This document shows, one piece after another, positions 1 through 30,407 of a DNA stretch of 30,407 nucleotides. The position numbers were made by a program, and so were the translations under genes. Numbering within the stretch: position 1 is the stretch's first letter; the number at the start of each line of letters is the position of its first letter. The DNA is taken from contig CAZUFC010000103.1 in the NCBI GenBank assembly GCA_964619725.1, positions 1-30,407 on the forward strand, read 5' to 3'. The notes below the pieces were generated by a model. It was given only the letters and a program-made list of their open reading frames with translations. It searched no databases and was not told the DNA's origin. Source of the stretch: an uncultured bacterium. Lineage in GTDB: Bacteria > CSSED10-310 > CAZUFC01.

Positions 1-2493
1 CCCGTAAGGCGGATCAGCGCCGGGGACAGGTTCCAGATTTATGCCTGTATAAACCCGGCATAAATTGGCCCGGTCAATGTAATACAGTTCGACTCGATCG
101 ATATCATTTCCTGAAGCGATAGCGAAAAGGTAAATATGACCGCCTTCGGCTTCGGCGATGCTGCTGTTCATCCATCCTGCGGCTAGCATAAAGGGCCGTT
201 CGATCGCCGGCGTCGGCGTTATAGTCCCTACTGCGGTCGGAGAAGGGGTGAATGAAGGTCCGACGCTGGGAGTTAAAGTAGGCGTCCCGGTCGAAGTCGA
301 CGTCGGCGACAGACTTGGCGTAGAACTGCACGTCGCCGTGGGTGAAAGAGTCGACGTCGGACTGTTCGTCGGAACCGGCGTCGTCGTTACGGTGTGACTC
401 AGGGTCGGGCTCGGCGCCGGGGCGGTTGCGTAGATAAGTTTGATATCCTGCTGCGAACCGTTTTTATACAGCACGTATGGAGAATCATTCGAATCCAGTT
501 CAAGTATGACGTTCGATTCTATGGAATATTCCTGATCGAACCGGAAAGGACCGTGCCAGCCGCCGGGACTGGAAAAATATATATAAACCCCGCTAAAATC
601 CTTCCAGAATGCATAAGCCAGCCATACTTCATCTTCAGAATCAACCCTGACGGAAGGATAGACTTTGTATCCTTCGTCAAAAAGAGTCAGGTCCCACGTA
701 TCGGTATATCGTGCCAATATTAATCCCGTATCGTTATCGCTGTAGGCCAAGTAGACCGTCCCGTCGCTCGCCACATCAATGGAACTTATCTTCCCCGTTC
801 CCAGCTCAGGTTCGCTTACTATTTCCAATTCCCAGGCGGAATCCGAATAATGCGCCAATCCCATGGCTGCAGGACTGGATAAATACCCTATATAATACTC
901 CTCATCGTTAAGAACCTTCATGGACATGACTTCAGCCGCGTTTGAGGACTCCATGGTGACGCATTGAGGATCAATCCATTCTTCGCCGAAACCTTTAGTG
1001 AAGTAGACTCCGTTTTGAGGCAGAAAAGCGACGTACATCTGATCCCCGAAGGAATCCATAACGAAGTTGTAGCACAATTGTCCGACGAACTCGTCAGAAG
1101 TTATTTCCCAGACGCCTTGATCTTTCCAGGCGAACCGCAACCCGTCGCCGACTGAATACACCACGCATGGACGATCCTGAGAATCAAGTTCCAGCTCCAC
1201 TTTCAGCAATAGTGCGGGGTAGTGTTTCACCAGTTCGAATTCCCATCCTGAACAGTCACGGTATCCATAAATAATGTTGTCCTGATCGTCGGAAAAAGCT
1301 ATGTGAACGTTGTCGTCAGAATCCAGAGCGATATCATAATCAAAATAGGAAAGATATTCCTCAATATTTTCAATGGTCCAATCATCGCCGTCCTTGACGG
1401 CGGTTTTAAGGTATTGATCGTCCCGACTGACGAAACTCACGACCGGCCGGTCCGTTGAATCATAAGCCAATGAAGCGCAGGCAAAGGAATGATTGTCCGT
1501 ATCTATCTCGTCGAAAACCCACACGCCGTCCTCATTCGTTAAATAAACAAGTTCCTTGTAATAACTCCGCCCGTAAGCTATACCCGGATTTCCCTCAGAA
1601 TCAAAATCAAGACAAACGGTAGGCCGATAAGCCCTCATCTGAGACGTTTCAAATATGTTGACCCACTCCATTTCCCAGGAAGTCCCGTTCCAGTAAACAT
1701 AATTCAAATAGCCGCTGTCTTTGCCGTCGACCTTCTCTTCGTCGTCCATGTACAGAGCGAAATGAGGTATCTGTTGGTTTTTAAGTTTCAGAGAAGTATA
1801 AAAAGAAGTTCCCCCGTACAGAATTTCATGAAATTCCCACGTCGATCCGTTGAATCGACAGTATTTTACCTCTCCGTCATTATTTGCGTCATAAGTAATA
1901 TGAATCCTGTCTTCCGAATCGACGGCTATGGAAGGATATTTGCCGCCAACTGAGCTGTCTTCTATTTGTTGAATTTGCCAGTCACCCGTTTCATTTTTGT
2001 GAAATAAATATAATGAAGATGAGTAATAAGCGGATATCCAGGGATTGCCATCTGAATCATGGGCTATACTGCTGGGAGTCAGACGAAAGGTTTCCTCAAT
2101 TATTACGTCTATTTCCCAAGTACCTGAATTTTTCAAAGCATACCGGTATGTTTGATCCAGTTTATCGAAATAACTTAAATGAATTCTATCTATAGACTCT
2201 ACGCTCATGGAAACGAAAGCTGTTCTTCTGTCGCTGACTAATTCAACTCGCCACTTAGGACCTTCCCGATAATATACCTTCAACTGATCTCCGCCTGTTG
2301 CCAGCACCCGATCGCCGTCCGGCATAACATGCAGACAACGATGCGGAGCCCAGCCTGAAAACCAGGCCGGACATTTTACGCATTCCAGCTTCCATTCGAG
2401 GTCAGCAGATGTGACGCTGAAAAATACTGCAGCGTGAAGCAGGAGCATTAACATTGCTGTTTTCCGGGAATTTAAAGAGATTGAGTAAAACAT
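1..2493 (-). CDS. Large secreted beta-propeller-repeat protein with Pro/Thr/Ser linker and C-terminal domain; 3'-partial, runs off the window start (>=831 aa)
   Basis: Hand translation of both ends from ATG at 2493: signal-peptide-like start (MFYSISLNSRKTAMLMLLLHAAVFFSVTSA); repeated blades such as SIAHDSDGNPWISAY, PSIAVDSEDRIHITY, CLDFDSEGNPGIAY; P/T/S linker at ~205-426; then RPFMLAAGWMNSS...DIDRVELYY in the same frame to position 1. Its absence from the ORF track fits a frame with no stop inside the window. Confidence 0.88.
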   Translation of the reverse strand, partial: MFYSISLNSRKTAMLMLLLHAAVFFSVTSADLEWKLECVKCPAWFSGWAPHRCLHVMPDGDRVLATGGDQLKVYYREGPKWRVELVSDRRTAFVSMSVESIDRIHLSYFDKLDQTYRYALKNSGTWEIDVIIEETFRLTPSSIAHDSDGNPWISAYYSSSLYLFHKNETGDWQIQQIEDSSVGGKYPSIAVDSEDRIHITYDANNDGEVKYCRFNGSTWEFHEILYGGTSFYTSLKLKNQQIPHFALYMDDEEKVDGKDSGYLNYVYWNGTSWEMEWVNIFETSQMRAYRPTVCLDFDSEGNPGIAYGRSYYKELVYLTNEDGVWVFDEIDTDNHSFACASLAYDSTDRPVVSFVSRDDQYLKTAVKDGDDWTIENIEEYLSYFDYDIALDSDDNVHIAFSDDQDNIIYGYRDCSGWEFELVKHYPALLLKVELELDSQDRPCVVYSVGDGLRFAWKDQGVWEITSDEFVGQLCYNFVMDSFGDQMYVAFLPQNGVYFTKGFGEEWIDPQCVTMESSNAAEVMSMKVLNDEEYYIGYLSSPAAMGLAHYSDSAWELEIVSEPELGTGKISSIDVASDGTVYLAYSDNDTGLILARYTDTWDLTLFDEGYKVYPSVRVDSEDEVWLAYAFWKDFSGVYIYFSSPGGWHGPFRFDQEYSIESNVILELDSNDSPYVLYKNGSQQDIKLIYATAPAPSPTLSHTVTTTPVPTNSPTSTLSPTATCSSTPSLSPTSTSTGTPTLTPSVGPSFTPSPTAVGTITPTPAIERPFMLAAGWMNSSIAEAEGGHIYLFAIASGNDIDRVELYYIDRANLCRVYTGINLEPVPGADPPYG
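205..426 (-). repeat. Pro/Thr/Ser-rich low-complexity linker within the 1-2493 CDS
   Basis: Minus frame reads TAPAPSPTLSHTVTTTPVPTNSPTSTLSPTATCSSTPSLSPTSTSTGTPTLTPSVGPSFTPSPTAVGTITPTPA; the + strand VGVGV-type ORF is its shadow. Confidence 0.85.
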
Positions 2494-2532
2494 TGTTCAA
2501 CAAAACCTTTGAAATTAATTCAATTATGTCCA

Positions 2533-2943
2533 CTATTCGTGAAAAGCAGATATGTGGACCTCAAGCAGCGGAGGCGTTAAATTAACCTCCCTCCAAACTA
2601 CATACGGCATACTTTCCCGATCAAGACAGATCGAAACGTCGTTCAAATCAAAAAAATGACCCGGAGCATCCCAACTGATCAACTCATACTCGTCCTCTGA
2701 TCCTGTCCATGTATTGCCTCCGTCTGTGGAAAAAATATAGAAACATTCCCGATTCTGCAGATATGACAATTTGCAGAGCAAGACTACATGTAAAATGCCT
2801 TCGTCAGGATCACTTATCACTATATCCTCCAATGCGCCAGACCACCATCCGGCATTAACCATGCCGCCCGTTCCAGACAATACAACAACCGACAGAATAA
2901 AACAAAAACACCTCTTTTGAATCATTAATACTCCGAGACTCAT
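2533..2943 (-). CDS. Small secreted protein with one BNR/Asp-box motif; possibly a truncated propeller gene
   Basis: Signal-peptide-like N-terminus (CFCFILSVVVLSGTGGMVNA), Asp-box STDGGNTW, blade-like VSICLDRESMPYVVWRE; 136 aa is too short for a full propeller. Confidence 0.6.
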   Translation of the reverse strand: MSLGVLMIQKRCFCFILSVVVLSGTGGMVNAGWWSGALEDIVISDPDEGILHVVLLCKLSYLQNRECFYIFSTDGGNTWTGSEDEYELISWDAPGHFFDLNDVSICLDRESMPYVVWREVNLTPPLLEVHISAFHE

Positions 2944-3063
2944 GAAAATATAATACCCAAAACCGTCTCCCGGCTTCTATCAGTTTCCATGGTAATAATG
3001 GAAAAAATAAAGTCAAATTAAAAAGTCGCTTTTGTTATGAATTTTTGCAAAATAATTTGAATT

Positions 3064-3091
3064 CAGTTCAGAGTTCAGAGTTCAAAGTTCA
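3064..3091. repeat. Short heptamer tandem repeat (NAGTTCA)x4
   Basis: cagttca gagttca gagttca aagttca. Confidence 0.8.
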
Positions 3092-3268
3092 GAACTCCTG
3101 CCAAGAACACAACCTATTGAAAAGATTGATTTTCTTACATTGAAACTCGGCATAATAATAGTGAAGTTTTTACCTTCCCCCATTCCCCCGCAGGCGATGA
3201 AACTTTGTTTTACACGAATTTTTTCGATCGTCTATAGTTTTTTGTCAAACATTTCACAATTTTTATTA
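3091..3268 (-). repeat. Dispersed repeat family B, copy 1
   Basis: Reverse complement shares aaaaattgtgaaat.tttgac.aaaaa...cgatcgaaaaaattc with 16984-17042 and attattatgccgag..tca.tgtaa.aaaatcaat...caggagttct with 19760-19836. Confidence 0.7.
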
Positions 3269-3271
3269 GCG

Positions 3272-3305
3272 AGTGCCTGTCCATAAACTCGATTGTCGAT
3301 TCAAA
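3272..3305 (+). repeat. MITE-end-like 34-bp motif, inverted copy of 19841-19874
   Basis: agtgcctgtccataaactcgattgtcgattcaaa versus the reverse complement of 19841-19874 (agcgcctgtccataaactcgattgtcgattcaaa): 33/34 identical. Confidence 0.85.
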
Positions 3306-3329
3306 ATTTAATGCTGGACAGTCACTGCG

Positions 3330-3472
3330 GTTTTTGATCCATAAACGAACGAATTTTTTTAAGACAAGGATGGTAAGGATTTGCAAGACAGGGGCGGCGC
3401 TTATACTTTGACTGAGCAAATCCGAAGACTGACGCAGTATTGGGGCAAAATTCGCCGTTTATGGACAAAAAC
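3330..3472. mobile_element. MITE-like element with ~26-28-bp imperfect terminal inverted repeats
   Basis: Left gtttttgatccataaacgaacgaatttt (3330-3357); reverse complement of right end 3447-3472 is gtttttgtccataaacggcgaatttt; no credible coding capacity; shares the TCCATAAAC core with 3272-3305. Confidence 0.6.
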
Positions 3473-3746
3473 TAGCGAATTTCAGAAGCTGTGGAGTTGA
3501 GTTTCTATATGAAGTTTGTGCTGGCGGACAACGATGGTGTAATCAATTCGTTCCGGTTTCCCGTCTCAAACCTTCATCACTTTGAAAATATTCTTTTTTT
3601 TACTATATTCATCCCTGTTCATCAGTGATGGTATCTTCGCTGATGAACGGCTTTGAGCTGCGTTTCAGGTTTTTTGAATCCTGCGCCGGCCTGATTGAAA
3701 GGTGAAAAATAAGGATGAAAAGTTTATGCTGGAAATGAAATGTTTC

Positions 3747-3961
3747 GGGAGTGATCAAAACCGGGTTCCAATTCTTTCAAAACTTTTGACAATTTGTGTC
3801 GGTACAGCAATCGGTATCGGTCTCGGAGTCGGGGTCGGAGTCGCAATCGGTATCTGGATCGGTATCTGGATCGGTATCGGGTCCACAATCGCAATCGCAA
3901 CAAAACGAATGGATATTCTGTAGGATTGTAACCTCAAAGGATGCATTTTTGATCAATGCCC
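3747..3961 (+). mobile_element. MITE-like family A, copy 1, with expanded hexamer tract
   Basis: Ends gggagtgatcaaaa ... ttttgatcaatgccc; collinear with 17168-17316 and 19124-19266; ~15 degenerate GNNATC/GNNGTC hexamers at ~3807-3900. Confidence 0.75.
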
Positions 3962-4268
3962 TTTTTCTTTTTATGGAACCACAAAGGCGTATTGAATTTA
4001 TGGTATCGCCGGGTCTTTTACAGATTGCGCACTGCCCGAATCGCAACCTCGAAATACCGGGATTTGCTCAATGCCCATTTTTTTATCCTGGAATTTTAGT
4101 TCACACTATATGTTCGATCCCCGATCAATACCCGACAGAATTGTTTTAACAAGGACAAATATATATCCTTCAACATTTACGCGCTATAACGGCTCATTCC
4201 GCCAGGTCCGCTTCGTACGCTGAGTCCACAGCATCCGCTGAATCCGATTCCCATCACCCTCTTATCAC

Positions 4269-7200
4269 TTATGTTTTACTTGTAGATTTTTTCGCGGTTC
4301 GTTTCTTCCTTTCCCTCTTCTTTTCATCCCACAACAAGACTTTGCCCTTGCAATGATAGGCGAAATTGGACACTGTTCTGGACCCGGGTATGCCCCGTAC
4401 GAACAATTCATATCTTCCATCGTTTTTCTCTCTAATTCTCATCAACTTCTTCATATCGCTCTTATTTGGTTTTTTGAAATCAGGCGGTGTTTCCAGTTTT
4501 AAAGCATCGAGAGGAATATGTTCAGCCGTCGGAAATTCCATCATATTCAGGCAGAATTTAAGTTGAGCGACCAGTCCCTGGAGGCTCCAGAAAAGGATTT
4601 GCATTATTTCCTCAATAACTTTCGAATCCGTTTCAGGGGCGGAATCTTTATCCAGAATTCTCAAATCGCCGATGCAAGCCAGCAGAGAGTAGCCGTCATA
4701 GCAGCGGAAAGGCGATGTGACTATGCGAATATAGTTCAGCAGGTCAAGCGCATGCCAGAGGAAGTCTGATTTAGAGCCGAACAACGAAGGCATATGAATA
4801 GACGGTAAGATTGAGTCGTCTATTTTATTCAAATCAAGTTGATTGGGTTTAACGTACCAGTCCTCATCCAGGGCGAATTCGGGATGCATCATGATATCGA
4901 TCAACGGTTGAGCGAATGAATCCGAAATATTATTTTTTTCTCCGTAGCCCTCATCCAGTCTTTTATCCTTCGAAACTGCGGCGGTGAGTTCGATCAAAAA
5001 ATCGACCAGATCATTCAATTTATTTCGCCCCTGGTCTTCATGCGCTCCGGCATACTGTTCCGCCAGTTTTCCATAGGTTCTTATTTTTTTCAGTGATTGC
5101 TCTCTGGACCTGGTGTCTCTTTTTTGCATTTTAAGACCATAGCGCAGAGCATAACTTCTTTTACCTCTTATTTTCGCCAGCAATGTGCCGTAGCCTTTGG
5201 TTTTAGTCAAAGCATGAAGAGCTGAATTTTTGCTGTTTCCCGTCAATGGTTTGCCTGCGAGGACATAATGGTAAACGAGACTGACGGGTAGCGCATTGCG
5301 AAGGAGTCCCAGCAGCGGGTCCCAAACTTCCGAACGATTGAAATTCCACCTTTGCTTTACTTCTCTTGATTCGATAAGTTCCGTAAAGTATTCGACGCTT
5401 TGCTTCCATCCTTCGGGCAAAGTAGAAGAGACCGTTTTCATCCAGTTCAGATTACGTGCATATTCACCCAAAACAGTATCCAGCAGCTCGTAAGCGGAAT
5501 GACCGGCCGGGAGAACCGAGGTCAAATCCAAATAATCTCGTTGCACCCATAAAAACCGGCCGGCTTTCTTCAAGCGTCGACTCAGCGCCGCAGGCAGCGG
5601 ATACCGCAAATGTGGCCACCGAAGAAAACTCAAGCCTTCATAGTCATCGTTTGCTTGATCGTTTTCAATTAAATTTTTGACTGACGGATGCTCCAGGAAA
5701 CGTTTCGCCCGCATCAGACTCTGCACGAGAGGATTATTGCCGTTCATCCCCAGGGTCGCTTCAGTTTCTTCATAGGCACGACTCAGTTCTACGGCAACTT
5801 CAAGGCAATGATCCTCCCATTTTTCATCATACAACTGCTGCTCGCTGATCGGTCGACCGACTCGAGTCGAAAGACCGAATGGAAAATGCCAGGATGAACT
5901 GAGCCATAAATCCAAAGCTCTTCTGTACCAGGATATGTGATGAATCACCGGGTCCTTCTGCCTTATTTCGTTTTCTGCTACGAGAAGCAGCTTGTCATAG
6001 GGCAGAGGTTCTCCAGCAATCAATCGCTCTTTATTCTCCGGTTCGAGATTATCCAGTTCGTCAGTCACCCGGTAAAAAACATCCAGTATCTCGTAAGGGT
6101 CCGAAAGGTCTTCTTCAACATCTTTAGACTCCATCAAGGCTACCCAGTTGAAAGGATTGATCGCAATTTCCGGATAATTAAGATACAACTTGTTGAGCGG
6201 TCGTTCGGGTTGACCGTCAACCTTTAAACGGCAACGTTGAAACACGAATTCCGCGGCGCGTCTTATTAATTCCTCTCTCGCGATCTGATCGCCGTCTCTT
6301 ATCAGAGGCAGATCATCATAATACGTGCCCTGGTATCTCGGCAGCACTTCAAGGTATGGATCGGCCGAATCGTCGTTGGGCACGATGAAAACTGTCGTCG
6401 CTTCTTTTGTCCTATTAGCCAATTCCGCTATTCTTTCCGGTGGGACCGCGCTTTTTTGATAATTCTGCTGCATAACCGTGGAGGAAGACTTCAAATTAAT
6501 ATTCAGCTCACTGTGAATGCGAAAAACAAGAATATCCTGACCCACCGAAAAATCAGCCTTCATGAATCGATCTGCTTCATTCTGATCGACAAGATTGTAA
6601 TATTTCAATGCGATGTCGCCTTCACCCGTTATCAACTGACTCAAGATTATCATCAGACATTGAACCACAAATTCATCCGAATGGTCTTCGGGGCAACGCA
6701 GTACAAAAGTCAGGTTACGGCGTTGCAAAGGTCTGTGTTCCCAGCGCTCCACAAAATCGCGAAAAGCGCCTATAAACGGAAAATGGAGAAGGGCTTTTTT
6801 ATTCCGCCTCCCTTCTTTGTGCATACCCGGATAAGTCGATCTGTATTCATCCAATCCCTGATAGAGATTCTGCAGATTTATCCAGCTTATGCGATTCCGA
6901 AATTCAGTCAATATCGCTCTGGCCAGACTTTCCGGCATCATGATCCTGCCGTCGCTTGATTTTTTGGGATAATAGGCGATCGCTTCAAGTTTCTCCTTTT
7001 TCAGTTCTTCCAACGCAGTTTCGCTCCGCTTGGCGCTCAAGAATGAAAAGCGTATCCCCTTCTTATATAGCTCTCCAGCCAACTGAAGGCCATACTTGAC
7101 GTCAGGTTCGCCGCCGTCATGTCTCGGTATCCTCAGATCGACGACTCCTACTATGAATGTGTCCAGATGCTGAGGACTCTCTAAAAATTTTATAACTTTT

Positions 7201-7385
7201 CGAGCCTGATCCAGACTTGTAGCCAGAGCCAGATGCAGACCCAGCAAACGATATACTCTATGTTCGGTGTCGCCGAAAGTCCTTGTCCAGACATCATGAT
7301 CGCCGCCTTCAGACAGAAAAGATTTCAACGCGAAATTATCGTCAACCCACAATAAACAACCTTTTGAATAGGACCTCTTCATCAT
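4269..7385 (-). CDS. 1038-aa soluble protein with N-terminal receiver (REC) domain and a large unrecognised body
   Basis: LLWVDDN (acidic pocket), GVVDLRIP (phosphoacceptor Asp), YGLQLA, FSFLSA, AYYPK (Lys) in REC order; GAGGTG RBS; start abuts the upstream stop (7386/7385). Confidence 0.75.
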   Translation of the reverse strand: MMKRSYSKGCLLWVDDNFALKSFLSEGGDHDVWTRTFGDTEHRVYRLLGLHLALATSLDQARKVIKFLESPQHLDTFIVGVVDLRIPRHDGGEPDVKYGLQLAGELYKKGIRFSFLSAKRSETALEELKKEKLEAIAYYPKKSSDGRIMMPESLARAILTEFRNRISWINLQNLYQGLDEYRSTYPGMHKEGRRNKKALLHFPFIGAFRDFVERWEHRPLQRRNLTFVLRCPEDHSDEFVVQCLMIILSQLITGEGDIALKYYNLVDQNEADRFMKADFSVGQDILVFRIHSELNINLKSSSTVMQQNYQKSAVPPERIAELANRTKEATTVFIVPNDDSADPYLEVLPRYQGTYYDDLPLIRDGDQIAREELIRRAAEFVFQRCRLKVDGQPERPLNKLYLNYPEIAINPFNWVALMESKDVEEDLSDPYEILDVFYRVTDELDNLEPENKERLIAGEPLPYDKLLLVAENEIRQKDPVIHHISWYRRALDLWLSSSWHFPFGLSTRVGRPISEQQLYDEKWEDHCLEVAVELSRAYEETEATLGMNGNNPLVQSLMRAKRFLEHPSVKNLIENDQANDDYEGLSFLRWPHLRYPLPAALSRRLKKAGRFLWVQRDYLDLTSVLPAGHSAYELLDTVLGEYARNLNWMKTVSSTLPEGWKQSVEYFTELIESREVKQRWNFNRSEVWDPLLGLLRNALPVSLVYHYVLAGKPLTGNSKNSALHALTKTKGYGTLLAKIRGKRSYALRYGLKMQKRDTRSREQSLKKIRTYGKLAEQYAGAHEDQGRNKLNDLVDFLIELTAAVSKDKRLDEGYGEKNNISDSFAQPLIDIMMHPEFALDEDWYVKPNQLDLNKIDDSILPSIHMPSLFGSKSDFLWHALDLLNYIRIVTSPFRCYDGYSLLACIGDLRILDKDSAPETDSKVIEEIMQILFWSLQGLVAQLKFCLNMMEFPTAEHIPLDALKLETPPDFKKPNKSDMKKLMRIREKNDGRYELFVRGIPGSRTVSNFAYHCKGKVLLWDEKKRERKKRTAKKSTSKT

Positions 7386-10300
7386 TTAACTCACCTCGCT
7401 TATCAAAAGGAAATTCGATACGTTCTCCAATGCTTGAACCATATGCTCAACCTGGTATGCTATCTCGGCTTCGCTCTCTTCCATTAAAGCCTTTAACTCA
7501 CCTTTAACCTTGTCAAATCCGCGTTTCGTTTTCTTCCTGGCTTCCTTTACCTCCTCCGGCGAACTCATCATCTGTTCAATCAAACCCGCTGAATTTTCTT
7601 TTTCATCACTGAACGATATACGTCGCATCTTTTCAATGCAGCTTTTCGACTGCAAAAGAACTTCATCGCAATTATCCACTTCCCTCCTGATTTCCAACTC
7701 ACGGTTCTCCGGACACTTACCTCGTAAATTGTGTCGGATGACGCTGAATATGCCGCTCGAATCCTTGATCAGCGTCGCCCATTCAGCCGCCAATCTGTCC
7801 GGCTTCTCCTTCACCCTAAAAGCGATATTGTTGTTCAAACACCAAAAGAGAAATTTGGGATGAAGCCCAGACAACAAGTCGGCAGATACCTCAATATTAA
7901 GCAATATAGTTTTGTGCATGGTTGTGTTGTTCAACCTCTTTTTGTCTCGCGGTTCTTCCAGATCAGGTATCCCTTCATGCGAGAACCATCGACAAATTAC
8001 TGAAGCCAGTTCTTCCTTGCTCGATGCTTCGGCTTTACTTAAAAACAATACATCAAGTTCGTCGCTGCCGCTGTTTTTTTCAAAGTATCGCTGTAAACGA
8101 TCATCAAAGTCTTCTGCATCGAAAGAGACCTTTTCCGCCTTGTATCGCCTCGCCGGTTCGGTTTCCTCAGAAACGGCATATCCTTTCCTTTCTATCAACT
8201 CTGATAATTGATCCAGGCCTTCGCAAATGGTCCGGACCTCATTCAGTTTTTTCCCTGAAGAAAAAATACAAACCGTCGCTTCATCACACAAATCCCTCAA
8301 TTCTTCCTTAACCACTTTATAACCGGAAGGGATAAAATAGGCATTGTTTTCCAGCGTGCTTTTTACTTGATCGATACCATAACTGGTTACGAGCCAAAGA
8401 GGAGGTTTTCGGTCTCCGTTGCAGACGTTTCTGAAAAAACTCTCCAGCAGATTTATGCCGTATTTTCTGTCAGGTTCGCTGGAAAGGCTGTCCCGTAAAA
8501 TTGTCATATCAGCTATCATTAAACGGGGCATGCATTTCTGCAGGTCCTTTTCTGCATCCAGAAATCCCCTTCGGTGAATGATCGATACCCCCTGCAACGC
8601 CGGCCTCGATCTGAGATATTCGAGCGAATCTTTATAATTGTCCTCCTCATCTTCCACATATAATACATAGGGATCGGAAACCTCCTCTTTCAAACTTTCT
8701 TCTGAAGCTGCAGCTCGTATTCGAGTAAATACCGCCCTTGCCGGCAACGACAATTTCCCCTGAATCCTTTCTTCTGAAAGCATGAAATAGCGAATGTCCG
8801 AGCCATGAGATAATCCGCTTTTCAACTGCATTCGGGCCGCAAATACTCCGACGCCGGTTGATGATGTTTTGTCTTTATTGCGTTCCAGCAACTTGGGTTC
8901 ATCCTGATTCAGCGCAGTCATTCTGTCAGCGGGAACGGGTTTCGTCGAGTTTTCTATGATGAAATCCAGTATCCATTTTGAGTCCATGGCGTTGAAAGCT
9001 TCCCTCGGTCGCGTCTGGATTTGGACCAGTACTTGCCTGGGGGAGGGCGCTGCGGTCGCTCCTGCAGCCTCCACCGCATTCTTGAACATTACGTCAAAAG
9101 TCTCCCGGACCAATGCTTCGGGGAAATCGACTATGATTTTTGGTACTGATGACGGTATATAATTCACGAAAATATCTCTGTTCAGTTTGCCGTCGCTTCT
9201 TTTGATTTCTTCCGCTCGTCGTTTCAAAGCCTCCGTGATCATCTTTTCCGTTATCGCCGGTTTATCTTCATCTCCCTCAAATGTCCTGCCGTCTATCTTC
9301 AAAAGATGTCCCATTATCGCATTGCTCGATGCAATGAATTTTCGGGGCTTTCTCGTCGACTCGGTTTTCTGCTCCAGAACTGGACGAAGCCCCCTCCACA
9401 GTTCTTCAGTCAGCAGTTTCGTTTCCGCCGGAATTTTCTTTTCATTGTTTATACGGTGCAGAAACTGATCCATAGCGCCGGAAATAAGATTCATCCGATC
9501 TTTGATGGCGGATTGCTCCTTTTTCTTGTCCCTCAATTTCTGACGAACTATCAGCTCTATCAACAACTGAAGCGTCTGTCTTTCGGAATCCAATTCGGAA
9601 ATGCTCTTTTCTTCATCGTCATCAGCCACCAGAATTAACGTGAACCTCTCGTTCTCTGAGATTATTAATTTTCCTTCTTTGTCGCGTGCCTCGGGATGCA
9701 GAATCGGATCATACGAGATATAAATGACTTTCGAGAGTCGTTTTTTGTTTTCATATATTTCAACGAGTTTATTCATTTCATCGGCTGATTCCGACCGGCC
9801 GCTTACCTCCTCGGCAAGATCGATTTTCAAATGTTCGAGGTAAGCCCGCTGCAATTCATAAAGCGATTTATTCTCCGTGCTTAAGTCCAGCCCGTGACGA
9901 TATTCGAAAGAGAGTCCCATCTCCGAAAAATCTTTCCAGATTTCCGATTTATCAAGTCTTAAATGTTCTTCGTCCTCAAATAATGAACACAAGATAGCCG
10001 ATAGTTTTTTGTCTACCGAGTATTCATTTTCCGCGAATTCACCTGGCGCATAATGCTTAAAAGGAACTGATTCGAATTGCCTGGCCGTTTCCTCATCATT
10101 CTCCAGTTTTAATTTGCCTTCAACGTTGCGGACGTATAAATCATACTTGTATTGTATGATCTTGTCCGCCACCCTGAACATTTTTAATGACCGGTCGCCC
10201 CGTTCCATACTGGTGCAATAGGCGTTCTGATCCTTCGGGTCCTTGCTCCTCAATGCAGCTTCCAATACACGCAGCCTCACATAGTTAACGTTGGACAAAT

Positions 10301-11507
10301 CTCCCGCCCCCGTCATTCTGAACAGATAAGCCCGGTCAAAAGGATAAGACTGAGAATTCTTAACCCCCTCTATCCTGGCGCATAAGAGGTCTCTAACGAA
10401 TTTTTCCCAGAAATCAAGCGTATCGAATTTCTCCAGGGCGCCTCGATCCTCCTCCGCCTTCAGTAAATCCACCACGCCCTTGCTGTACCAATACCGGGAT
10501 ATTTTGCTCGACTCTCCTCCCGCCTCTTCCAGAGCCTGCTTATATCTATAAGCCATGACGGTATTATTTAATCTGGCTGCCGTTAAACGTAATAGCGCCC
10601 GAAATTCGGAGAGTTGACTTAAATCCGTGAAATCCGCGATATCAAAAACAGCCAAAGATATATCACCTATTCTGTGGTCCGGTCCCACCCGTTCGTCGAC
10701 GAATGACTCATCCAATGGAGTCATGCAGGCCAGAACAAGATCAGTCCTGTTGGGGCTGTCAAATTCCAGATACGGATAGCAGTTTAAAACCGTCTTGTAA
10801 AGATAGTTGATCTCCAACAGTTTTTTCCAGTTGCGAATCAAGGAACGATTGAAACTGTTGACCTCATGAGGAAAAGTCAAATCGATGCTTTTCGTCATGT
10901 TCTGATCGATCAAATAGGACTGATTTAAATGCGACGTAAGAGGAACAAGCAATTCAAGCAGCTCCAGGGGCGTCTGATTGCCGGAATACGCATCGGTCTC
11001 TTCGCTTCCGGTGTCCTCGGATGACAACACTCTTAATCGCTCTCGGATCACCGACTCTTTTACATCACGACCCACACGATTGTAATCGTTGATAAGCTGA
11101 ATAATTATGGAATTGATCGATTCACGGTCGATCGTCCCGCCTGAGTTGCCGGGATAGATGATTCGCGACGAATATTGACGATCCTTGATGCTGAACTCCA
11201 CCAGTAACCGCAGTCTCTGTAGAATGCTTATCGGATTGTTCTTCCGGCCGTCGTCTATCTGTTCAGCGCCGAACATAAAATTCGCCGCAATAAAAAAATA
11301 GGTTATCTCGCTGATTTTTACCCTTGATAGAACTCCGTAGTCAATGTTTCTCGTCAACTCGTCCGTCAAATAATTCCGTAACGTTCGATGGTATATGCAA
11401 TCCAGATACAATGACAGATTCTGGGAACGACGCTTTACCGCCTCCTCCCGGTTGCGTTCATTGAGATCAATGATTGATATCCCTTCCGGTACGTTTTCAA
11501 AAGACAT
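7386..11507 (-). CDS. 1373-aa soluble atypical hybrid histidine kinase (unknown N-terminal input, H-box, HATPase_c-like, REC, C-terminal helical domain)
   Basis: DQFLHRINN (H-box-like, ~9457), FDVMFKNAVEAA (N-box), FIIENST (degenerate G1), STGVGVFAAR (G2), REC motifs VLYVEDE / LMIADMT / YGINLL / WLVTSY; AGGAGG RBS upstream; no TM segments seen. Confidence 0.75.
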   Translation of the reverse strand: MSFENVPEGISIIDLNERNREEAVKRRSQNLSLYLDCIYHRTLRNYLTDELTRNIDYGVLSRVKISEITYFFIAANFMFGAEQIDDGRKNNPISILQRLRLLVEFSIKDRQYSSRIIYPGNSGGTIDRESINSIIIQLINDYNRVGRDVKESVIRERLRVLSSEDTGSEETDAYSGNQTPLELLELLVPLTSHLNQSYLIDQNMTKSIDLTFPHEVNSFNRSLIRNWKKLLEINYLYKTVLNCYPYLEFDSPNRTDLVLACMTPLDESFVDERVGPDHRIGDISLAVFDIADFTDLSQLSEFRALLRLTAARLNNTVMAYRYKQALEEAGGESSKISRYWYSKGVVDLLKAEEDRGALEKFDTLDFWEKFVRDLLCARIEGVKNSQSYPFDRAYLFRMTGAGDLSNVNYVRLRVLEAALRSKDPKDQNAYCTSMERGDRSLKMFRVADKIIQYKYDLYVRNVEGKLKLENDEETARQFESVPFKHYAPGEFAENEYSVDKKLSAILCSLFEDEEHLRLDKSEIWKDFSEMGLSFEYRHGLDLSTENKSLYELQRAYLEHLKIDLAEEVSGRSESADEMNKLVEIYENKKRLSKVIYISYDPILHPEARDKEGKLIISENERFTLILVADDDEEKSISELDSERQTLQLLIELIVRQKLRDKKKEQSAIKDRMNLISGAMDQFLHRINNEKKIPAETKLLTEELWRGLRPVLEQKTESTRKPRKFIASSNAIMGHLLKIDGRTFEGDEDKPAITEKMITEALKRRAEEIKRSDGKLNRDIFVNYIPSSVPKIIVDFPEALVRETFDVMFKNAVEAAGATAAPSPRQVLVQIQTRPREAFNAMDSKWILDFIIENSTKPVPADRMTALNQDEPKLLERNKDKTSSTGVGVFAARMQLKSGLSHGSDIRYFMLSEERIQGKLSLPARAVFTRIRAAASEESLKEEVSDPYVLYVEDEEDNYKDSLEYLRSRPALQGVSIIHRRGFLDAEKDLQKCMPRLMIADMTILRDSLSSEPDRKYGINLLESFFRNVCNGDRKPPLWLVTSYGIDQVKSTLENNAYFIPSGYKVVKEELRDLCDEATVCIFSSGKKLNEVRTICEGLDQLSELIERKGYAVSEETEPARRYKAEKVSFDAEDFDDRLQRYFEKNSGSDELDVLFLSKAEASSKEELASVICRWFSHEGIPDLEEPRDKKRLNNTTMHKTILLNIEVSADLLSGLHPKFLFWCLNNNIAFRVKEKPDRLAAEWATLIKDSSGIFSVIRHNLRGKCPENRELEIRREVDNCDEVLLQSKSCIEKMRRISFSDEKENSAGLIEQMMSSPEEVKEARKKTKRGFDKVKGELKALMEESEAEIAYQVEHMVQALENVSNFLLISEVS

Positions 11508-11572
11508 GCTTATGCCTCCTTTGCTTTGTTAAGCCTGAACAGCAGTGATTCCAGAGATTTTCTTTAATCGCA

Positions 11573-14401
11573 TCAACTCATTTTTTCCTCTAAAACCATC
11601 CCGATAAGCAGAGAAGCGGGAGGAAACGTGATGATATACTTGAGATAAACCTCCAGGAAAGCTCTGGGATTCCGGGAAGTTCCTTCGATGAACGCCGTAA
11701 GCTGATCGACGAATCCTTTATTGACAAGCCCCACCTGTTCGCCGTCGAACAACGAATAGGCCGTCAGACCGACCAGGCTTAAAAACAAAGCCAGGATATT
11801 TCCGACAGCCCATACACGGGACCAACGCCTGAAATAACTCTCATTGCCGAACAGACGATTCGTCTCTCCCGATAAACGGTCCTTGATGACCAGGTTGATA
11901 TAAAGCCAACCGCCGACGACCACGAGAACAGTCAAAAACAGCGTCGACTGCCAGGTCGCTGCCGCGTAATAACTCCAGATATCACTGTTTCCTCCGACCA
12001 GAAAACAAACCATGTATCCGACTATGGCTGATAATATTATATCGGATCGCCTGCGCACCCAACGACCCATCTGAAGAAAACCGAAACGTCGAAATTTATT
12101 TCGGTATAACAATCGATCTGCTTCAAGCGCCATCGTCCAGGCAAAGCGCTTTTTCGACCACTCCTGTAAAAAACGTACTTCCTTTTCGTCCGGCTGCTCA
12201 CCCGGAAAATCCTCCATAATGATCCTGAACAGCTCATTCTCATCTCCGCCTTCAGCAGTAGTCTGTATATCGCGCAAACGATTGACCTTATAATCGCAAC
12301 GTTCTCGAACCATATCCAGTTGAATCGCTGATGCTTCCCTGTATATTTCCGGAAAATATCTTATTACCATCCCTTCAAGTTCACGCAGATTCTCCAGCAG
12401 CTCTGCAGCGATATCAAATGCCGTTTCAAAATCGCTCAGATTCGCATTCTCAAGAAGATAATGCAAATGCCTGATTCTCTTCATCAAGTCGCCGGCTTTA
12501 TGGGCCAGAATAGATGACCGGCGGGTAAGTCCTTGCTCCATCACTTGTATAACTTCTTCATCTGTCGGAAGCAACTCATCGTCAGATGAAATCATTTCGC
12601 AGAACAAGGAGGGGCGTATAATTCGACAAAGTACATCTTCATTAACGGCAAATTCAGTATCGATGCTCGCCGCTAAATCAAACTGATCCATTAGACGAGC
12701 GCCTGTTGTATCTCCGATCTCCGTGAAATAATTCGTCAAGCTCTTGATTTGCTCTGTCAATATGTCATTTTCATATTTTAAAGCGACTTCCTCGTCTTCC
12801 GCCATTGTTTCCGCAACATCAAGCATTTCGATCATGATCTCCAGTTTGCTTTTCAGCTTGCTGTCGAAAGAGAACGAAGACATCTCTTTGAATATCTTCG
12901 TCAAGGGGTCCAGGTAGAGAAGTGTCCGCACATCATTGAAAAAACGATCCGGGTCTTCGTTCAATGCCGCCTGGAGCCTGTAAAGGCATAACGTCGACAG
13001 GTCCTTCACCATTGTGGACCGCAGAGAGGATGACTTCAGCGTCCTTAGAGTCATAACCCATACCGGCGATAAAAGACGCGTGTCCTGTTTGCCGTGAGCA
13101 TCCGCTGTCAGTATGACATCCTTTATACCGCGAAGGATGAATGTTTGAATATCGAGATTATTCGACGAAAGTTTAAATAATTGATGGAAAAGAGGAAATC
13201 TTCTGTTGACTACGCTTACCTTTTTGCTTTTTCGTTGAGCGCGATTCTCAAAATCATTTATTAATGCCGTTGCGGAAATTATAATCATAATCTGCAATCG
13301 CCTGGGCAGGACGGAGTAATCAGTTGAGAAAAAAGACCTTTTCAACAGTTTGTTTTCCATCATGTTAAGTTGATTCTTAAGATTAACGGAAGATTCCCGA
13401 AAACGGGCCCAGAATATGACCGAGTTGACGAAATCTTTCATATCAGCATCCAGATCGTCAATACGGCATAACGCTCTTATTTTCTGCTCAAATTCAGGCT
13501 TCCAGGGCAGTGCGATTACTGCCGTCAAAAAACCGCTCTCCGATACGTTCATTCCCGCACCCAGCCTCTGAAAAAATTTATCCCGAAACGCGTCGCTCAA
13601 AACATCCTTGCCGTTTTTTCCGGGCGGACCCAGCAGACTTTTCATCAGTCTGGTCACTGAGTTGAACCAGGATTTAAGATGAATTGATTGTATGGTTGCT
13701 TGTTCGGCTGTTTCCAGCAATGTCGATGTCCAGCCGGCCACGGTTTCGGCATCCGCTATTCCTGTTGACGCCATAGTTTCCAAAACGCCGGGCAAACTGA
13801 CGATCCAGAACGGTTCGCTCCTGGCTGCCTTCAGACACTTTGAACTGTCCGAAAAAACCGTTTTCTCCAGATCCTCCAATGTGAAAAATCCGTTGCTGAC
13901 CGCATCAGGCAGTCCCCAGACCATGCTGGAAAAGACTGCCGCTATCCCGCCCTTTCCCAGATAACGCCCCGCTTTCCATCCTTTCACTACCATCCCGCTG
14001 AAATATTGAAGAATGGTCATTTTTTGAAGTAAATCAGCATTCGGCTCTTTCCCCAACTTCTCTTTTACCTTATTGACCCCGATTCCTTTTCGGCATACCG
14101 GTACGAAAAATTCCTCCTTCGGATCAGCATAACTCATCAATGCCGTATGAGCATGACGAAAGCGATGATGATCCTCCCAATCAAGTATGCCGTCCTGAAT
14201 CTCTTCAAGCAAAACGGCATCAACACGAGCCAGGCGACCCAGCAATCGACTCGAAGAAACGAATATTTCTACCGATTCAGACCTGTAAGCATCCAGAAGA
14301 AAATCGCGGAGTTCACATCTTTCCGATTCTTCGAGGTTAATCCATTCTTCCGGTTCCGGAGCGCCGTTCAATCGCTGTAAAATAGTCTGAGATTCCCTCA
14401 T
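11573..14401 (-). CDS. 942-aa hypothetical protein: large alpha-helical cytoplasmic region plus ~4 C-terminal TM helices
   Basis: Long ORF. Hydrophobic segments IILSAIVGYMVCFLVGG, LFLTVLVVVGGWLYINLVI, VWAVGNILALFLSLVGLTAYSLF and YIITFPPASLLIGMVL occur only in the last ~150 aa. Confidence 0.85.
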   Translation of the reverse strand: MRESQTILQRLNGAPEPEEWINLEESERCELRDFLLDAYRSESVEIFVSSSRLLGRLARVDAVLLEEIQDGILDWEDHHRFRHAHTALMSYADPKEEFFVPVCRKGIGVNKVKEKLGKEPNADLLQKMTILQYFSGMVVKGWKAGRYLGKGGIAAVFSSMVWGLPDAVSNGFFTLEDLEKTVFSDSSKCLKAARSEPFWIVSLPGVLETMASTGIADAETVAGWTSTLLETAEQATIQSIHLKSWFNSVTRLMKSLLGPPGKNGKDVLSDAFRDKFFQRLGAGMNVSESGFLTAVIALPWKPEFEQKIRALCRIDDLDADMKDFVNSVIFWARFRESSVNLKNQLNMMENKLLKRSFFSTDYSVLPRRLQIMIIISATALINDFENRAQRKSKKVSVVNRRFPLFHQLFKLSSNNLDIQTFILRGIKDVILTADAHGKQDTRLLSPVWVMTLRTLKSSSLRSTMVKDLSTLCLYRLQAALNEDPDRFFNDVRTLLYLDPLTKIFKEMSSFSFDSKLKSKLEIMIEMLDVAETMAEDEEVALKYENDILTEQIKSLTNYFTEIGDTTGARLMDQFDLAASIDTEFAVNEDVLCRIIRPSLFCEMISSDDELLPTDEEVIQVMEQGLTRRSSILAHKAGDLMKRIRHLHYLLENANLSDFETAFDIAAELLENLRELEGMVIRYFPEIYREASAIQLDMVRERCDYKVNRLRDIQTTAEGGDENELFRIIMEDFPGEQPDEKEVRFLQEWSKKRFAWTMALEADRLLYRNKFRRFGFLQMGRWVRRRSDIILSAIVGYMVCFLVGGNSDIWSYYAAATWQSTLFLTVLVVVGGWLYINLVIKDRLSGETNRLFGNESYFRRWSRVWAVGNILALFLSLVGLTAYSLFDGEQVGLVNKGFVDQLTAFIEGTSRNPRAFLEVYLKYIITFPPASLLIGMVLEEKMS

Positions 14402-14689
14402 AATCCTGGCTTTCTAATAATTCACGACTCGTATCGACATAGGCGTATTCTCCTCATCTGATGGTGGGAAATTTACCCGGTCGTTTTTTTGACGAAACAA
14501 ACTGTTGCCGTTGTATTATCAGTCCCAAATTTTCTTGAGATGGAATGTACGAAATCTTTATTCTTGGATTATTCATTGTTTTGACGTTCAGGAATATAAA
14601 TTTCATTGCCTTATCGTTTTCCCAAATCAGACTTTTTGGATCAACGCCATATAGCCAGGCTTCCGTTTATTCAACAATCAGTTTACCGG

Positions 14690-16978
14690 TTAAATTCCTT
14701 TTAGTTTATTACCGTTTTCCGCTAATATCAAAAGCTTGTCTCCCTCCCTTGCCTGATAATTTTTGTCTTCGCCCACAGGATTGGTCATAATGCGATATGT
14801 TCGACCTTTCGAAGTATTTTCTTCTATCTGTATAGCCATCAGCATCGTATCTCTCTCCCTGAGTAGAGAAGAGATTTCATCGAATGTGTTGCCTTTCAGT
14901 TTGCTGTTTGAGGCGATTTCACGCGAGTAAACCTCGTTGGTTTCGCTGAAGGTCAGTATTTCACTGATAAAGCGAGATAAGCCCTGATTCATGGCGGAAT
15001 GAACGATCAGTTTTTCGCTGATGTCTCTTGTGCTGATTATTTCATCGCATTCGGCATTTTCAAGATGTATCCTGTTTTCCGGGTTCATTAGCTCCGCTAT
15101 TGTATAAATGCTTGATTTGCGCTTGCCGCTTCTGATTAATTCATCGCAGTATTTTTCAATGGCAAGTACGGACAAAACGGTCGTGTCGTCACAATGAGGG
15201 TTGGCGGGATTGGAAAGAATTAATGCTGTCTTTGCAGTCAAAAAATTCGCTTTGTCGAGATCGCTTCTCACCGTCGCCTTCCCATTGACGTATCCCGCGT
15301 ATTTGTCATCCAACCGGTTTTCCATGATAAAATCAGGATTATCGCCGTTCGGCGCCAGTATGACGATTTTATTGCAGTCCGCCGCCTGTTCGTTCGTCAG
15401 GTTCTTTACTATACCGGGAGCTCTCTCGTTCCATCCGCAGATGATTATATGGTCCTTGCATTCTGACGGTTCCATACCCTTCACTCCTTGCAGCTTTTTG
15501 ATTATTTTGTCGGAAACGAAAACTCCGCCCAGCGCAATTAAGCCTCCAAAACCGATGAAGGGCAGAGTGGCTGCCGCAACCTTTCCCACAAGTGTTTGCG
15601 GAAATCGCTGTTCATTATACCCGCAGCCGGAAAGAACATAGAGCCATACCAGAGTATCCTTTATGTCATAGTAGTCCTGAAGAACCGCTCCCGGTTGCTT
15701 CATTTCATATTGTGTCTCAACATGTTGGATTATGCGGGCATCCAGAAGCAATAGAGACAGGATAAACAATAATCCCAAACTATATTTGTGCCGTTTTAAC
15801 CAGTGAAAAAAACTCAATCCCAGTCCCGCACTTCTCCTGTTCCCCGGGAATCTCTTTCCCTTAAAAAACAAAGGCCCGGTCAACAGAAAAATGAAGATTA
15901 CAATAGGAATAAAAATGATGATCCACAACAGGTTGGAATACCAGGAAGATTCGATCATTCCATGTTCACGATAATACTGCCTGGCTCCTCGATGCAGATA
16001 AACGGACATTCCGGTCAAAGCTGAAGCCCGGGAGATATTCCCGGCTATCGAAAGTTTGTTCTTCAGCAGTTCAAGCGATCCCTCATTAAAAAGTATATCC
16101 AGTAATCGGTAAACCAAAACAGGATTCATGTCTTTGTGCGCTGCCAGCAGAGCGCGTATGCCTACTCCTTTCACTCCATAAGGCTGTTCAATATACGTGT
16201 TGGGTTCAATGCTGCTGGAACAATAATAAGGATATTTCTCTTTTAATTTTTTTATATATTGATCATCAATCGACAGCAACCGGCCTCCGGAACGCCTGAT
16301 TGCCTGCACCACGCTGACTGTGGGGACTCCCGCCGTTAAAAAGGCAGCATCGACGGGCGCAGAGACCCCGTAAGACAATATGTCGTCGAGTGACAGATTC
16401 CTTTTTTTTATATCAGATAAACCGATGCCGTGAATCGTCAGAATATGCTGAGCATTGAATTGAGTTCCGCTGTTCTCTTCTCCGATCGAAACGATTTTTC
16501 CCTTTAAATCGCTGATGCTTCTTATATCGTCACAGTTGAAAACAAGGATATGTACCGTTTCTGTATATAGCGATGCAATGCCGGTAAGACAATCATGAGA
16601 TGTCTCGAACATCCCGACTCCCTCACGAAAACAAAAGGCAACGTCATTTTGTATAAACGCCAGATCCGCCGAACCATTCAAAATTTTCTCCGCATTTTCG
16701 ACTGAACCAGCGGATGACTGAACTGATACAACGCTGTTGGGCGACCCTCTTTCAAATATAGCCTGGAGACTCTCAGCCAGCGGATAATAAGTCCCATTCT
16801 CATGGCCTGCTGAAATCCTTATTTTTAAGCTCTGAGAGAATACGCACGGATTGCAGACCATAAGGACGATTGACCATCCGAGTATAATTCGTGAAAGTCT
16901 TGTGATACTATGCAAGAATGACTTCCAGAACATAGATGCTGTAACTCTCTCGAGTCGCAATTTCACATCTCCCGACAT
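14690..16978 (-). CDS. TAXI-family solute-binding domain fused to a 2TM/pore ion-channel module and RCK (TrkA_N/TrkA_C-like) gating domain
   Basis: TAXI motifs SAGHENGTYYPLA, SSAGSVEN, DLAFIQND, IASLYTETVHILV, DLKGKIVSIGEENSGT, LHRGARQYYRE; two TM helices; pore-helix/filter-like TLVWLYVLSGCGYNEQRFPQTLVGK; inner helix; RCK motifs DHIIICGWN, VNGKAT..DLDKAN..AKTALIL, IAELMNPENRIHLENAECDEII. Confidence 0.88.
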   Translation of the reverse strand: MSGDVKLRLERVTASMFWKSFLHSITRLSRIILGWSIVLMVCNPCVFSQSLKIRISAGHENGTYYPLAESLQAIFERGSPNSVVSVQSSAGSVENAEKILNGSADLAFIQNDVAFCFREGVGMFETSHDCLTGIASLYTETVHILVFNCDDIRSISDLKGKIVSIGEENSGTQFNAQHILTIHGIGLSDIKKRNLSLDDILSYGVSAPVDAAFLTAGVPTVSVVQAIRRSGGRLLSIDDQYIKKLKEKYPYYCSSSIEPNTYIEQPYGVKGVGIRALLAAHKDMNPVLVYRLLDILFNEGSLELLKNKLSIAGNISRASALTGMSVYLHRGARQYYREHGMIESSWYSNLLWIIIFIPIVIFIFLLTGPLFFKGKRFPGNRRSAGLGLSFFHWLKRHKYSLGLLFILSLLLLDARIIQHVETQYEMKQPGAVLQDYYDIKDTLVWLYVLSGCGYNEQRFPQTLVGKVAAATLPFIGFGGLIALGGVFVSDKIIKKLQGVKGMEPSECKDHIIICGWNERAPGIVKNLTNEQAADCNKIVILAPNGDNPDFIMENRLDDKYAGYVNGKATVRSDLDKANFLTAKTALILSNPANPHCDDTTVLSVLAIEKYCDELIRSGKRKSSIYTIAELMNPENRIHLENAECDEIISTRDISEKLIVHSAMNQGLSRFISEILTFSETNEVYSREIASNSKLKGNTFDEISSLLRERDTMLMAIQIEENTSKGRTYRIMTNPVGEDKNYQAREGDKLLILAENGNKLKGI
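15473..15489 (-). promoter_or_regulatory. Putative internal RBS (AAGGAG) and in-frame ATG (Met502) at the start of the RCK domain
   Basis: Minus strand reads AAGGAG TGAAGGGT ATG (8-nt spacer), in frame, just before the HIIICGW RCK motif; would give a 261-aa soluble RCK. Confidence 0.6.
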
Positions 16979-16983
16979 TGACT

Positions 16984-17085
16984 TAGAAAAAATTGTGAAA
17001 TATTTGACGAAAAAACAAAAGCCGATCGAAAAAATTCAAGTGATTTCGATATGTTAGGCTGTCCTTGTAAAGAGTCCTGAAGTTC
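16984..17085 (+). repeat. Dispersed repeat family B, shorter copy
   Basis: First half matches the reverse complement of 3211-3268; second half (atatgttaggctgtccttgtaaagagtcctgaa) matches 19807-19839. Confidence 0.65.
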
Positions 17086-17167
17086 AATGCTTCTAAGCCG
17101 ATATTCCATAGTTAATGAAAAATCCTTATTCGACGACATATTACAGCTTTAATGCAACCAAAATAAT

Positions 17168-17316
17168 GGGGCTGATCAAACAGTGGTTACACTTCTTTCA
17201 AACCGTTTGAAAGTTTTTTTCAGTAATCGGTATCGCAATCGGGATCGAAATTGAAACGAAATGATGGGATATTCTGTCGAATTGTAACCTCAAAAGTCGC
17301 ATTTTTGATCAATGCC
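17168..17316 (+). mobile_element. MITE-like family A, copy 2
   Basis: ggggctgatcaaa...ggttacacttctttcaaa...gtaatcggtatcgcaatcgggatcgaaa...gatattc...attgtaacctcaa...gcatttttgatcaatgcc. Confidence 0.75.
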
Positions 17317-17454
17317 GCAATAATTTTCTCAAGGAAAAATTTATGATTCTCACCGGTGACCCGGTTTTACTCCTTTCGATAAAAAATAAAATTTTCGATA
17401 GAAAGCGCGAGTCCTCACAAAAACAGATTCTTCCTATACATGAACATAAATGAT

Positions 17455-19032
17455 TCACTTTGTCAACAGGTCGGCGGTCAGTCCCGAATGGCGCAACGTT
17501 TTTTTCCACGAATCAAGCATTTTAGTGCGGCTGACCGCTCCGTCGTAATCATCCCAGAGATTATCGAATCCCTTTCCGGTGAATTTCAGTTTTCTCAGCA
17601 GCCAGTTATCAAGATATCCGCCCTTATGATCGCAACGGATCGTCATGCTGTTATTCTTGTAATCGATGATCAAACCGCCGAATTGAACCGCAGTTTCATA
17701 AATCAATTTGCCTATCGGGGGACTCAATCGAAGATAATCATCATCTCGATTCAATTTTATTTTGCCGTCGAATAATGTGGTTCTATCGAAAAACCGATCG
17801 GGAAAATCAACGTAAAGAGAATTGAGACTTTCCGTACAGGCCACGGCTGAACATGATTTGTCGGCCGTAAGAAAAAAGACTCCTTTATGAAAGTCGATCC
17901 GGCGCAGGAAATTCTTGAACTGGTCCCGGATGATCATGTCGCCGGTCGATACTTTGCGCGGCCGGTATACCGGTGGAGAAGACGACCTTGCATGAGCAGA
18001 GCGGGATTTATTGTCCTGATTTGAAGAAACGCCGGCATCGGCTCGACTGGATAGAGACTTATCGAACATTCGCTTCATCTCCTCGGAAATTTTTCTTTCT
18101 ATTCTTTTTTCCAGATGAGGAATATCACGGCGCAATCCCTGCAGTTCAATTTTAGTATCCAGTATAGGATTGGCGTCGCCCACGATGAAAACGCATACGC
18201 CGGCGATGTCAGCGCAATGACTCAATTCAAGGACCTCCTGCAATGCCCTGAATCCCATGCGACCCTCATGCTCCAAACCTCCCCGGGAATCCCTGATGTT
18301 GGCGGATTCCTCCAGTTCATGAACGGCCGCTCGAGGGATCACCAGGAGTATCCAGTTAGGCGTGTTGAAGCATTCTCGAGGATTAATGAGAGACAGCGCA
18401 GGAATCAGATGTTCGCTTATGGTGCAATTATAGAGAATATTGGTATCAAGTCCGATAACCGCATCGTCGAATTGAGATATTTTTCCAGCAATGCTGCGCC
18501 AGTTGTCCGGCAGGATCATGCCGGTACGGTAAAGCGCCTGCTTAAGACGATCATAATCAGGTTTGGCTTTTTTAAACAAAGTCTTATAGACTTTAAGCCC
18601 CTCATCACCGTCAATAATGGAATACAATTCATTCCCGTCAGAATTTCGCACGACGACCTTTTCATCCTGCCAGAGCAGCCAGTCCAGCAGCAGATGATAA
18701 ACAGGATAGGGAACGAAACCGTCGCCGATTATAGAGCGGTGATCGGAATCGGAAAAAGACAAAGGAGCCTGCAATCGTAAAGTCAATTCCATACCGGTAG
18801 TTCGACAGCCGAACAAGGAAACAGGCTCAATAACGCTGTCGGCCAATACAGCCCCCAGATTCTCCTGAACCAGCCCCGCAAGAACAGCAGCCCGGGAAAT
18901 ATTGCTACCGAAAGCTCGAAGCCTGACAGTATCCGAATTGCGGCTGAAACGGGAAAAACACTCCAGTGCATAGTCGTAAATCTTCTTACCGCAAACATCC
19001 AAAAAAGCTTGCCCGTCATTGTTATTCATCAT
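17455..19032 (-). CDS. Alba-like nucleic-acid-binding domain fused to a PIN-domain nuclease
   Basis: N-terminus GKKIYDYALECFSRFSRNSDTVRLRAFGSNISRA...GMELTLR parallels archaeal Alba (GKKPVMNYVLA...EIVIKARGRAISKA...IEIAIR). PIN acidic motifs GLDTNILY, IPRAAVHELE, GDMIIRD, FLTADK. ATG at 19032/19029 preferred over TTG at 19062. Confidence 0.75.
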   Translation of the reverse strand: MMNNNDGQAFLDVCGKKIYDYALECFSRFSRNSDTVRLRAFGSNISRAAVLAGLVQENLGAVLADSVIEPVSLFGCRTTGMELTLRLQAPLSFSDSDHRSIIGDGFVPYPVYHLLLDWLLWQDEKVVVRNSDGNELYSIIDGDEGLKVYKTLFKKAKPDYDRLKQALYRTGMILPDNWRSIAGKISQFDDAVIGLDTNILYNCTISEHLIPALSLINPRECFNTPNWILLVIPRAAVHELEESANIRDSRGGLEHEGRMGFRALQEVLELSHCADIAGVCVFIVGDANPILDTKIELQGLRRDIPHLEKRIERKISEEMKRMFDKSLSSRADAGVSSNQDNKSRSAHARSSSPPVYRPRKVSTGDMIIRDQFKNFLRRIDFHKGVFFLTADKSCSAVACTESLNSLYVDFPDRFFDRTTLFDGKIKLNRDDDYLRLSPPIGKLIYETAVQFGGLIIDYKNNSMTIRCDHKGGYLDNWLLRKLKFTGKGFDNLWDDYDGAVSRTKMLDSWKKTLRHSGLTADLLTK

Positions 19033-19123
19033 GAACCTCCCGCTGGAAAATTTTTTCCACAATGAAACCGTTGATCTGTTGAAACTATGATAACAGAAAT
19101 AGCGGAAAGAGTAAATAAATCCC

Positions 19124-19266
19124 GGGACTGATCAAAACCGGGTTACACTTCTTTCAAAACTTATGACAGTGTGCTTCAGTAATCGGGGTCGGTATCGAAA
19201 TCGAAACAAAATGATGAGATATTCGGAAAAATTGTAACCTCAATAGACGCATTTTTGACCAATGCC
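19124..19266 (+). mobile_element. MITE-like family A, copy 3
   Basis: gggactgatcaaaaccgggttacacttctttcaaaac...gtaatcggggtcggtatcgaaatcgaaac...attgtaacctcaa...gcatttttgaccaatgcc. Confidence 0.75.
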
Positions 19267-19601
19267 TAAATCCTCTGGCGGTTCAGGAGCGATAACTATC
19301 TGCATACTCATGCGCCTGATGCAAAAAATATTCTCACGCCGAGGTTTCTACGCTCCGTCAATAGTATCTGTTATTCCAACTTTCATGGAATGCGTTACCC
19401 GTCATTTCCCATCGTCCTTGATATGAGTCATTACGATTCAGTTCAAATTTTCGAATACCGGAAGCCCTCCGATACAAGCATATTTTTGCATAAACTTCTC
19501 CTGCATCTGCGTTGAATGAGTATTCGCCCATGTTAAAAGTAATTTACCATTAATGCCATAATTGCAGTTTATGCGGTTATTGCTATATATTTCGCCGACA
19601 G

Positions 19602-19621
19602 CGGTGAACCTAGGTTCACCG
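19602..19621. repeat. Perfect 20-bp palindrome (REP-like element or operator)
   Basis: cggtgaacctaggttcaccg is its own reverse complement; intergenic. Confidence 0.8.
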
Positions 19622-19680
19622 TCGCATTATTCAAAAATCGCTGAACACCTCCTTTATAATCCGCAACAACCCATGCCCTG

Positions 19681-19874
19681 ACCGGTTTGTCCAAAAACTC
19701 GCAACGAATTTCGATTAAATCAACGCTCTTATGCCGGATATAGGGGGGGCAAAAAACTGCACAATTATTATGCCGAGACTCAGTGTAAAAAAATCAATTG
19801 ATATCAATATGTTAGGTTGTCCTTATCAGGAGTTCTGAAATTTGAATCGACAATCGAGTTTATGGACAGGCGCT
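19681..19874 (+). mobile_element. MITE-like element (family B body) with TGTCCA(T/A)AAACTCG-type ends
   Basis: Left tgtccaaaaactcg versus right cgagtttatggaca; internal part similar to the reverse complement of 3091-3190. Confidence 0.6.
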
Positions 19875-20176
19875 GACTTGAACCTTAATCGGGCAAGTCC
19901 GGATATTTGAGGGAGGCTTGGTGATGAATATCACGGCTGTAAATGAAAATGAACTGTTTTTTTTGACAAAATAGAGATGAGTAATCAGTTTAGCGGCATC
20001 ATCAGGGAATGTTCATTTGAAATATTAATGAGAAGCTTAAAGCGGCAGTTGGGAAAATCAGTCGTTTGATGTGAGAAACCCACCGAAAAGTGAGTTGACT
20101 GATAGAAGCATCTGATTTAGAATTTACATGGAAATTTCATGGATGTCGCGGCGAAAATCTGAGTAGTAAATTGATC

Positions 20177-21760
20177 ATGAATTGCGTTAAAGTGCAGCAA
20201 AACATTAAAATCAAACTGGAAAATCTCTCCAGGAGCTTCAATAATAAACCGGTCATTTCAAACCTCAATCTGGAAATCAGAAAAGGTGAATTCCTTGTAC
20301 TGCTGGGTAGATCGGGCAGCGGAAAATCCGTGCTGATGAAGCTGATGCTGGGATTGCTGGTTCCGGATGAGGGCAGAATCGTAATCGATAATCAGGACAT
20401 TTGGAAACTAAGCAAAAAGCGGCGGCTGATGATCGCGGAAAATTTAGGCGTAGTGTTCCAGGGCGGCGCGCTTTTTAACGATATGACCGTAAGGGAGAAT
20501 CTCAAAGCGGCTTTGAGCGATCAAACGGAGCAGCCGGAAAAATTGATAGAGGATATCGCCGAATCCTGCAATTTTGACCTTGATCTGATTGACGGTTTGC
20601 CGCATGAATTGAGCGGCGGATTGAAACAGAGAGCTGCGGCGGCGCGTGCTTTAATAAGGGAGCCGGATTTGCTTTTTTTTGATGAGCCGACTTCGGGACT
20701 GGACCCGATGAATTCAGAAACGATATCGAATTTCATAAGGCAATGCCATGAAAAGAAGAACACCACATCAGTAATGATAACTCACGACATGCGAAGCGCG
20801 GCCATAGCCGCTGACCGAATCTTGTACCTGGACCGAAGAAAAAGAACCTGCATTGAACTGATAAACGAAGCGGAACTGGCAAAGCTTCGATCAGGCGACG
20901 ATCCCGTCAAAAAGGTTGAAGAGAGTATCAGGGAGAAGATCGAATTAAAGACATCAGAAAAAGGAGAAAAAATCCAGCCGGCTGGTCGACATGAAAAAAG
21001 CGCAGTAAAATTATTAACCGAACAAACGGCTTCCGTTTTTTCAACCATCGGTCATTTGTTTACGTCGTTAGGACGGCTGAGGTTGTCCTCTCCGCCGGAG
21101 AAGACGCTGAGTTGTCTGAGCAACGTAATAATTCAATCGTTGCCTTTGATCATAACGTCGGGTTTTCTGATAGGATTGGCTTTAATCCTTTCCACGATAG
21201 TGGGATTGGCGGAATACGGCGCGGAGCATGAAGCGTCCAAAATTTTAGGGGCCACGCTGGTGAGGGAAGTCGGTCCGATACTGGCTGCTTTATTACTGGC
21301 GGGAAGAATCGGAGCATCCATAGCTTCGGACATAGGTTTAAGGACGACTGGAAAGGATTTCGATGCCTGGAGAACAATGGGGAAGGACCCGGATGAATTG
21401 TTTTACACGCCTTTGTTCATTTCCATTATTATCGGATTCCCGATTCTGCTGATTGTAGTAGATGCTGCGGGCTATTTCGGAGGCTTGGCGGGATATGCCG
21501 GAATATACGGATATTCGGCTGTGGGATTCAAAGCAGGATTCTTTGAACTGATCAACTGGAATGATGTCCTCTGTACATTCATAAAAGGACTTATCTTCGG
21601 ACATATCATCCTCTCGATAGCCTACCAGGCCGGTATGGACGTCCTGCCTCCCGCCAGAACAATCGGAAAACAGGTAACTCATGCGGTAGTAGCGGCATCC
21701 CTGGTCGTCATCGCCGCTAATTTTTTTATCATGAGGATTTATTACTTATTAACGAGTTAA
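20177..21760 (+). CDS. Fused MlaF-like ABC ATPase and MlaE-like permease
   Basis: Walker A GRSGSGKS, Q-loop VFQ, signature LSGGLKQR, Walker B LLFFDE, H-loop ITHD; then MlaE-like LVREVGPILAALLLAGRIGASIASDIG with multiple TM segments. Confidence 0.9.
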   Translation: MNCVKVQQNIKIKLENLSRSFNNKPVISNLNLEIRKGEFLVLLGRSGSGKSVLMKLMLGLLVPDEGRIVIDNQDIWKLSKKRRLMIAENLGVVFQGGALFNDMTVRENLKAALSDQTEQPEKLIEDIAESCNFDLDLIDGLPHELSGGLKQRAAAARALIREPDLLFFDEPTSGLDPMNSETISNFIRQCHEKKNTTSVMITHDMRSAAIAADRILYLDRRKRTCIELINEAELAKLRSGDDPVKKVEESIREKIELKTSEKGEKIQPAGRHEKSAVKLLTEQTASVFSTIGHLFTSLGRLRLSSPPEKTLSCLSNVIIQSLPLIITSGFLIGLALILSTIVGLAEYGAEHEASKILGATLVREVGPILAALLLAGRIGASIASDIGLRTTGKDFDAWRTMGKDPDELFYTPLFISIIIGFPILLIVVDAAGYFGGLAGYAGIYGYSAVGFKAGFFELINWNDVLCTFIKGLIFGHIILSIAYQAGMDVLPPARTIGKQVTHAVVAASLVVIAANFFIMRIYYLLTS

Positions 21761-21776
21761 CAAAACGGAGGACAAA

Positions 21777-22406
21777 ATGAGTTCATCCAAAACGCCTATG
21801 ATTGTAGGACTGGCTTTCGTTGCCCTTACGCTTCTAGTGATCGTCATCATAATCGGCGCGCCGGGATTCAACATACAGGTTAAATTTGATGATTTGAACA
21901 AGATCAGGCGAGGCGACAACCTGTACATGAACGGACAGGTTATAGGAACGATAACGGGAACAAAATTAAAATCGCCCGGCGAGGGCATTATAAAAGTGAA
22001 CATCAAAAATCAATACAAAGATTTCCTGAATCAATCCACCATCTTCACCATAGCCGGCGATAAATTTATAACGGGAAGAAAATGCCTGCTAAGTAAAAAC
22101 AGAGATCAATCCGCTCAGCCGGTAGAATCAGGACATGTTTACGAAGGCGTGGGAAGGATAGAATTCGAACTGGTCCGACTGACTGACGGCGCCGGCAGAA
22201 TATGGAACGGTTACCTCAAGGATATGGCTATAGAATCAATCGACAAAACAGGCAAACTTTCAAAAGATGTGATGGATAAAATAAAGGAGCTGGAACGGGA
22301 AAATCATGATGAAATCGTCGGTTTTATGGATCAACTCAAAAAAGAAGTCGAAAATCTAACGCCGGAACTCAAGAAACAGATTGATGAGCTGATGAGAGGG
22401 TTTTAG
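21777..22406 (+). CDS. mlaD: MCE/MlaD-family protein
   Basis: N-terminal TM anchor, MCE-like VKFDDLNKIRRGDNLYMNGQVIGTI...DKFITGRKCL, helical tail; GGAGG RBS; directly follows the MlaF-E fusion. Confidence 0.75.
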   Translation: MSSSKTPMIVGLAFVALTLLVIVIIIGAPGFNIQVKFDDLNKIRRGDNLYMNGQVIGTITGTKLKSPGEGIIKVNIKNQYKDFLNQSTIFTIAGDKFITGRKCLLSKNRDQSAQPVESGHVYEGVGRIEFELVRLTDGAGRIWNGYLKDMAIESIDKTGKLSKDVMDKIKELERENHDEIVGFMDQLKKEVENLTPELKKQIDELMRGF

Positions 22407-22656
22407 AGTACATAATAAAGGTTGAGTAATAGAGTGAACTCGTCAAATTAGAAAATCCTTTTCCCGACTGTCAATTCGTTTTATATAGAGAATTCTCAAA
22501 ACTCGACTGTAGAAAAAATGCCGGATATATAACGATCATCTTCGGGTACCCCAAATGTTAAAGTTCAAGAAAGCAGCAGGGAAAAAATCATTTAGCAAAA
22601 TATTTTAAGAATAGAATAAACGGCGCTTAGGCGAAATCGTATTTGATTGATATAAT

Positions 22657-24426
22657 TTAATGAGTTATTTTCATCACTGTCACAATCTCAGGCGGTGAGT
22701 TAAGCTCTGGCATGGGAACAGGTTTGAAATCACCCGTTTGCATAGATAGTTTCAGAAAATTATGTAACTTTAAATTGACTACATTTTCCACAATTATTAC
22801 GGCAATTTCAAACTCATAACCGATATCCGCTGAAATACCATAATGAACGGTTAGTTTCCATTCATTATCTCTTGGATCTACTATAGCCTCTCCCTGCGGC
22901 CACCACATTCCGTGAAATCCTTTATTGCAATGTACAAGCACCCAAAGGTGTTCGCCAGACTTAAGTTTAGCAGAGCCTTTCACGATTCCGGTTCTTCCTA
23001 CACTTTCCCCTTCCATCGGTCGATAAATCGTTATTCCAGTAGACATTGGGATTACTCCTGCGCAATAAGTATTATGAATATCTTCAAATAAAAAATAATA
23101 TTTCTGAGCAGCTTCATCAAAATGATGATTTTCTATATCGCTGGATGCGGCAAGATATAGCTGTTGGTCGAGCTGAGCAATACTTTCATCTGATAATTGA
23201 AGTAAAATGTCATTATAAATTTCGCGAGCTTTGTTTATGTTTGTAGGATTCCCAACAGAAAAAAAATCGTTCGCCTCACAGACTTCTTTAAGCAATCCCT
23301 TCTCCTTGAGTTCTTCGCCGACTGAGGATTTTTTACGCTTCCTTACTATGTTTAAGCTGATAGGTTCACACATCCATACACAATTTGGTTCGTTACTTAT
23401 TATGTCACCAGGATTAATACCCTGATCCTTCGTAAATAATCCAACGTTTATAGAGTAAGCTCCCTCTTCCTGGATTATTATTTCTCCGTAAAAATTACCG
23501 TTGGAGTTTGTCCTGAGTTCTTGTTTTATAAGGAATACGCGCTTATTTTCATCCTTAACGATCGGCAAAAGTTGTAAATTATTTAACTCAAGGAAATTGC
23601 CGACATTTTTAAGGTAGCTGTCCTTATAAAGAAAAGATAAAAATCCGCTTATTTCAATTTTTTCTCTTTCATAACTTTTATACATTTCCCTGGGATTTTT
23701 CATTTTGATTTCAATTTTCAAATCGTTTAATTTTGCATCTGAAATCATCGGTTGCTGGAAAGTTTTACCAATATCAGGAGTTCTCATAAGAAATTTAATA
23801 ATATTTTCGGCGCTGACGCCAATATGAAAATGTTTAGTATTTGTTAGCATGCCAACGACTGACTTTTCCCTAAATATGGGACTCCCTGACATACCGGGGG
23901 TAATCGTACCGCCGCTGAAAACAATATCAGTTTTATACCTTACAAATCTGCAGTTCCTTTCAACATGCCATAATCCATCAATTGCACCTGGAACACCGAT
24001 AACAGTTATTTCATCATTATCCTTGAGAATGACATCCGAATCTATTTCAATTGTTGAAATTTTTCTAGCTTGAATATTCTTGTCTAAATTGAGTCGCAGT
24101 AAGGCAACATCAATGCCCGAATCGATACTTACAAGGCTGGCTGGAAAATTTTCTTCCACACCATAAAGGCGCACTCTGGGATTTTGATCCAAACAAATAT
24201 TCTCACTCGAAGATATCACATGACTTGCAGTTAAGATGTATAGGATGTTGTTTTTTTTCGAAATTATAAAACCAGTTCCCTCACCGCAATCACTTTCCAT
24301 TTGAACGACACAAGATTTCATATTTTCTGTTTCATTTCTGTCTATCAAATATTTTATCATCATTGCAGCAGGCAGAGAAATAATTGCTATTAATAAAATT
24401 GTTACAAACGATGATCGTTTCGTCAT
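22657..24426 (-). CDS. Membrane-anchored or secreted trypsin-like (S1) serine protease with long C-terminal extension
   Basis: GTGFII, ILTASHV (His), IDVALL (Asp), GMSGSPIF (Ser); N-terminal hydrophobic helix; AAGGAG RBS at 24434-24439. Confidence 0.88.
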   Translation of the reverse strand: MTKRSSFVTILLIAIISLPAAMMIKYLIDRNETENMKSCVVQMESDCGEGTGFIISKKNNILYILTASHVISSSENICLDQNPRVRLYGVEENFPASLVSIDSGIDVALLRLNLDKNIQARKISTIEIDSDVILKDNDEITVIGVPGAIDGLWHVERNCRFVRYKTDIVFSGGTITPGMSGSPIFREKSVVGMLTNTKHFHIGVSAENIIKFLMRTPDIGKTFQQPMISDAKLNDLKIEIKMKNPREMYKSYEREKIEISGFLSFLYKDSYLKNVGNFLELNNLQLLPIVKDENKRVFLIKQELRTNSNGNFYGEIIIQEEGAYSINVGLFTKDQGINPGDIISNEPNCVWMCEPISLNIVRKRKKSSVGEELKEKGLLKEVCEANDFFSVGNPTNINKAREIYNDILLQLSDESIAQLDQQLYLAASSDIENHHFDEAAQKYYFLFEDIHNTYCAGVIPMSTGITIYRPMEGESVGRTGIVKGSAKLKSGEHLWVLVHCNKGFHGMWWPQGEAIVDPRDNEWKLTVHYGISADIGYEFEIAVIIVENVVNLKLHNFLKLSMQTGDFKPVPMPELNSPPEIVTVMKITH

Positions 24427-24430
24427 TGCT

Positions 24431-25603
24431 TTACTCCTTTCGTCGTGGCAATATTACTTGTAATAATTTACCGGATGTCAAAATGCCAGAGATAGCAAAT
24501 CCGAAAACAATATAGAATTTTTTTAACTTATTATCATACCACAAAGTATCAAAAATCGATAACCTTAAATCTCGCTCGTGATCACCGCATAAGAGCTTAA
24601 TAACATCAGCTTTTCCACATATTGATATTGATAAGCTGATTTCAGAATTTTGTCCTGTTACAATATGTCCTTTTTCTATTCGAAAATTTTCCATTTTATC
24701 GATTTCTAAGAAATGATAGGGCTTGATTCCGATAGACGGCGCATCTGGATATATTGGATATTCCAATTGAAATTCTTCTAAAAAACTCGATACTATTTTA
24801 TAATGTTCGTCATAACTGCAGAATTTGATTGAGTCAACAGATATTCCCTGCCGAGGAAGAAGATTGATGAAATTAATGTTTTTTTCCGGTAAAGCTAGAG
24901 TCAGCGAATAGTCATTTCCCCATGATTCAGCACGAACACCTTCATCATTTTTCTGAGTTAATGAGAAATTATCGTTATCTTTATCAGAAATGCCATTCAA
25001 TAAAACATTGTTGTAGTGAACTTTGAATGAGTCATTAAGGAAGATTTTAGTCAATGATATCTCGTTTAAACTATTATGAATTTGAATTTTCAAATTTCTC
25101 TCTTTTCTAAATAAAGAAAGTTTAAATCGTGTATTTTTTACAGCCAATATTTTGTCGACCAATCCTGATTCAGTCATTTTGTGATGACTTTTTTTTGAAT
25201 TGATTTTTTGAAAATTTATAAAAGAAAACAACCTGTTTTCATTAGAACCATCAATAATAAGAGGGAAAGGATAAAACAAATTGTTTTTGTTGCATTTAAT
25301 TTGGGGAGCATTCTCTTTATTAATTTCTATTCCGTCGATTTTTGAAAAAAGTTGTAAAGATTCAAAATTGTTGATTCCAATTGAAGAAAAGGGAACTGAA
25401 TTCAGAATTGTACTCAGTTCATCATGAGGCATAGTTAGAGAGAATACAACATTTTGCAATGATATATTTGAATAAATTAGCGTTTTAACGGAAAACAGCA
25501 TAGTAAGGGGAAAGAGAAGCAAAAACAGAAAAGCTGTCCAATAATATTTAATAAACCATTTCTTTGATGAGAAAAAAATATCTTTAACAAAAACAAAAAT
25601 CAT
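24431..25603 (-). CDS. Hypothetical protein with N- and C-terminal TM anchors flanking a beta-rich soluble domain
   Basis: 390-aa ORF; TM-like YYWTAFLFLLLFPLTMLF and FYIVFGFAISGILTSG; ATGA overlap with the upstream stop; ends 4 bp before the protease start. Confidence 0.8.
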   Translation of the reverse strand: MIFVFVKDIFFSSKKWFIKYYWTAFLFLLLFPLTMLFSVKTLIYSNISLQNVVFSLTMPHDELSTILNSVPFSSIGINNFESLQLFSKIDGIEINKENAPQIKCNKNNLFYPFPLIIDGSNENRLFSFINFQKINSKKSHHKMTESGLVDKILAVKNTRFKLSLFRKERNLKIQIHNSLNEISLTKIFLNDSFKVHYNNVLLNGISDKDNDNFSLTQKNDEGVRAESWGNDYSLTLALPEKNINFINLLPRQGISVDSIKFCSYDEHYKIVSSFLEEFQLEYPIYPDAPSIGIKPYHFLEIDKMENFRIEKGHIVTGQNSEISLSISICGKADVIKLLCGDHERDLRLSIFDTLWYDNKLKKFYIVFGFAISGILTSGKLLQVILPRRKE

Positions 25604-26144
25604 TCAATCTTTTTCCTGTGATAAAAAGTCACTCTAAAATTAATTGGTATTTTCTTTTCCTTAGTCAATCCATCAATTGTCAAATCATATTCCCCCTCGA
25701 TTTCCTGGGATGAATCCCAAACAAGGCTAATGGGCGTTTCCGCATAAAGTAAAGGATAAATTCTATGATAAGAATCATTCTCCGAAGATTTTTTCTTTAT
25801 ACTACACTTTAAATCAACAACGTCCCTTATGGCTTTAAAAGCGAAATAATATTCTTTTACTTCTTTGGGAGGTTTTGAATGATAAAATATCGCCGGTGCG
25901 ACACGCTTTTCTCTGCCGATTTTATCTTTCTCCAACACGATTATAAAACCCAAATCAGTCAATTCCATACCGTGAATTTTCATTATCACTTCCTGGTAAG
26001 GCCATTGAAATTCATTATAGCAGTTCTTCCTCCATTTCAGTGATTCTTTTGATTTCATCCAGTAATAAAACTCATTGTCAATTTCTAAAGCAGTTATCTC
26101 GACTTGATTGGACTTTGTTAAATAGAATTTGATTTTCAAGTAAG
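25600..26144 (-). pseudogene. 3' part (179 codons) of a secreted-protein gene interrupted by the 26145-29789 element
   Basis: Joins in frame with 29791-30006 across the AGTAAG duplication: ...RLKRDTY|LKIKFYLTK..., restoring a 251-aa ORF. Confidence 0.9.
26139..26144 (+). repeat. Left target-site duplication AGTAAG
   Basis: The same hexamer lies at 29790-29795, immediately outside the right end. Confidence 0.9.
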
Positions 26145-26193
26145 TGCATAGGTTACACTAAAAAGGACAAAAGTCTGAGGAATTAACCCGACA
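26145..26193 (+). repeat. Left terminal inverted repeat
   Basis: tgcataggttacactaaaaaggacaaaagtctgaggaattaacccgaca; shares TGC, TAGGT, TAAAAAGGACAAAA and ACCCGACA with the reverse complement of 29740-29789. Confidence 0.88.
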
Positions 26194-26218
26194 TCTCCGC
26201 ACGAGTAGGAGATTGAAA

Positions 26219-27343
26219 ATGTCAGAGAAGAAAATAGGCCGTGAAGAGTTAGAGGAAGTGATATGCAAGATCAAGGAATTGGGCATGAGTTATCGTGAAG
26301 GTGCAGAGCATTTCGGGATCAACGTATGGAAGATTTATAATTACAATAAAAGGAAGAAAAAGTCTGAATCGGCGAAACTCGCACAGAATAGATCATCAGA
26401 GTCCGAATCGAAGTGTTCGGTAAAAAAGAAGTCAAAGCTTCCGTCAGAAGTTTCAGACCTGATATCGTCCTATAAGAAGGAGCATCCCGATCATGGATTT
26501 AAACGTATCCAGGATTGTTTAAAACAAAAGCATATGTTGGTAGTGACACGCAAGCAGATACGGAAGGTACTGAAGGAACGCGGAATTCTCAAGTCGACGG
26601 ATTCGAGTTTTGACCATACTCCGGCGAACGATAAAAAGGAACGACGCTTTGAAGCGCCTTATCCGCGTTCAATGTATCAGTTGGATATAACTTACGTATA
26701 TATTCAAGGACATCCTGTTCAGTATTTGCTGAACATAATCGATGATTACAGCCGTTTTTGCCTGGCGGCCGAACTTTGCCTCGATCAGAGCGCAGACGCT
26801 CTGTCTGCGGTATTGCATACAGCGATACTCAGATATGGAAAACCAAAGTGCGTTCTGACGGACCAGGGACCTTCATTTTACAGTTGGAGCATGAACAACA
26901 CGCGTTTTCAACAGTATTTGGACGATATGCGCATCGAACACATAGTAAGCGAACCTCATCACCCCCAGACATTGGGCAAGGTTGAGAGATTTCATCAGAC
27001 AGTAAAAAAAGAACTTTTCTCCAGGCGCAGATTCACAAGCTATGAAGATGCGGTAAAGGGAATCGCCGAATACGTTTCTTATTATAACTTCGAGCGTCCT
27101 CACCAGGGAATAGGAGGCGTTTGTCCTGCGGATCGATTTCACGGAATAGCGGGAGAGCGTCGCCGTGTTGAGGCTGAGCTTTTAAGCAAAATGATAGATT
27201 TATCCCGGGGTTATGTGATATGTAAATTCCGGGACCATACGATCAGCATAGCCGGTTCGTCGGAAGCGGTCAGAGTGTTTCTTGACGGCGATCTCATGGT
27301 TCCGGAAAGGAGAAAAAACGACAATGACGATAGACGAGAGTAA
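26219..27343 (+). CDS. IS481-like DDE transposase (HTH plus rve integrase core)
   Basis: HTH SYREGAEHFGINVWKIY; HPDHGFKRI; DDE motifs YQLDITY / LTDQG / GKVERFHQT; YNFERPHQGIGG..PADRF; AGGAG RBS 7 nt before ATG at 26219. Confidence 0.9.
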   Translation: MSEKKIGREELEEVICKIKELGMSYREGAEHFGINVWKIYNYNKRKKKSESAKLAQNRSSESESKCSVKKKSKLPSEVSDLISSYKKEHPDHGFKRIQDCLKQKHMLVVTRKQIRKVLKERGILKSTDSSFDHTPANDKKERRFEAPYPRSMYQLDITYVYIQGHPVQYLLNIIDDYSRFCLAAELCLDQSADALSAVLHTAILRYGKPKCVLTDQGPSFYSWSMNNTRFQQYLDDMRIEHIVSEPHHPQTLGKVERFHQTVKKELFSRRRFTSYEDAVKGIAEYVSYYNFERPHQGIGGVCPADRFHGIAGERRRVEAELLSKMIDLSRGYVICKFRDHTISIAGSSEAVRVFLDGDLMVPERRKNDNDDRRE

Positions 27344-28643
27344 GCAGTTGAATCTGGTTGAATTTTTAATTCGTCATTACGGAATGGAGTTCAACCGAGA
27401 AGGTAAACGCTGGTCGTCTTTTTCCCCGTTCAAAGAAGAGCGGAACCCCAGTTTCATTGTTCATTGCCGTAACGGACAATGGTTGTATAAAGATTTTTCG
27501 AGCGATTCGGGAGGCAGTATAATAGACTTCATAATGCATAAAGAAGATATTTCTTCGCCGTCTGAAGCTTTGGGATTCATCAATCGAATCAAGGGAACCG
27601 GATATAGGGGAATGACGATTAAACAAGCAGCTGAGAAATCTGAAACCGCCTATGATCTTGATTACGTTTACAGGAAAATCAAGTCGGAGGATGCCGGACC
27701 GGCTTATGAATGGCTTAAACGACGAGGCATAAGCGCTTCTTTGAATGCTGAATTGAAGAAGGCGGATATCGTAAGAGTGAATCGAAAAAATGGTGAGACC
27801 TACTGCTGCTTCGAGGTTCGTGATGAATCTGGAAAATTGCGATGCCTTGACAACCATCAGATCGGCGGGAGGAAAAAGTTCGTTCTCGGTGAAAAGTACT
27901 TGTTTACGCTTGATCATGAACGCCTGAACCGATCGGAGCGCGTGTTCGTTTCCGAAGGAATCGTGGATTGCCTGAGCATTCTCGATATAGAAGGGCATGA
28001 TACGGCTTCCGCAGCCTTGTTGGGGTTGACGACGAAATTTTTGGAACGCCGCATACCTGACGCCGTGGAAATAATATCCGCATTGGATGCCGACGATGCA
28101 GGAATATCGAAAACGCTGGATTTAAAGGAGTCATTTCCCGATAAGAGGGTTACGGCGTATGATATGGAGGATCATAAAGACCCGAATGAATTATTGACGG
28201 CCATACGATCCCAAAAACGAAAATCGTTGTCGCAGGATAAAAGAATGGAACTTTATGAAGATTATATCCGGAGCGAAAACAAAAGCGAAGTCGCCGGGCG
28301 TTGGGGAGTGGATCGTTCATATATGTATGAGATAATAAACGATTGTCGTCGATTTATTCAGGAAGGATATGTTCACAGACGCCCCGGCCGTAAACTCAAA
28401 AACGAACCGAAAAATATGAAAGAAGCGATGGATCGAATTCGCGAACTTGAGCGGGAAAAAAACAAAGCCGAAGCGGAAAAAGAATTATATTACGCCCGCA
28501 GCGAACTTGCATCCGTTCGTCTTAAATATGCTGAGCTTGAAGCTGCGGAGTTGAGAGGCGATACGATACGAAAAAGCCAAACGGACGAACCTCGACCGAA
28601 TAAAAAACGACACATAAAAAAAAAGAAAAAGAGGCAACGGTGA
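27324..28643 (+). CDS. DnaG-like protein: degenerate CHC2-type N-domain, Toprim domain, C-terminal HTH/coiled coil resembling IS3 OrfA
   Basis: SPFKEERNPSF...YKDFSSDSGGSIIDF (CHC2-like but lacking the Cys/His ligands); WLKRRGIS; Toprim VFVSEGIVDCLS, ALDADDAG, KDPNE; HTH KSEVAGRWGVDRSYMYEI; RRPGRK; coiled coil; AGGAG RBS before ATG at 27324. Confidence 0.85.
   Translation: MTIDESKQLNLVEFLIRHYGMEFNREGKRWSSFSPFKEERNPSFIVHCRNGQWLYKDFSSDSGGSIIDFIMHKEDISSPSEALGFINRIKGTGYRGMTIKQAAEKSETAYDLDYVYRKIKSEDAGPAYEWLKRRGISASLNAELKKADIVRVNRKNGETYCCFEVRDESGKLRCLDNHQIGGRKKFVLGEKYLFTLDHERLNRSERVFVSEGIVDCLSILDIEGHDTASAALLGLTTKFLERRIPDAVEIISALDADDAGISKTLDLKESFPDKRVTAYDMEDHKDPNELLTAIRSQKRKSLSQDKRMELYEDYIRSENKSEVAGRWGVDRSYMYEIINDCRRFIQEGYVHRRPGRKLKNEPKNMKEAMDRIRELEREKNKAEAEKELYYARSELASVRLKYAELEAAELRGDTIRKSQTDEPRPNKKRHIKKKKKRQR
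28619..28625 (+). promoter_or_regulatory. Putative -1 programmed ribosomal frameshift heptamer A_AAA_AAG
   Basis: In phase with ORF2 (ATA AAA AAA AAG). The -1 frame is open from 28604 (after TAA at 28601-28603) straight into ORF3. Confidence 0.6.
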
Positions 28644-29749
28644 ACATGATCAAAAAAATTGCTGAAAAGTGTTCCTCTTTGAACATGAAAACAATAATCG
28701 ATCAAACCGATCATTCCCGCAGCAGGATTTATGAATGGATGAAAGGCAATACGGAAAGGAAGTCCAGAAAACGTAAGTCATTGGATTCAGATGTCGTATC
28801 AAATGCAGTGACAGTCGTTGTCCAATATCCCCATTTCGGAGGTCTGAAGGGACAATTGTACATGCTCTATTCCAAAATGGGACTGTTATCCAGGAATAAT
28901 TATCAACGCATTAAGAAGCTCGTTCGCCGAATGATCGCGTGGGAAGTTTACGATCGCCGCCTGATTCAAAAGCAAATCTCATCATACGAGCATCAACGAC
29001 CTTCATCTACGGGTGAGATTTGGGCTGAAGATTTCACTCAAATCGTAGCGGAAGGCAGAACTTTTTATATAGCCGTCGTAATCGATACGGCAAGTATGAT
29101 GTATCTTGGATGGGCCGTGATGTTTCGTCCGTGCGACGGTCTTGTAGCAGCGCCTGTTTTGCAGGCGCTTGAATCTTCCGACGGTAAACCGCCGATTGAG
29201 TTTCTTATCTCAGACAACGGAACGCAATATAAAAGCGAAAAGCACGAAAAATTGCTGGATGAAGCGAAAATCGTTCATAAATGCATACCGTCTTGCGTTC
29301 CCCAGTACAACGGTTCAGTGGAATGCGGGATGAGAGAATTGAAACAGGTGTTTTACGAAAATTGGCGAAATGAACGATTGCCGGAAAACAAAAAAGATAA
29401 GAAAGAAGCGACTAAAGAAAAAAATCTTTTGAAACGAGTTAGGATAACGCTTCAGCAAACTATAGAGGATTTAAATTGCAAAATACCTAGACCGGTTCTG
29501 AACGGAGTCGCTCCGGCAGACGTCCATGATGGAACCGCCAGGGACAAAAGAAAGGAGATTCTTGCCTACAAACAACGAGAACAAAACAGCAGCCCGAGGA
29601 AACCTCTCGATGTTCCCTTGTGGAAAGCCGTAAAAAATACGCTGGTGGGTATTGAAATGGATAATCGAAATTTATTAATCACACACCGCCTGCTGCATAA
29701 AAAACCGCTACGGCGGGTGGCGAAAATGATGCGGGAAGGTGTCGGGTAA
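28640..29749 (+). CDS. Second DDE integrase-core protein (IS3 OrfB-like)
   Basis: YPHFGG; DDE motifs IWAEDFT / LISDNGTQY / NGSVECGM; PRPVLNGVAP; lies in the -1 frame relative to ORF2; stop codon is inside the right TIR. Confidence 0.85.
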   Translation: MNMIKKIAEKCSSLNMKTIIDQTDHSRSRIYEWMKGNTERKSRKRKSLDSDVVSNAVTVVVQYPHFGGLKGQLYMLYSKMGLLSRNNYQRIKKLVRRMIAWEVYDRRLIQKQISSYEHQRPSSTGEIWAEDFTQIVAEGRTFYIAVVIDTASMMYLGWAVMFRPCDGLVAAPVLQALESSDGKPPIEFLISDNGTQYKSEKHEKLLDEAKIVHKCIPSCVPQYNGSVECGMRELKQVFYENWRNERLPENKKDKKEATKEKNLLKRVRITLQQTIEDLNCKIPRPVLNGVAPADVHDGTARDKRKEILAYKQREQNSSPRKPLDVPLWKAVKNTLVGIEMDNRNLLITHRLLHKKPLRRVAKMMREGVG

Positions 29750-29789
29750 TTTCTATGATTTTTTGTCCTTTTTATCTTGACCTAGCGCA
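29740..29789 (-). repeat. Right terminal inverted repeat
   Basis: Reverse complement is tgcgctaggtcaagataaaaaggacaaaaaatcatagaaattacccgaca. Confidence 0.88.
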
Positions 29790-30006
29790 AGTAAGTATCT
29801 CTTTTTAGTCTCGCCTTGTCGGTGTAATGGACTTGGAACGCCAATAATTCAATATTTTGTGCCGAAATCGGCTTACTTTTTATACCCTCATACCTGTTTC
29901 CCCTGTCTTTATAATCCAAGTCAGCGCCGGCGCAAACTTCGGTTGACCACCAAGCAGTGAAAAAAAACAAAACGATTATGTCAGTTAACAGTTTCGGTTT
30001 TTTCAT
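29790..30006 (-). pseudogene. 5' part (72 codons, signal peptide) of the interrupted gene; includes the right TSD at 29790-29795
   Basis: MKKPKLLTDIIVLFFFTAWWSTEVCA signal-like start; the ORF now stops at a TAG inside the right TIR; frame continues at 26139 once the element is removed. Confidence 0.9.
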
Positions 30007-30407
30007 AGCAACTAATCCTTATTTCCCAATATTTCTGAAAATGCAGCACGCAGGAAAAATGTAAAAAATTAAATTATTTTTTAAAAAGGAATTGTACTTT
30101 TTTTTCCAATTCGATTGCATAATGAAAACCATAATTTCAATTTTCCGATTATTCGGGCAAATTGATCGTTGAGAAGTTCACTTTTCATGATTTCTTATTC
30201 CAGAATCAAAAAAATTTCGGAAACATAAAGAATAAGAAGGAACCGAATCGTTTGATTTTCCATAAGAGTAGACCCTCCTTACATAAGAACATTTTAGTAA
30301 GTATCAGAAAAAGGCGAAAATGTCAACCGACTGACGAACGGATTGAAGAAATTTTGTGTCTTTCCGGCAAGCGTGCTTAACAATCCCTGCCCGCCGTGGC
30401 TATCATT

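What the first reader, a model, noticed from the sequence alone, without database searches (positions are those of the whole stretch)
14690..16978. TAXI binding protein fused to an RCK-gated channel: candidate new ligand-gated ion channel
Seen: signal-like segment, intact TAXI domain, one extra TM, then M1-pore-M2 and RCK. The topology is self-consistent (binding domain outside, RCK inside), and there is no TRAP DctQM permease gene in the window. Known: TAXI proteins normally feed TRAP transporters (glutamate/organic acids); GluR0 couples a split binding domain to an inverted pore; MthK-type channels are gated by RCK rings. Inference: an independently assembled receptor-channel gated by an external ligand and by cytoplasmic RCK ligands.
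Basis: partly seen in the sequence, partly recalled or inferred. Interest (0 to 1): 0.85.

Follow-up and report, generated by a model that had tools for sequence, protein, structure and literature searches.

The report
Solute-binding domain fused to RCK channel
This real gene joins an outward-facing nutrient-binding "Venus flytrap" domain to an MthK-like ion-channel pore and an inner regulatory ring, and it belongs to a large unstudied family that may be a second, independent invention of the glutamate-receptor design.

Summary
Window 14690-16978 (-) is one intact ORF. It encodes an N-terminal signal or anchor, a TAXI solute-binding domain (Pfam 1e-55), one extra membrane helix, an MthK-like M1-pore helix-M2 and an RCK domain. 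The AlphaFold2 model has mean pLDDT 90.

It is not an assembly artefact. At least 143 distant cluster representatives share the whole architecture, it occurs in genomes of several bacterial phyla and in archaea, and contigs from a second sample bridge both junctions.

New points:
- The residues that bind glutamate in VcGluP (Y, S, Q, E) are 89-97% conserved across the family.
- The filter is not K+-type: G-C-G-Y-N-E here and S-G-F-E-D in the family consensus. None of 146 members has T-x-G-Y-G.
- An internal ATG with an AGGAG Shine-Dalgarno motif lies just before the RCK domain, as at MthK Met107. It is present in 78 of 91 single-RCK members and 11 of 52 tandem-RCK members.
- No TRAP permease is linked to the gene.

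Best reading: a tetrameric cation channel gated by an outside amino-acid-like ligand and an inside RCK ring. Conduction, ligand and coupling are inferred, not shown. I found no paper describing it, and databases carry only generic names. It is a new variant of known kinds.

The parts
14690..16978 (-). Whole ORF, 762 aa plus stop. The probable true start is the TTG at 16960-16958 (756 aa), with GGGAG at 16973-16969.
   Evidence: the database copy P0002 is 756 aa
16841..16897 (-). N-terminal hydrophobic segment, residues 28-46. It is a signal peptide or an uncleaved anchor.
   Evidence: hydropathy; helix 15-42 in the model; 5 K/R in residues 1-27
15950..16831 (-). TAXI-type solute-binding (Venus flytrap) domain, residues 50-343, predicted to lie outside the membrane.
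   Evidence: Pfam NMT1_3 1e-55; TIGR02122 199 bits; 1us4 9e-32; VIA Z 35-36; ligand residues Y64, S92, Q110 and E140
15860..15946 (-). Extra transmembrane helix TM0, residues 345-373. It brings the chain from outside to inside.
   Evidence: hydropathy peak 2.93; helix in the model; the following loop has 8 K/R and 0 D/E
15698..15787 (-). M1 (outer helix), residues 398-427.
   Evidence: full-length MthK aligns from model residue 397
15599..15664 (-). Pore helix (439-452) and filter loop. G451-C452-G453-Y454-N455-E456 lie opposite MthK T-V-G-Y-G-D. The loop ends at P460, which is near-invariant.
   Evidence: phmmer alignment to MthK; DSSP of the model; family columns
15482..15592 (-). M2 (inner helix), residues 463-499.
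15473..15488 (-). Candidate internal translation start: AGGAG (15488-15484), an 8-nt spacer, then ATG for M502 (15475-15473). It would yield a free RCK domain of about 261 aa.
   Evidence: Met enrichment 78 of 91 against 11 of 52; SD-like core in 8 of 11 loci against 5 of 117 other in-frame Met codons; MthK Met107 precedent (PMC2154359)
14693..15457 (-). RCK domain, residues 508-762, cytoplasmic.
   Evidence: Pfam Slo-like_RCK 2e-8; MthK RCK Z 20, rmsd 2.5, 216 aligned; CASTOR ring Z 18

Best explanation
The gene encodes one subunit of a tetrameric pore-loop cation channel of the MthK/CASTOR lineage with a sensor on each side of the membrane.

Outside, each subunit carries a TAXI Venus-flytrap domain, held by TM0 and possibly also by an N-terminal anchor. 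This domain most likely binds glutamate or a similar alpha-amino acid. Inside, four tethered RCK domains are joined by four free RCK domains translated from the internal ATG at M502. Together they form an octameric gating ring as in MthK. Opening would need, or be tuned by, both the outside ligand and an unknown cytoplasmic RCK ligand.

The filter is G-C-G-Y-N-E here and S-G-F-E-D in the family consensus. This predicts a cation pore with weak or no K+ selectivity.

Shown: the domain order, topology, fold, family-wide conservation, conserved ligand-site residues, the internal SD+ATG, and independence from TRAP permeases.

Inferred: tetramer formation, ion conduction, ligand identity, and the coupling of flytrap closure to the gate.
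For: Architecture and fold.

Conserved as a unit:
- 143 of 146 aligned family representatives (50%-identity clusters) have at least 300 residues upstream (where the TAXI domain and pore lie) and the RCK start motif. Seven TAXI-repeat proteins were dropped from the original 153.
- Pairwise divergence of the TAXI and RCK parts is correlated, rho 0.45, and 0 of 200 label permutations exceed 0.10.

Ligand site: the VcGluP glutamate ligands Y45, S75, Q93 and E125 (PMC11574862, section 22 and Discussion) map to Y64, S92, Q110 and E140. These are kept in 141, 130, 141 and 140 of 146 members. The paper reports 78% for Y45 and 54% for Q93 among TAXI proteins at large.

Gating ring:
- A Met lies 4-14 residues before the RCK start in 78 of 91 single-RCK members and in 11 of 52 long members. 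About 17% is expected by chance.
- All 51 members of at least 950 aa have two RCK domains, and 0 of 92 members of at most 810 aa do.
- An SD-like core precedes that ATG in 8 of 11 loci, against 5 of 117 other in-frame Met codons.
- MthK uses Met107 in the same way (PMC2154359 introduction).

The channel core can stand alone: an unfused 404-aa relative has the same filter type, the same internal Met and the same RCK, and lies in a genome of the same phylum.

No TRAP partner:
- The genome has a single TAXI domain.
- Both DctM genes lie beside a DctP gene on contig C2.
- 3 of 5 other genomes with the fusion have no DctM hit.
- No neighbouring gene is conserved across lineages.
Against: - No functional data exist for any member.
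- Pfam Ion_trans_2 is not matched. The filter lacks the K+ signature: 0 of 146 members have T-[VIL]-G-[YF]-G and 1 of 146 has G-F-G. Conduction and selectivity are therefore open.
- Only 1 of the 3 MthK Ca2+ ligands is kept here: E629 matches E210, while D184 and E212 fall at about N590 and M631. The inner ligand is unknown.
- The TAXI domain joins the pore by a single helix rather than the two-lobe linkage of iGluRs, so the coupling path is unclear.
- The four ligand residues are also common in ordinary TAXI proteins, so the ligand call is weak.
- Single- and tandem-RCK members are separate clades, so the Met counts overstate the number of independent events. Three of the 8 SD-positive loci are close relatives (60-61% identity).
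Confidence: 0.6

Rival explanations
1. SBP-fed conduit. As in every characterised TAXI system, the binding domain hands its ligand to the membrane part. The pore-loop domain would have become a facilitator for that organic solute rather than an ion channel gated by it.
For: Every TAXI partner described so far is a transporter. A TAXI-GltS gene fusion has been described, in which the SBP is thought to feed the fused transporter (PMC12344293, abstract and sections 17-18). The filter departs from the K+ type.
Against: The fold is a narrow re-entrant pore with a G-aromatic-acidic filter, and the RCK ring is typical of ion channels. An unfused relative has the same pore and no TAXI domain. An acidic filter suits cations, not glutamate-like anions.
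Confidence: 0.1
2. Tethering only. The channel and the TAXI domain work separately. The fusion merely anchors a binding protein at the membrane so that it can serve another transporter encoded elsewhere (a TRAP-QM or GltS-type carrier), or it co-localises K+ and glutamate handling.
For: Many TAXI proteins are membrane-tethered (statement in the PMC11574862 Discussion). Orphan SBPs exist (PMC12344293 introduction).
Against: The fusion has persisted across at least 143 diverged representatives, with correlated divergence of the two parts. 3 of 5 other genomes with the fusion have no DctM hit, though their completeness is not known. In this genome both DctM genes have their own DctP. No partner gene is conserved nearby.
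Confidence: 0.1
3. Non-conducting receptor. The degenerate pore is a scaffold, and the protein relays outside ligand binding to the RCK domains, which then act on another cytoplasmic target.
For: The filter is degenerate relative to K+ channels. RCK/KTN domains regulate separate transporters in other systems (title of Roosild et al. 2009, seen only in the reference list of PMC12332018).
Against: The pore helix, the filter glycine (132 of 146), the P460 position (143 of 146) and M2 are all conserved, as expected for a working pore. No output domain is present.
Confidence: 0.08
4. Artefact. The fusion results from a mis-assembly, or from a lost stop codon between a TAXI gene and a channel gene.
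For: None found.
Against: The same architecture appears in independent assemblies from many sources and phyla. Logan contigs from a second sample (run X2) match with 0 differences across 15846-16313 (TAXI to TM0) and 15063-15579 (M2 to RCK). The contig from run X1 covers 14500-17201. All four runs belong to one study.
Confidence: 0.01

Closest known systems
MthK (Ca2+-gated 2TM K+ channel with an RCK gating ring, Methanobacterium)
   Same: It shares the M1-pore helix-M2 fold followed by one RCK domain. Full-length MthK aligns to model residues 397-762 at Z 19.5, and the RCK alone aligns at Z 20 with rmsd 2.5. Both share the RCK start motif (H-[IV]-[IV]-I-C-G-W), and phmmer gives 4e-9. Both have an internal Met just before the RCK: Met107 in MthK (PMC2154359) and M502 with AGGAG here.
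   Different: This protein has an added N-terminal TAXI domain and TM0. Its filter is G-C-G-Y-N-E instead of T-V-G-Y-G-D. Only 1 of the 3 Ca2+ ligands is kept.
GluR0 and ionotropic glutamate receptors
   Same: They share the concept of a Venus-flytrap binding domain on a tetrameric pore-loop channel. The ligand-site residues here match a glutamate-binding TAXI protein.
   Different: The binding domain here is of the TAXI class and is not split around the pore. The pore loop enters from the outside, as in K+ channels, rather than being inverted (topology). An RCK ring is present. GluR0 carries the TXVGYG signature (PMC12332018) and this protein does not. The split, inverted layout of GluR0 is recalled, not taken from a call.
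TAXI-TRAP binding proteins (TtGluBP 1us4, VcGluP 8s4j/9ibo)
   Same: They share the fold (Z 35-36, 292-294 residues aligned), 25-28% identity, and the same four side-chain ligands for glutamate.
   Different: The chain continues into a channel, and there is no TRAP QM partner. VcGluP Y200 and M201 correspond to L214 and T215 here.
TAXI-GltS fusions and the BP0403 system (PMC12344293)
   Same: It is a precedent for a TAXI domain working with, and fused to, a membrane protein that is not a TRAP permease.
   Different: The partner there is an elevator-type Na+/glutamate symporter, not a pore-loop channel. That paper does not mention channels: 0 occurrences of 'channel', 'RCK' or 'potassium'.
CASTOR / POLLUX / DMI1 (plant nuclear-envelope channels with RCK rings)
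   Same: The RCK domains are similar (Z 16.7-18.1; phmmer 3e-7 to 7e-6). Their pores are also not of the K+-selective type (recalled). The long relatives of this family have tandem RCK domains, 51 of 51.
   Different: Those channels have no extracellular binding domain. Castor_Poll_mid is under its cut-off here, 21.2 against 26.7 bits. This protein has a single RCK.

Membership tests
TAXI solute-binding proteins (TIGR02122 / PF16868) | Profile match above the curated cut-off | tested here: met
   TIGR02122 scores 199 bits against a cut-off of 84.35. PF16868 scores 189.7 against 27.
TAXI solute-binding proteins (TIGR02122 / PF16868) | Two-lobe Venus-flytrap fold | tested here: met
   VIA Z 35-36, rmsd 2.4-2.7, 291-294 residues aligned to 4ddd, 1us4, 9ibo and 8s4j. 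pLDDT is 93-98 over the domain.
TAXI solute-binding proteins (TIGR02122 / PF16868) | Works with a fused DctQM-type TRAP permease, usually encoded next to it | tested here: not met
   The 14 ORFs of at least 120 aa that were scanned in the window contain no DctM/DctQ. The genome's two DctM genes are on contig C2, each beside a DctP. 3 of 5 other genomes with the fusion have no DctM hit.
MthK-type RCK-gated 2TM channels | M1, re-entrant pore helix and M2, followed by a C-terminal RCK | tested here: met
MthK-type RCK-gated 2TM channels | K+ selectivity signature T-x-V-G-Y-G | tested here: not met
   G-C-G-Y-N-E lies opposite T-V-G-Y-G-D. 0 of 146 family members have T-[VIL]-G-[YF]-G.
MthK-type RCK-gated 2TM channels | Free RCK made from an internal start, completing an octameric ring | tested here: inconclusive
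   The sequence signals are present: ATG with AGGAG 8 nt upstream, and family-wide enrichment. The product itself was not observed, and no RNA or protein data are available.
MthK-type RCK-gated 2TM channels | Ca2+ site D184 / E210 / E212 | tested here: not met
   The aligned residues are about N590, E629 and M631. In the family these columns read D in 86, E in 134 and hydrophobic residues, out of 146. The alignment around D184 lies next to a gap.
MthK-type RCK-gated 2TM channels | Tetrameric assembly | tested here: inconclusive
   The complex job returned no verdict.
GluR0 / iGluR | Binding domain split into S1 and S2 around the pore, with an inverted pore loop | tested here: not met
   The TAXI domain is continuous (residues 50-343) and precedes TM0. 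The topology puts the pore loop on the outer side. Pfam finds no Lig_chan or SBP_bac_3 at E <= 1.
GluR0 / iGluR | Gated by glutamate | not testable with these tools
   Only the residue match to VcGluP is available.
CASTOR / POLLUX / DMI1 | Castor_Poll_mid profile above its cut-off, and tandem RCK domains | tested here: not met
   Castor_Poll_mid scores 21.2 bits against 26.7. The protein has one RCK domain: 0 of 92 members of at most 810 aa have two.

The most novel reading that the evidence does not exclude
This is a widespread family in bacteria and archaea of amino-acid-gated cation channels. They would be a second, independent invention of the 'binding protein on a pore-loop channel' receptor. 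They are built on a non-inverted MthK-like pore and act as coincidence detectors of an outside nutrient (glutamate-like) and an inside RCK signal. The octameric ring is completed by an internally translated free RCK.
Probability: 0.4. Interest if true: 0.85.

Novelty: new variant of a known kind. Interest (0 to 1): 0.72.

Why it matters
If these proteins are ligand-gated, several things follow.
- Prokaryotes would have coupled a Venus-flytrap sensor to a tetrameric pore at least twice, by different wiring. That bears on how glutamate receptors arose.
- It would offer a compact natural system for studying how an extracellular sensor and an RCK ring jointly control one gate.
- The known partners of TAXI proteins would extend from transporters (TRAP, GltS) to channels.
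- A natural chassis would exist for ligand-gated channel engineering.
- The non-canonical, acid-rich filter is a further unexplored selectivity type.

The internal-start signal predicts a 4+4 RCK ring, which is easy to test.

Tried and rejected
- Tetramer prediction of residues 340-505 in four copies returned no verdict: score 0.31 against a mark of 0.42, with controls at 0.00. It is not used as evidence either way.
- Expression: no RNA holder is listed among the sequencing runs.
- A profile search with the 91-row alignment in the word-indexed database gave only 11 hits and added no named relatives.
- The search for related loci rejected the 91-row alignment for lack of a conserved stretch. 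I repeated the scan with the 5-row alignment.
- I looked for natural RCK-less forms, which would show that the TAXI domain alone can gate the pore. P0005 (459 aa) stops a few residues into the RCK start motif. P0094 turns into low-complexity sequence after M2. P0037 ends within M2. They look like truncations or frameshifts, not a separate architecture.
- Conserved neighbouring genes: none across lineages, only among three close Cloacimonadota relatives.
- Relatives within the same phylum: 0 of 13 other genomes carry the fusion, and one has an unfused channel.
- Literature: seven full-text searches and a term search within five papers found no description of a TAXI-channel protein.
- The Roden et al. 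2023 TAXI paper is not in the library. Supplementary files, including Data S1 of PMC11574862, could not be seen.
Full report
**What is there.** Window 14690..16978 (minus strand) is a single open frame of 762 codons.
- About 470 bp of non-coding DNA lie upstream and about 290 bp downstream, so the gene looks like its own transcription unit.
- The database copy of the protein has 756 residues. That corresponds to a TTG at codon 7 (16960), which has GGGAG 8 nt upstream. I take this as the likely start, but I keep the 762-residue numbering throughout.

**Domain evidence.**
- Pfam finds the TAXI fold (NMT1_3) at residues 55-340 with E 1.1e-55, and Slo-like_RCK at 507-613 with E 2e-8. TrkA_N and Castor_Poll_mid fall just under their cut-offs. 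There is no Ion_trans_2 hit at E <= 1.
- NCBIfam TIGR02122 (TRAP_TAXI) scores 199 bits against a cut-off of 84.
- Against solved structures, the N-terminal part matches the Thermus TAXI protein 1us4 (9e-32). Residues 442-698 match MthK residues 49-279, which run from the pore helix through M2 into the RCK (1e-8 for the whole protein, 4e-9 for the C-terminal part). DMI1 and CASTOR rings match at 3e-7 to 7e-6.

**Topology and fold.**
- Hydropathy gives four hydrophobic segments: 28-46, 350-368 (TM0), 399-417 (M1) and 470-490 (M2).
- Charges follow the positive-inside rule. The TM0-M1 loop has 8 K/R and 0 D/E. The M1-pore turret has 1 K/R and 4 D/E. The stretch after M2 has 5 K/R. So the TAXI domain and the turret face out, and the RCK domain faces in.
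- An AlphaFold2 model built on a 91-row family alignment has mean pLDDT 90.2 and pTM 0.70. It shows helices for TM0 (345-373), a short helix (381-396), M1 (398-427), a pore helix (439-452), a non-helical filter loop and M2 (463-499).
- Foldseek matches TAXI proteins with TM 0.85-0.87 normalised to the target. It also matches whole MthK chains, for example 6u68_A at E 9e-18 over 357 columns.
- VIA-align gives Z 35-36 for TAXI proteins over residues 47-343, Z about 20 for the MthK RCK over 509-762, and Z 19.5 for full-length MthK over 397-762.

**Not an artefact, and not alone.**
- A profile of five full-length relatives was searched against 1.84 billion cluster representatives. It returned 150 listed hits, the listing limit, all at E <= 1e-89.
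- I aligned 153 sequences (the query, four earlier hits and 148 of these). I set aside 7 that are TAXI-repeat proteins without a pore.
- Of the remaining 146, 143 have at least 300 residues upstream and a residue at the RCK start column.
- A scan of one genome per species kept 80 loci.
  - 10 match from the TAXI domain through the RCK. By their record titles these are a Pacearchaeota archaeon, Cloacimonadota, Phycisphaerales, Anaerohalosphaeraceae, Myxococcales, Deltaproteobacteria and Pseudomonadota.
  - One more locus reaches the pore before its contig ends.
  - The other 69 match only the TAXI part.
- In 201 sampled genomes of the phylum of one Cloacimonadota carrier, 7 have a match running from TAXI to RCK. 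The distribution is wide but patchy.
- The ESM Atlas holds clusters with the same domains, of 51, 92 and 140 members. Their names are automatic only.
- Names given by sources are 'TRAP transporter TAXI family solute receptor', 'hypothetical protein' and 'voltage-gated potassium channel'.
- The window's own phylum has only 14 genomes in the collection. None of the other 13 has the fusion.
- Four DNA runs from one study, labelled microbial mat metagenome, hold the stretch.
  - One contig covers 14500-17201 with no differences.
  - Contigs from a second sample bridge the TAXI-TM0 junction (15846-16313) and the M2-RCK junction (15063-15579) with no differences.

**The binding domain.**
- The paper on VcGluP (PMC11574862; I read the passages of section 22 and the Discussion) names Y45, S75, Q93, E125, Y200 and M201 as glutamate-site residues. 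Y45 and Q93 are the key ones. It reports Y45 in 78% and Q93 in 54% of TAXI sequences. Its Data S1 could not be seen.
- In the phmmer alignment to VcGluP these six map to Y64, S92, Q110, E140, L214 and T215. The four side-chain ligands are identical.
- Across the 146 family members they are Y in 141, S in 130, Q in 141 and E in 140.
- This points to a working binding site shared by the family, probably for glutamate or a related alpha-amino acid. It is an inference from residues, not a measurement.

**Independence from TRAP transport.**
- This is the only TAXI domain found in the 9.17-Mb genome assembly.
- The assembly's two DctM genes lie on another contig, each beside a DctP gene.
- Of five other genomes that carry the fusion, three give no DctM hit. 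In the other two the DctM genes lie far from the fusion gene (positions). The completeness of those genomes was not given.
- No neighbouring gene is conserved across lineages.

**The pore.**
- In the MthK alignment, T-V-G-Y-G-D of MthK lies opposite G451-C452-G453-Y454-N455-E456.
- The family columns, out of 146, read as follows:

| Column | Main residues |
|---|---|
| 452 | S in 97, T in 24 |
| 453 | G in 132 |
| 454 | F in 64, Y in 26, L in 24 |
| 455 | E in 75, D in 17, N in 14 |
| 460 | P in 143 |

- No member has T-[VIL]-G-[YF]-G, and one has G-F-G.
- The pore helix and the filter glycine are therefore kept while the K+ signature is not. The TXVGYG signature is quoted in PMC12332018.
- I read this as a cation pore with an acidic mouth and weak or no K+ selectivity. 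Selectivity cannot be settled by sequence.
- A genome of the same phylum encodes an unfused 404-aa protein with the same filter type, the same Met before the RCK and the same RCK start motif. The channel core is thus a family of its own, and the TAXI domain plus TM0 are an added N-terminal module.
- Pairwise identities of the TAXI and RCK parts are correlated across 138 members, rho 0.45. The maximum over 200 label permutations is 0.10. This fits a long-standing fusion.

**The ring.**
- MthK makes four extra RCK domains from an internal start, Met107, to complete an octameric ring (PMC2154359, introduction passage).
- Here an ATG (M502) lies 8 codons before the RCK start motif and has AGGAG 8 nt upstream. 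This is the same spacing as at the gene's own probable start.
- In the family, a Met lies 4-14 residues before the motif in 78 of 91 members with a single-RCK-sized tail, and in 11 of 52 with a long tail. From a Met frequency of 1.6%, about 17% is expected by chance.
- All 51 members of at least 950 aa have two RCK-profile domains. None of the 92 members of at most 810 aa does. Three members of intermediate length were left out of this count.
- In the 11 single-RCK loci for which I hold DNA, an SD-like core lies 4-11 nt before that ATG in 8. The comparison figures are 5 of 117 other in-frame Met codons and 325 of 7263 of all codon positions in the same genes.
- Two caveats apply. The two size classes are separate clades, and three of the positive loci are close relatives.
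- The MthK Ca2+ ligands are not all kept. E210 matches E629, but D184 and E212 fall at about N590 and M631. The inner ligand is unknown.

**How it most likely works.**
- Four subunits form an MthK-like pore.
- Four TAXI flytraps sit over its outer face, each held by TM0 and perhaps by an uncleaved N-terminal helix.
- Eight RCK domains, four tethered and four free, form the inner ring.
- Ligand-driven closure of the flytraps would act on the turret or on TM0 packed against M1 and M2. The ring would act on M2, as in MthK.
- I put this at 0.6.
- The rivals are an SBP-fed solute conduit (0.1), mere tethering of a binding protein that serves another transporter (0.1), a non-conducting receptor scaffold (0.08) and an artefact (0.01).

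**Comparison with what is known.**
- The channel half works like MthK, but it fails two membership features: the K+ signature and the Ca2+ site.
- The outer half is a TAXI protein that fails the TRAP-partner feature.
- The whole resembles GluR0 and iGluRs only in concept.
- TAXI-GltS fusions (PMC12344293) show that TAXI domains can serve non-TRAP membrane partners. That paper and the VcGluP paper do not mention channels.
- The 2010 survey of prokaryotic glutamate-receptor relatives does not mention TAXI, TRAP or RCK.
- A 2025 review of modular K+ channels has a single GluR0 passage (a bacterial glutamate-activated channel) and does not mention periplasmic binding proteins.
- Seven full-text searches found no paper on this architecture. 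Papers outside the library could exist.

**Verdict.** This is a new variant of known kinds, a widespread and uncharacterised family, and it is well worth a bench test.

Noticed in passing
window 16944-17037 and 17132-17300: In the intergenic DNA upstream of the gene, the summed contig depth in run X1 jumps to 174 and then to 70-329, against 8.2 over the gene. Many short contigs with loose ends map there. This looks like a repeat present in many copies in the metagenome.
   Followed up: no
window 4269-14401 (-): Three consecutive very large ORFs of 1038, 1373 and 942 aa lie directly downstream of the channel gene on the same strand. None has a Pfam match at E <= 0.01. The translation of the 942-aa protein ends in several hydrophobic stretches.
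   Followed up: no
window 20171-22406 (+): A single 529-aa ORF combines an ABC ATPase domain (ABC_tran) with an MlaE permease domain. An MlaD protein follows it. This is a fused MlaF-MlaE arrangement.
   Followed up: no
window 23001-29749: A low-GC island (0.30-0.36 over 23001-26000) holds a trypsin-like peptidase gene. Next to it lie two rve-type integrase genes flanking a DnaG-like primase with a zinc ribbon and a Toprim domain. This is probably a mobile element at this end of the contig.
   Followed up: no
L085 1462-2676 (-), genome G013 of the same phylum: An unfused 404-aa channel with the S-G-F-E-D type filter, a Met just before the RCK, and the same RCK start motif. It shows that the channel core exists without a TAXI domain.
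   Followed up: partly
family members of 950 aa or more (for example P0007, P0044, P0072): A second size class of the family carries two RCK domains in tandem (51 of 51) and mostly lacks the internal Met. This parallels the single-RCK and tandem-RCK split between MthK and the Slo, GsuK and CASTOR channels.
   Followed up: partly
L004 3765-5885: A full-length member sits in a Pacearchaeota (DPANN) genome of about 0.7 Mb that has no DctM hit. It is striking that so small a genome keeps this gene.
   Followed up: no
P0005 and P0094: Two family proteins break off at or just before the RCK domain. One stops a few residues into the RCK start motif. The other turns into Arg/Gly/Pro-rich sequence after M2. 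Frameshifts or decaying copies are likely.
   Followed up: partly

What the first reader, a model, noticed from the sequence alone, without database searches (positions are those of the whole stretch)
17455..19032. Archaeal-type Alba domain fused to a PIN nuclease in a bacterial context
Seen: the first ~85 aa align by eye with Alba/Sso10b, followed by a linker domain and a PIN domain with four acidic motifs and a ~60-aa coiled/disordered insertion. No small antitoxin gene is adjacent. Known: Alba is an archaeal/eukaryotic DNA/RNA-binding family (SpoVS is the distant bacterial relative); PIN domains are mostly RNases. The neighbouring Mla genes point to a diderm bacterium. Inference: a nucleic-acid-targeted RNase, possibly acquired from archaea, acting in RNA processing or as a defence effector.
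Basis: partly seen in the sequence, partly recalled or inferred. Interest (0 to 1): 0.72.

Follow-up and report, generated by a model that had tools for sequence, protein, structure and literature searches.

The report
Alba-fused PIN nuclease in a bacterium
This bacterial gene encodes a nuclease whose cutting module matches that of CRISPR-linked CARF-PIN effectors but which carries an archaeal-type Alba nucleic-acid-binding domain where those carry their signal sensor; it belongs to a rare, unstudied family that probably acts in defence.

Summary
ORF 17455-19032(-) encodes a 525-aa protein with four domains: a true Alba domain (res 7-90), a small connector (105-175), a PIN_4-class PIN domain (186-415) and a conserved C-terminal domain (418-525). 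The PIN domain has an invariant acidic tetrad and a variable helical/disordered insert of about 60 aa. The fusion is not unique. It belongs to a rare, unnamed family (136 of 1.84 billion cluster representatives) scattered over bacterial and archaeal MAGs.

The main new result is that connector+PIN+C-terminal domain is homologous to the nuclease module of CARF-PIN effectors (hhalign 98%, E 1e-13). The best multidomain structural match is the cA4-binding SiRe_0806 (Z 13.7). Alba sits where CARF sits. An Alba-less form exists in Thermoplasmatota.

In 12 of 25 Alba-form loci the neighbours are conflict-type genes: TIR-like, caspase/CHAT, HsdR, NERD-helicase, or RT-Cas1 with a CRISPR array. In this genome the gene stands alone and was found in none of 60 relatives.

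Best reading: a horizontally acquired, nucleic-acid-targeted PIN RNase that acts as a defence effector. Recent archaeal origin is not shown, because the nearest relatives are bacterial. I file it as a new variant of a known kind, of moderately high interest.

The parts
17455..19032 (-). Whole ORF (525 aa from the ATG at 19032; 524 aa from the ATG at 19029; stop codon at 17455-17457)
19036..19040 (-). GGAGG Shine-Dalgarno-like motif, 3 nt before the first ATG and 6 nt before the second
   Evidence: read directly from the sequence
18763..19014 (-). Alba domain (res 7-90); G15-K16-K17 and R39-A-F-G-x-x-I-S-R-A align with the Alba signature
18508..18720 (-). Connector ('middle') domain, res 105-175, helix / three strands / helix. 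It is shared with the Alba-less archaeal form and with CARF-PIN
17788..18477 (-). PIN domain (PIN_4 class), res 186-415. Acidic tetrad D196 (DTN), E239 (HELEE), D365 (GD), D391 (TADK)
17947..18135 (-). Variable insert inside the PIN domain, res ~300-362: the end of a long helix plus a low-complexity, low-pLDDT stretch
17458..17781 (-). Conserved C-terminal domain, res 418-525 (Y445, E446 and D468 invariant). No known fold was found for it. It is shared with CARF-PIN modules

Best explanation
The gene encodes a probably homodimeric, metal-dependent PIN endoribonuclease built on the same three-part nuclease chassis (connector + PIN + C-terminal domain) as the CARF-PIN ancillary effectors of type III CRISPR systems. 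An Alba nucleic-acid-binding domain stands in the place of the cyclic-oligoadenylate-sensing CARF domain.

Inferred mechanism: two Alba domains pair and bind a nucleic-acid ligand (structured or double-stranded RNA, or DNA). This recruits the paired PIN active sites to RNA or licenses them to cut it. In this bacterium the gene is a horizontally acquired, stand-alone conflict/defence effector, likely of the abortive-infection type.

Shown: the domain identities, the conserved catalytic residues, the homology to the CARF-PIN module, the patchy distribution, and the defence-type neighbours in other genomes. Inferred: RNA as the substrate, Alba as the targeting or gating element, and the defence role.
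For: Homology to the CARF-PIN module:
- 22 of 60 family members hit PADLOC CARF_m1--CARF_PIN (best E 1.1e-9) and 6 of 60 hit CARF_PIN. The window protein itself hits at E 2.7e-4.
- hhalign of the family profile against a CARF-PIN profile gave 98.1% probability, E 1.1e-13, over 247 columns spanning the connector, the PIN domain and most of the C-terminal domain.
- The family HMM hits a separate CARF-PIN module ORF at E 5.4e-10, including HMM positions 286-474.
- The best multidomain structural match is SiRe_0806 in complex with cA4 (9jxw/9jxx): Foldseek E 2.7e-5; Z 13.7 with 289 residues aligned.
- A 427-aa ORF that matches the PADLOC CARF-PIN model is a close homologue of 9jxw_A, E 7e-100.
- PIN RNases are listed among cOA-activated type III effectors in PMC12669027 (passages read).

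The module is autonomous. An Alba-less form of ~365 aa exists (hhalign 100%). In six Thermoproteota-phylum loci (L075, L077-L081) CARF and module are adjacent separate genes.

Context. 12 of the 25 Alba-form loci fetched carry conflict-type neighbours:
- a TIR-like gene directly upstream in 8 loci;
- caspase-like genes in 5 of those 8;
- HsdR (L028);
- NERD-helicase (L008, PADLOC E 6.7e-73);
- a CHAT protein (L018);
- RT-Cas1 (E 5e-134) plus an 18-repeat CRISPR array (L014).

Patchy distribution. The gene was found in 0 of 60 related genomes, 13 of them in the same phylum. The family spans at least 8 bacterial and 3 archaeal phylum labels.

Dimer. For homologue P0039 (448 aa, 41% identical) ipSAE was 0.47 (median of 3 runs) against a best control of 0.00. 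That mark was reached by 20 of 30 solved homo-pairs and by 1 of 23 proteins solved as single chains. The runs agree in at least 75% of contacts and pLDDT was at least 76. The interface uses Alba residues 35-74 plus the invariant DD, NW and G positions of the PIN domain. Alba dimers are solved structures, so part of this pass may be from memory.

Two archaeal members add a C-terminal cold-shock domain.
Against: - In this window the gene has no conserved partner. No TIR-like, caspase or cas gene lies within the 30 kb.
- The two Cas10/Csm1 genes of the genome are on other contigs.
- The window protein has no significant PADLOC hit beyond the weak CARF_PIN one.
- The Alba-less relatives in Thermoplasmatota sit in a conserved string of ribosomal protein L18Ae, prefoldin, FtsY, the gene itself and DUF6015. 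The three upstream clusters occur in 22-24 loci. That pattern looks like housekeeping, not defence.
- One Alba-form locus (L007) is next to RtcB, which fits RNA repair or processing equally well.
- The 8 TIR-linked loci come from only two phyla, so they are not independent.
- The TIR-like calls are weak: PADLOC E 4e-5 to 7e-5, and Pfam Nuc_deoxyrib_tr at 0.0089.
- The best single-domain PIN match, MJ1533/PINA, belongs to a DNA-acting helicase family.
- There are no biochemical or expression data.
Confidence: 0.5

Rival explanations
1. It is a housekeeping RNA-processing or RNA-decay endonuclease. Alba tethers the PIN domain to a structured cellular RNA (rRNA, tRNA, SRP RNA or mRNA), by analogy with Alba-fold Rpp20/Rpp25 binding the P3 stem of RNase P/MRP.
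For: The Alba-less form sits in a conserved string of L18Ae, prefoldin, FtsY, the gene itself and DUF6015; the three upstream clusters occur in 22-24 loci. It is highly conserved (545-690 bits) in 16 of 151 sampled genomes of that class. Stand-alone Alba genes are present in 3 of 3 such genomes tested. RtcB is adjacent in L007. The N-terminus also resembles Rpp20/25 at Z 9-10.8.
Against: The Alba form is patchy across phyla and was found in 0 of 60 relatives of this genome. This genome has a normal bacterial RNase P RNA. Many Alba-form loci have defence-type neighbours. The module is homologous to CRISPR-linked CARF-PIN. Gene order within one archaeal lineage may reflect shared descent only.
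Confidence: 0.25
2. It is a DNA-directed nuclease. Alba binds duplex DNA and the PIN domain nicks or cleaves DNA structures such as flaps, junctions or foreign DNA.
For: From recall, archaeal Alba binds dsDNA as well as RNA. The top single-domain PIN matches include the PIN domains of MJ1533 and of PINA, entries titled 'archaeal RuvB-like Holliday junction helicase' (3i8o Z 13.8; 5f4h/5yww Z 12.1).
Against: PIN_4-class relatives with known substrates (SMG6, Swt1) are RNases according to PMC5499597 (passages read). PIN effectors of the type III pathway are listed as RNases in PMC12669027. Extra RNA-binding domains occur in the family or its partners: CSD in 2 of 60 members and S1 in the Acidobacteriota partner.
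Confidence: 0.1
3. It is a VapC-like toxin of a toxin-antitoxin pair whose antitoxin is missing or unrecognised.
For: It has a PIN domain with a complete acidic tetrad.
Against: The protein is 525 aa with four domains. No small co-directional gene abuts it; the flanks are 475 and about 1100 bp without ORFs over 68 aa. No conserved small neighbour appears across 25 loci. The PIN subclass is PIN_4/CARF-PIN-like, not the classical VapC family PF01850.
Confidence: 0.03
4. It is an inactive or decaying relic with no current function in this genome.
For: In the tree the window protein has the second-longest end branch of the 31 rows, 1.14 against a median of 0.34. Its Alba domain scores below the Pfam cut-off. 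The gene is flanked by dispersed repeats and lies near IS elements.
Against: The frame is intact over 525 codons. All 24 columns that are invariant in the 60-sequence alignment are kept here. The whole chain is modelled with confidence.
Confidence: 0.05

Closest known systems
CARF-PIN ancillary effectors of type III CRISPR-Cas (PADLOC CARF_m1--CARF_PIN; solved example SiRe_0806 of Sulfolobus islandicus with cA4, PDB 9jxw/9jxx)
   Same: Both have the connector + PIN + C-terminal nuclease module. Evidence: hhalign 98.1%, E 1.1e-13; Z 13.7 with 289 residues aligned; 22 of 60 members hit the PADLOC model. Both carry an N-terminal regulatory or targeting domain. The module also occurs as a separate gene.
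   Different: The N-terminal domain is Alba, not CARF, so binding of cyclic oligoadenylate is not expected. The window gene is not next to cas genes. Sequence identity to SiRe_0806 is about 10-11% in the structural alignment.
Archaeal Alba / Sso10b / Sac10b chromatin and RNA-binding proteins (PF01918)
   Same: The fold and topology match, at rmsd 0.9-2 A. The profile E-value is 1.2e-10. The GK[KR] and RA.G..IS[KR]A motifs are conserved (alignments). A dimer through the Alba domain is predicted for a homologue.
   Different: Here Alba is the first 90 residues of a 525-aa nuclease in a bacterium, whereas classical Alba is a ~90-100-aa stand-alone archaeal protein. The window copy is divergent, at 16.7 bits against Pfam.
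Alba-less paralogue family of Thermoplasmatota (~365 aa, unnamed; alignment A2)
   Same: It has the same connector + PIN + C-terminal domain (hhalign probability 100%, E 6e-77).
   Different: It has no Alba domain. It sits in a conserved string of L18Ae, prefoldin, FtsY, the gene itself and DUF6015. It appears vertically conserved within one archaeal sub-lineage (16 of 151 genomes sampled).
PIN_4-class PIN domains: MJ1533/PINA (3i8o, 5f4h), YacL-like TTHA0540 (3ix7), SMG6/EST1A (2hww), Nmd4 (8rdd), Rrp44 PIN
   Same: The PIN fold matches at Z 10-13.8, and the D-E-D-D tetrad is present. Pfam PIN_4 is hit by 52 of 60 members.
   Different: The partner domains differ: ATPase+KH, TRAM, 14-3-3-like, or exosome. 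None of these has Alba, the connector or this C-terminal domain.
RNase P/MRP Alba-fold subunits Rpp20/Rpp25 (Pop7/Pop6), and the PIN-like protein-only RNase P enzymes (PRORP, HARP)
   Same: Conceptually, an Alba-fold RNA-binding unit works together with an endonuclease on structured RNA. The N-terminus matches Rpp20/25 at Z 9-10.8.
   Different: The domain is closer to archaeal Alba than to Rpp20/25. The PIN domain is PIN_4/CARF-PIN-like; no PRORP (NYN) or HARP (PIN_5) structure is among the 50 entries listed in the structural second look. The genome has a canonical RNase P RNA.
VapC toxins of VapBC toxin-antitoxin systems
   Same: PIN fold and acidic tetrad.
   Different: This protein has no antitoxin, is about four times larger, has multiple domains and belongs to a different PIN subclass.

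Membership tests
Alba (PF01918, IF3-C-like fold) | beta1-alpha1-beta2-alpha2-beta3-beta4 topology in about 90 residues | tested here: met
   DSSP on the model gives E10-13, H18-30, E35-41, H42-59, E61-73, E76-87, with pLDDT 89-96
Alba (PF01918, IF3-C-like fold) | Superposes on solved Alba proteins better than on other IF3-C-like families | tested here: met
   Archaeal Alba Z 12.0-13.7, rmsd 0.9-2.8 A. SpoVS Z 9.8-10.1, Rpp20/25/Pop6/7 Z 9.0-10.8, IF3-C Z 8.4
Alba (PF01918, IF3-C-like fold) | Significant sequence match to the family model | tested here: inconclusive
   The window protein alone scores 16.7 bits, E 0.0062, below the 25-bit cut-off. The family profile hits PDB Alba sequences at E 1.2e-10. 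48 of 60 relatives hit PF01918, best E 2.3e-10
Alba (PF01918, IF3-C-like fold) | Basic nucleic-acid-contact residues (the Lys16/Lys17 pair of Sso10b; numbering recalled, not from a call) | tested here: met
   G15-K16-K17 of the window protein and GK[RK] of the family align with GKK/GNK of solved Alba proteins
Alba (PF01918, IF3-C-like fold) | Binds DNA/RNA; forms dimers | not testable with these tools
   There is only a prediction: a homodimer of homologue P0039 at ipSAE 0.47 against control 0.00, with an Alba-Alba interface. Binding was not measured
PIN domain, PIN_4 class (PF13638) | PIN fold (Rossmann-like alpha/beta/alpha sandwich) | tested here: met
   3i8o Z 13.8, rmsd 2.9 A, 136 of 140 residues; 3ix7 Z 12.1; SMG6 Z 10.3
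PIN domain, PIN_4 class (PF13638) | Four conserved acidic residues (D, E, D, D) | tested here: met
   D196, E239 (and E241), D365 and D391 are invariant in 60 of 60 sequences. Whether they cluster in space in the model was not inspected
PIN domain, PIN_4 class (PF13638) | Match to the Pfam model | tested here: inconclusive
   The window protein has no hit at E<=10. 52 of 60 relatives hit, best E 6.5e-8
CARF-PIN (CARF_m1) cOA-activated effectors | Homologous connector + PIN + C-terminal nuclease module | tested here: met
CARF-PIN (CARF_m1) cOA-activated effectors | N-terminal CARF domain that binds cyclic oligoadenylate | tested here: not met
   The N-terminus is Alba. The PADLOC match covers only residues 154-204 against model positions 222-275 of 465, not the CARF part
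CARF-PIN (CARF_m1) cOA-activated effectors | Encoded in or beside a type III CRISPR-Cas locus | tested here: not met
   The Pfam and PADLOC scans of the window ORFs found no cas gene in the 30-kb window. The two Cas10/Csm1 genes of the genome are on contigs C183 and C10. Among the 25 Alba-form loci only L014 has RT-Cas1 plus an array
VapBC toxin-antitoxin | Small adjacent antitoxin gene forming an operon with the PIN toxin | tested here: not met
   No such ORF flanks the gene, and no conserved small neighbour appears across the loci

The most novel reading that the evidence does not exclude
Alba here acts as a sensor domain that has replaced CARF on an otherwise signal-gated nuclease chassis. 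The PIN RNase would then be switched on directly by a nucleic-acid ligand (for example phage double-stranded or structured RNA, or R-loops) rather than by a cyclic-oligoadenylate second messenger. In Bacteroidota and Acidobacteriota it would work as the effector arm of a TIR-like/caspase conflict system. As a 'Rosetta-stone' corollary, the free Alba proteins of Thermoplasmatota would partner in trans with the Alba-less nuclease, giving the archaeal chromatin/RNA protein Alba a direct link to RNA cleavage.
Probability: 0.3. Interest if true: 0.8.

Novelty: new variant of a known kind. Interest (0 to 1): 0.62.

Why it matters
Alba is regarded as an archaeal and eukaryotic domain. A 2024 survey counted only 55 bacterial hits among 15,161 Alba proteins, all from uncultured bacteria or metagenome assemblies, and its main text does not mention a PIN fusion (PMC11621453, passages read).

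This work shows that many bacterial 'Alba' hits of this kind are the head of a nuclease. It also shows that the nuclease body is the one used by CARF-PIN CRISPR effectors. That makes a clean natural domain swap (CARF / Alba / none) on one chassis.

This has three uses. It gives a concrete handle on how sensor domains gate PIN RNases. It suggests a new signal-independent class of defence nuclease. It also proposes a testable functional link between Alba and RNA cleavage in archaea.

For this particular window the gene is a solitary, horizontally acquired copy. The value therefore lies in the family rather than in the locus.

Tried and rejected
- Literature. Full-text searches for 'SiRe_0806' found nothing. 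So did 'Alba domain'+'PIN domain'+'fused' and CARF+'PIN domain'+cA4+islandicus. '0806'+islandicus+cyclic returned only reference or grant numbers. CARF+Alba+PIN returned 4 irrelevant papers. The PIN superfamily classification (PMC5499597) has 0 mentions of Alba or CARF in its main text. The 2025 CRISPR classification has 0 mentions of Alba. I found no paper for the 9jxw/9jxx structures; only the PDB titles were seen.
- C-terminal domain modelled alone (pLDDT 78.6). The best match in pdb_via_wide was Z 3.4 and the best Foldseek PDB hit was E 1.3. No fold could be assigned, but this does not show that the fold is new.
- Taxonomic naming of the host. The MlaFE homologue search gave a best hit of 39% identity and no informative names. 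No 16S rRNA is assembled in the genome. Only 13 same-phylum genomes are held, and none closer.
- Rfam on the whole window gave 0 matches. The promoter/terminator scan was not above the shuffles, 7 found against 7.1 expected, so no transcription unit can be claimed.
- Expression. No RNA holder was listed. The stretch is held by 4 DNA runs of one microbial-mat study.
- Protein-only RNase P idea. It is disfavoured because the genome has a full bacterial RNase P RNA.
- TIR-like partner elsewhere in the genome. Only distant TIR-like domain hits (E 2e-9 to 5e-7) were found, on other contigs. There is no evidence of a partner.
- CRISPR arrays. My k-mer scan found one only in L014, among the 90 fetched loci (L002-L092, without L001 and L085) plus the window.
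Full report
WHAT IS THERE. The finding's coordinates hold a single minus-strand open frame, 17455-19062 from a TTG. Two ATGs at 19032 and 19029 lie 3 and 6 nt downstream of a GGAGG. The 525-aa translation from 19032 is P0001, and the public copy of the same protein is 524 aa. Taken alone, the sequence is almost silent in family libraries. Pfam gives only Alba at 16.7 bits (E 0.0062, cut-off 25) and no PIN. NCBIfam gives AlbA at E 0.02. The PDB sequence search gives nothing meaningful.

THE FAMILY. Homologues are few but clear. The word-indexed search of 5.8 billion clusters found 119 proteins at E<=1e-3, including the window's own. The exhaustive HMMER scan of 1.84 billion representatives found 136, of which 115 are at <=1e-10 and 71 at <=1e-30. 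None of them is longer than 635 aa. Where a source names them, they are called 'hypothetical protein' or 'DNA-binding protein (Alba)'. A 60-sequence alignment (A1) has 24 invariant columns. These include D196-T197 (the DTN motif), E239/E241, D365 and D391-K392, and Y445/E446/D468 in the C-terminal part. All 24 are kept in the window protein. Scanned one by one, 52 of the 60 members hit Pfam PIN_4, 48 hit Alba, 2 carry an extra C-terminal cold-shock domain and 2 also touch Rpp20.

STRUCTURE. AlphaFold2 on A1 gave a confident model, pLDDT 86.8 and pTM 0.87. It has four folded parts:
- residues 7-90, with the beta-alpha-beta-alpha-beta-beta Alba topology;
- residues 105-175, a helix / three-strand / helix connector;
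- residues 186-415, the PIN domain, interrupted by a long helix (289-328) that runs into a low-confidence stretch (10-residue block mean pLDDT 48-52 over about 331-360);
- residues 418-525, an alpha/beta C-terminal domain.
Foldseek and the VIA second look agree on three points. The N-terminus matches solved archaeal Alba proteins at Z 12.0-13.7, rmsd 0.9-2.8 A. That is clearly above SpoVS (Z ~10), Rpp20/25/Pop6/7 (Z 9-10.8) and IF3-C (Z 8.4). The PIN part matches the MJ1533 PIN domain (Z 13.8), YacL-like TTHA0540, PINA, Nmd4 and SMG6. The best multidomain match is SiRe_0806 of Sulfolobus islandicus crystallised with cA4, at Foldseek E 2.7e-5 and VIA Z 13.7 with 289 residues aligned, model 1..517 against chain 84..420. 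The family profile also finds Alba by sequence in the PDB (E 1.2e-10, full domain), with the GK[KR] and RA.G..IS[KR]A motifs aligned.

THE NUCLEASE MODULE IS THAT OF CARF-PIN. Against PADLOC, the window protein gives a weak hit to CARF_m1--CARF_PIN (E 2.7e-4). Across A1, 22 of 60 members hit that model (best 1.1e-9) and 6 of 60 hit CARF_PIN. I pulled CARF-PIN genes from Thermoproteota-phylum genomes; 22 of 201 sampled genomes have a match. One 427-aa ORF among them is a close homologue of 9jxw_A (E 7e-100), which ties SiRe_0806 to that family. Profile-profile comparison of A1 with an 11-sequence CARF-PIN alignment gives 98.1% probability and E 1.1e-13 over 247 columns, running from the connector through the PIN domain into the C-terminal domain (single sequence 94%). 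The A1 HMM also hits a separate 'module-only' ORF at E 5.4e-10, including HMM positions 286-474. In six of the twelve fetched loci (L075, L077-L081) the CARF part (161-217 aa) and the module (336-341 aa) are adjacent separate genes; in four of them (L077, L078, L079, L081) the parts are 77-87% identical to a fused relative. The chassis therefore exists with CARF fused, with CARF in trans, with Alba fused, or bare. The 2025 CRISPR classification lists PIN RNases among cOA-activated effectors (PMC12669027, passages).

THE BARE FORM. Of the 71 loci found in genome contigs, 25 (L002-L025 and L028) carry the Alba form. Three of these are cut by contig ends or split. The other 46 carry shorter matches, and all come from MAGs labelled Thermoplasmata, Thermoplasmatota, Methanomassiliicoccales, Methanobacteriota or Euryarchaeota. 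The short proteins (~365 aa, alignment A2) equal the connector + PIN + C-terminal domain (hhalign probability 100%, E 6e-77). They sit in a conserved string: the three upstream gene clusters occur in 24, 24 and 22 loci and the downstream one in 13. On the representative locus L029 these clusters are ribosomal protein L18Ae, prefoldin and FtsY upstream, and DUF6015 downstream. The form is present in 16 of 151 sampled genomes of that class, always at 545-690 bits. Three of three such genomes tested have stand-alone Alba genes elsewhere. This is the strongest evidence against a pure defence reading of the chassis.

CONTEXT OF THE ALBA FORM. Bacteroidota loci (L015, L019, L021, L024, L025) carry an unannotated ~434-aa gene directly upstream, often with overlapping stop and start. 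Its N-terminus resembles a TIR or nucleoside-deoxyribosyltransferase domain (PADLOC TIR E 6.9e-5). All but L019 also have a TPR histidine kinase and a LuxR-type regulator upstream, and a caspase-like gene cluster downstream, annotated on L024 and L023. L015 has a DUF4407-like protein downstream and L025 a TIR-like+TPR-S protein. Acidobacteriota loci (L011, L013, L023) have a related TIR-like+S1 protein directly upstream, and L023 has a caspase directly downstream. The remaining cases are:
- L028, a type I HsdR;
- L008, a NERD-UvrD helicase (PADLOC E 6.7e-73);
- L018, a CHAT protein;
- L014, an RT-Cas1 fusion (Cas1_IIIb E 5e-134) and an 18-repeat CRISPR array.
That makes 12 of 25 loci, from about six independent lineages. 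Of the other 13, several are short contigs. L003 has a HerA/TrwB-like ATPase, L006 has SMC and L007 has an intein-bearing RtcB. L009, L012, L017 and L020 were not annotated or only partly annotated.

THIS GENOME. The window's copy stands alone. Downstream on the same strand, after 475 bp, is an NMT1_3/RCK membrane protein. Upstream is about 1.1 kb without an ORF over 57 aa, then a divergent MlaF-MlaE fusion and MlaD. Both flanks carry a ~150-nt dispersed repeat with at least 40 scored copies genome-wide. A low-GC stretch (30-36% at 23-26 kb) overlaps the 5' end of the trypsin-like peptidase gene (22657-24426) and two unknown ORFs. Two rve transposases and a primase-like gene lie within 4-10 kb. 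The genome is 9.17 Mb, 90.9% complete, with 6.5% contamination. It has a bacterial RNase P RNA and two Cas10/Csm1 genes on other contigs. It has no close relatives in the library. Of the 60 other genomes searched, 13 are in the same phylum and 47 only in the same domain, and none has the gene.

In the tree of 31 proteins (quick method, SH-aLRT only), the window protein is on a long branch of 1.14. It sits in a weakly supported (82-85), unresolved bacteria-only group with a bacterial MAG (43% identity), Actinomycetota, Bacillota, Chloroflexota, Minisyncoccota and Bacteroidota. The other Alba-form clade mixes Thermoproteota, Brockarchaeota and Thermoplasmata with Acidobacteriota and a Desulfobacteraceae MAG. 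Horizontal gain is therefore likely, but an archaeal donor is not shown.

MECHANISM. What is shown: an Alba domain that keeps its basic contact motif, a PIN domain with a complete and invariant tetrad, and a module homologous to a cA4-binding effector. What is predicted: a symmetric homodimer. For homologue P0039, median ipSAE was 0.47 against a best control of 0.00. That mark was reached by 20 of 30 solved homo-pairs and by 1 of 23 proteins solved as single chains. The runs agree in at least 75% of contacts and pLDDT was at least 76. The interface combines Alba helix 2 and strands 3-4 with the invariant DD, NW and G positions of the PIN domain. Part of this pass may reflect solved Alba dimers. 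What is inferred: the Alba dimer binds a nucleic acid and thereby targets or switches on RNA cleavage, in the way the CARF dimer does on binding cA4. I put this at about 0.5 for a defence or conflict role. The alternatives are about 0.25 for a housekeeping RNA nuclease, 0.1 for a DNA target, and small odds for a TA toxin or a relic.

NOVELTY. I found no description of an Alba-PIN architecture in the searchable literature. Supplements were closed, and no paper for 9jxw/9jxx was found. The thing is a sensor-swapped variant of a known effector kind, not a new kind, and the family rather than this solitary locus carries the interest. Two limits apply. The C-terminal domain gave no fold match when searched alone, and the connector was not searched alone. 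No expression data exist.

Noticed in passing
window 17161-17321 and 19117-19271 (also 17029-17084 / 19787-19842): A ~150-nt dispersed repeat (77-88% identity between copies) flanks the gene on both sides in direct orientation. The genome holds at least 40 scored copies on many contigs, with 724 first-look candidates. It may be a MITE/REP-like element or a small-RNA family. It gave no Rfam match.
   Followed up: partly
window 4269-14401 (-): Three co-directional giant ORFs (1038, 1373 and 942 aa) have no Pfam or PADLOC hit at all. The last one has a C-terminal hydrophobic region. A fourth ORF (831 aa, 1-2493, running off the window) is also unannotated.
   Followed up: partly
window 14690-16978 (-): This 762-aa protein fuses an NMT1_3 (TAXI/TRAP-like solute-binding) domain to a membrane segment and RCK/TrkA_N/Castor-type domains. 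That is an unusual architecture, with a binding protein fused to a channel-regulator.
   Followed up: no
window 20171-22406 (+): MlaF (ABC ATPase) and MlaE (permease) are fused in one 529-aa protein, followed by a short MlaD. The best public homologue over the ATPase half is only 39% identical.
   Followed up: partly
window 22657-29749: A low-GC stretch (30-36% at 23-26 kb) overlaps the 5' end of a 589-aa trypsin-like peptidase gene (22657-24426) and holds two unknown ORFs. It is followed by two rve-type transposases and a CHC2-zinc-finger/Toprim primase-like gene. This looks like a mobile or variable region.
   Followed up: partly
L014 5956-12695: In a Desulfobacteraceae MAG the Alba-PIN gene lies 1.35 kb from an RT-Cas1 fusion and an 18-repeat CRISPR array with a ~72-nt period. 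This is the only CRISPR-linked member among the 25 Alba-form loci.
   Followed up: partly
L075, L077-L081 (Thermoproteota-phylum genomes): In these loci CARF-PIN is split into abutting CARF (161-217 aa) and nuclease-module (336-341 aa) genes. In L077, L078, L079 and L081 the parts are 77-87% identical to the fused protein of L074; in L075 and L080 they are 37-49% identical. This is either a real split or a recoding site.
   Followed up: partly
L073 299-1495 (+): By eye, the ORF directly upstream of a CARF-PIN gene looks like a PIWI/Argonaute-type domain. This was not tested with any tool.
   Followed up: no
L007 1733-8653: In a Minisyncoccales (CPR) MAG the Alba-PIN gene is flanked by an intein-containing RtcB RNA ligase, a NIF3-like protein and DUF763. 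This is an RNA-repair-like neighbourhood.
   Followed up: no
G000 contigs C183:887-3427 and C10:6524-9328: The host genome carries two full Cas10/Csm1 genes (640 and 500 bits), so type III CRISPR signalling is probably present in the organism.
   Followed up: no

What the first reader, a model, noticed from the sequence alone, without database searches (positions are those of the whole stretch)
26145..29789. Single transposable element carrying two different DDE transposases and a primase-like Toprim protein
Seen: one pair of TIRs, one 6-bp TSD and three overlapping ORFs with no spacer or internal IR that I could find. Both integrases keep all three D-D-E motifs, and the Toprim keeps its E and DxD. 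Known: IS481 elements normally have one ORF and often ~6-bp duplications; IS3 elements have orfA/orfB; neither normally encodes a primase. Inference: this is a distinct element class in which two transposases may act together (for example one per end, which would fit the rather divergent TIRs). The element's own Toprim protein could prime the replicative copy-out step that IS3-type elements leave to the host, or act as a nuclease or targeting factor. I do not recognise it as a described family.
Basis: partly seen in the sequence, partly recalled or inferred. Interest (0 to 1): 0.9.

Follow-up and report, generated by a model that had tools for sequence, protein, structure and literature searches.

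The report
Insertion sequence with two transposases and primase
This is an intact copy of a widespread, apparently undescribed family of jumping genes that carries two cutting-and-joining enzymes plus a primase-like protein, one enzyme being made mainly as a fusion to the primase-like protein through a programmed reading-frame slip.

Summary
Window 26145-29789 is a 3,645-bp element with compound inverted ends and a 6-bp duplication (AGTAAG). Removing it in silico restores a 251-aa host gene.

It is not a nested insertion. The order ORF1 (IS481-like DDE), ORF2 (DnaG-like) and ORF3 (second DDE) recurs in 15 of 25 genome loci and 60 of 80 metagenome loci from several phyla. The ends are conserved, and the three proteins co-diverge (r 0.91-0.95).

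New points:
- ORF3 lies in the -1 frame behind a conserved A9G run in 81 of 85 loci, and in-frame 792-816-aa fusions exist. ORF2/ORF3 therefore behave like an IS3-type OrfA/OrfAB pair.
- ORF2 has a DnaG/T7-primase fold with all acidic Toprim residues, but all four zinc ligands are lost.
- Insertion sites are NYTARN (70 of 90 flanks), as in IS481.
- Both ends carry the same two inner boxes. The left/right differences look like a -10 and a -35 that would form a promoter at a circle junction. This argues against "one transposase per end".
- Short zinc-less relatives of ORF2 sit in IS21-like elements and are fused to IS110 transposases.

A priming role in copy-out replication is plausible but unproven. 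My searches found no published description. ISfinder could not be queried.

The parts
26139..26144 (.). Left copy of the 6-bp target-site duplication (AGTAAG; fits the NYTARN target)
   Evidence: One search gives the sequence and the flanks. In the family, 70 of 90 flank hexamers have TA at positions 3-4, against 2 of 89 control dinucleotides.
26145..26194 (+). Compound left end (IRL). It has the tip TGC, a -10-like hexamer TACACT at 26154-26159, inner box A (..GGACA..) at about 26159-26172, and inner box B (AATTnCCC[C/G]ACA[C/T]) at 26181-26194.
   Evidence: TAnnnT lies at IRL positions 10-15 in 35 of 38 distinct family left ends.
26213..27343 (+). ORF1: IS481-like DDE (rve) transposase with an N-terminal HTH and a conserved C-terminal extension of about 70 aa. 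The likely start is the ATG at 26219, behind AGGAGA.
   Evidence: D158, D217 and E258 are invariant in 41 of 41 members.
27324..28643 (+). ORF2 (439 aa). It has a zinc-less DnaG-type zinc-binding-domain fold (aa 1-91), a DnaG/T7-type RNA-polymerase/Toprim core (aa about 112-300), an HTH (about 304-351), a long helix (365-410) and a lysine-rich tail. It is the OrfA equivalent.
28616..28625 (+). A9G slippery run (A AAA AAA AAG in the ORF2 frame), the proposed -1 recoding site. The ORF3 frame is open from 28604.
   Evidence: ORF3 is in the -1 frame in 17 of 18 and 64 of 67 loci. The run is exactly A9 in 54 of those 67.
28640..29749 (+). ORF3: second DDE (rve) protein, the OrfB equivalent. Its last codons and stop lie inside inner box B of the right end. 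The predicted ORF2-ORF3 fusion is 808 aa.
   Evidence: Natural in-frame fusions are P0121, P0122, P0124 and P0130.
29739..29789 (-). Compound right end (IRR). It has inner box B at 29739-29751, inner box A at about 29761-29775, a -35-like TTGACC at 29777-29782 (7 nt from the tip), and the tip ..GCA.
29790..29795 (.). Right copy of the 6-bp target-site duplication (AGTAAG)
25600..26144 (-). 3' part of the disrupted host gene. With 29790-30006 it forms a 251-aa secreted-looking protein of no known family.
   Evidence: in-silico excision; no Pfam match.
29790..30006 (-). 5' part of the disrupted host gene (signal-peptide-like N-terminus)

Best explanation
The region is an intact, single-unit insertion sequence. 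It belongs to a widespread three-gene family of 3.6-4.0 kb within the IS481/IS3 (rve DDE) lineage.

Shown:
- Compound inverted ends (TGC tip plus two inner boxes present at both ends).
- 6-bp duplication of an NYTARN target, as in IS481.
- A fixed gene order ORF1-ORF2-ORF3 that has co-diverged across phyla.
- Invariant catalytic residues in both DDE proteins and in the Toprim core.

Strongly inferred:
- ORF2 and ORF3 are an OrfA/OrfB pair.
- A -1 shift on a conserved A9G run, by ribosomal frameshifting or by RNA-polymerase slippage, yields a protein of about 808 aa. Its order is primase-like domain, HTH, coiled coil, DDE.
- ORF1 is a separate IS481-type transposase.

Inferred:
- The element moves by copy-out-paste-in through a circle or abutted-ends intermediate.
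- In that intermediate, a TTGnnn in IRR (7 nt from the tip) and a TAnnnT in IRL (9 nt from the tip) would make a junction promoter.
- Both transposases probably bind both ends, through the two shared inner boxes.

Hypothesis:
- The zinc-less DnaG-type domain is brought to the ends by its own HTH and by fusion to the DDE domain.
- There it primes, or otherwise starts, the DNA synthesis that copies the element out. The element would then depend less on the host primosome.

My odds: real recurrent family 0.95; recoding fusion 0.85; circle with junction promoter 0.5; priming role 0.35-0.4. The overall confidence figure below is for the statement as a whole, hypothesis included.
For: Recurrence of the unit:
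- All three genes, in order and on one strand, occur in 15 of 25 strong genome loci and 60 of 80 metagenome loci.
- Most other loci are cut by contig ends.
- Pairwise identity matrices of the three proteins over 41 loci correlate at r = 0.91-0.95, with Mantel 0 of 999 permutations.

Mobility:
- A perfect TSD, and host ORF restoration on in-silico excision.
- A second perfect TSD (ACTAGA) in L006.
- TA at positions 3-4 in 70 of 90 flank hexamers, against 2 of 89 controls.

Recoding:
- ORF3 is in the -1 frame in 17 of 18 loci and 64 of 67 loci.
- The A-run is conserved at nucleotide level even in GC-rich hosts.
- In-frame fusions of 792-816 aa show Zn_ribbon-Toprim-rve order. P0015 carries the predicted junction.

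Primase-like fold:
- The AF2 model has pLDDT 82.
- Foldseek best hits are Aquifex DnaG 2au3 (E 1.5e-12) and the T7 gp4 primase fragment 1nui (rmsd 3.3 over 172 columns), followed by T4 gp61 and E. coli DnaG.
- E211, D215, D255, D257, D286, K185 are invariant in 41 of 41 members.

Ends:
-.
- No sigma-70-like promoter lies inside the integrated IRL.

Link to circle-forming transposons:
- Zinc-less short relatives follow IstA/IstB (L019, L179, L180).
- Others are fused to IS110 DEDD transposases (L183, P0134).
- IS3, IS21 and IS110 are listed among families with circular intermediates in bioRxiv 10.1101/2023.06.07.543989 (passages read).
- The same paper describes IEE, a trans-acting PrimPol that acts on such IS (abstract).
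Against: - No primase, nuclease or transposition activity has been measured.
- All four zinc ligands of the primase zinc-binding domain are replaced: S34 in 41 of 41, no His at the second position, D57 in 39 of 41, S60 in 35 of 41. From recalled knowledge, this domain is needed for template recognition and primer initiation in DnaG-type primases, so loss of zinc may mean loss of priming.
- No helicase or helicase-binding domain is present.
- No circle junction and no empty site were seen, but only assembled contigs of 4 DNA runs from one study were available.
- The junction-promoter spacing is 16+n. It works only if the ends abut with 0-2 bp between them, and the spacer is unknown.
- Only 2 of 27 end pairs have a perfect TSD, and 3 more match 5 of 6. 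I attribute the rest to chimeric flanks on short repeat contigs, but that is an assumption.
- Truncated copies or possible exceptions to the gene order are L148 (305 nt upstream of a full ORF2 without ORF1), L017 and L022.
- Three metagenome loci and L016 have an A8 run and a different frame relation.
- The window's genome holds only one full copy, so recent activity there is unproven.
Confidence: 0.5

Rival explanations
1. The Toprim domain of ORF2 acts as a nuclease, not a primase. It would cut the second (5') strand at the ends or resolve the branched intermediate, much as TnsA complements TnsB in Tn7. The element would then use a heteromeric cleavage machine.
For: - Toprim folds also serve nucleases and topoisomerases (recalled knowledge).
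- The metal-binding acidic residues are invariant, while the zinc site needed by primases is gone.
- The domain is physically fused to a DDE domain by recoding.
Against: - The whole N-terminal 300 aa, not only the Toprim part, matches DnaG/T7/T4 primases. This includes the zinc-binding-domain fold and the N-terminal subdomain of the RNA-polymerase core.
- The lysines K185/K191, in the stretch that I aligned by eye to the DnaG basic-ridge motif, are conserved (the motif assignment is recalled and was not tested).
- The same module occurs with IS110 DEDD and IS21 transposases, whose chemistry differs. This points to a step common to circle intermediates rather than to DDE strand cleavage.
Confidence: 0.15
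2. The primase-like domain is catalytically idle. It would serve as a DNA-binding, targeting or regulatory module, for example recognising single-stranded or fork DNA, or acting as an OrfA-type regulator of transposase activity.
For: - Loss of all zinc ligands.
- ORF2 alone resembles an enlarged IS3 OrfA, with HTH, a long helix and a basic tail.
- From recalled knowledge, OrfA proteins are regulators in IS3-family elements.
Against: - Five acidic Toprim residues and N288 are invariant in 41 of 41 members at 38-100% pairwise identity.
- They are also invariant in the short IS21/IS110-associated forms.
- Such conservation is hard to explain without catalysis or at least metal binding.
Confidence: 0.2
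3. One reading: each DDE transposase serves one end, and this explains the divergent TIRs.
For: - IRL and IRR differ at positions 4-15 in a way that is conserved across the family.
- Both DDE triads are invariant.
Against: - Both ends carry the same two conserved inner boxes at the same distances from the tip. Sequence-specific binding sites therefore appear symmetric.
- The conserved L/R differences reduce to TAnnnT in IRL (35 of 38, middle bases free) and TTGnnn in IRR (47 of the 48 listed hexamers). This is the pattern of a -10 and a -35, not of two protein-specific sites.
Confidence: 0.1
4. A chance nested or adjacent insertion of an IS3-like element plus a primase gene inside or beside an IS481 element, or an assembly chimera.
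For: - ORF1 and ORF3 best match different NCBIfam IS families.
- The window comes from a metagenome-assembled genome with 6.5% estimated contamination.
Against: - The same order, overlaps, ends and A-run recur in 75 loci from independent assemblies and phyla.
- The three proteins co-diverge.
- There are no internal end motifs.
- A contig of a second sample bridges the left junction (record 11).
Confidence: 0.02

Closest known systems
IS481 family (IS481 of Bordetella; ISRe46/TnRErm46 of Rhodococcus equi)
   Same: - ORF1 is closest to the IS481 transposase model, with end-to-end alignment at 201 bits.
- There is a 6-bp duplication of a palindromic NYTARN target. This compares with NCTAGN reported for ISRe46 (PMC6794481, passages read).
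[quoted passage not shown]
   Different: - ORF1 scores below the NCBIfam cut-off (224).
- The tips read TGC rather than the TGT of ISRe46.
- The extra genes are not cargo. They are a second DDE protein and a primase-like protein that co-evolve with ORF1, and ORF3 ends inside the IRR.
IS3 family (e.g. IS911): OrfA/OrfAB by programmed -1 frameshift, with copy-out-paste-in via a circle carrying a junction promoter
   Same: - ORF2 C-terminus (HTH plus long helix) followed by ORF3 (rve) in the -1 frame behind an A-rich slippery run.
- TG..CA tips.
- A -35-like hexamer in IRR and a -10-like hexamer in IRL.
- The IS911 details are recalled. The list of circle-forming families is from bioRxiv 10.1101/2023.06.07.543989.
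   Different: - ORF3 reaches only 77 bits on the IS3 model (cut-off 160).
- The duplication is 6 bp.
- The run is A9G rather than A6G. That length is also prone to transcriptional slippage (PMC1088944, abstract seen in the listing).
- The OrfA equivalent carries a 300-aa primase-like N-terminal domain.
- A further IS481-like transposase gene lies upstream.
DnaG-type primases (bacterial DnaG, T7 gp4 primase fragment, T4 gp61)
   Same: - The fold of the zinc-binding domain plus the RNA-polymerase/Toprim core.
- The acidic motifs EGxxD, DxD and D-P-N/D.
   Different: - All four CHC2 zinc ligands are replaced.
- There is no helicase-binding or helicase domain. The C-terminus is an HTH/coiled-coil instead.
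- The protein is encoded inside an IS and fused to a transposase by recoding.
IEE (insertion sequence excision enhancer), a PrimPol-helicase acting on copy-out-paste-in IS
   Same: A primase-class enzyme functionally tied to IS families that form circular intermediates (abstract and passages of bioRxiv 10.1101/2023.06.07.543989).
   Different: - IEE is an archaeo-eukaryotic-type PrimPol with a helicase domain.
- It is encoded outside the IS, acts in trans and promotes excision.
- ORF2 is DnaG-type, is encoded by the element and lacks a helicase.
Multi-protein DDE transposons (IS21 IstA/IstB; Tn7 TnsA/TnsB)
   Same: - More than one element-encoded protein is needed or used for transposition.
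- Short relatives of ORF2 actually sit downstream of IstA/IstB.
   Different: - The three ORFs of this family contain no AAA+ ATPase and no TnsA-type endonuclease.
- I know of no IS with two rve DDE proteins (recalled, and not found in the searches).

Membership tests
IS481 family | Transposase reaches the curated IS481 model threshold (NCBIfam NF033577) | tested here: not met
   ORF1 scores 201.1 bits against a cut-off of 224. The alignment covers model positions 5-284 of 284. It is a near miss, and IS481 is the closest family.
IS481 family | Short direct repeats (6 bp in IS481/ISRe46) at an NCTAGN-like target | tested here: met
   AGTAAG is duplicated here, and ACTAGA in L006. TA lies at positions 3-4 in 70 of 90 flank hexamers, with consensus N-Y-T-A-R-N. 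NCTAGN for ISRe46 is from PMC6794481.
IS481 family | Single transposase ORF as the only transposition gene (recalled definition) | tested here: not met
   Three co-evolving ORFs are present, two of them with DDE triads.
IS3 family | orfA/orfB in 0/-1 frames with an A-rich slippery site giving OrfAB | tested here: met
   ORF3 is in the -1 frame in 81 of 85 loci, behind an A8-A11 run. In-frame fusions exist. Expression itself was not tested.
IS3 family | Transposase reaches the curated IS3 model threshold (NCBIfam NF033516) | tested here: not met
   ORF3 scores 77.1 bits and ORF1 143.3 bits, against a cut-off of 160.
IS3 family | 3-5 bp direct repeats (recalled) | tested here: not met
   The duplication is 6 bp.
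DnaG-type primase | CHC2 zinc-binding site in the N-terminal domain | tested here: not met
   The profile alignment to 2au3 and 1d0q puts S, T/K, D and S at the four ligand positions. Across the family, S34 is present in 41 of 41, D57 in 39 of 41 and S60 in 35 of 41.
DnaG-type primase | RNA-polymerase/Toprim core with acidic metal ligands | tested here: met
   Foldseek hits are 2au3, 5guj, 1nui, 8dvf and 1eqn. E211, D215, D255, D257, D286 are invariant.
DnaG-type primase | C-terminal helicase-binding domain or fused helicase | tested here: not met
   Pfam finds no such domain. The model shows an HTH plus a long helix instead.
DnaG-type primase | Primer synthesis on ssDNA | not testable with these tools
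   This needs biochemistry.
Copy-out-paste-in IS (mechanistic class) | Circular or abutted-ends intermediate with a junction promoter | tested here: inconclusive
   The -35-like and -10-like hexamers are conserved, 7 and 9 nt from the tips. No junction was seen in the contigs of 4 runs, and contigs cannot show rare forms.

The most novel reading that the evidence does not exclude
A distinct clade of zinc-less DnaG-type primases has been recruited by three unrelated transposase types that pass through circular intermediates: the IS481/IS3-like DDE of this family, IS21 IstA/IstB, and IS110 DEDD. These would be 'self-priming' insertion sequences that start the DNA synthesis of their own copy-out or circle step. 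In this family the primase is delivered to the transposon ends by programmed -1 recoding, which fuses it to a second DDE transposase. That fusion protein works together with a separate IS481-type transposase in a two-transposase transpososome.
Probability: 0.3. Interest if true: 0.9.

Novelty: new variant of a known kind. Interest (0 to 1): 0.78.

Why it matters
- Copy-out-paste-in is a major IS transposition pathway, but how replication of the copied-out strand is started remains unclear. An element-encoded primase-like enzyme that sits on the transposase itself would make that question directly testable.
- I know of no other IS with two conserved, catalytically intact DDE proteins, so this family is a natural system for asking how labour is divided in a transpososome.
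- The family is common in sediment, mat and subsurface metagenomes, where it assembles as short repeat contigs. Its genes are currently annotated piecemeal as 'DNA primase', 'transposase' or 'hypothetical' (names). Recognising it would improve annotation and MAG assembly.
- Cultured hosts exist: Desulfobulbus alkaliphilus DSM 24258 carries family fragments, and Desulfosarcina cetonica JCM 12296 carries a short form.

Tried and rejected
- The search for related loci with the single ORF2 protein in genome contigs found nothing. The alignment query worked.
- The plasmid collection had no DNA match and no protein match for ORF2. The phage and E. coli collections were not searched.
- The relatives of the window's genome (40 genomes, none closer than the same phylum) gave no homologue of the disrupted host gene. 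They gave only housekeeping DnaG-type N-terminal matches to the ORF2 profile. No natural empty site could therefore be shown.
- Sequencing runs: 4 DNA runs of one study, kept as contigs, with no RNA holder listed. Laying them showed no joints, meaning no empty site and no circle junction. Element depth equalled flank depth in the likely source run.
- Complex prediction was run with ORF1 140-376, ORF3 100-369 and ORF2 1-300. It returned no verdict (score 0.00, controls not run). I draw nothing from it.
- Rfam, at gathering thresholds, found no family in the window or in three related loci.
- The simple promoter scan found no sigma-70-like site inside the integrated IRL.
- The nested-insertion reading was rejected (see rivals).
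- The reading 'ORF2 is the host's or a phage's replicative primase' was rejected. The genome has its own dnaG-like gene elsewhere (G000:C13). ORF2 relatives travel with the transposases.
- ISfinder and TnCentral could not be queried. Supplementary files of papers were closed and were not needed.

Full report
THE OBSERVATION

Window 26145-29789 is bounded by inverted repeats. The outer arms are 26149-26172 / 29761-29784 (24 nt, 83%). A second inner pair is 26180-26196 / 29737-29753. The tips read TGC...GCA, and AGTAAG lies directly outside both tips.

Three ORFs on the + strand fill the interior.
- ORF1 is 26213-27343. Its likely start is the ATG at 26219.
- ORF2 is 27324-28643 (439 aa). The ATG start is the one shared with homologues, and the protein is identical to the database protein P0001.
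- ORF3 is 28640-29749.

Pfam gives rve for ORF1, Zn_ribbon_DnaG plus Toprim_2 for ORF2, and rve for ORF3. NCBIfam places ORF1 nearest IS481 (201 bits, cut-off 224) and ORF3 nearest IS3 (77 bits, cut-off 160).

Deleting the element and one copy of the duplication in a script yields one 251-aa minus-strand ORF with a signal-peptide-like start. The insertion therefore split a host gene. That gene has no Pfam match and no homologue in the 40 relatives searched.

The end motifs occur only at the two ends.

ONE UNIT, NOT A NESTED INSERTION

ORF2 has hundreds of full-length relatives. 320 candidates reached E <= 0.001 among the 8000 scored. The 119 listed non-self hits are 41-47% identical. Most sit on contigs of about 2-5 kb, the size expected for a collapsed multi-copy repeat.

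A profile of 22 of them (A1) retrieved loci from species-representative genomes and from metagenomes.

Genome loci (tblastn with the three window proteins). Of the 25 strong loci:
- 15 have ORF1-ORF2-ORF3 in the same order and strand. Their record titles name Gemmatimonadota, Acidobacteriota, several Desulfobacterota, Pseudomonadota, 'Eubacteriales', Neomarinimicrobiota and Caldithrix.
- The other 10 are cut by contig ends, degraded or truncated (L017, L018, L021-L026), or are short forms (L019, L020).

Metagenome loci. Of 80:
- 60 show all three genes in order.
- 8 start in or just before ORF2.
- 5 end in or just after ORF2.
- 7 hold only a short ORF2-like gene.

At a looser threshold two of the incomplete ones gain the missing neighbour: L166 and L151. 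L148 remains a possible exception, with 305 nt upstream of ORF2 and no ORF1.

Over 41 loci with all three proteins full-length, the three pairwise-identity matrices correlate at r = 0.91-0.95, with 0 of 999 permutations as high. These 41 are the window, 8 genome loci and 32 metagenome loci. Loci with split or truncated hits were left out.

The window's genome holds one full copy. It also holds a diverged partial second member on contig C341, with ORF3 41% identical.

ENDS AND TARGET

Using 14 end sequences as probes, I found 42 left and 55 right ends. Every end has the same three parts:
- the TGC tip (TGT in two right ends);
- inner box A at positions about 16-28, built around CGGACA;
- inner box B at about 38-50, AATTnCCCCACAC.

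ORF3 ends inside box B of the right end.

Positions 4-15 differ between left and right ends in a way conserved across the family.
- Left ends carry TAnnnT at positions 10-15 (35 of 38 distinct ends), with free middle bases.
- Right ends carry the complement of TTGnnn at positions 8-13 (47 of the 48 listed hexamers contain CAA at 11-13).
- In the window these are TACACT (26154-26159) and TTGACC (29777-29782).

If the ends were abutted, a -35 and a -10 would be 16+n nt apart, where n is the junction spacer. A junction promoter of this kind is a hallmark of circle-forming IS (recalled for IS911 and others). No sigma-70-like promoter lies inside the integrated left end.

Target site.
- 70 of 90 flank hexamers have TA at positions 3-4, against 2 of 89 control dinucleotides. 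The consensus is N-Y-T-A-R-N.
- This is close to the NCTAGN 6-bp repeats reported for the IS481-family element ISRe46 (PMC6794481, passages read).
- Perfect duplications were seen in only 2 of 27 end pairs, both on long contigs (the window and L006). Three more match 5 of 6.
- The rest are on short repeat contigs, whose flanks may come from different copies. That is my assumption, not a result.

RECODING

The ORF2 tail (..IKKKKK..) is encoded by A AAA AAA AAG at 28616-25. ORF3 is in the -1 frame, and that frame is open from 28604.
- The same arrangement holds in 17 of 18 genome-derived loci.
- It holds in 64 of 67 metagenome loci. One more was skipped as partial.
- The run is exactly A9 in 54 of those 67, A10 in 5, A11 in 1, and A8 or shorter in the rest.
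- It is kept at nucleotide level even in GC-rich hosts.
- Four loci (L016, L113, L118, L176) have A8 and a different frame relation.

Database proteins of 792-816 aa (P0121, P0122, P0124, P0130) are in-frame Zn_ribbon-Toprim-rve fusions. P0122 aligns to ORF3 over all 369 residues. P0015 shows the predicted junction.

The simulated -1 product of the window is 808 aa. ORF2/ORF3 thus behave like an IS3-type OrfA/OrfAB pair.

An A9 run could act through ribosomal frameshifting or through RNA-polymerase slippage. The latter is used by IS genes according to PMC1088944 (abstract seen in the listing).

THE PROTEINS

Both DDE triads are invariant in 41 of 41 members.

The AlphaFold2 model of ORF2 has mean pLDDT 82. 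It shows:
- a small beta-rich N-terminal domain;
- an alpha/beta core;
- a helix-turn-helix region (about 304-351);
- one long helix (365-410);
- a disordered basic tail.

Foldseek's best matches are primases of the DnaG type: Aquifex DnaG, B. subtilis and E. coli DnaG cores, the T7 gp4 primase fragment (rmsd 3.3 over 172 columns) and T4 gp61.

The profile-to-PDB alignment places S, T/K, D and S where DnaG has its C, H, C, C zinc ligands. This holds across the family.

The acidic residues of the Toprim centre are invariant: EGxxD, DxD and D of KDPN.

The domain therefore looks like a primase with an intact metal centre but without zinc, and without any helicase-binding part.

A WIDER CLADE

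The profile search of 1.84 billion representatives found only 52 clusters at E <= 1e-30. Housekeeping DnaG proteins match only the N-terminal third, at about 1e-17 to 1e-23.

Short forms of about 300 aa share the zinc-less signature. Ordinary plasmid- or phage-type primases in the same list keep C-H-C-C. The short forms occur in these contexts:
- directly after IstA and IstB of IS21-type elements (L019, L180), or after IstB (L179);
- fused to IS110-type DEDD transposases (L183:259-2628, 789 aa; P0134, 797 aa);
- next to RadC (L185);
- next to a HerA/FtsK-like ATPase (L020).

IS3, IS21 and IS110 are all listed among families with circular intermediates in bioRxiv 10.1101/2023.06.07.543989 (passage read). 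That paper also reviews IEE, a trans-acting PrimPol that acts on such IS (abstract).

HOW IT MOST LIKELY WORKS

Shown: a mobile three-gene unit with IS481-like target choice.

Strongly inferred: ORF1 is one transposase. ORF2 is an OrfA-like DNA-binding protein with a primase-like head. A -1 shift makes ORF2-ORF3, which puts the head on a second DDE domain.

Inferred:
- The two shared inner boxes are the binding sites for the two sets of HTH domains at both ends.
- The element forms a circle or abutted-ends intermediate, which switches on a junction promoter.

Hypothesis: the primase-like head starts the DNA synthesis of the copy-out step.

The symmetric boxes speak against that last model.

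COMPARISON AND NOVELTY

The element shares target and transposase type with IS481, gene expression logic with IS3, and a fold with DnaG. It fails a defining feature of each (see the membership table).

Seven full-text searches found no description of an IS with two rve proteins and a DnaG-like protein, nor of transposon-associated zinc-less primases. These searches do not cover ISfinder or subscription journals.

I rate it a new variant of a known kind: a DDE insertion sequence.

LIMITS

- No activity, expression or intermediate was observed.
- Only contigs of four DNA runs from one study were available. They showed neither an empty site nor a circle junction.
- The complex prediction gave no verdict.

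Noticed in passing
L006:8411-8780; also L118, L121, L124, L125, L130, L133, L134, L138, L145, L147: A 3.9-4.0 kb subfamily carries a conserved non-coding insert of about 370 bp between the end of ORF3 and the right end. The insert is bracketed by a duplicated copy of inner box B. It has conserved cores (one followed by a T-run) that could be a small RNA or extra binding sites. Rfam finds nothing there in L006 or L121.
   Followed up: partly
L019:3813-6915; L180:489-4966; L179:2-1592; L183:259-2628; P0134: Short (about 300 aa) zinc-less relatives of ORF2 lie directly downstream of IS21-type IstA/IstB. In two proteins they are fused to the C-terminus of an IS110-type DEDD transposase. The primase-like module is therefore shared by three transposase types.
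   Followed up: partly
G000:C341 (L106:1-1704): The window's own genome holds a second, diverged partial family member. It has the ORF2 C-terminus, an A9 run and an ORF3 41% identical to the window's, on a 1.7-kb contig. It could be a second lineage in the same organism or bin contamination (estimated at 6.5%).
   Followed up: partly
window:30223-30407: In the laid contigs, summed depth jumps to about 100x in the likely source run. Several contigs diverge at 30348-30357. A repeated sequence of some kind therefore starts near the right end of the window.
   Followed up: no
L008:5528-8459; L017; L022: 5'-truncated copies of the family. In L008, on a complete MAG chromosome, ORF1 is reduced to aa 236-362. 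In L017 and L022, ORF2 starts at aa 43 and 177 with no ORF1 upstream. Decay of copies therefore occurs.
   Followed up: no
L021, L024, L025 (Desulfobulbus alkaliphilus DSM 24258): In this cultured isolate the family is present only as short contigs (0.5-2 kb). Their names give high coverage (183-655x), and there are two variants of the same 547-bp piece. This suggests many copies. The baseline coverage of the assembly was not available.
   Followed up: no
window:22657-26139 and 29790-30006 (minus strand): The disrupted gene is the first of a minus-strand run. The run also holds a 390-aa protein of no known family and a 589-aa trypsin-like peptidase. The insertion may be polar on them.
   Followed up: no
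L128 and L165 flanks: In two short contigs the 6-8 nt outside the left end are the exact reverse complement of those outside the right end, rather than a direct repeat. This may be an assembly artefact at a repeat or may reflect insertion into a palindromic site.
   Followed up: no

Follow-up and report, generated by a model that had tools for sequence, protein, structure and literature searches.

The window, by which we mean the whole 30,407-nt stretch analysed (contig CAZUFC010000103.1 from an uncultured bacterium), contains a mobile element of 3645 bp on the plus strand (26145..29789). The element has 5'-TG...CA-3' termini and terminal inverted repeats (left, 26145..26175, TGCATAGGTTACACTAAAAAGGACAAAAG...; right, 29759..29789, ...TTTTTGTCCTTTTTATCTTGACCTAGCGCA; both plus strand) and is flanked by a 6-bp direct repeat, AGTAAG, at 26139-26144 and 29790-29795. 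Ambiguity in the terminal bases also allows a 9-bp reading of the repeat (CAAGTAAGT; 26137-26145 and 29788-29796). Two pieces of a minus-strand ORF, at 29782..30006 and 25600..26139, join in frame across the repeat (...DTYL/KIKFY). The termini TGCATAGG... and ...CTAGNGCA recur in most of the 28 loci listed, and the right end shows, in its inner part, a difference from the left end that is conserved across loci. Elsewhere the element is ~3.6-3.7 kb long and its flanks share nYTArn, which we take to recall the 6-bp IS481 target NCTAGN; the two sides are often not identical, and the duplication length is known from this window alone. One full copy is present in the host genome and one in each of the three longer assemblies searched. 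Among 40 genomes related to the host, 27 gave DnaG-like matches, all weak, and none had a copy of the element. Contigs from four DNA runs of a single study, one of them perhaps the source, cover the element with an unchanged A run (see below) and contain no joint across an empty site; among public runs, no RNA run with the element was listed.

Three genes lie within these ends. ORF1 (26213..27343, plus strand, 376 aa) encodes an IS481-like DDE transposase in a single unshifted frame, with Pfam matches to rve/rve_3 and an invariant triad (D158, D217, E258). The match to the NCBIfam IS481 model NF033577 covers profile positions 5-284 of 284 (E 3e-59) and scores 201.1 bits, below the cut-off of 224. 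Of the 73 loci with room for one, 71 have an ORF1 homologue immediately before ORF2.

ORF2 (27324..28643, plus strand, with a further start at 27282) yields a 439-aa product from ATG 27324 when decoded without a shift. It has a zinc-ribbon-like domain and then, reaching to about residue 300, a DnaG-type catalytic domain that includes Toprim; three short helices and a long one follow before the Lys/Arg tail. Pfam matches were to Zn_ribbon_DnaG and Toprim_2, and a profile search likewise matched DnaG, the TIGR01391 score being 72 bits against a cut-off of 284. In the structure model (pLDDT 83) the helices span residues 304-316, 320-327 and 331-350, followed by the long helix at 365-410. A Foldseek search with this model returned 2au3 (E 2e-12) and also 1nui, 1eqn, 3b39, 8dvf and others, T7 gp4, T4 gp61, Twinkle and the E. 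coli DnaG core all being matched at E 1e-6 or lower. All of 31 sequences share the Toprim acidic residues E211, D215, D255, D257 and D286. At the positions that we take, from mapping by eye, to be those of the CHC2 zinc ligands, the window has S34, K37, D57 and S60; of these, S34 and D57 do not vary within the ORF2 family. Residues 1-300 are thus predicted, from the modelled fold and the intact Toprim residues, to be a DnaG-type primase. The remainder of the protein had been likened to IS3 OrfA in an earlier, sequence-only reading of the same DNA. In OrfA of IS3 elements a leucine-zipper-like helix comes after a helix-turn-helix, and the likeness gains modest support from the three short helices and one long helix of the model and from the IS3 model NF033516, which spans natural fusions of the two proteins (see below). 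However, the tail on its own matches no NCBIfam model and no IS3 OrfA Pfam family. Searches of the ESM Atlas returned only unnamed Toprim/zinc-ribbon clusters, and no ORF2 match was found in the plasmid collection. Annotation pipelines currently label the genes "DNA primase", "CHC2 zinc finger protein" or "hypothetical", and so recognise neither the mobile element nor the fusion protein.

The region that would form the second part of a fusion (28625..29749, plus strand) comprises 374 codons (EKEATVNMIK...) and a stop, and encodes an IS3-OrfB-like DDE domain. ORF3 matches Pfam rve, and its triad (D129, D190, E226) is invariant in 67 of 67 sequences. Scored alone against the NCBIfam IS3 model NF033516 it reaches 76.9 bits, below the cut-off of 160.

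Close to the end of ORF2 lies an A9G run (28616..28625, plus strand), with the A's at 28616-28624 and the G at 28625. The ORF2-frame codons here are ...CAC ATA AAA AAA AAG AAA AAG AGG CAA CGG TGA, which place two heptamers in phase, A_AAA_AAA at 28616-28622 and A_AAA_AAG at 28619-28625, and the C-terminal translation of ORF2 is NKKRHIKKKKKRQR followed by the stop. In the -1 frame a TAA at 28601-28603 precedes an open stretch that begins at 28604, reads KTTHKKKEKEATVNMIKKIAEKC... and continues into ORF3, ending at 29749. The run, the in-frame A_AAA_AAG and the absence of a -1 frame stop from 28604 had all been pointed out in the sequence-only reading, and all were confirmed on the sequence. Judged from the window alone, however, the run is not beyond chance, since the single A9G compares with 0.57 expected, at least one was present in 43 of 100 shuffles and the host genome contains 380 runs of exactly 9 A or T. 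A poly-Lys tail also yields in-phase heptamers by itself, without selection.

Its conservation across homologous elements, on the other hand, is beyond chance. Homologous loci were gathered by alignment-based scans, and 98 held both the ORF2 end and the ORF3 start; codon and start counts were made on 90 non-redundant loci, which range from 38 to 66% G+C and come from many phyla. A search for related loci with the single protein yielded one distant DnaG-like locus, L002, which was of no use. A family member lies, at high coverage, on contig L026 of Desulfobulbus alkaliphilus DSM 24258. At the corresponding position every one of the 98 loci carries 8 or more A's in a row. The run is A9G in the same phase in 77 of them, A8C in six, A10C in six, A10G in one and A11G in one, with A8G starting at codon position 1 in four loci (including L009) and at codon position 3 in three. 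Relative to ORF2, ORF3 lies in -1 in 95 of the 98, each with an in-phase A_AAA_AAA or A_AAA_AAG of the X_XXY_YYZ type; the run and the phase noticed in the window are conserved among its homologues. The loci with ORF3 in +1 (L019, L039 and L048) are the three whose A8G run starts at codon position 3. In a distant subfamily (28-32% identical) the same place holds A9, A10 or A11, and ORF3 is in +1 in two of three loci (L123, L127); L123 and L124, two contigs of one assembly, differ in having A10 and A11, respectively. Ribosomal slippage by -1 could not serve the +1 loci (L019, L039, L048, L123, L127).

Codon usage speaks for selection on the nucleotides themselves. In 85 of 90 loci the codon in which the run begins has A as its third base (ATA 44, GTA 31, TTA 6, GCA 2, CTA 2); in the rest of the same genes ATA accounts for 18% of Ile codons, GTA for 14% of Val codons and AAA for 40% of Lys codons. 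Rare synonymous codons keep the run intact. Moreover, the -1 frame peptide E-K-x-E-T starts directly after the run: among the 77 loci in which this peptide begins with E, the residues that follow are K in 76, E in 67 and T in 62. The conserved protein frame is thus the -1 frame, from the first codon past the run. The unshifted upstream product ends 5-9 codons past the site in 84 of 87 loci of the -1 type.

The sequence-only reading had predicted a transframe protein of about 800 aa and advised a search for natural in-frame fusions. The calculated length is 808 aa (434 + 374), and five database proteins of 686-816 aa (P0009, P0079, P0121, P0122 and P0125) are such fusions with the predicted junction, the full-length ones being 792-816 aa. 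The junction reads [IV]KKKEKEE or IKKNEKHE in the sequences of P0009, P0079, P0121 and P0122, while P0125 (816 aa) was counted by its length and match range only. The fused proteins could themselves be products of homopolymer sequencing errors. NF033516 aligns as one stretch in four fusions (E 6e-19 to 3e-26), running from residue 316-343, inside the ORF2 tail, to residue 683-732 and from profile position 3-27 to 329-368 of 369, with scores of 68-93 bits, below the cut-off of 160. Because the model spans the ORF2 tail through ORF3, the shift would sit where IS3 elements have theirs. The fusion protein of the window was itself judged through these natural fusions.

Taken together, the conservation of site, frame and junction, the natural fusions and the domain identities support the primase-transposase transframe fusion that had been proposed, and we consider it highly probable that A9G at 28616-28625 is the programmed recoding site of an IS3-type orfA/orfB junction, joining primase-like ORF2 to the ORF3 transposase. 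An arrangement with no functional shift has also to be weighed, in which the A run only encodes a basic tail and ORF3 is made alone, by coupling at GTGA (28640-28643) or from ATG 28646 behind AAGAGG. The possible start region (28629..28648, plus strand) contains the Shine-Dalgarno-like AAGAGG at 28629-28634, GTG 28640, which overlaps the ORF2 stop TGA at 28641-28643, and ATG 28646. A start codon lies within 27 nt after the run in 54 of 90 loci (ATG in 22 of these), so ORF3 could be translated separately here. Translational coupling, raised in the sequence-only reading as a second way of making ORF3, is thus possible in the window but is not conserved. No ATG, GTG or TTG is found within 33 nt of the run in 30 of 90 loci, or within 60 nt in 16 of 90, and the position of the ATG in some loci is taken by CTG, TTA, AAG or another codon in others. 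The conserved -1 frame E-K-x-E-T upstream of the starts, and the rare ATA and GTA codons that keep the run long, likewise argue against independent expression, which we regard as an unlikely explanation.

Replication slippage at the DNA level might instead alternate split (A9) and fused (A10) copies, of which only the fused alleles would be active. The five fused proteins fit an A10 allele, and the three A8G loci with ORF3 in +1, as well as the A10 and A11 of L123 and L124 within one assembly, fit a run of changing length. However, the DNA is in frame in none of the 98 loci, and the same-length split form dominates across many phyla, as expected of read-through at the RNA or protein level. The length variants may be homopolymer sequencing errors, and the run of the window was unchanged in a second run of the same study; such a switch seems to us quite improbable. 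As for coincidence, with an A run arising by chance in a Lys-rich tail and a transposase gene next to it that has no connection with it, the expected count of A9G and the many 9-nt runs in the host would allow it, but it is contradicted by the comparisons of frame, run, codons, starts, fusion alignments and ORF1 neighbours and is barely credible.

We infer the occurrence, route and frequency of the shift, as well as the role of the primase module, from the comparisons above. In the recoding reading, standard decoding would stop six codons past the site and give the 439-aa protein made up of the DnaG-type primase module, putative helix-turn-helix, long helix and basic tail. In a fraction of events reading would move to -1 within the run, giving the 808-aa fusion to the ORF3 DDE transposase with the junction ...HIKKK/EKEATVNMIK.... 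The transcript could gain one A through slippage of RNA polymerase, or the ribosome could slip by -1 on A_AAA_AAA or A_AAA_AAG, and the transcript and ribosomal routes would lead to the same 808-aa protein. A downstream stimulatory structure, which the sequence-only reading had suggested looking for, was not found as a conserved feature: RNAalifold gave 0 pairs in 33 aligned sequences, and 80-nt downstream folds had a mean z of -0.02 over 88 sequences, with no excess stability. The window itself has a local hairpin (28628..28680, plus strand, -10.4 kcal/mol, z -1.0 and -0.3) that begins 2 nt past the heptamer but is weak and not conserved, and the fold of the 201-nt context has a z of 0.01. 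The host encodes both tRNA-Lys(CUU) and tRNA-Lys(UUU). The presence of tRNA-Lys(CUU), with the lack of a conserved downstream structure, inclines us towards RNA polymerase slippage over ribosomal -1 frameshifting.

The length of the run bears on the same question. The frameshift motif of the IS3 family is quoted as A_AAA_AAG (PMC3711429), and the slippage signal of IS elements is given as runs of 9 A's, with 8-A variants (PMC1088944). A threshold of about 8-9 or more A's for a slippage run, kept among homologues, is taken from PMC3711429 and PMC1088944, and here all 98 loci have at least 8 A's and 77 have 9. The selected run, at 8-11 A's, is longer than a heptamer needs, which makes RNA polymerase slippage at least as likely as a ribosomal -1 shift. 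In IS1447, an IS3 member with nine A's, transcription was found by experiment to slip about 16% in each direction (PMC6211511). On balance, transcript slippage is slightly favoured as the main route and ribosomal slippage is a lesser though appreciable prospect, with the remaining weight on both contributing.

A literature search with few subscription journals and no ISfinder within its reach looked for DDE elements (IS3-like, IS481-like or other) that carry a primase or Toprim protein, and found none described; the GeneTack and Sharma cluster tables might list the family. The 3.6-kb element is apparently of a kind not described before. The primase module might, as a guess, prime DNA synthesis for the copy-out-paste-in pathway of IS3-type elements. 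Extending this, we tentatively suggest, as a rather speculative possibility, a DDE insertion sequence family that brings its own primase: recoding would tether a DnaG-type primase to an IS3-type transposase, the element would prime copy-out synthesis without the host primosome, and the IS481-like transposase would handle the other, differently built end. If true, a built-in priming function together with a two-transposase, asymmetric-end design would be a first among bacterial DDE elements. Taken by itself, the recoding signal is a textbook one, and its use here is as a clean natural data set: the 90 non-redundant homologues, at 38-66% G+C, all have 8-11 A's. What is unusual is what the signal would join, a DnaG-type primase with intact Toprim and a DDE transposase, in a three-gene element with a second catalytic transposase and two differently built ends. 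Regarding the priming of the replication step in copy-out-paste-in transposition, the only literature link found was the host-side PrimPol IEE (10.1101/2023.06.07.543989). Were an element to encode a primase of its own and tether it, the priming question would become testable with a defined set of proteins.

Programmed -1 ribosomal frameshifting between orfA and orfB is exemplified in the IS3 family by IS911, IS3 and IS150. IS3 elements have TG...CA ends, are about 1.2-1.6 kb long, carry one transposase gene pair and generate a 3-5 bp duplication. The element resembles this family in its two frames overlapping in 0/-1 phase with an in-phase A_AAA_AAG, in an upstream product that ends a few codons on, in a putative helix-turn-helix and a long helix upstream of a DDE domain, in its TG...CA termini and in the IS3 model spanning the fusion junctions. 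It differs in having a run of 8-11 A's instead of a bare heptamer, no conserved downstream structure, and about 300 aa of DnaG-type primase module at the N-terminus of its OrfA. It also differs in its 3645-bp length, three genes, second, IS481-like transposase and 6- or 9-bp duplication, and in scores below the NCBI IS3 cut-off. ORF1 is like the IS481 family in its full-profile match, single unshifted frame and intact DDE triad. However, its 201 bits fall below the cut-off of 224, and IS481 members have a single gene and a length of about 1 kb, whereas ORF1 is one of three genes. ORF2 shares the fold of the zinc-ribbon and catalytic domains, and the Toprim acidic residues, with the DnaG, T7 gp4 and T4 gp61 primases. 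Unlike them, it has S34, D57 and S60 at three of the four presumed zinc-ligand positions and lacks a helicase or helicase-binding domain.

The nine-A slippage elements (PMC1088944; IS1447, PMC6211511) offer a close parallel, with A9 at the orfA/orfB junction, 8-A and longer variants, and no need of a stimulatory structure. As polymerase slippage could allow, the required direction varies in the distant subfamily. IS1447 of Clostridium thermocellum has a stem-loop before the run (PMC6211511) and needs +1, whereas 95 of the 98 loci here need -1 and slippage in them is put forward from sequence comparison. A precedent for priming linked to IS3-type transposition is IEE, the insertion sequence excision enhancer, a PrimPol-type protein that acts with the transposases of copy-out-paste-in elements (10.1101/2023.06.07.543989). 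IEE, whose PrimPol is of the archaeo-eukaryotic type and comes with a helicase domain, is encoded outside the IS and promotes excision. By contrast, the predicted primase described here is of the DnaG type, is encoded inside the element and would be joined to its transposase.

The primase-like gene ORF2 (27282 or 27324 to 28643) ends in the codons CAC ATA AAA AAA AAG AAA AAG AGG CAA CGG TGA, which contain a run of nine A's (28616-28624) followed by a G at 28625. The heptamer A_AAA_AAG, on which the sequence-only reading had placed a -1 frameshift, does lie in the ORF2 phase at 28619-28625, and a second in-phase heptamer, A_AAA_AAA, lies at 28616-28622. The -1 frame is open as had been claimed, with a TAA at 28601-28603 and none after it through the run (KKKEKEATVNMIKKIAEKC), and leads into ORF3, the IS3-OrfB-like DDE transposase gene, which ends at 29749. 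Pfam assigns Zn_ribbon_DnaG and Toprim_2 to ORF2, and rve to ORF3. The motif in the window alone proves nothing, because 0.57 A9G are expected by chance, at least one is present in 43 of 100 shuffles, the host genome has 380 A or T runs that are exactly nine long, and in-phase heptamers arise from any Lys-rich tail.

Of the homologous loci compared, ninety-eight, the window included, hold both the end of ORF2 and the start of ORF3. All have at least 8 A's at the homologous position, and 95 have ORF3 in the -1 frame against three with +1, so that both run and phase proved to be conserved. A9G in the phase of the window accounts for 77 loci, A8C and A10C for 6 each, A8G with the run from codon position 1 for 4 (including L009), A8G with the run from codon position 3 for the three +1 loci, and A10G and A11G for one each. 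In 90 non-redundant loci (G+C 38 to 66%), 85 open the run with a codon ending in A (ATA 44, GTA 31, TTA 6, GCA 2, CTA 2); elsewhere in these genes the share of ATA among Ile codons is 18%, that of GTA among Val codons 14% and that of AAA among Lys codons 40%. The run is thus maintained at the nucleotide level, and is longer than the heptamer needs. Directly after it the -1 frame encodes E-K-x-E-T: of the 77 loci in which this peptide starts with E, 76 have K next, 67 the second E and 62 the T. In 84 of 87 -1 loci, the 0 frame ends 5-9 codons past the run. A distant subfamily (28-32% identity to ORF2) has A9, A10 or A11 in the corresponding place, the ORF3-like frame being -1 in L124 and +1 in L123 and L127. 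L123 and L124 are near-identical members on two contigs of one Gammaproteobacteria assembly, in which runs of A10 (L123, 3062-3071) and A11 (L124, 1296-1306) put the transposase frame at +1 and -1, respectively.

Natural in-frame fusions of ORF2 and ORF3 were found in four database proteins whose sequences were examined: P0009 (686 aa, cut by its contig), P0079 (792 aa), P0121 (802 aa) and P0122 (805 aa). Their junctions (...QIKKKEKEETL..., ...HVKKKEKEEIV..., ...QIKKNEKHETV...) are as the shift predicts, and P0125 (816 aa) fits a fusion by length and match range. None of the 98 loci is fused in frame at the DNA level, where the fused form is therefore rare; the fused proteins may come from an allele with A10 or from a sequencing error in the homopolymer. 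In four of the fusions the NCBIfam IS3 model aligns unbroken from residues 316-343 to 683-732 (profile positions 3-27 to 329-368 of 369), albeit with scores of 68-93 bits, below the cut-off of 160. The ORF2 tail and ORF3 are therefore colinear with an entire IS3 OrfAB, and this alignment lends modest support to the run lying at the OrfA/OrfB boundary.

The predicted structure of ORF2 (pLDDT 83) matches primases to about residue 300, with Aquifex DnaG (2au3) at E 2e-12 and T7 gp4, T4 gp61, Twinkle and the E. coli DnaG core at E ≤1e-6; a sequence profile of the family also recovers DnaG. All 31 sequences compared keep the Toprim acidic residues E211, D215, D255, D257 and D286, and S34, K37, D57 and S60 occupy what are presumably the zinc-ligand positions. 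In the tail, three short helices (304-350) are followed by one long helix (365-410) and a Lys/Arg tail, an order which we take to be the layout of IS3 OrfA. The proposed OrfA-like character of this tail thus stands on helix layout and on the IS3 alignment over the fusions, but the tail of the window on its own has zero matches to NCBIfam models and the fusion scores are below cut-off.

It had also been suggested, as an alternative, that ORF3 could be made by translational coupling. The window does have potential starts (AAGAGG-N5-GTG, plus an ATG), and a start codon lies within 27 nt of the run in 54 of 90 loci (ATG in 22), but 30 have none within 33 nt and 16 none within 60 nt. Separate initiation is therefore no feature of the family. 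For the frameshift, either RNA polymerase would add one A in the run, or the ribosome would slip -1 on either heptamer; both routes would yield the same protein of 434 + 374 = 808 aa, in agreement with the ~800 aa anticipated. The stimulatory structure sought downstream of the site was not borne out, as none is conserved and the hairpin in the window is weak, which favours slippage during transcription. In E. coli, tRNA-Lys(CUU) makes A_AAA_AAG less effective for ribosomal slippage, and the presence of this tRNA in the host genome points the same way. The 8-11 A's kept by selection also lean towards transcript slippage, being within the length range given for RNA polymerase slippage in PMC3711429 and PMC1088944, the latter of which describes 27 IS elements with runs of nine A's and variants of eight. 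So does the precedent of IS1447, a nine-A IS3 member for which PMC6211511 reports experimental transcriptional slippage of ~16% in each direction. The +1 arrangements (3/98 loci; two of three distant ones) could be served by polymerase slippage and not by -1 ribosomal slippage, or these loci may be dead copies or sequencing errors. We lean towards transcription over ribosomal slippage; a search of public sequencing runs gave no RNA run with the element. The observation made from the window is thus confirmed, and its interpretation as a frameshift fusion is supported.

A word-indexed search found 147 ORF2 relatives at E ≤0.001, most of 435-460 aa on contigs of ~3.5-4.5 kb, and an exhaustive search with 50% clustering gave 35 representatives at 1e-30 or better. 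Alignment-based scans gave 26 genome and 80 metagenome loci, in assemblies labelled Acidobacteriota, Gemmatimonadota, Desulfobacterales, Planctomycetota, Fibrobacterota, Caldithrix and others. The source names for the protein are "DNA primase", "transposase-like protein" and "CHC2 zinc finger domain-containing protein". Immediately after ORF2, an ORF3 homologue is present in 68/68 loci. ORF1, the IS481-like transposase gene (26213-27343; 201 bits, cut-off 224), has a homologue immediately before ORF2 in 71 of 73 loci with room for one. The catalytic triads of ORF1 (D158, D217, E258) and ORF3 (D129, D190, E226) are each intact in 67/67. The two loci with room but no ORF1 homologue, L024 and L025, have the primase module only. 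In L025 (4501-5412, Desulfosarcina cetonica JCM 12296) this is a stand-alone 303-aa protein without the OrfA-like tail or a transposase, L024 being similar, and its gene is flanked by genes for an FtsK/HerA/TrwB-like ATPase and a large serine recombinase. This neighbourhood suggests that the primase module was taken from a different mobile element. Positions 456-774 of P0132, a 797-aa database protein, match ORF2 residues 2-308, which implies a fusion upstream of the primase module, possibly to ORF1. The host genome also contains a decayed second relative (G000 contig C341, 79-1483) that lacks an upstream primase module: its OrfA-like piece (106 aa) ends ...KNKQIKKNKKKMC and its ORF3-like frame is broken.

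The three genes are all on one strand, enclosed by inverted repeats (26149-26172 and 29761-29784) which, read with their flanks, delimit a mobile element at 26145-29789 (5'-TGCATAGG...CCTAGCGCA-3'). AGTAAG flanks it on both sides, also readable as 9 bp (CAAGTAAGT) since the outermost bases are ambiguous. Minus-strand ORF pieces at 29782..30006 and 25600..26139 join in frame over one repeat copy, and the element therefore interrupted a gene. The predicted product of that gene (~250 aa) has a signal-peptide-like start (MKKPKLLTDIIVLFFFTAWW...), and the gene heads a series of minus-strand ORFs (24431-25603 and 22657-24426). The termini are kept across loci, the left end as TGCATAGGGTAGGATAAATCGGACAAAA and the right (reverse complement) as TGCACTAGCGCAAGAAAAAACGGACAAAAAA, and differ from each other in a conserved manner. 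Both (26145-26175, 29759-29789) share TGCA and (A/T)CGGACAAAA, the conserved difference being TAGGGTAGGATAAAT at the left and CTAGCGCAAGAAAAAA at the right; with two different transposases encoded, a separate protein may bind each end. A single full copy of the element is present in the host genome. The final 60 bases of the window (30348-30407) are a repeat: in run X1 the summed contig depth rises there from ~6 to 113, and several contigs that continue differently converge.

The site itself is typical of IS3-type recoding. The element, however, is not an ordinary IS3: it scores below the curated IS3 cut-off, is 3.6 kb long with three genes, carries a second, IS481-like transposase, has a duplication of 6 or 9 bp, and its OrfA is lengthened by a DnaG-type primase. 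No description of such an element was found in the literature on primase or Toprim proteins in IS3-like, IS481-like and other DDE elements, or in the plasmid collection. Any role of the primase in the present element is inferred. The nearest functional precedent is IEE, a PrimPol that works with the transposases of copy-out-paste-in elements.
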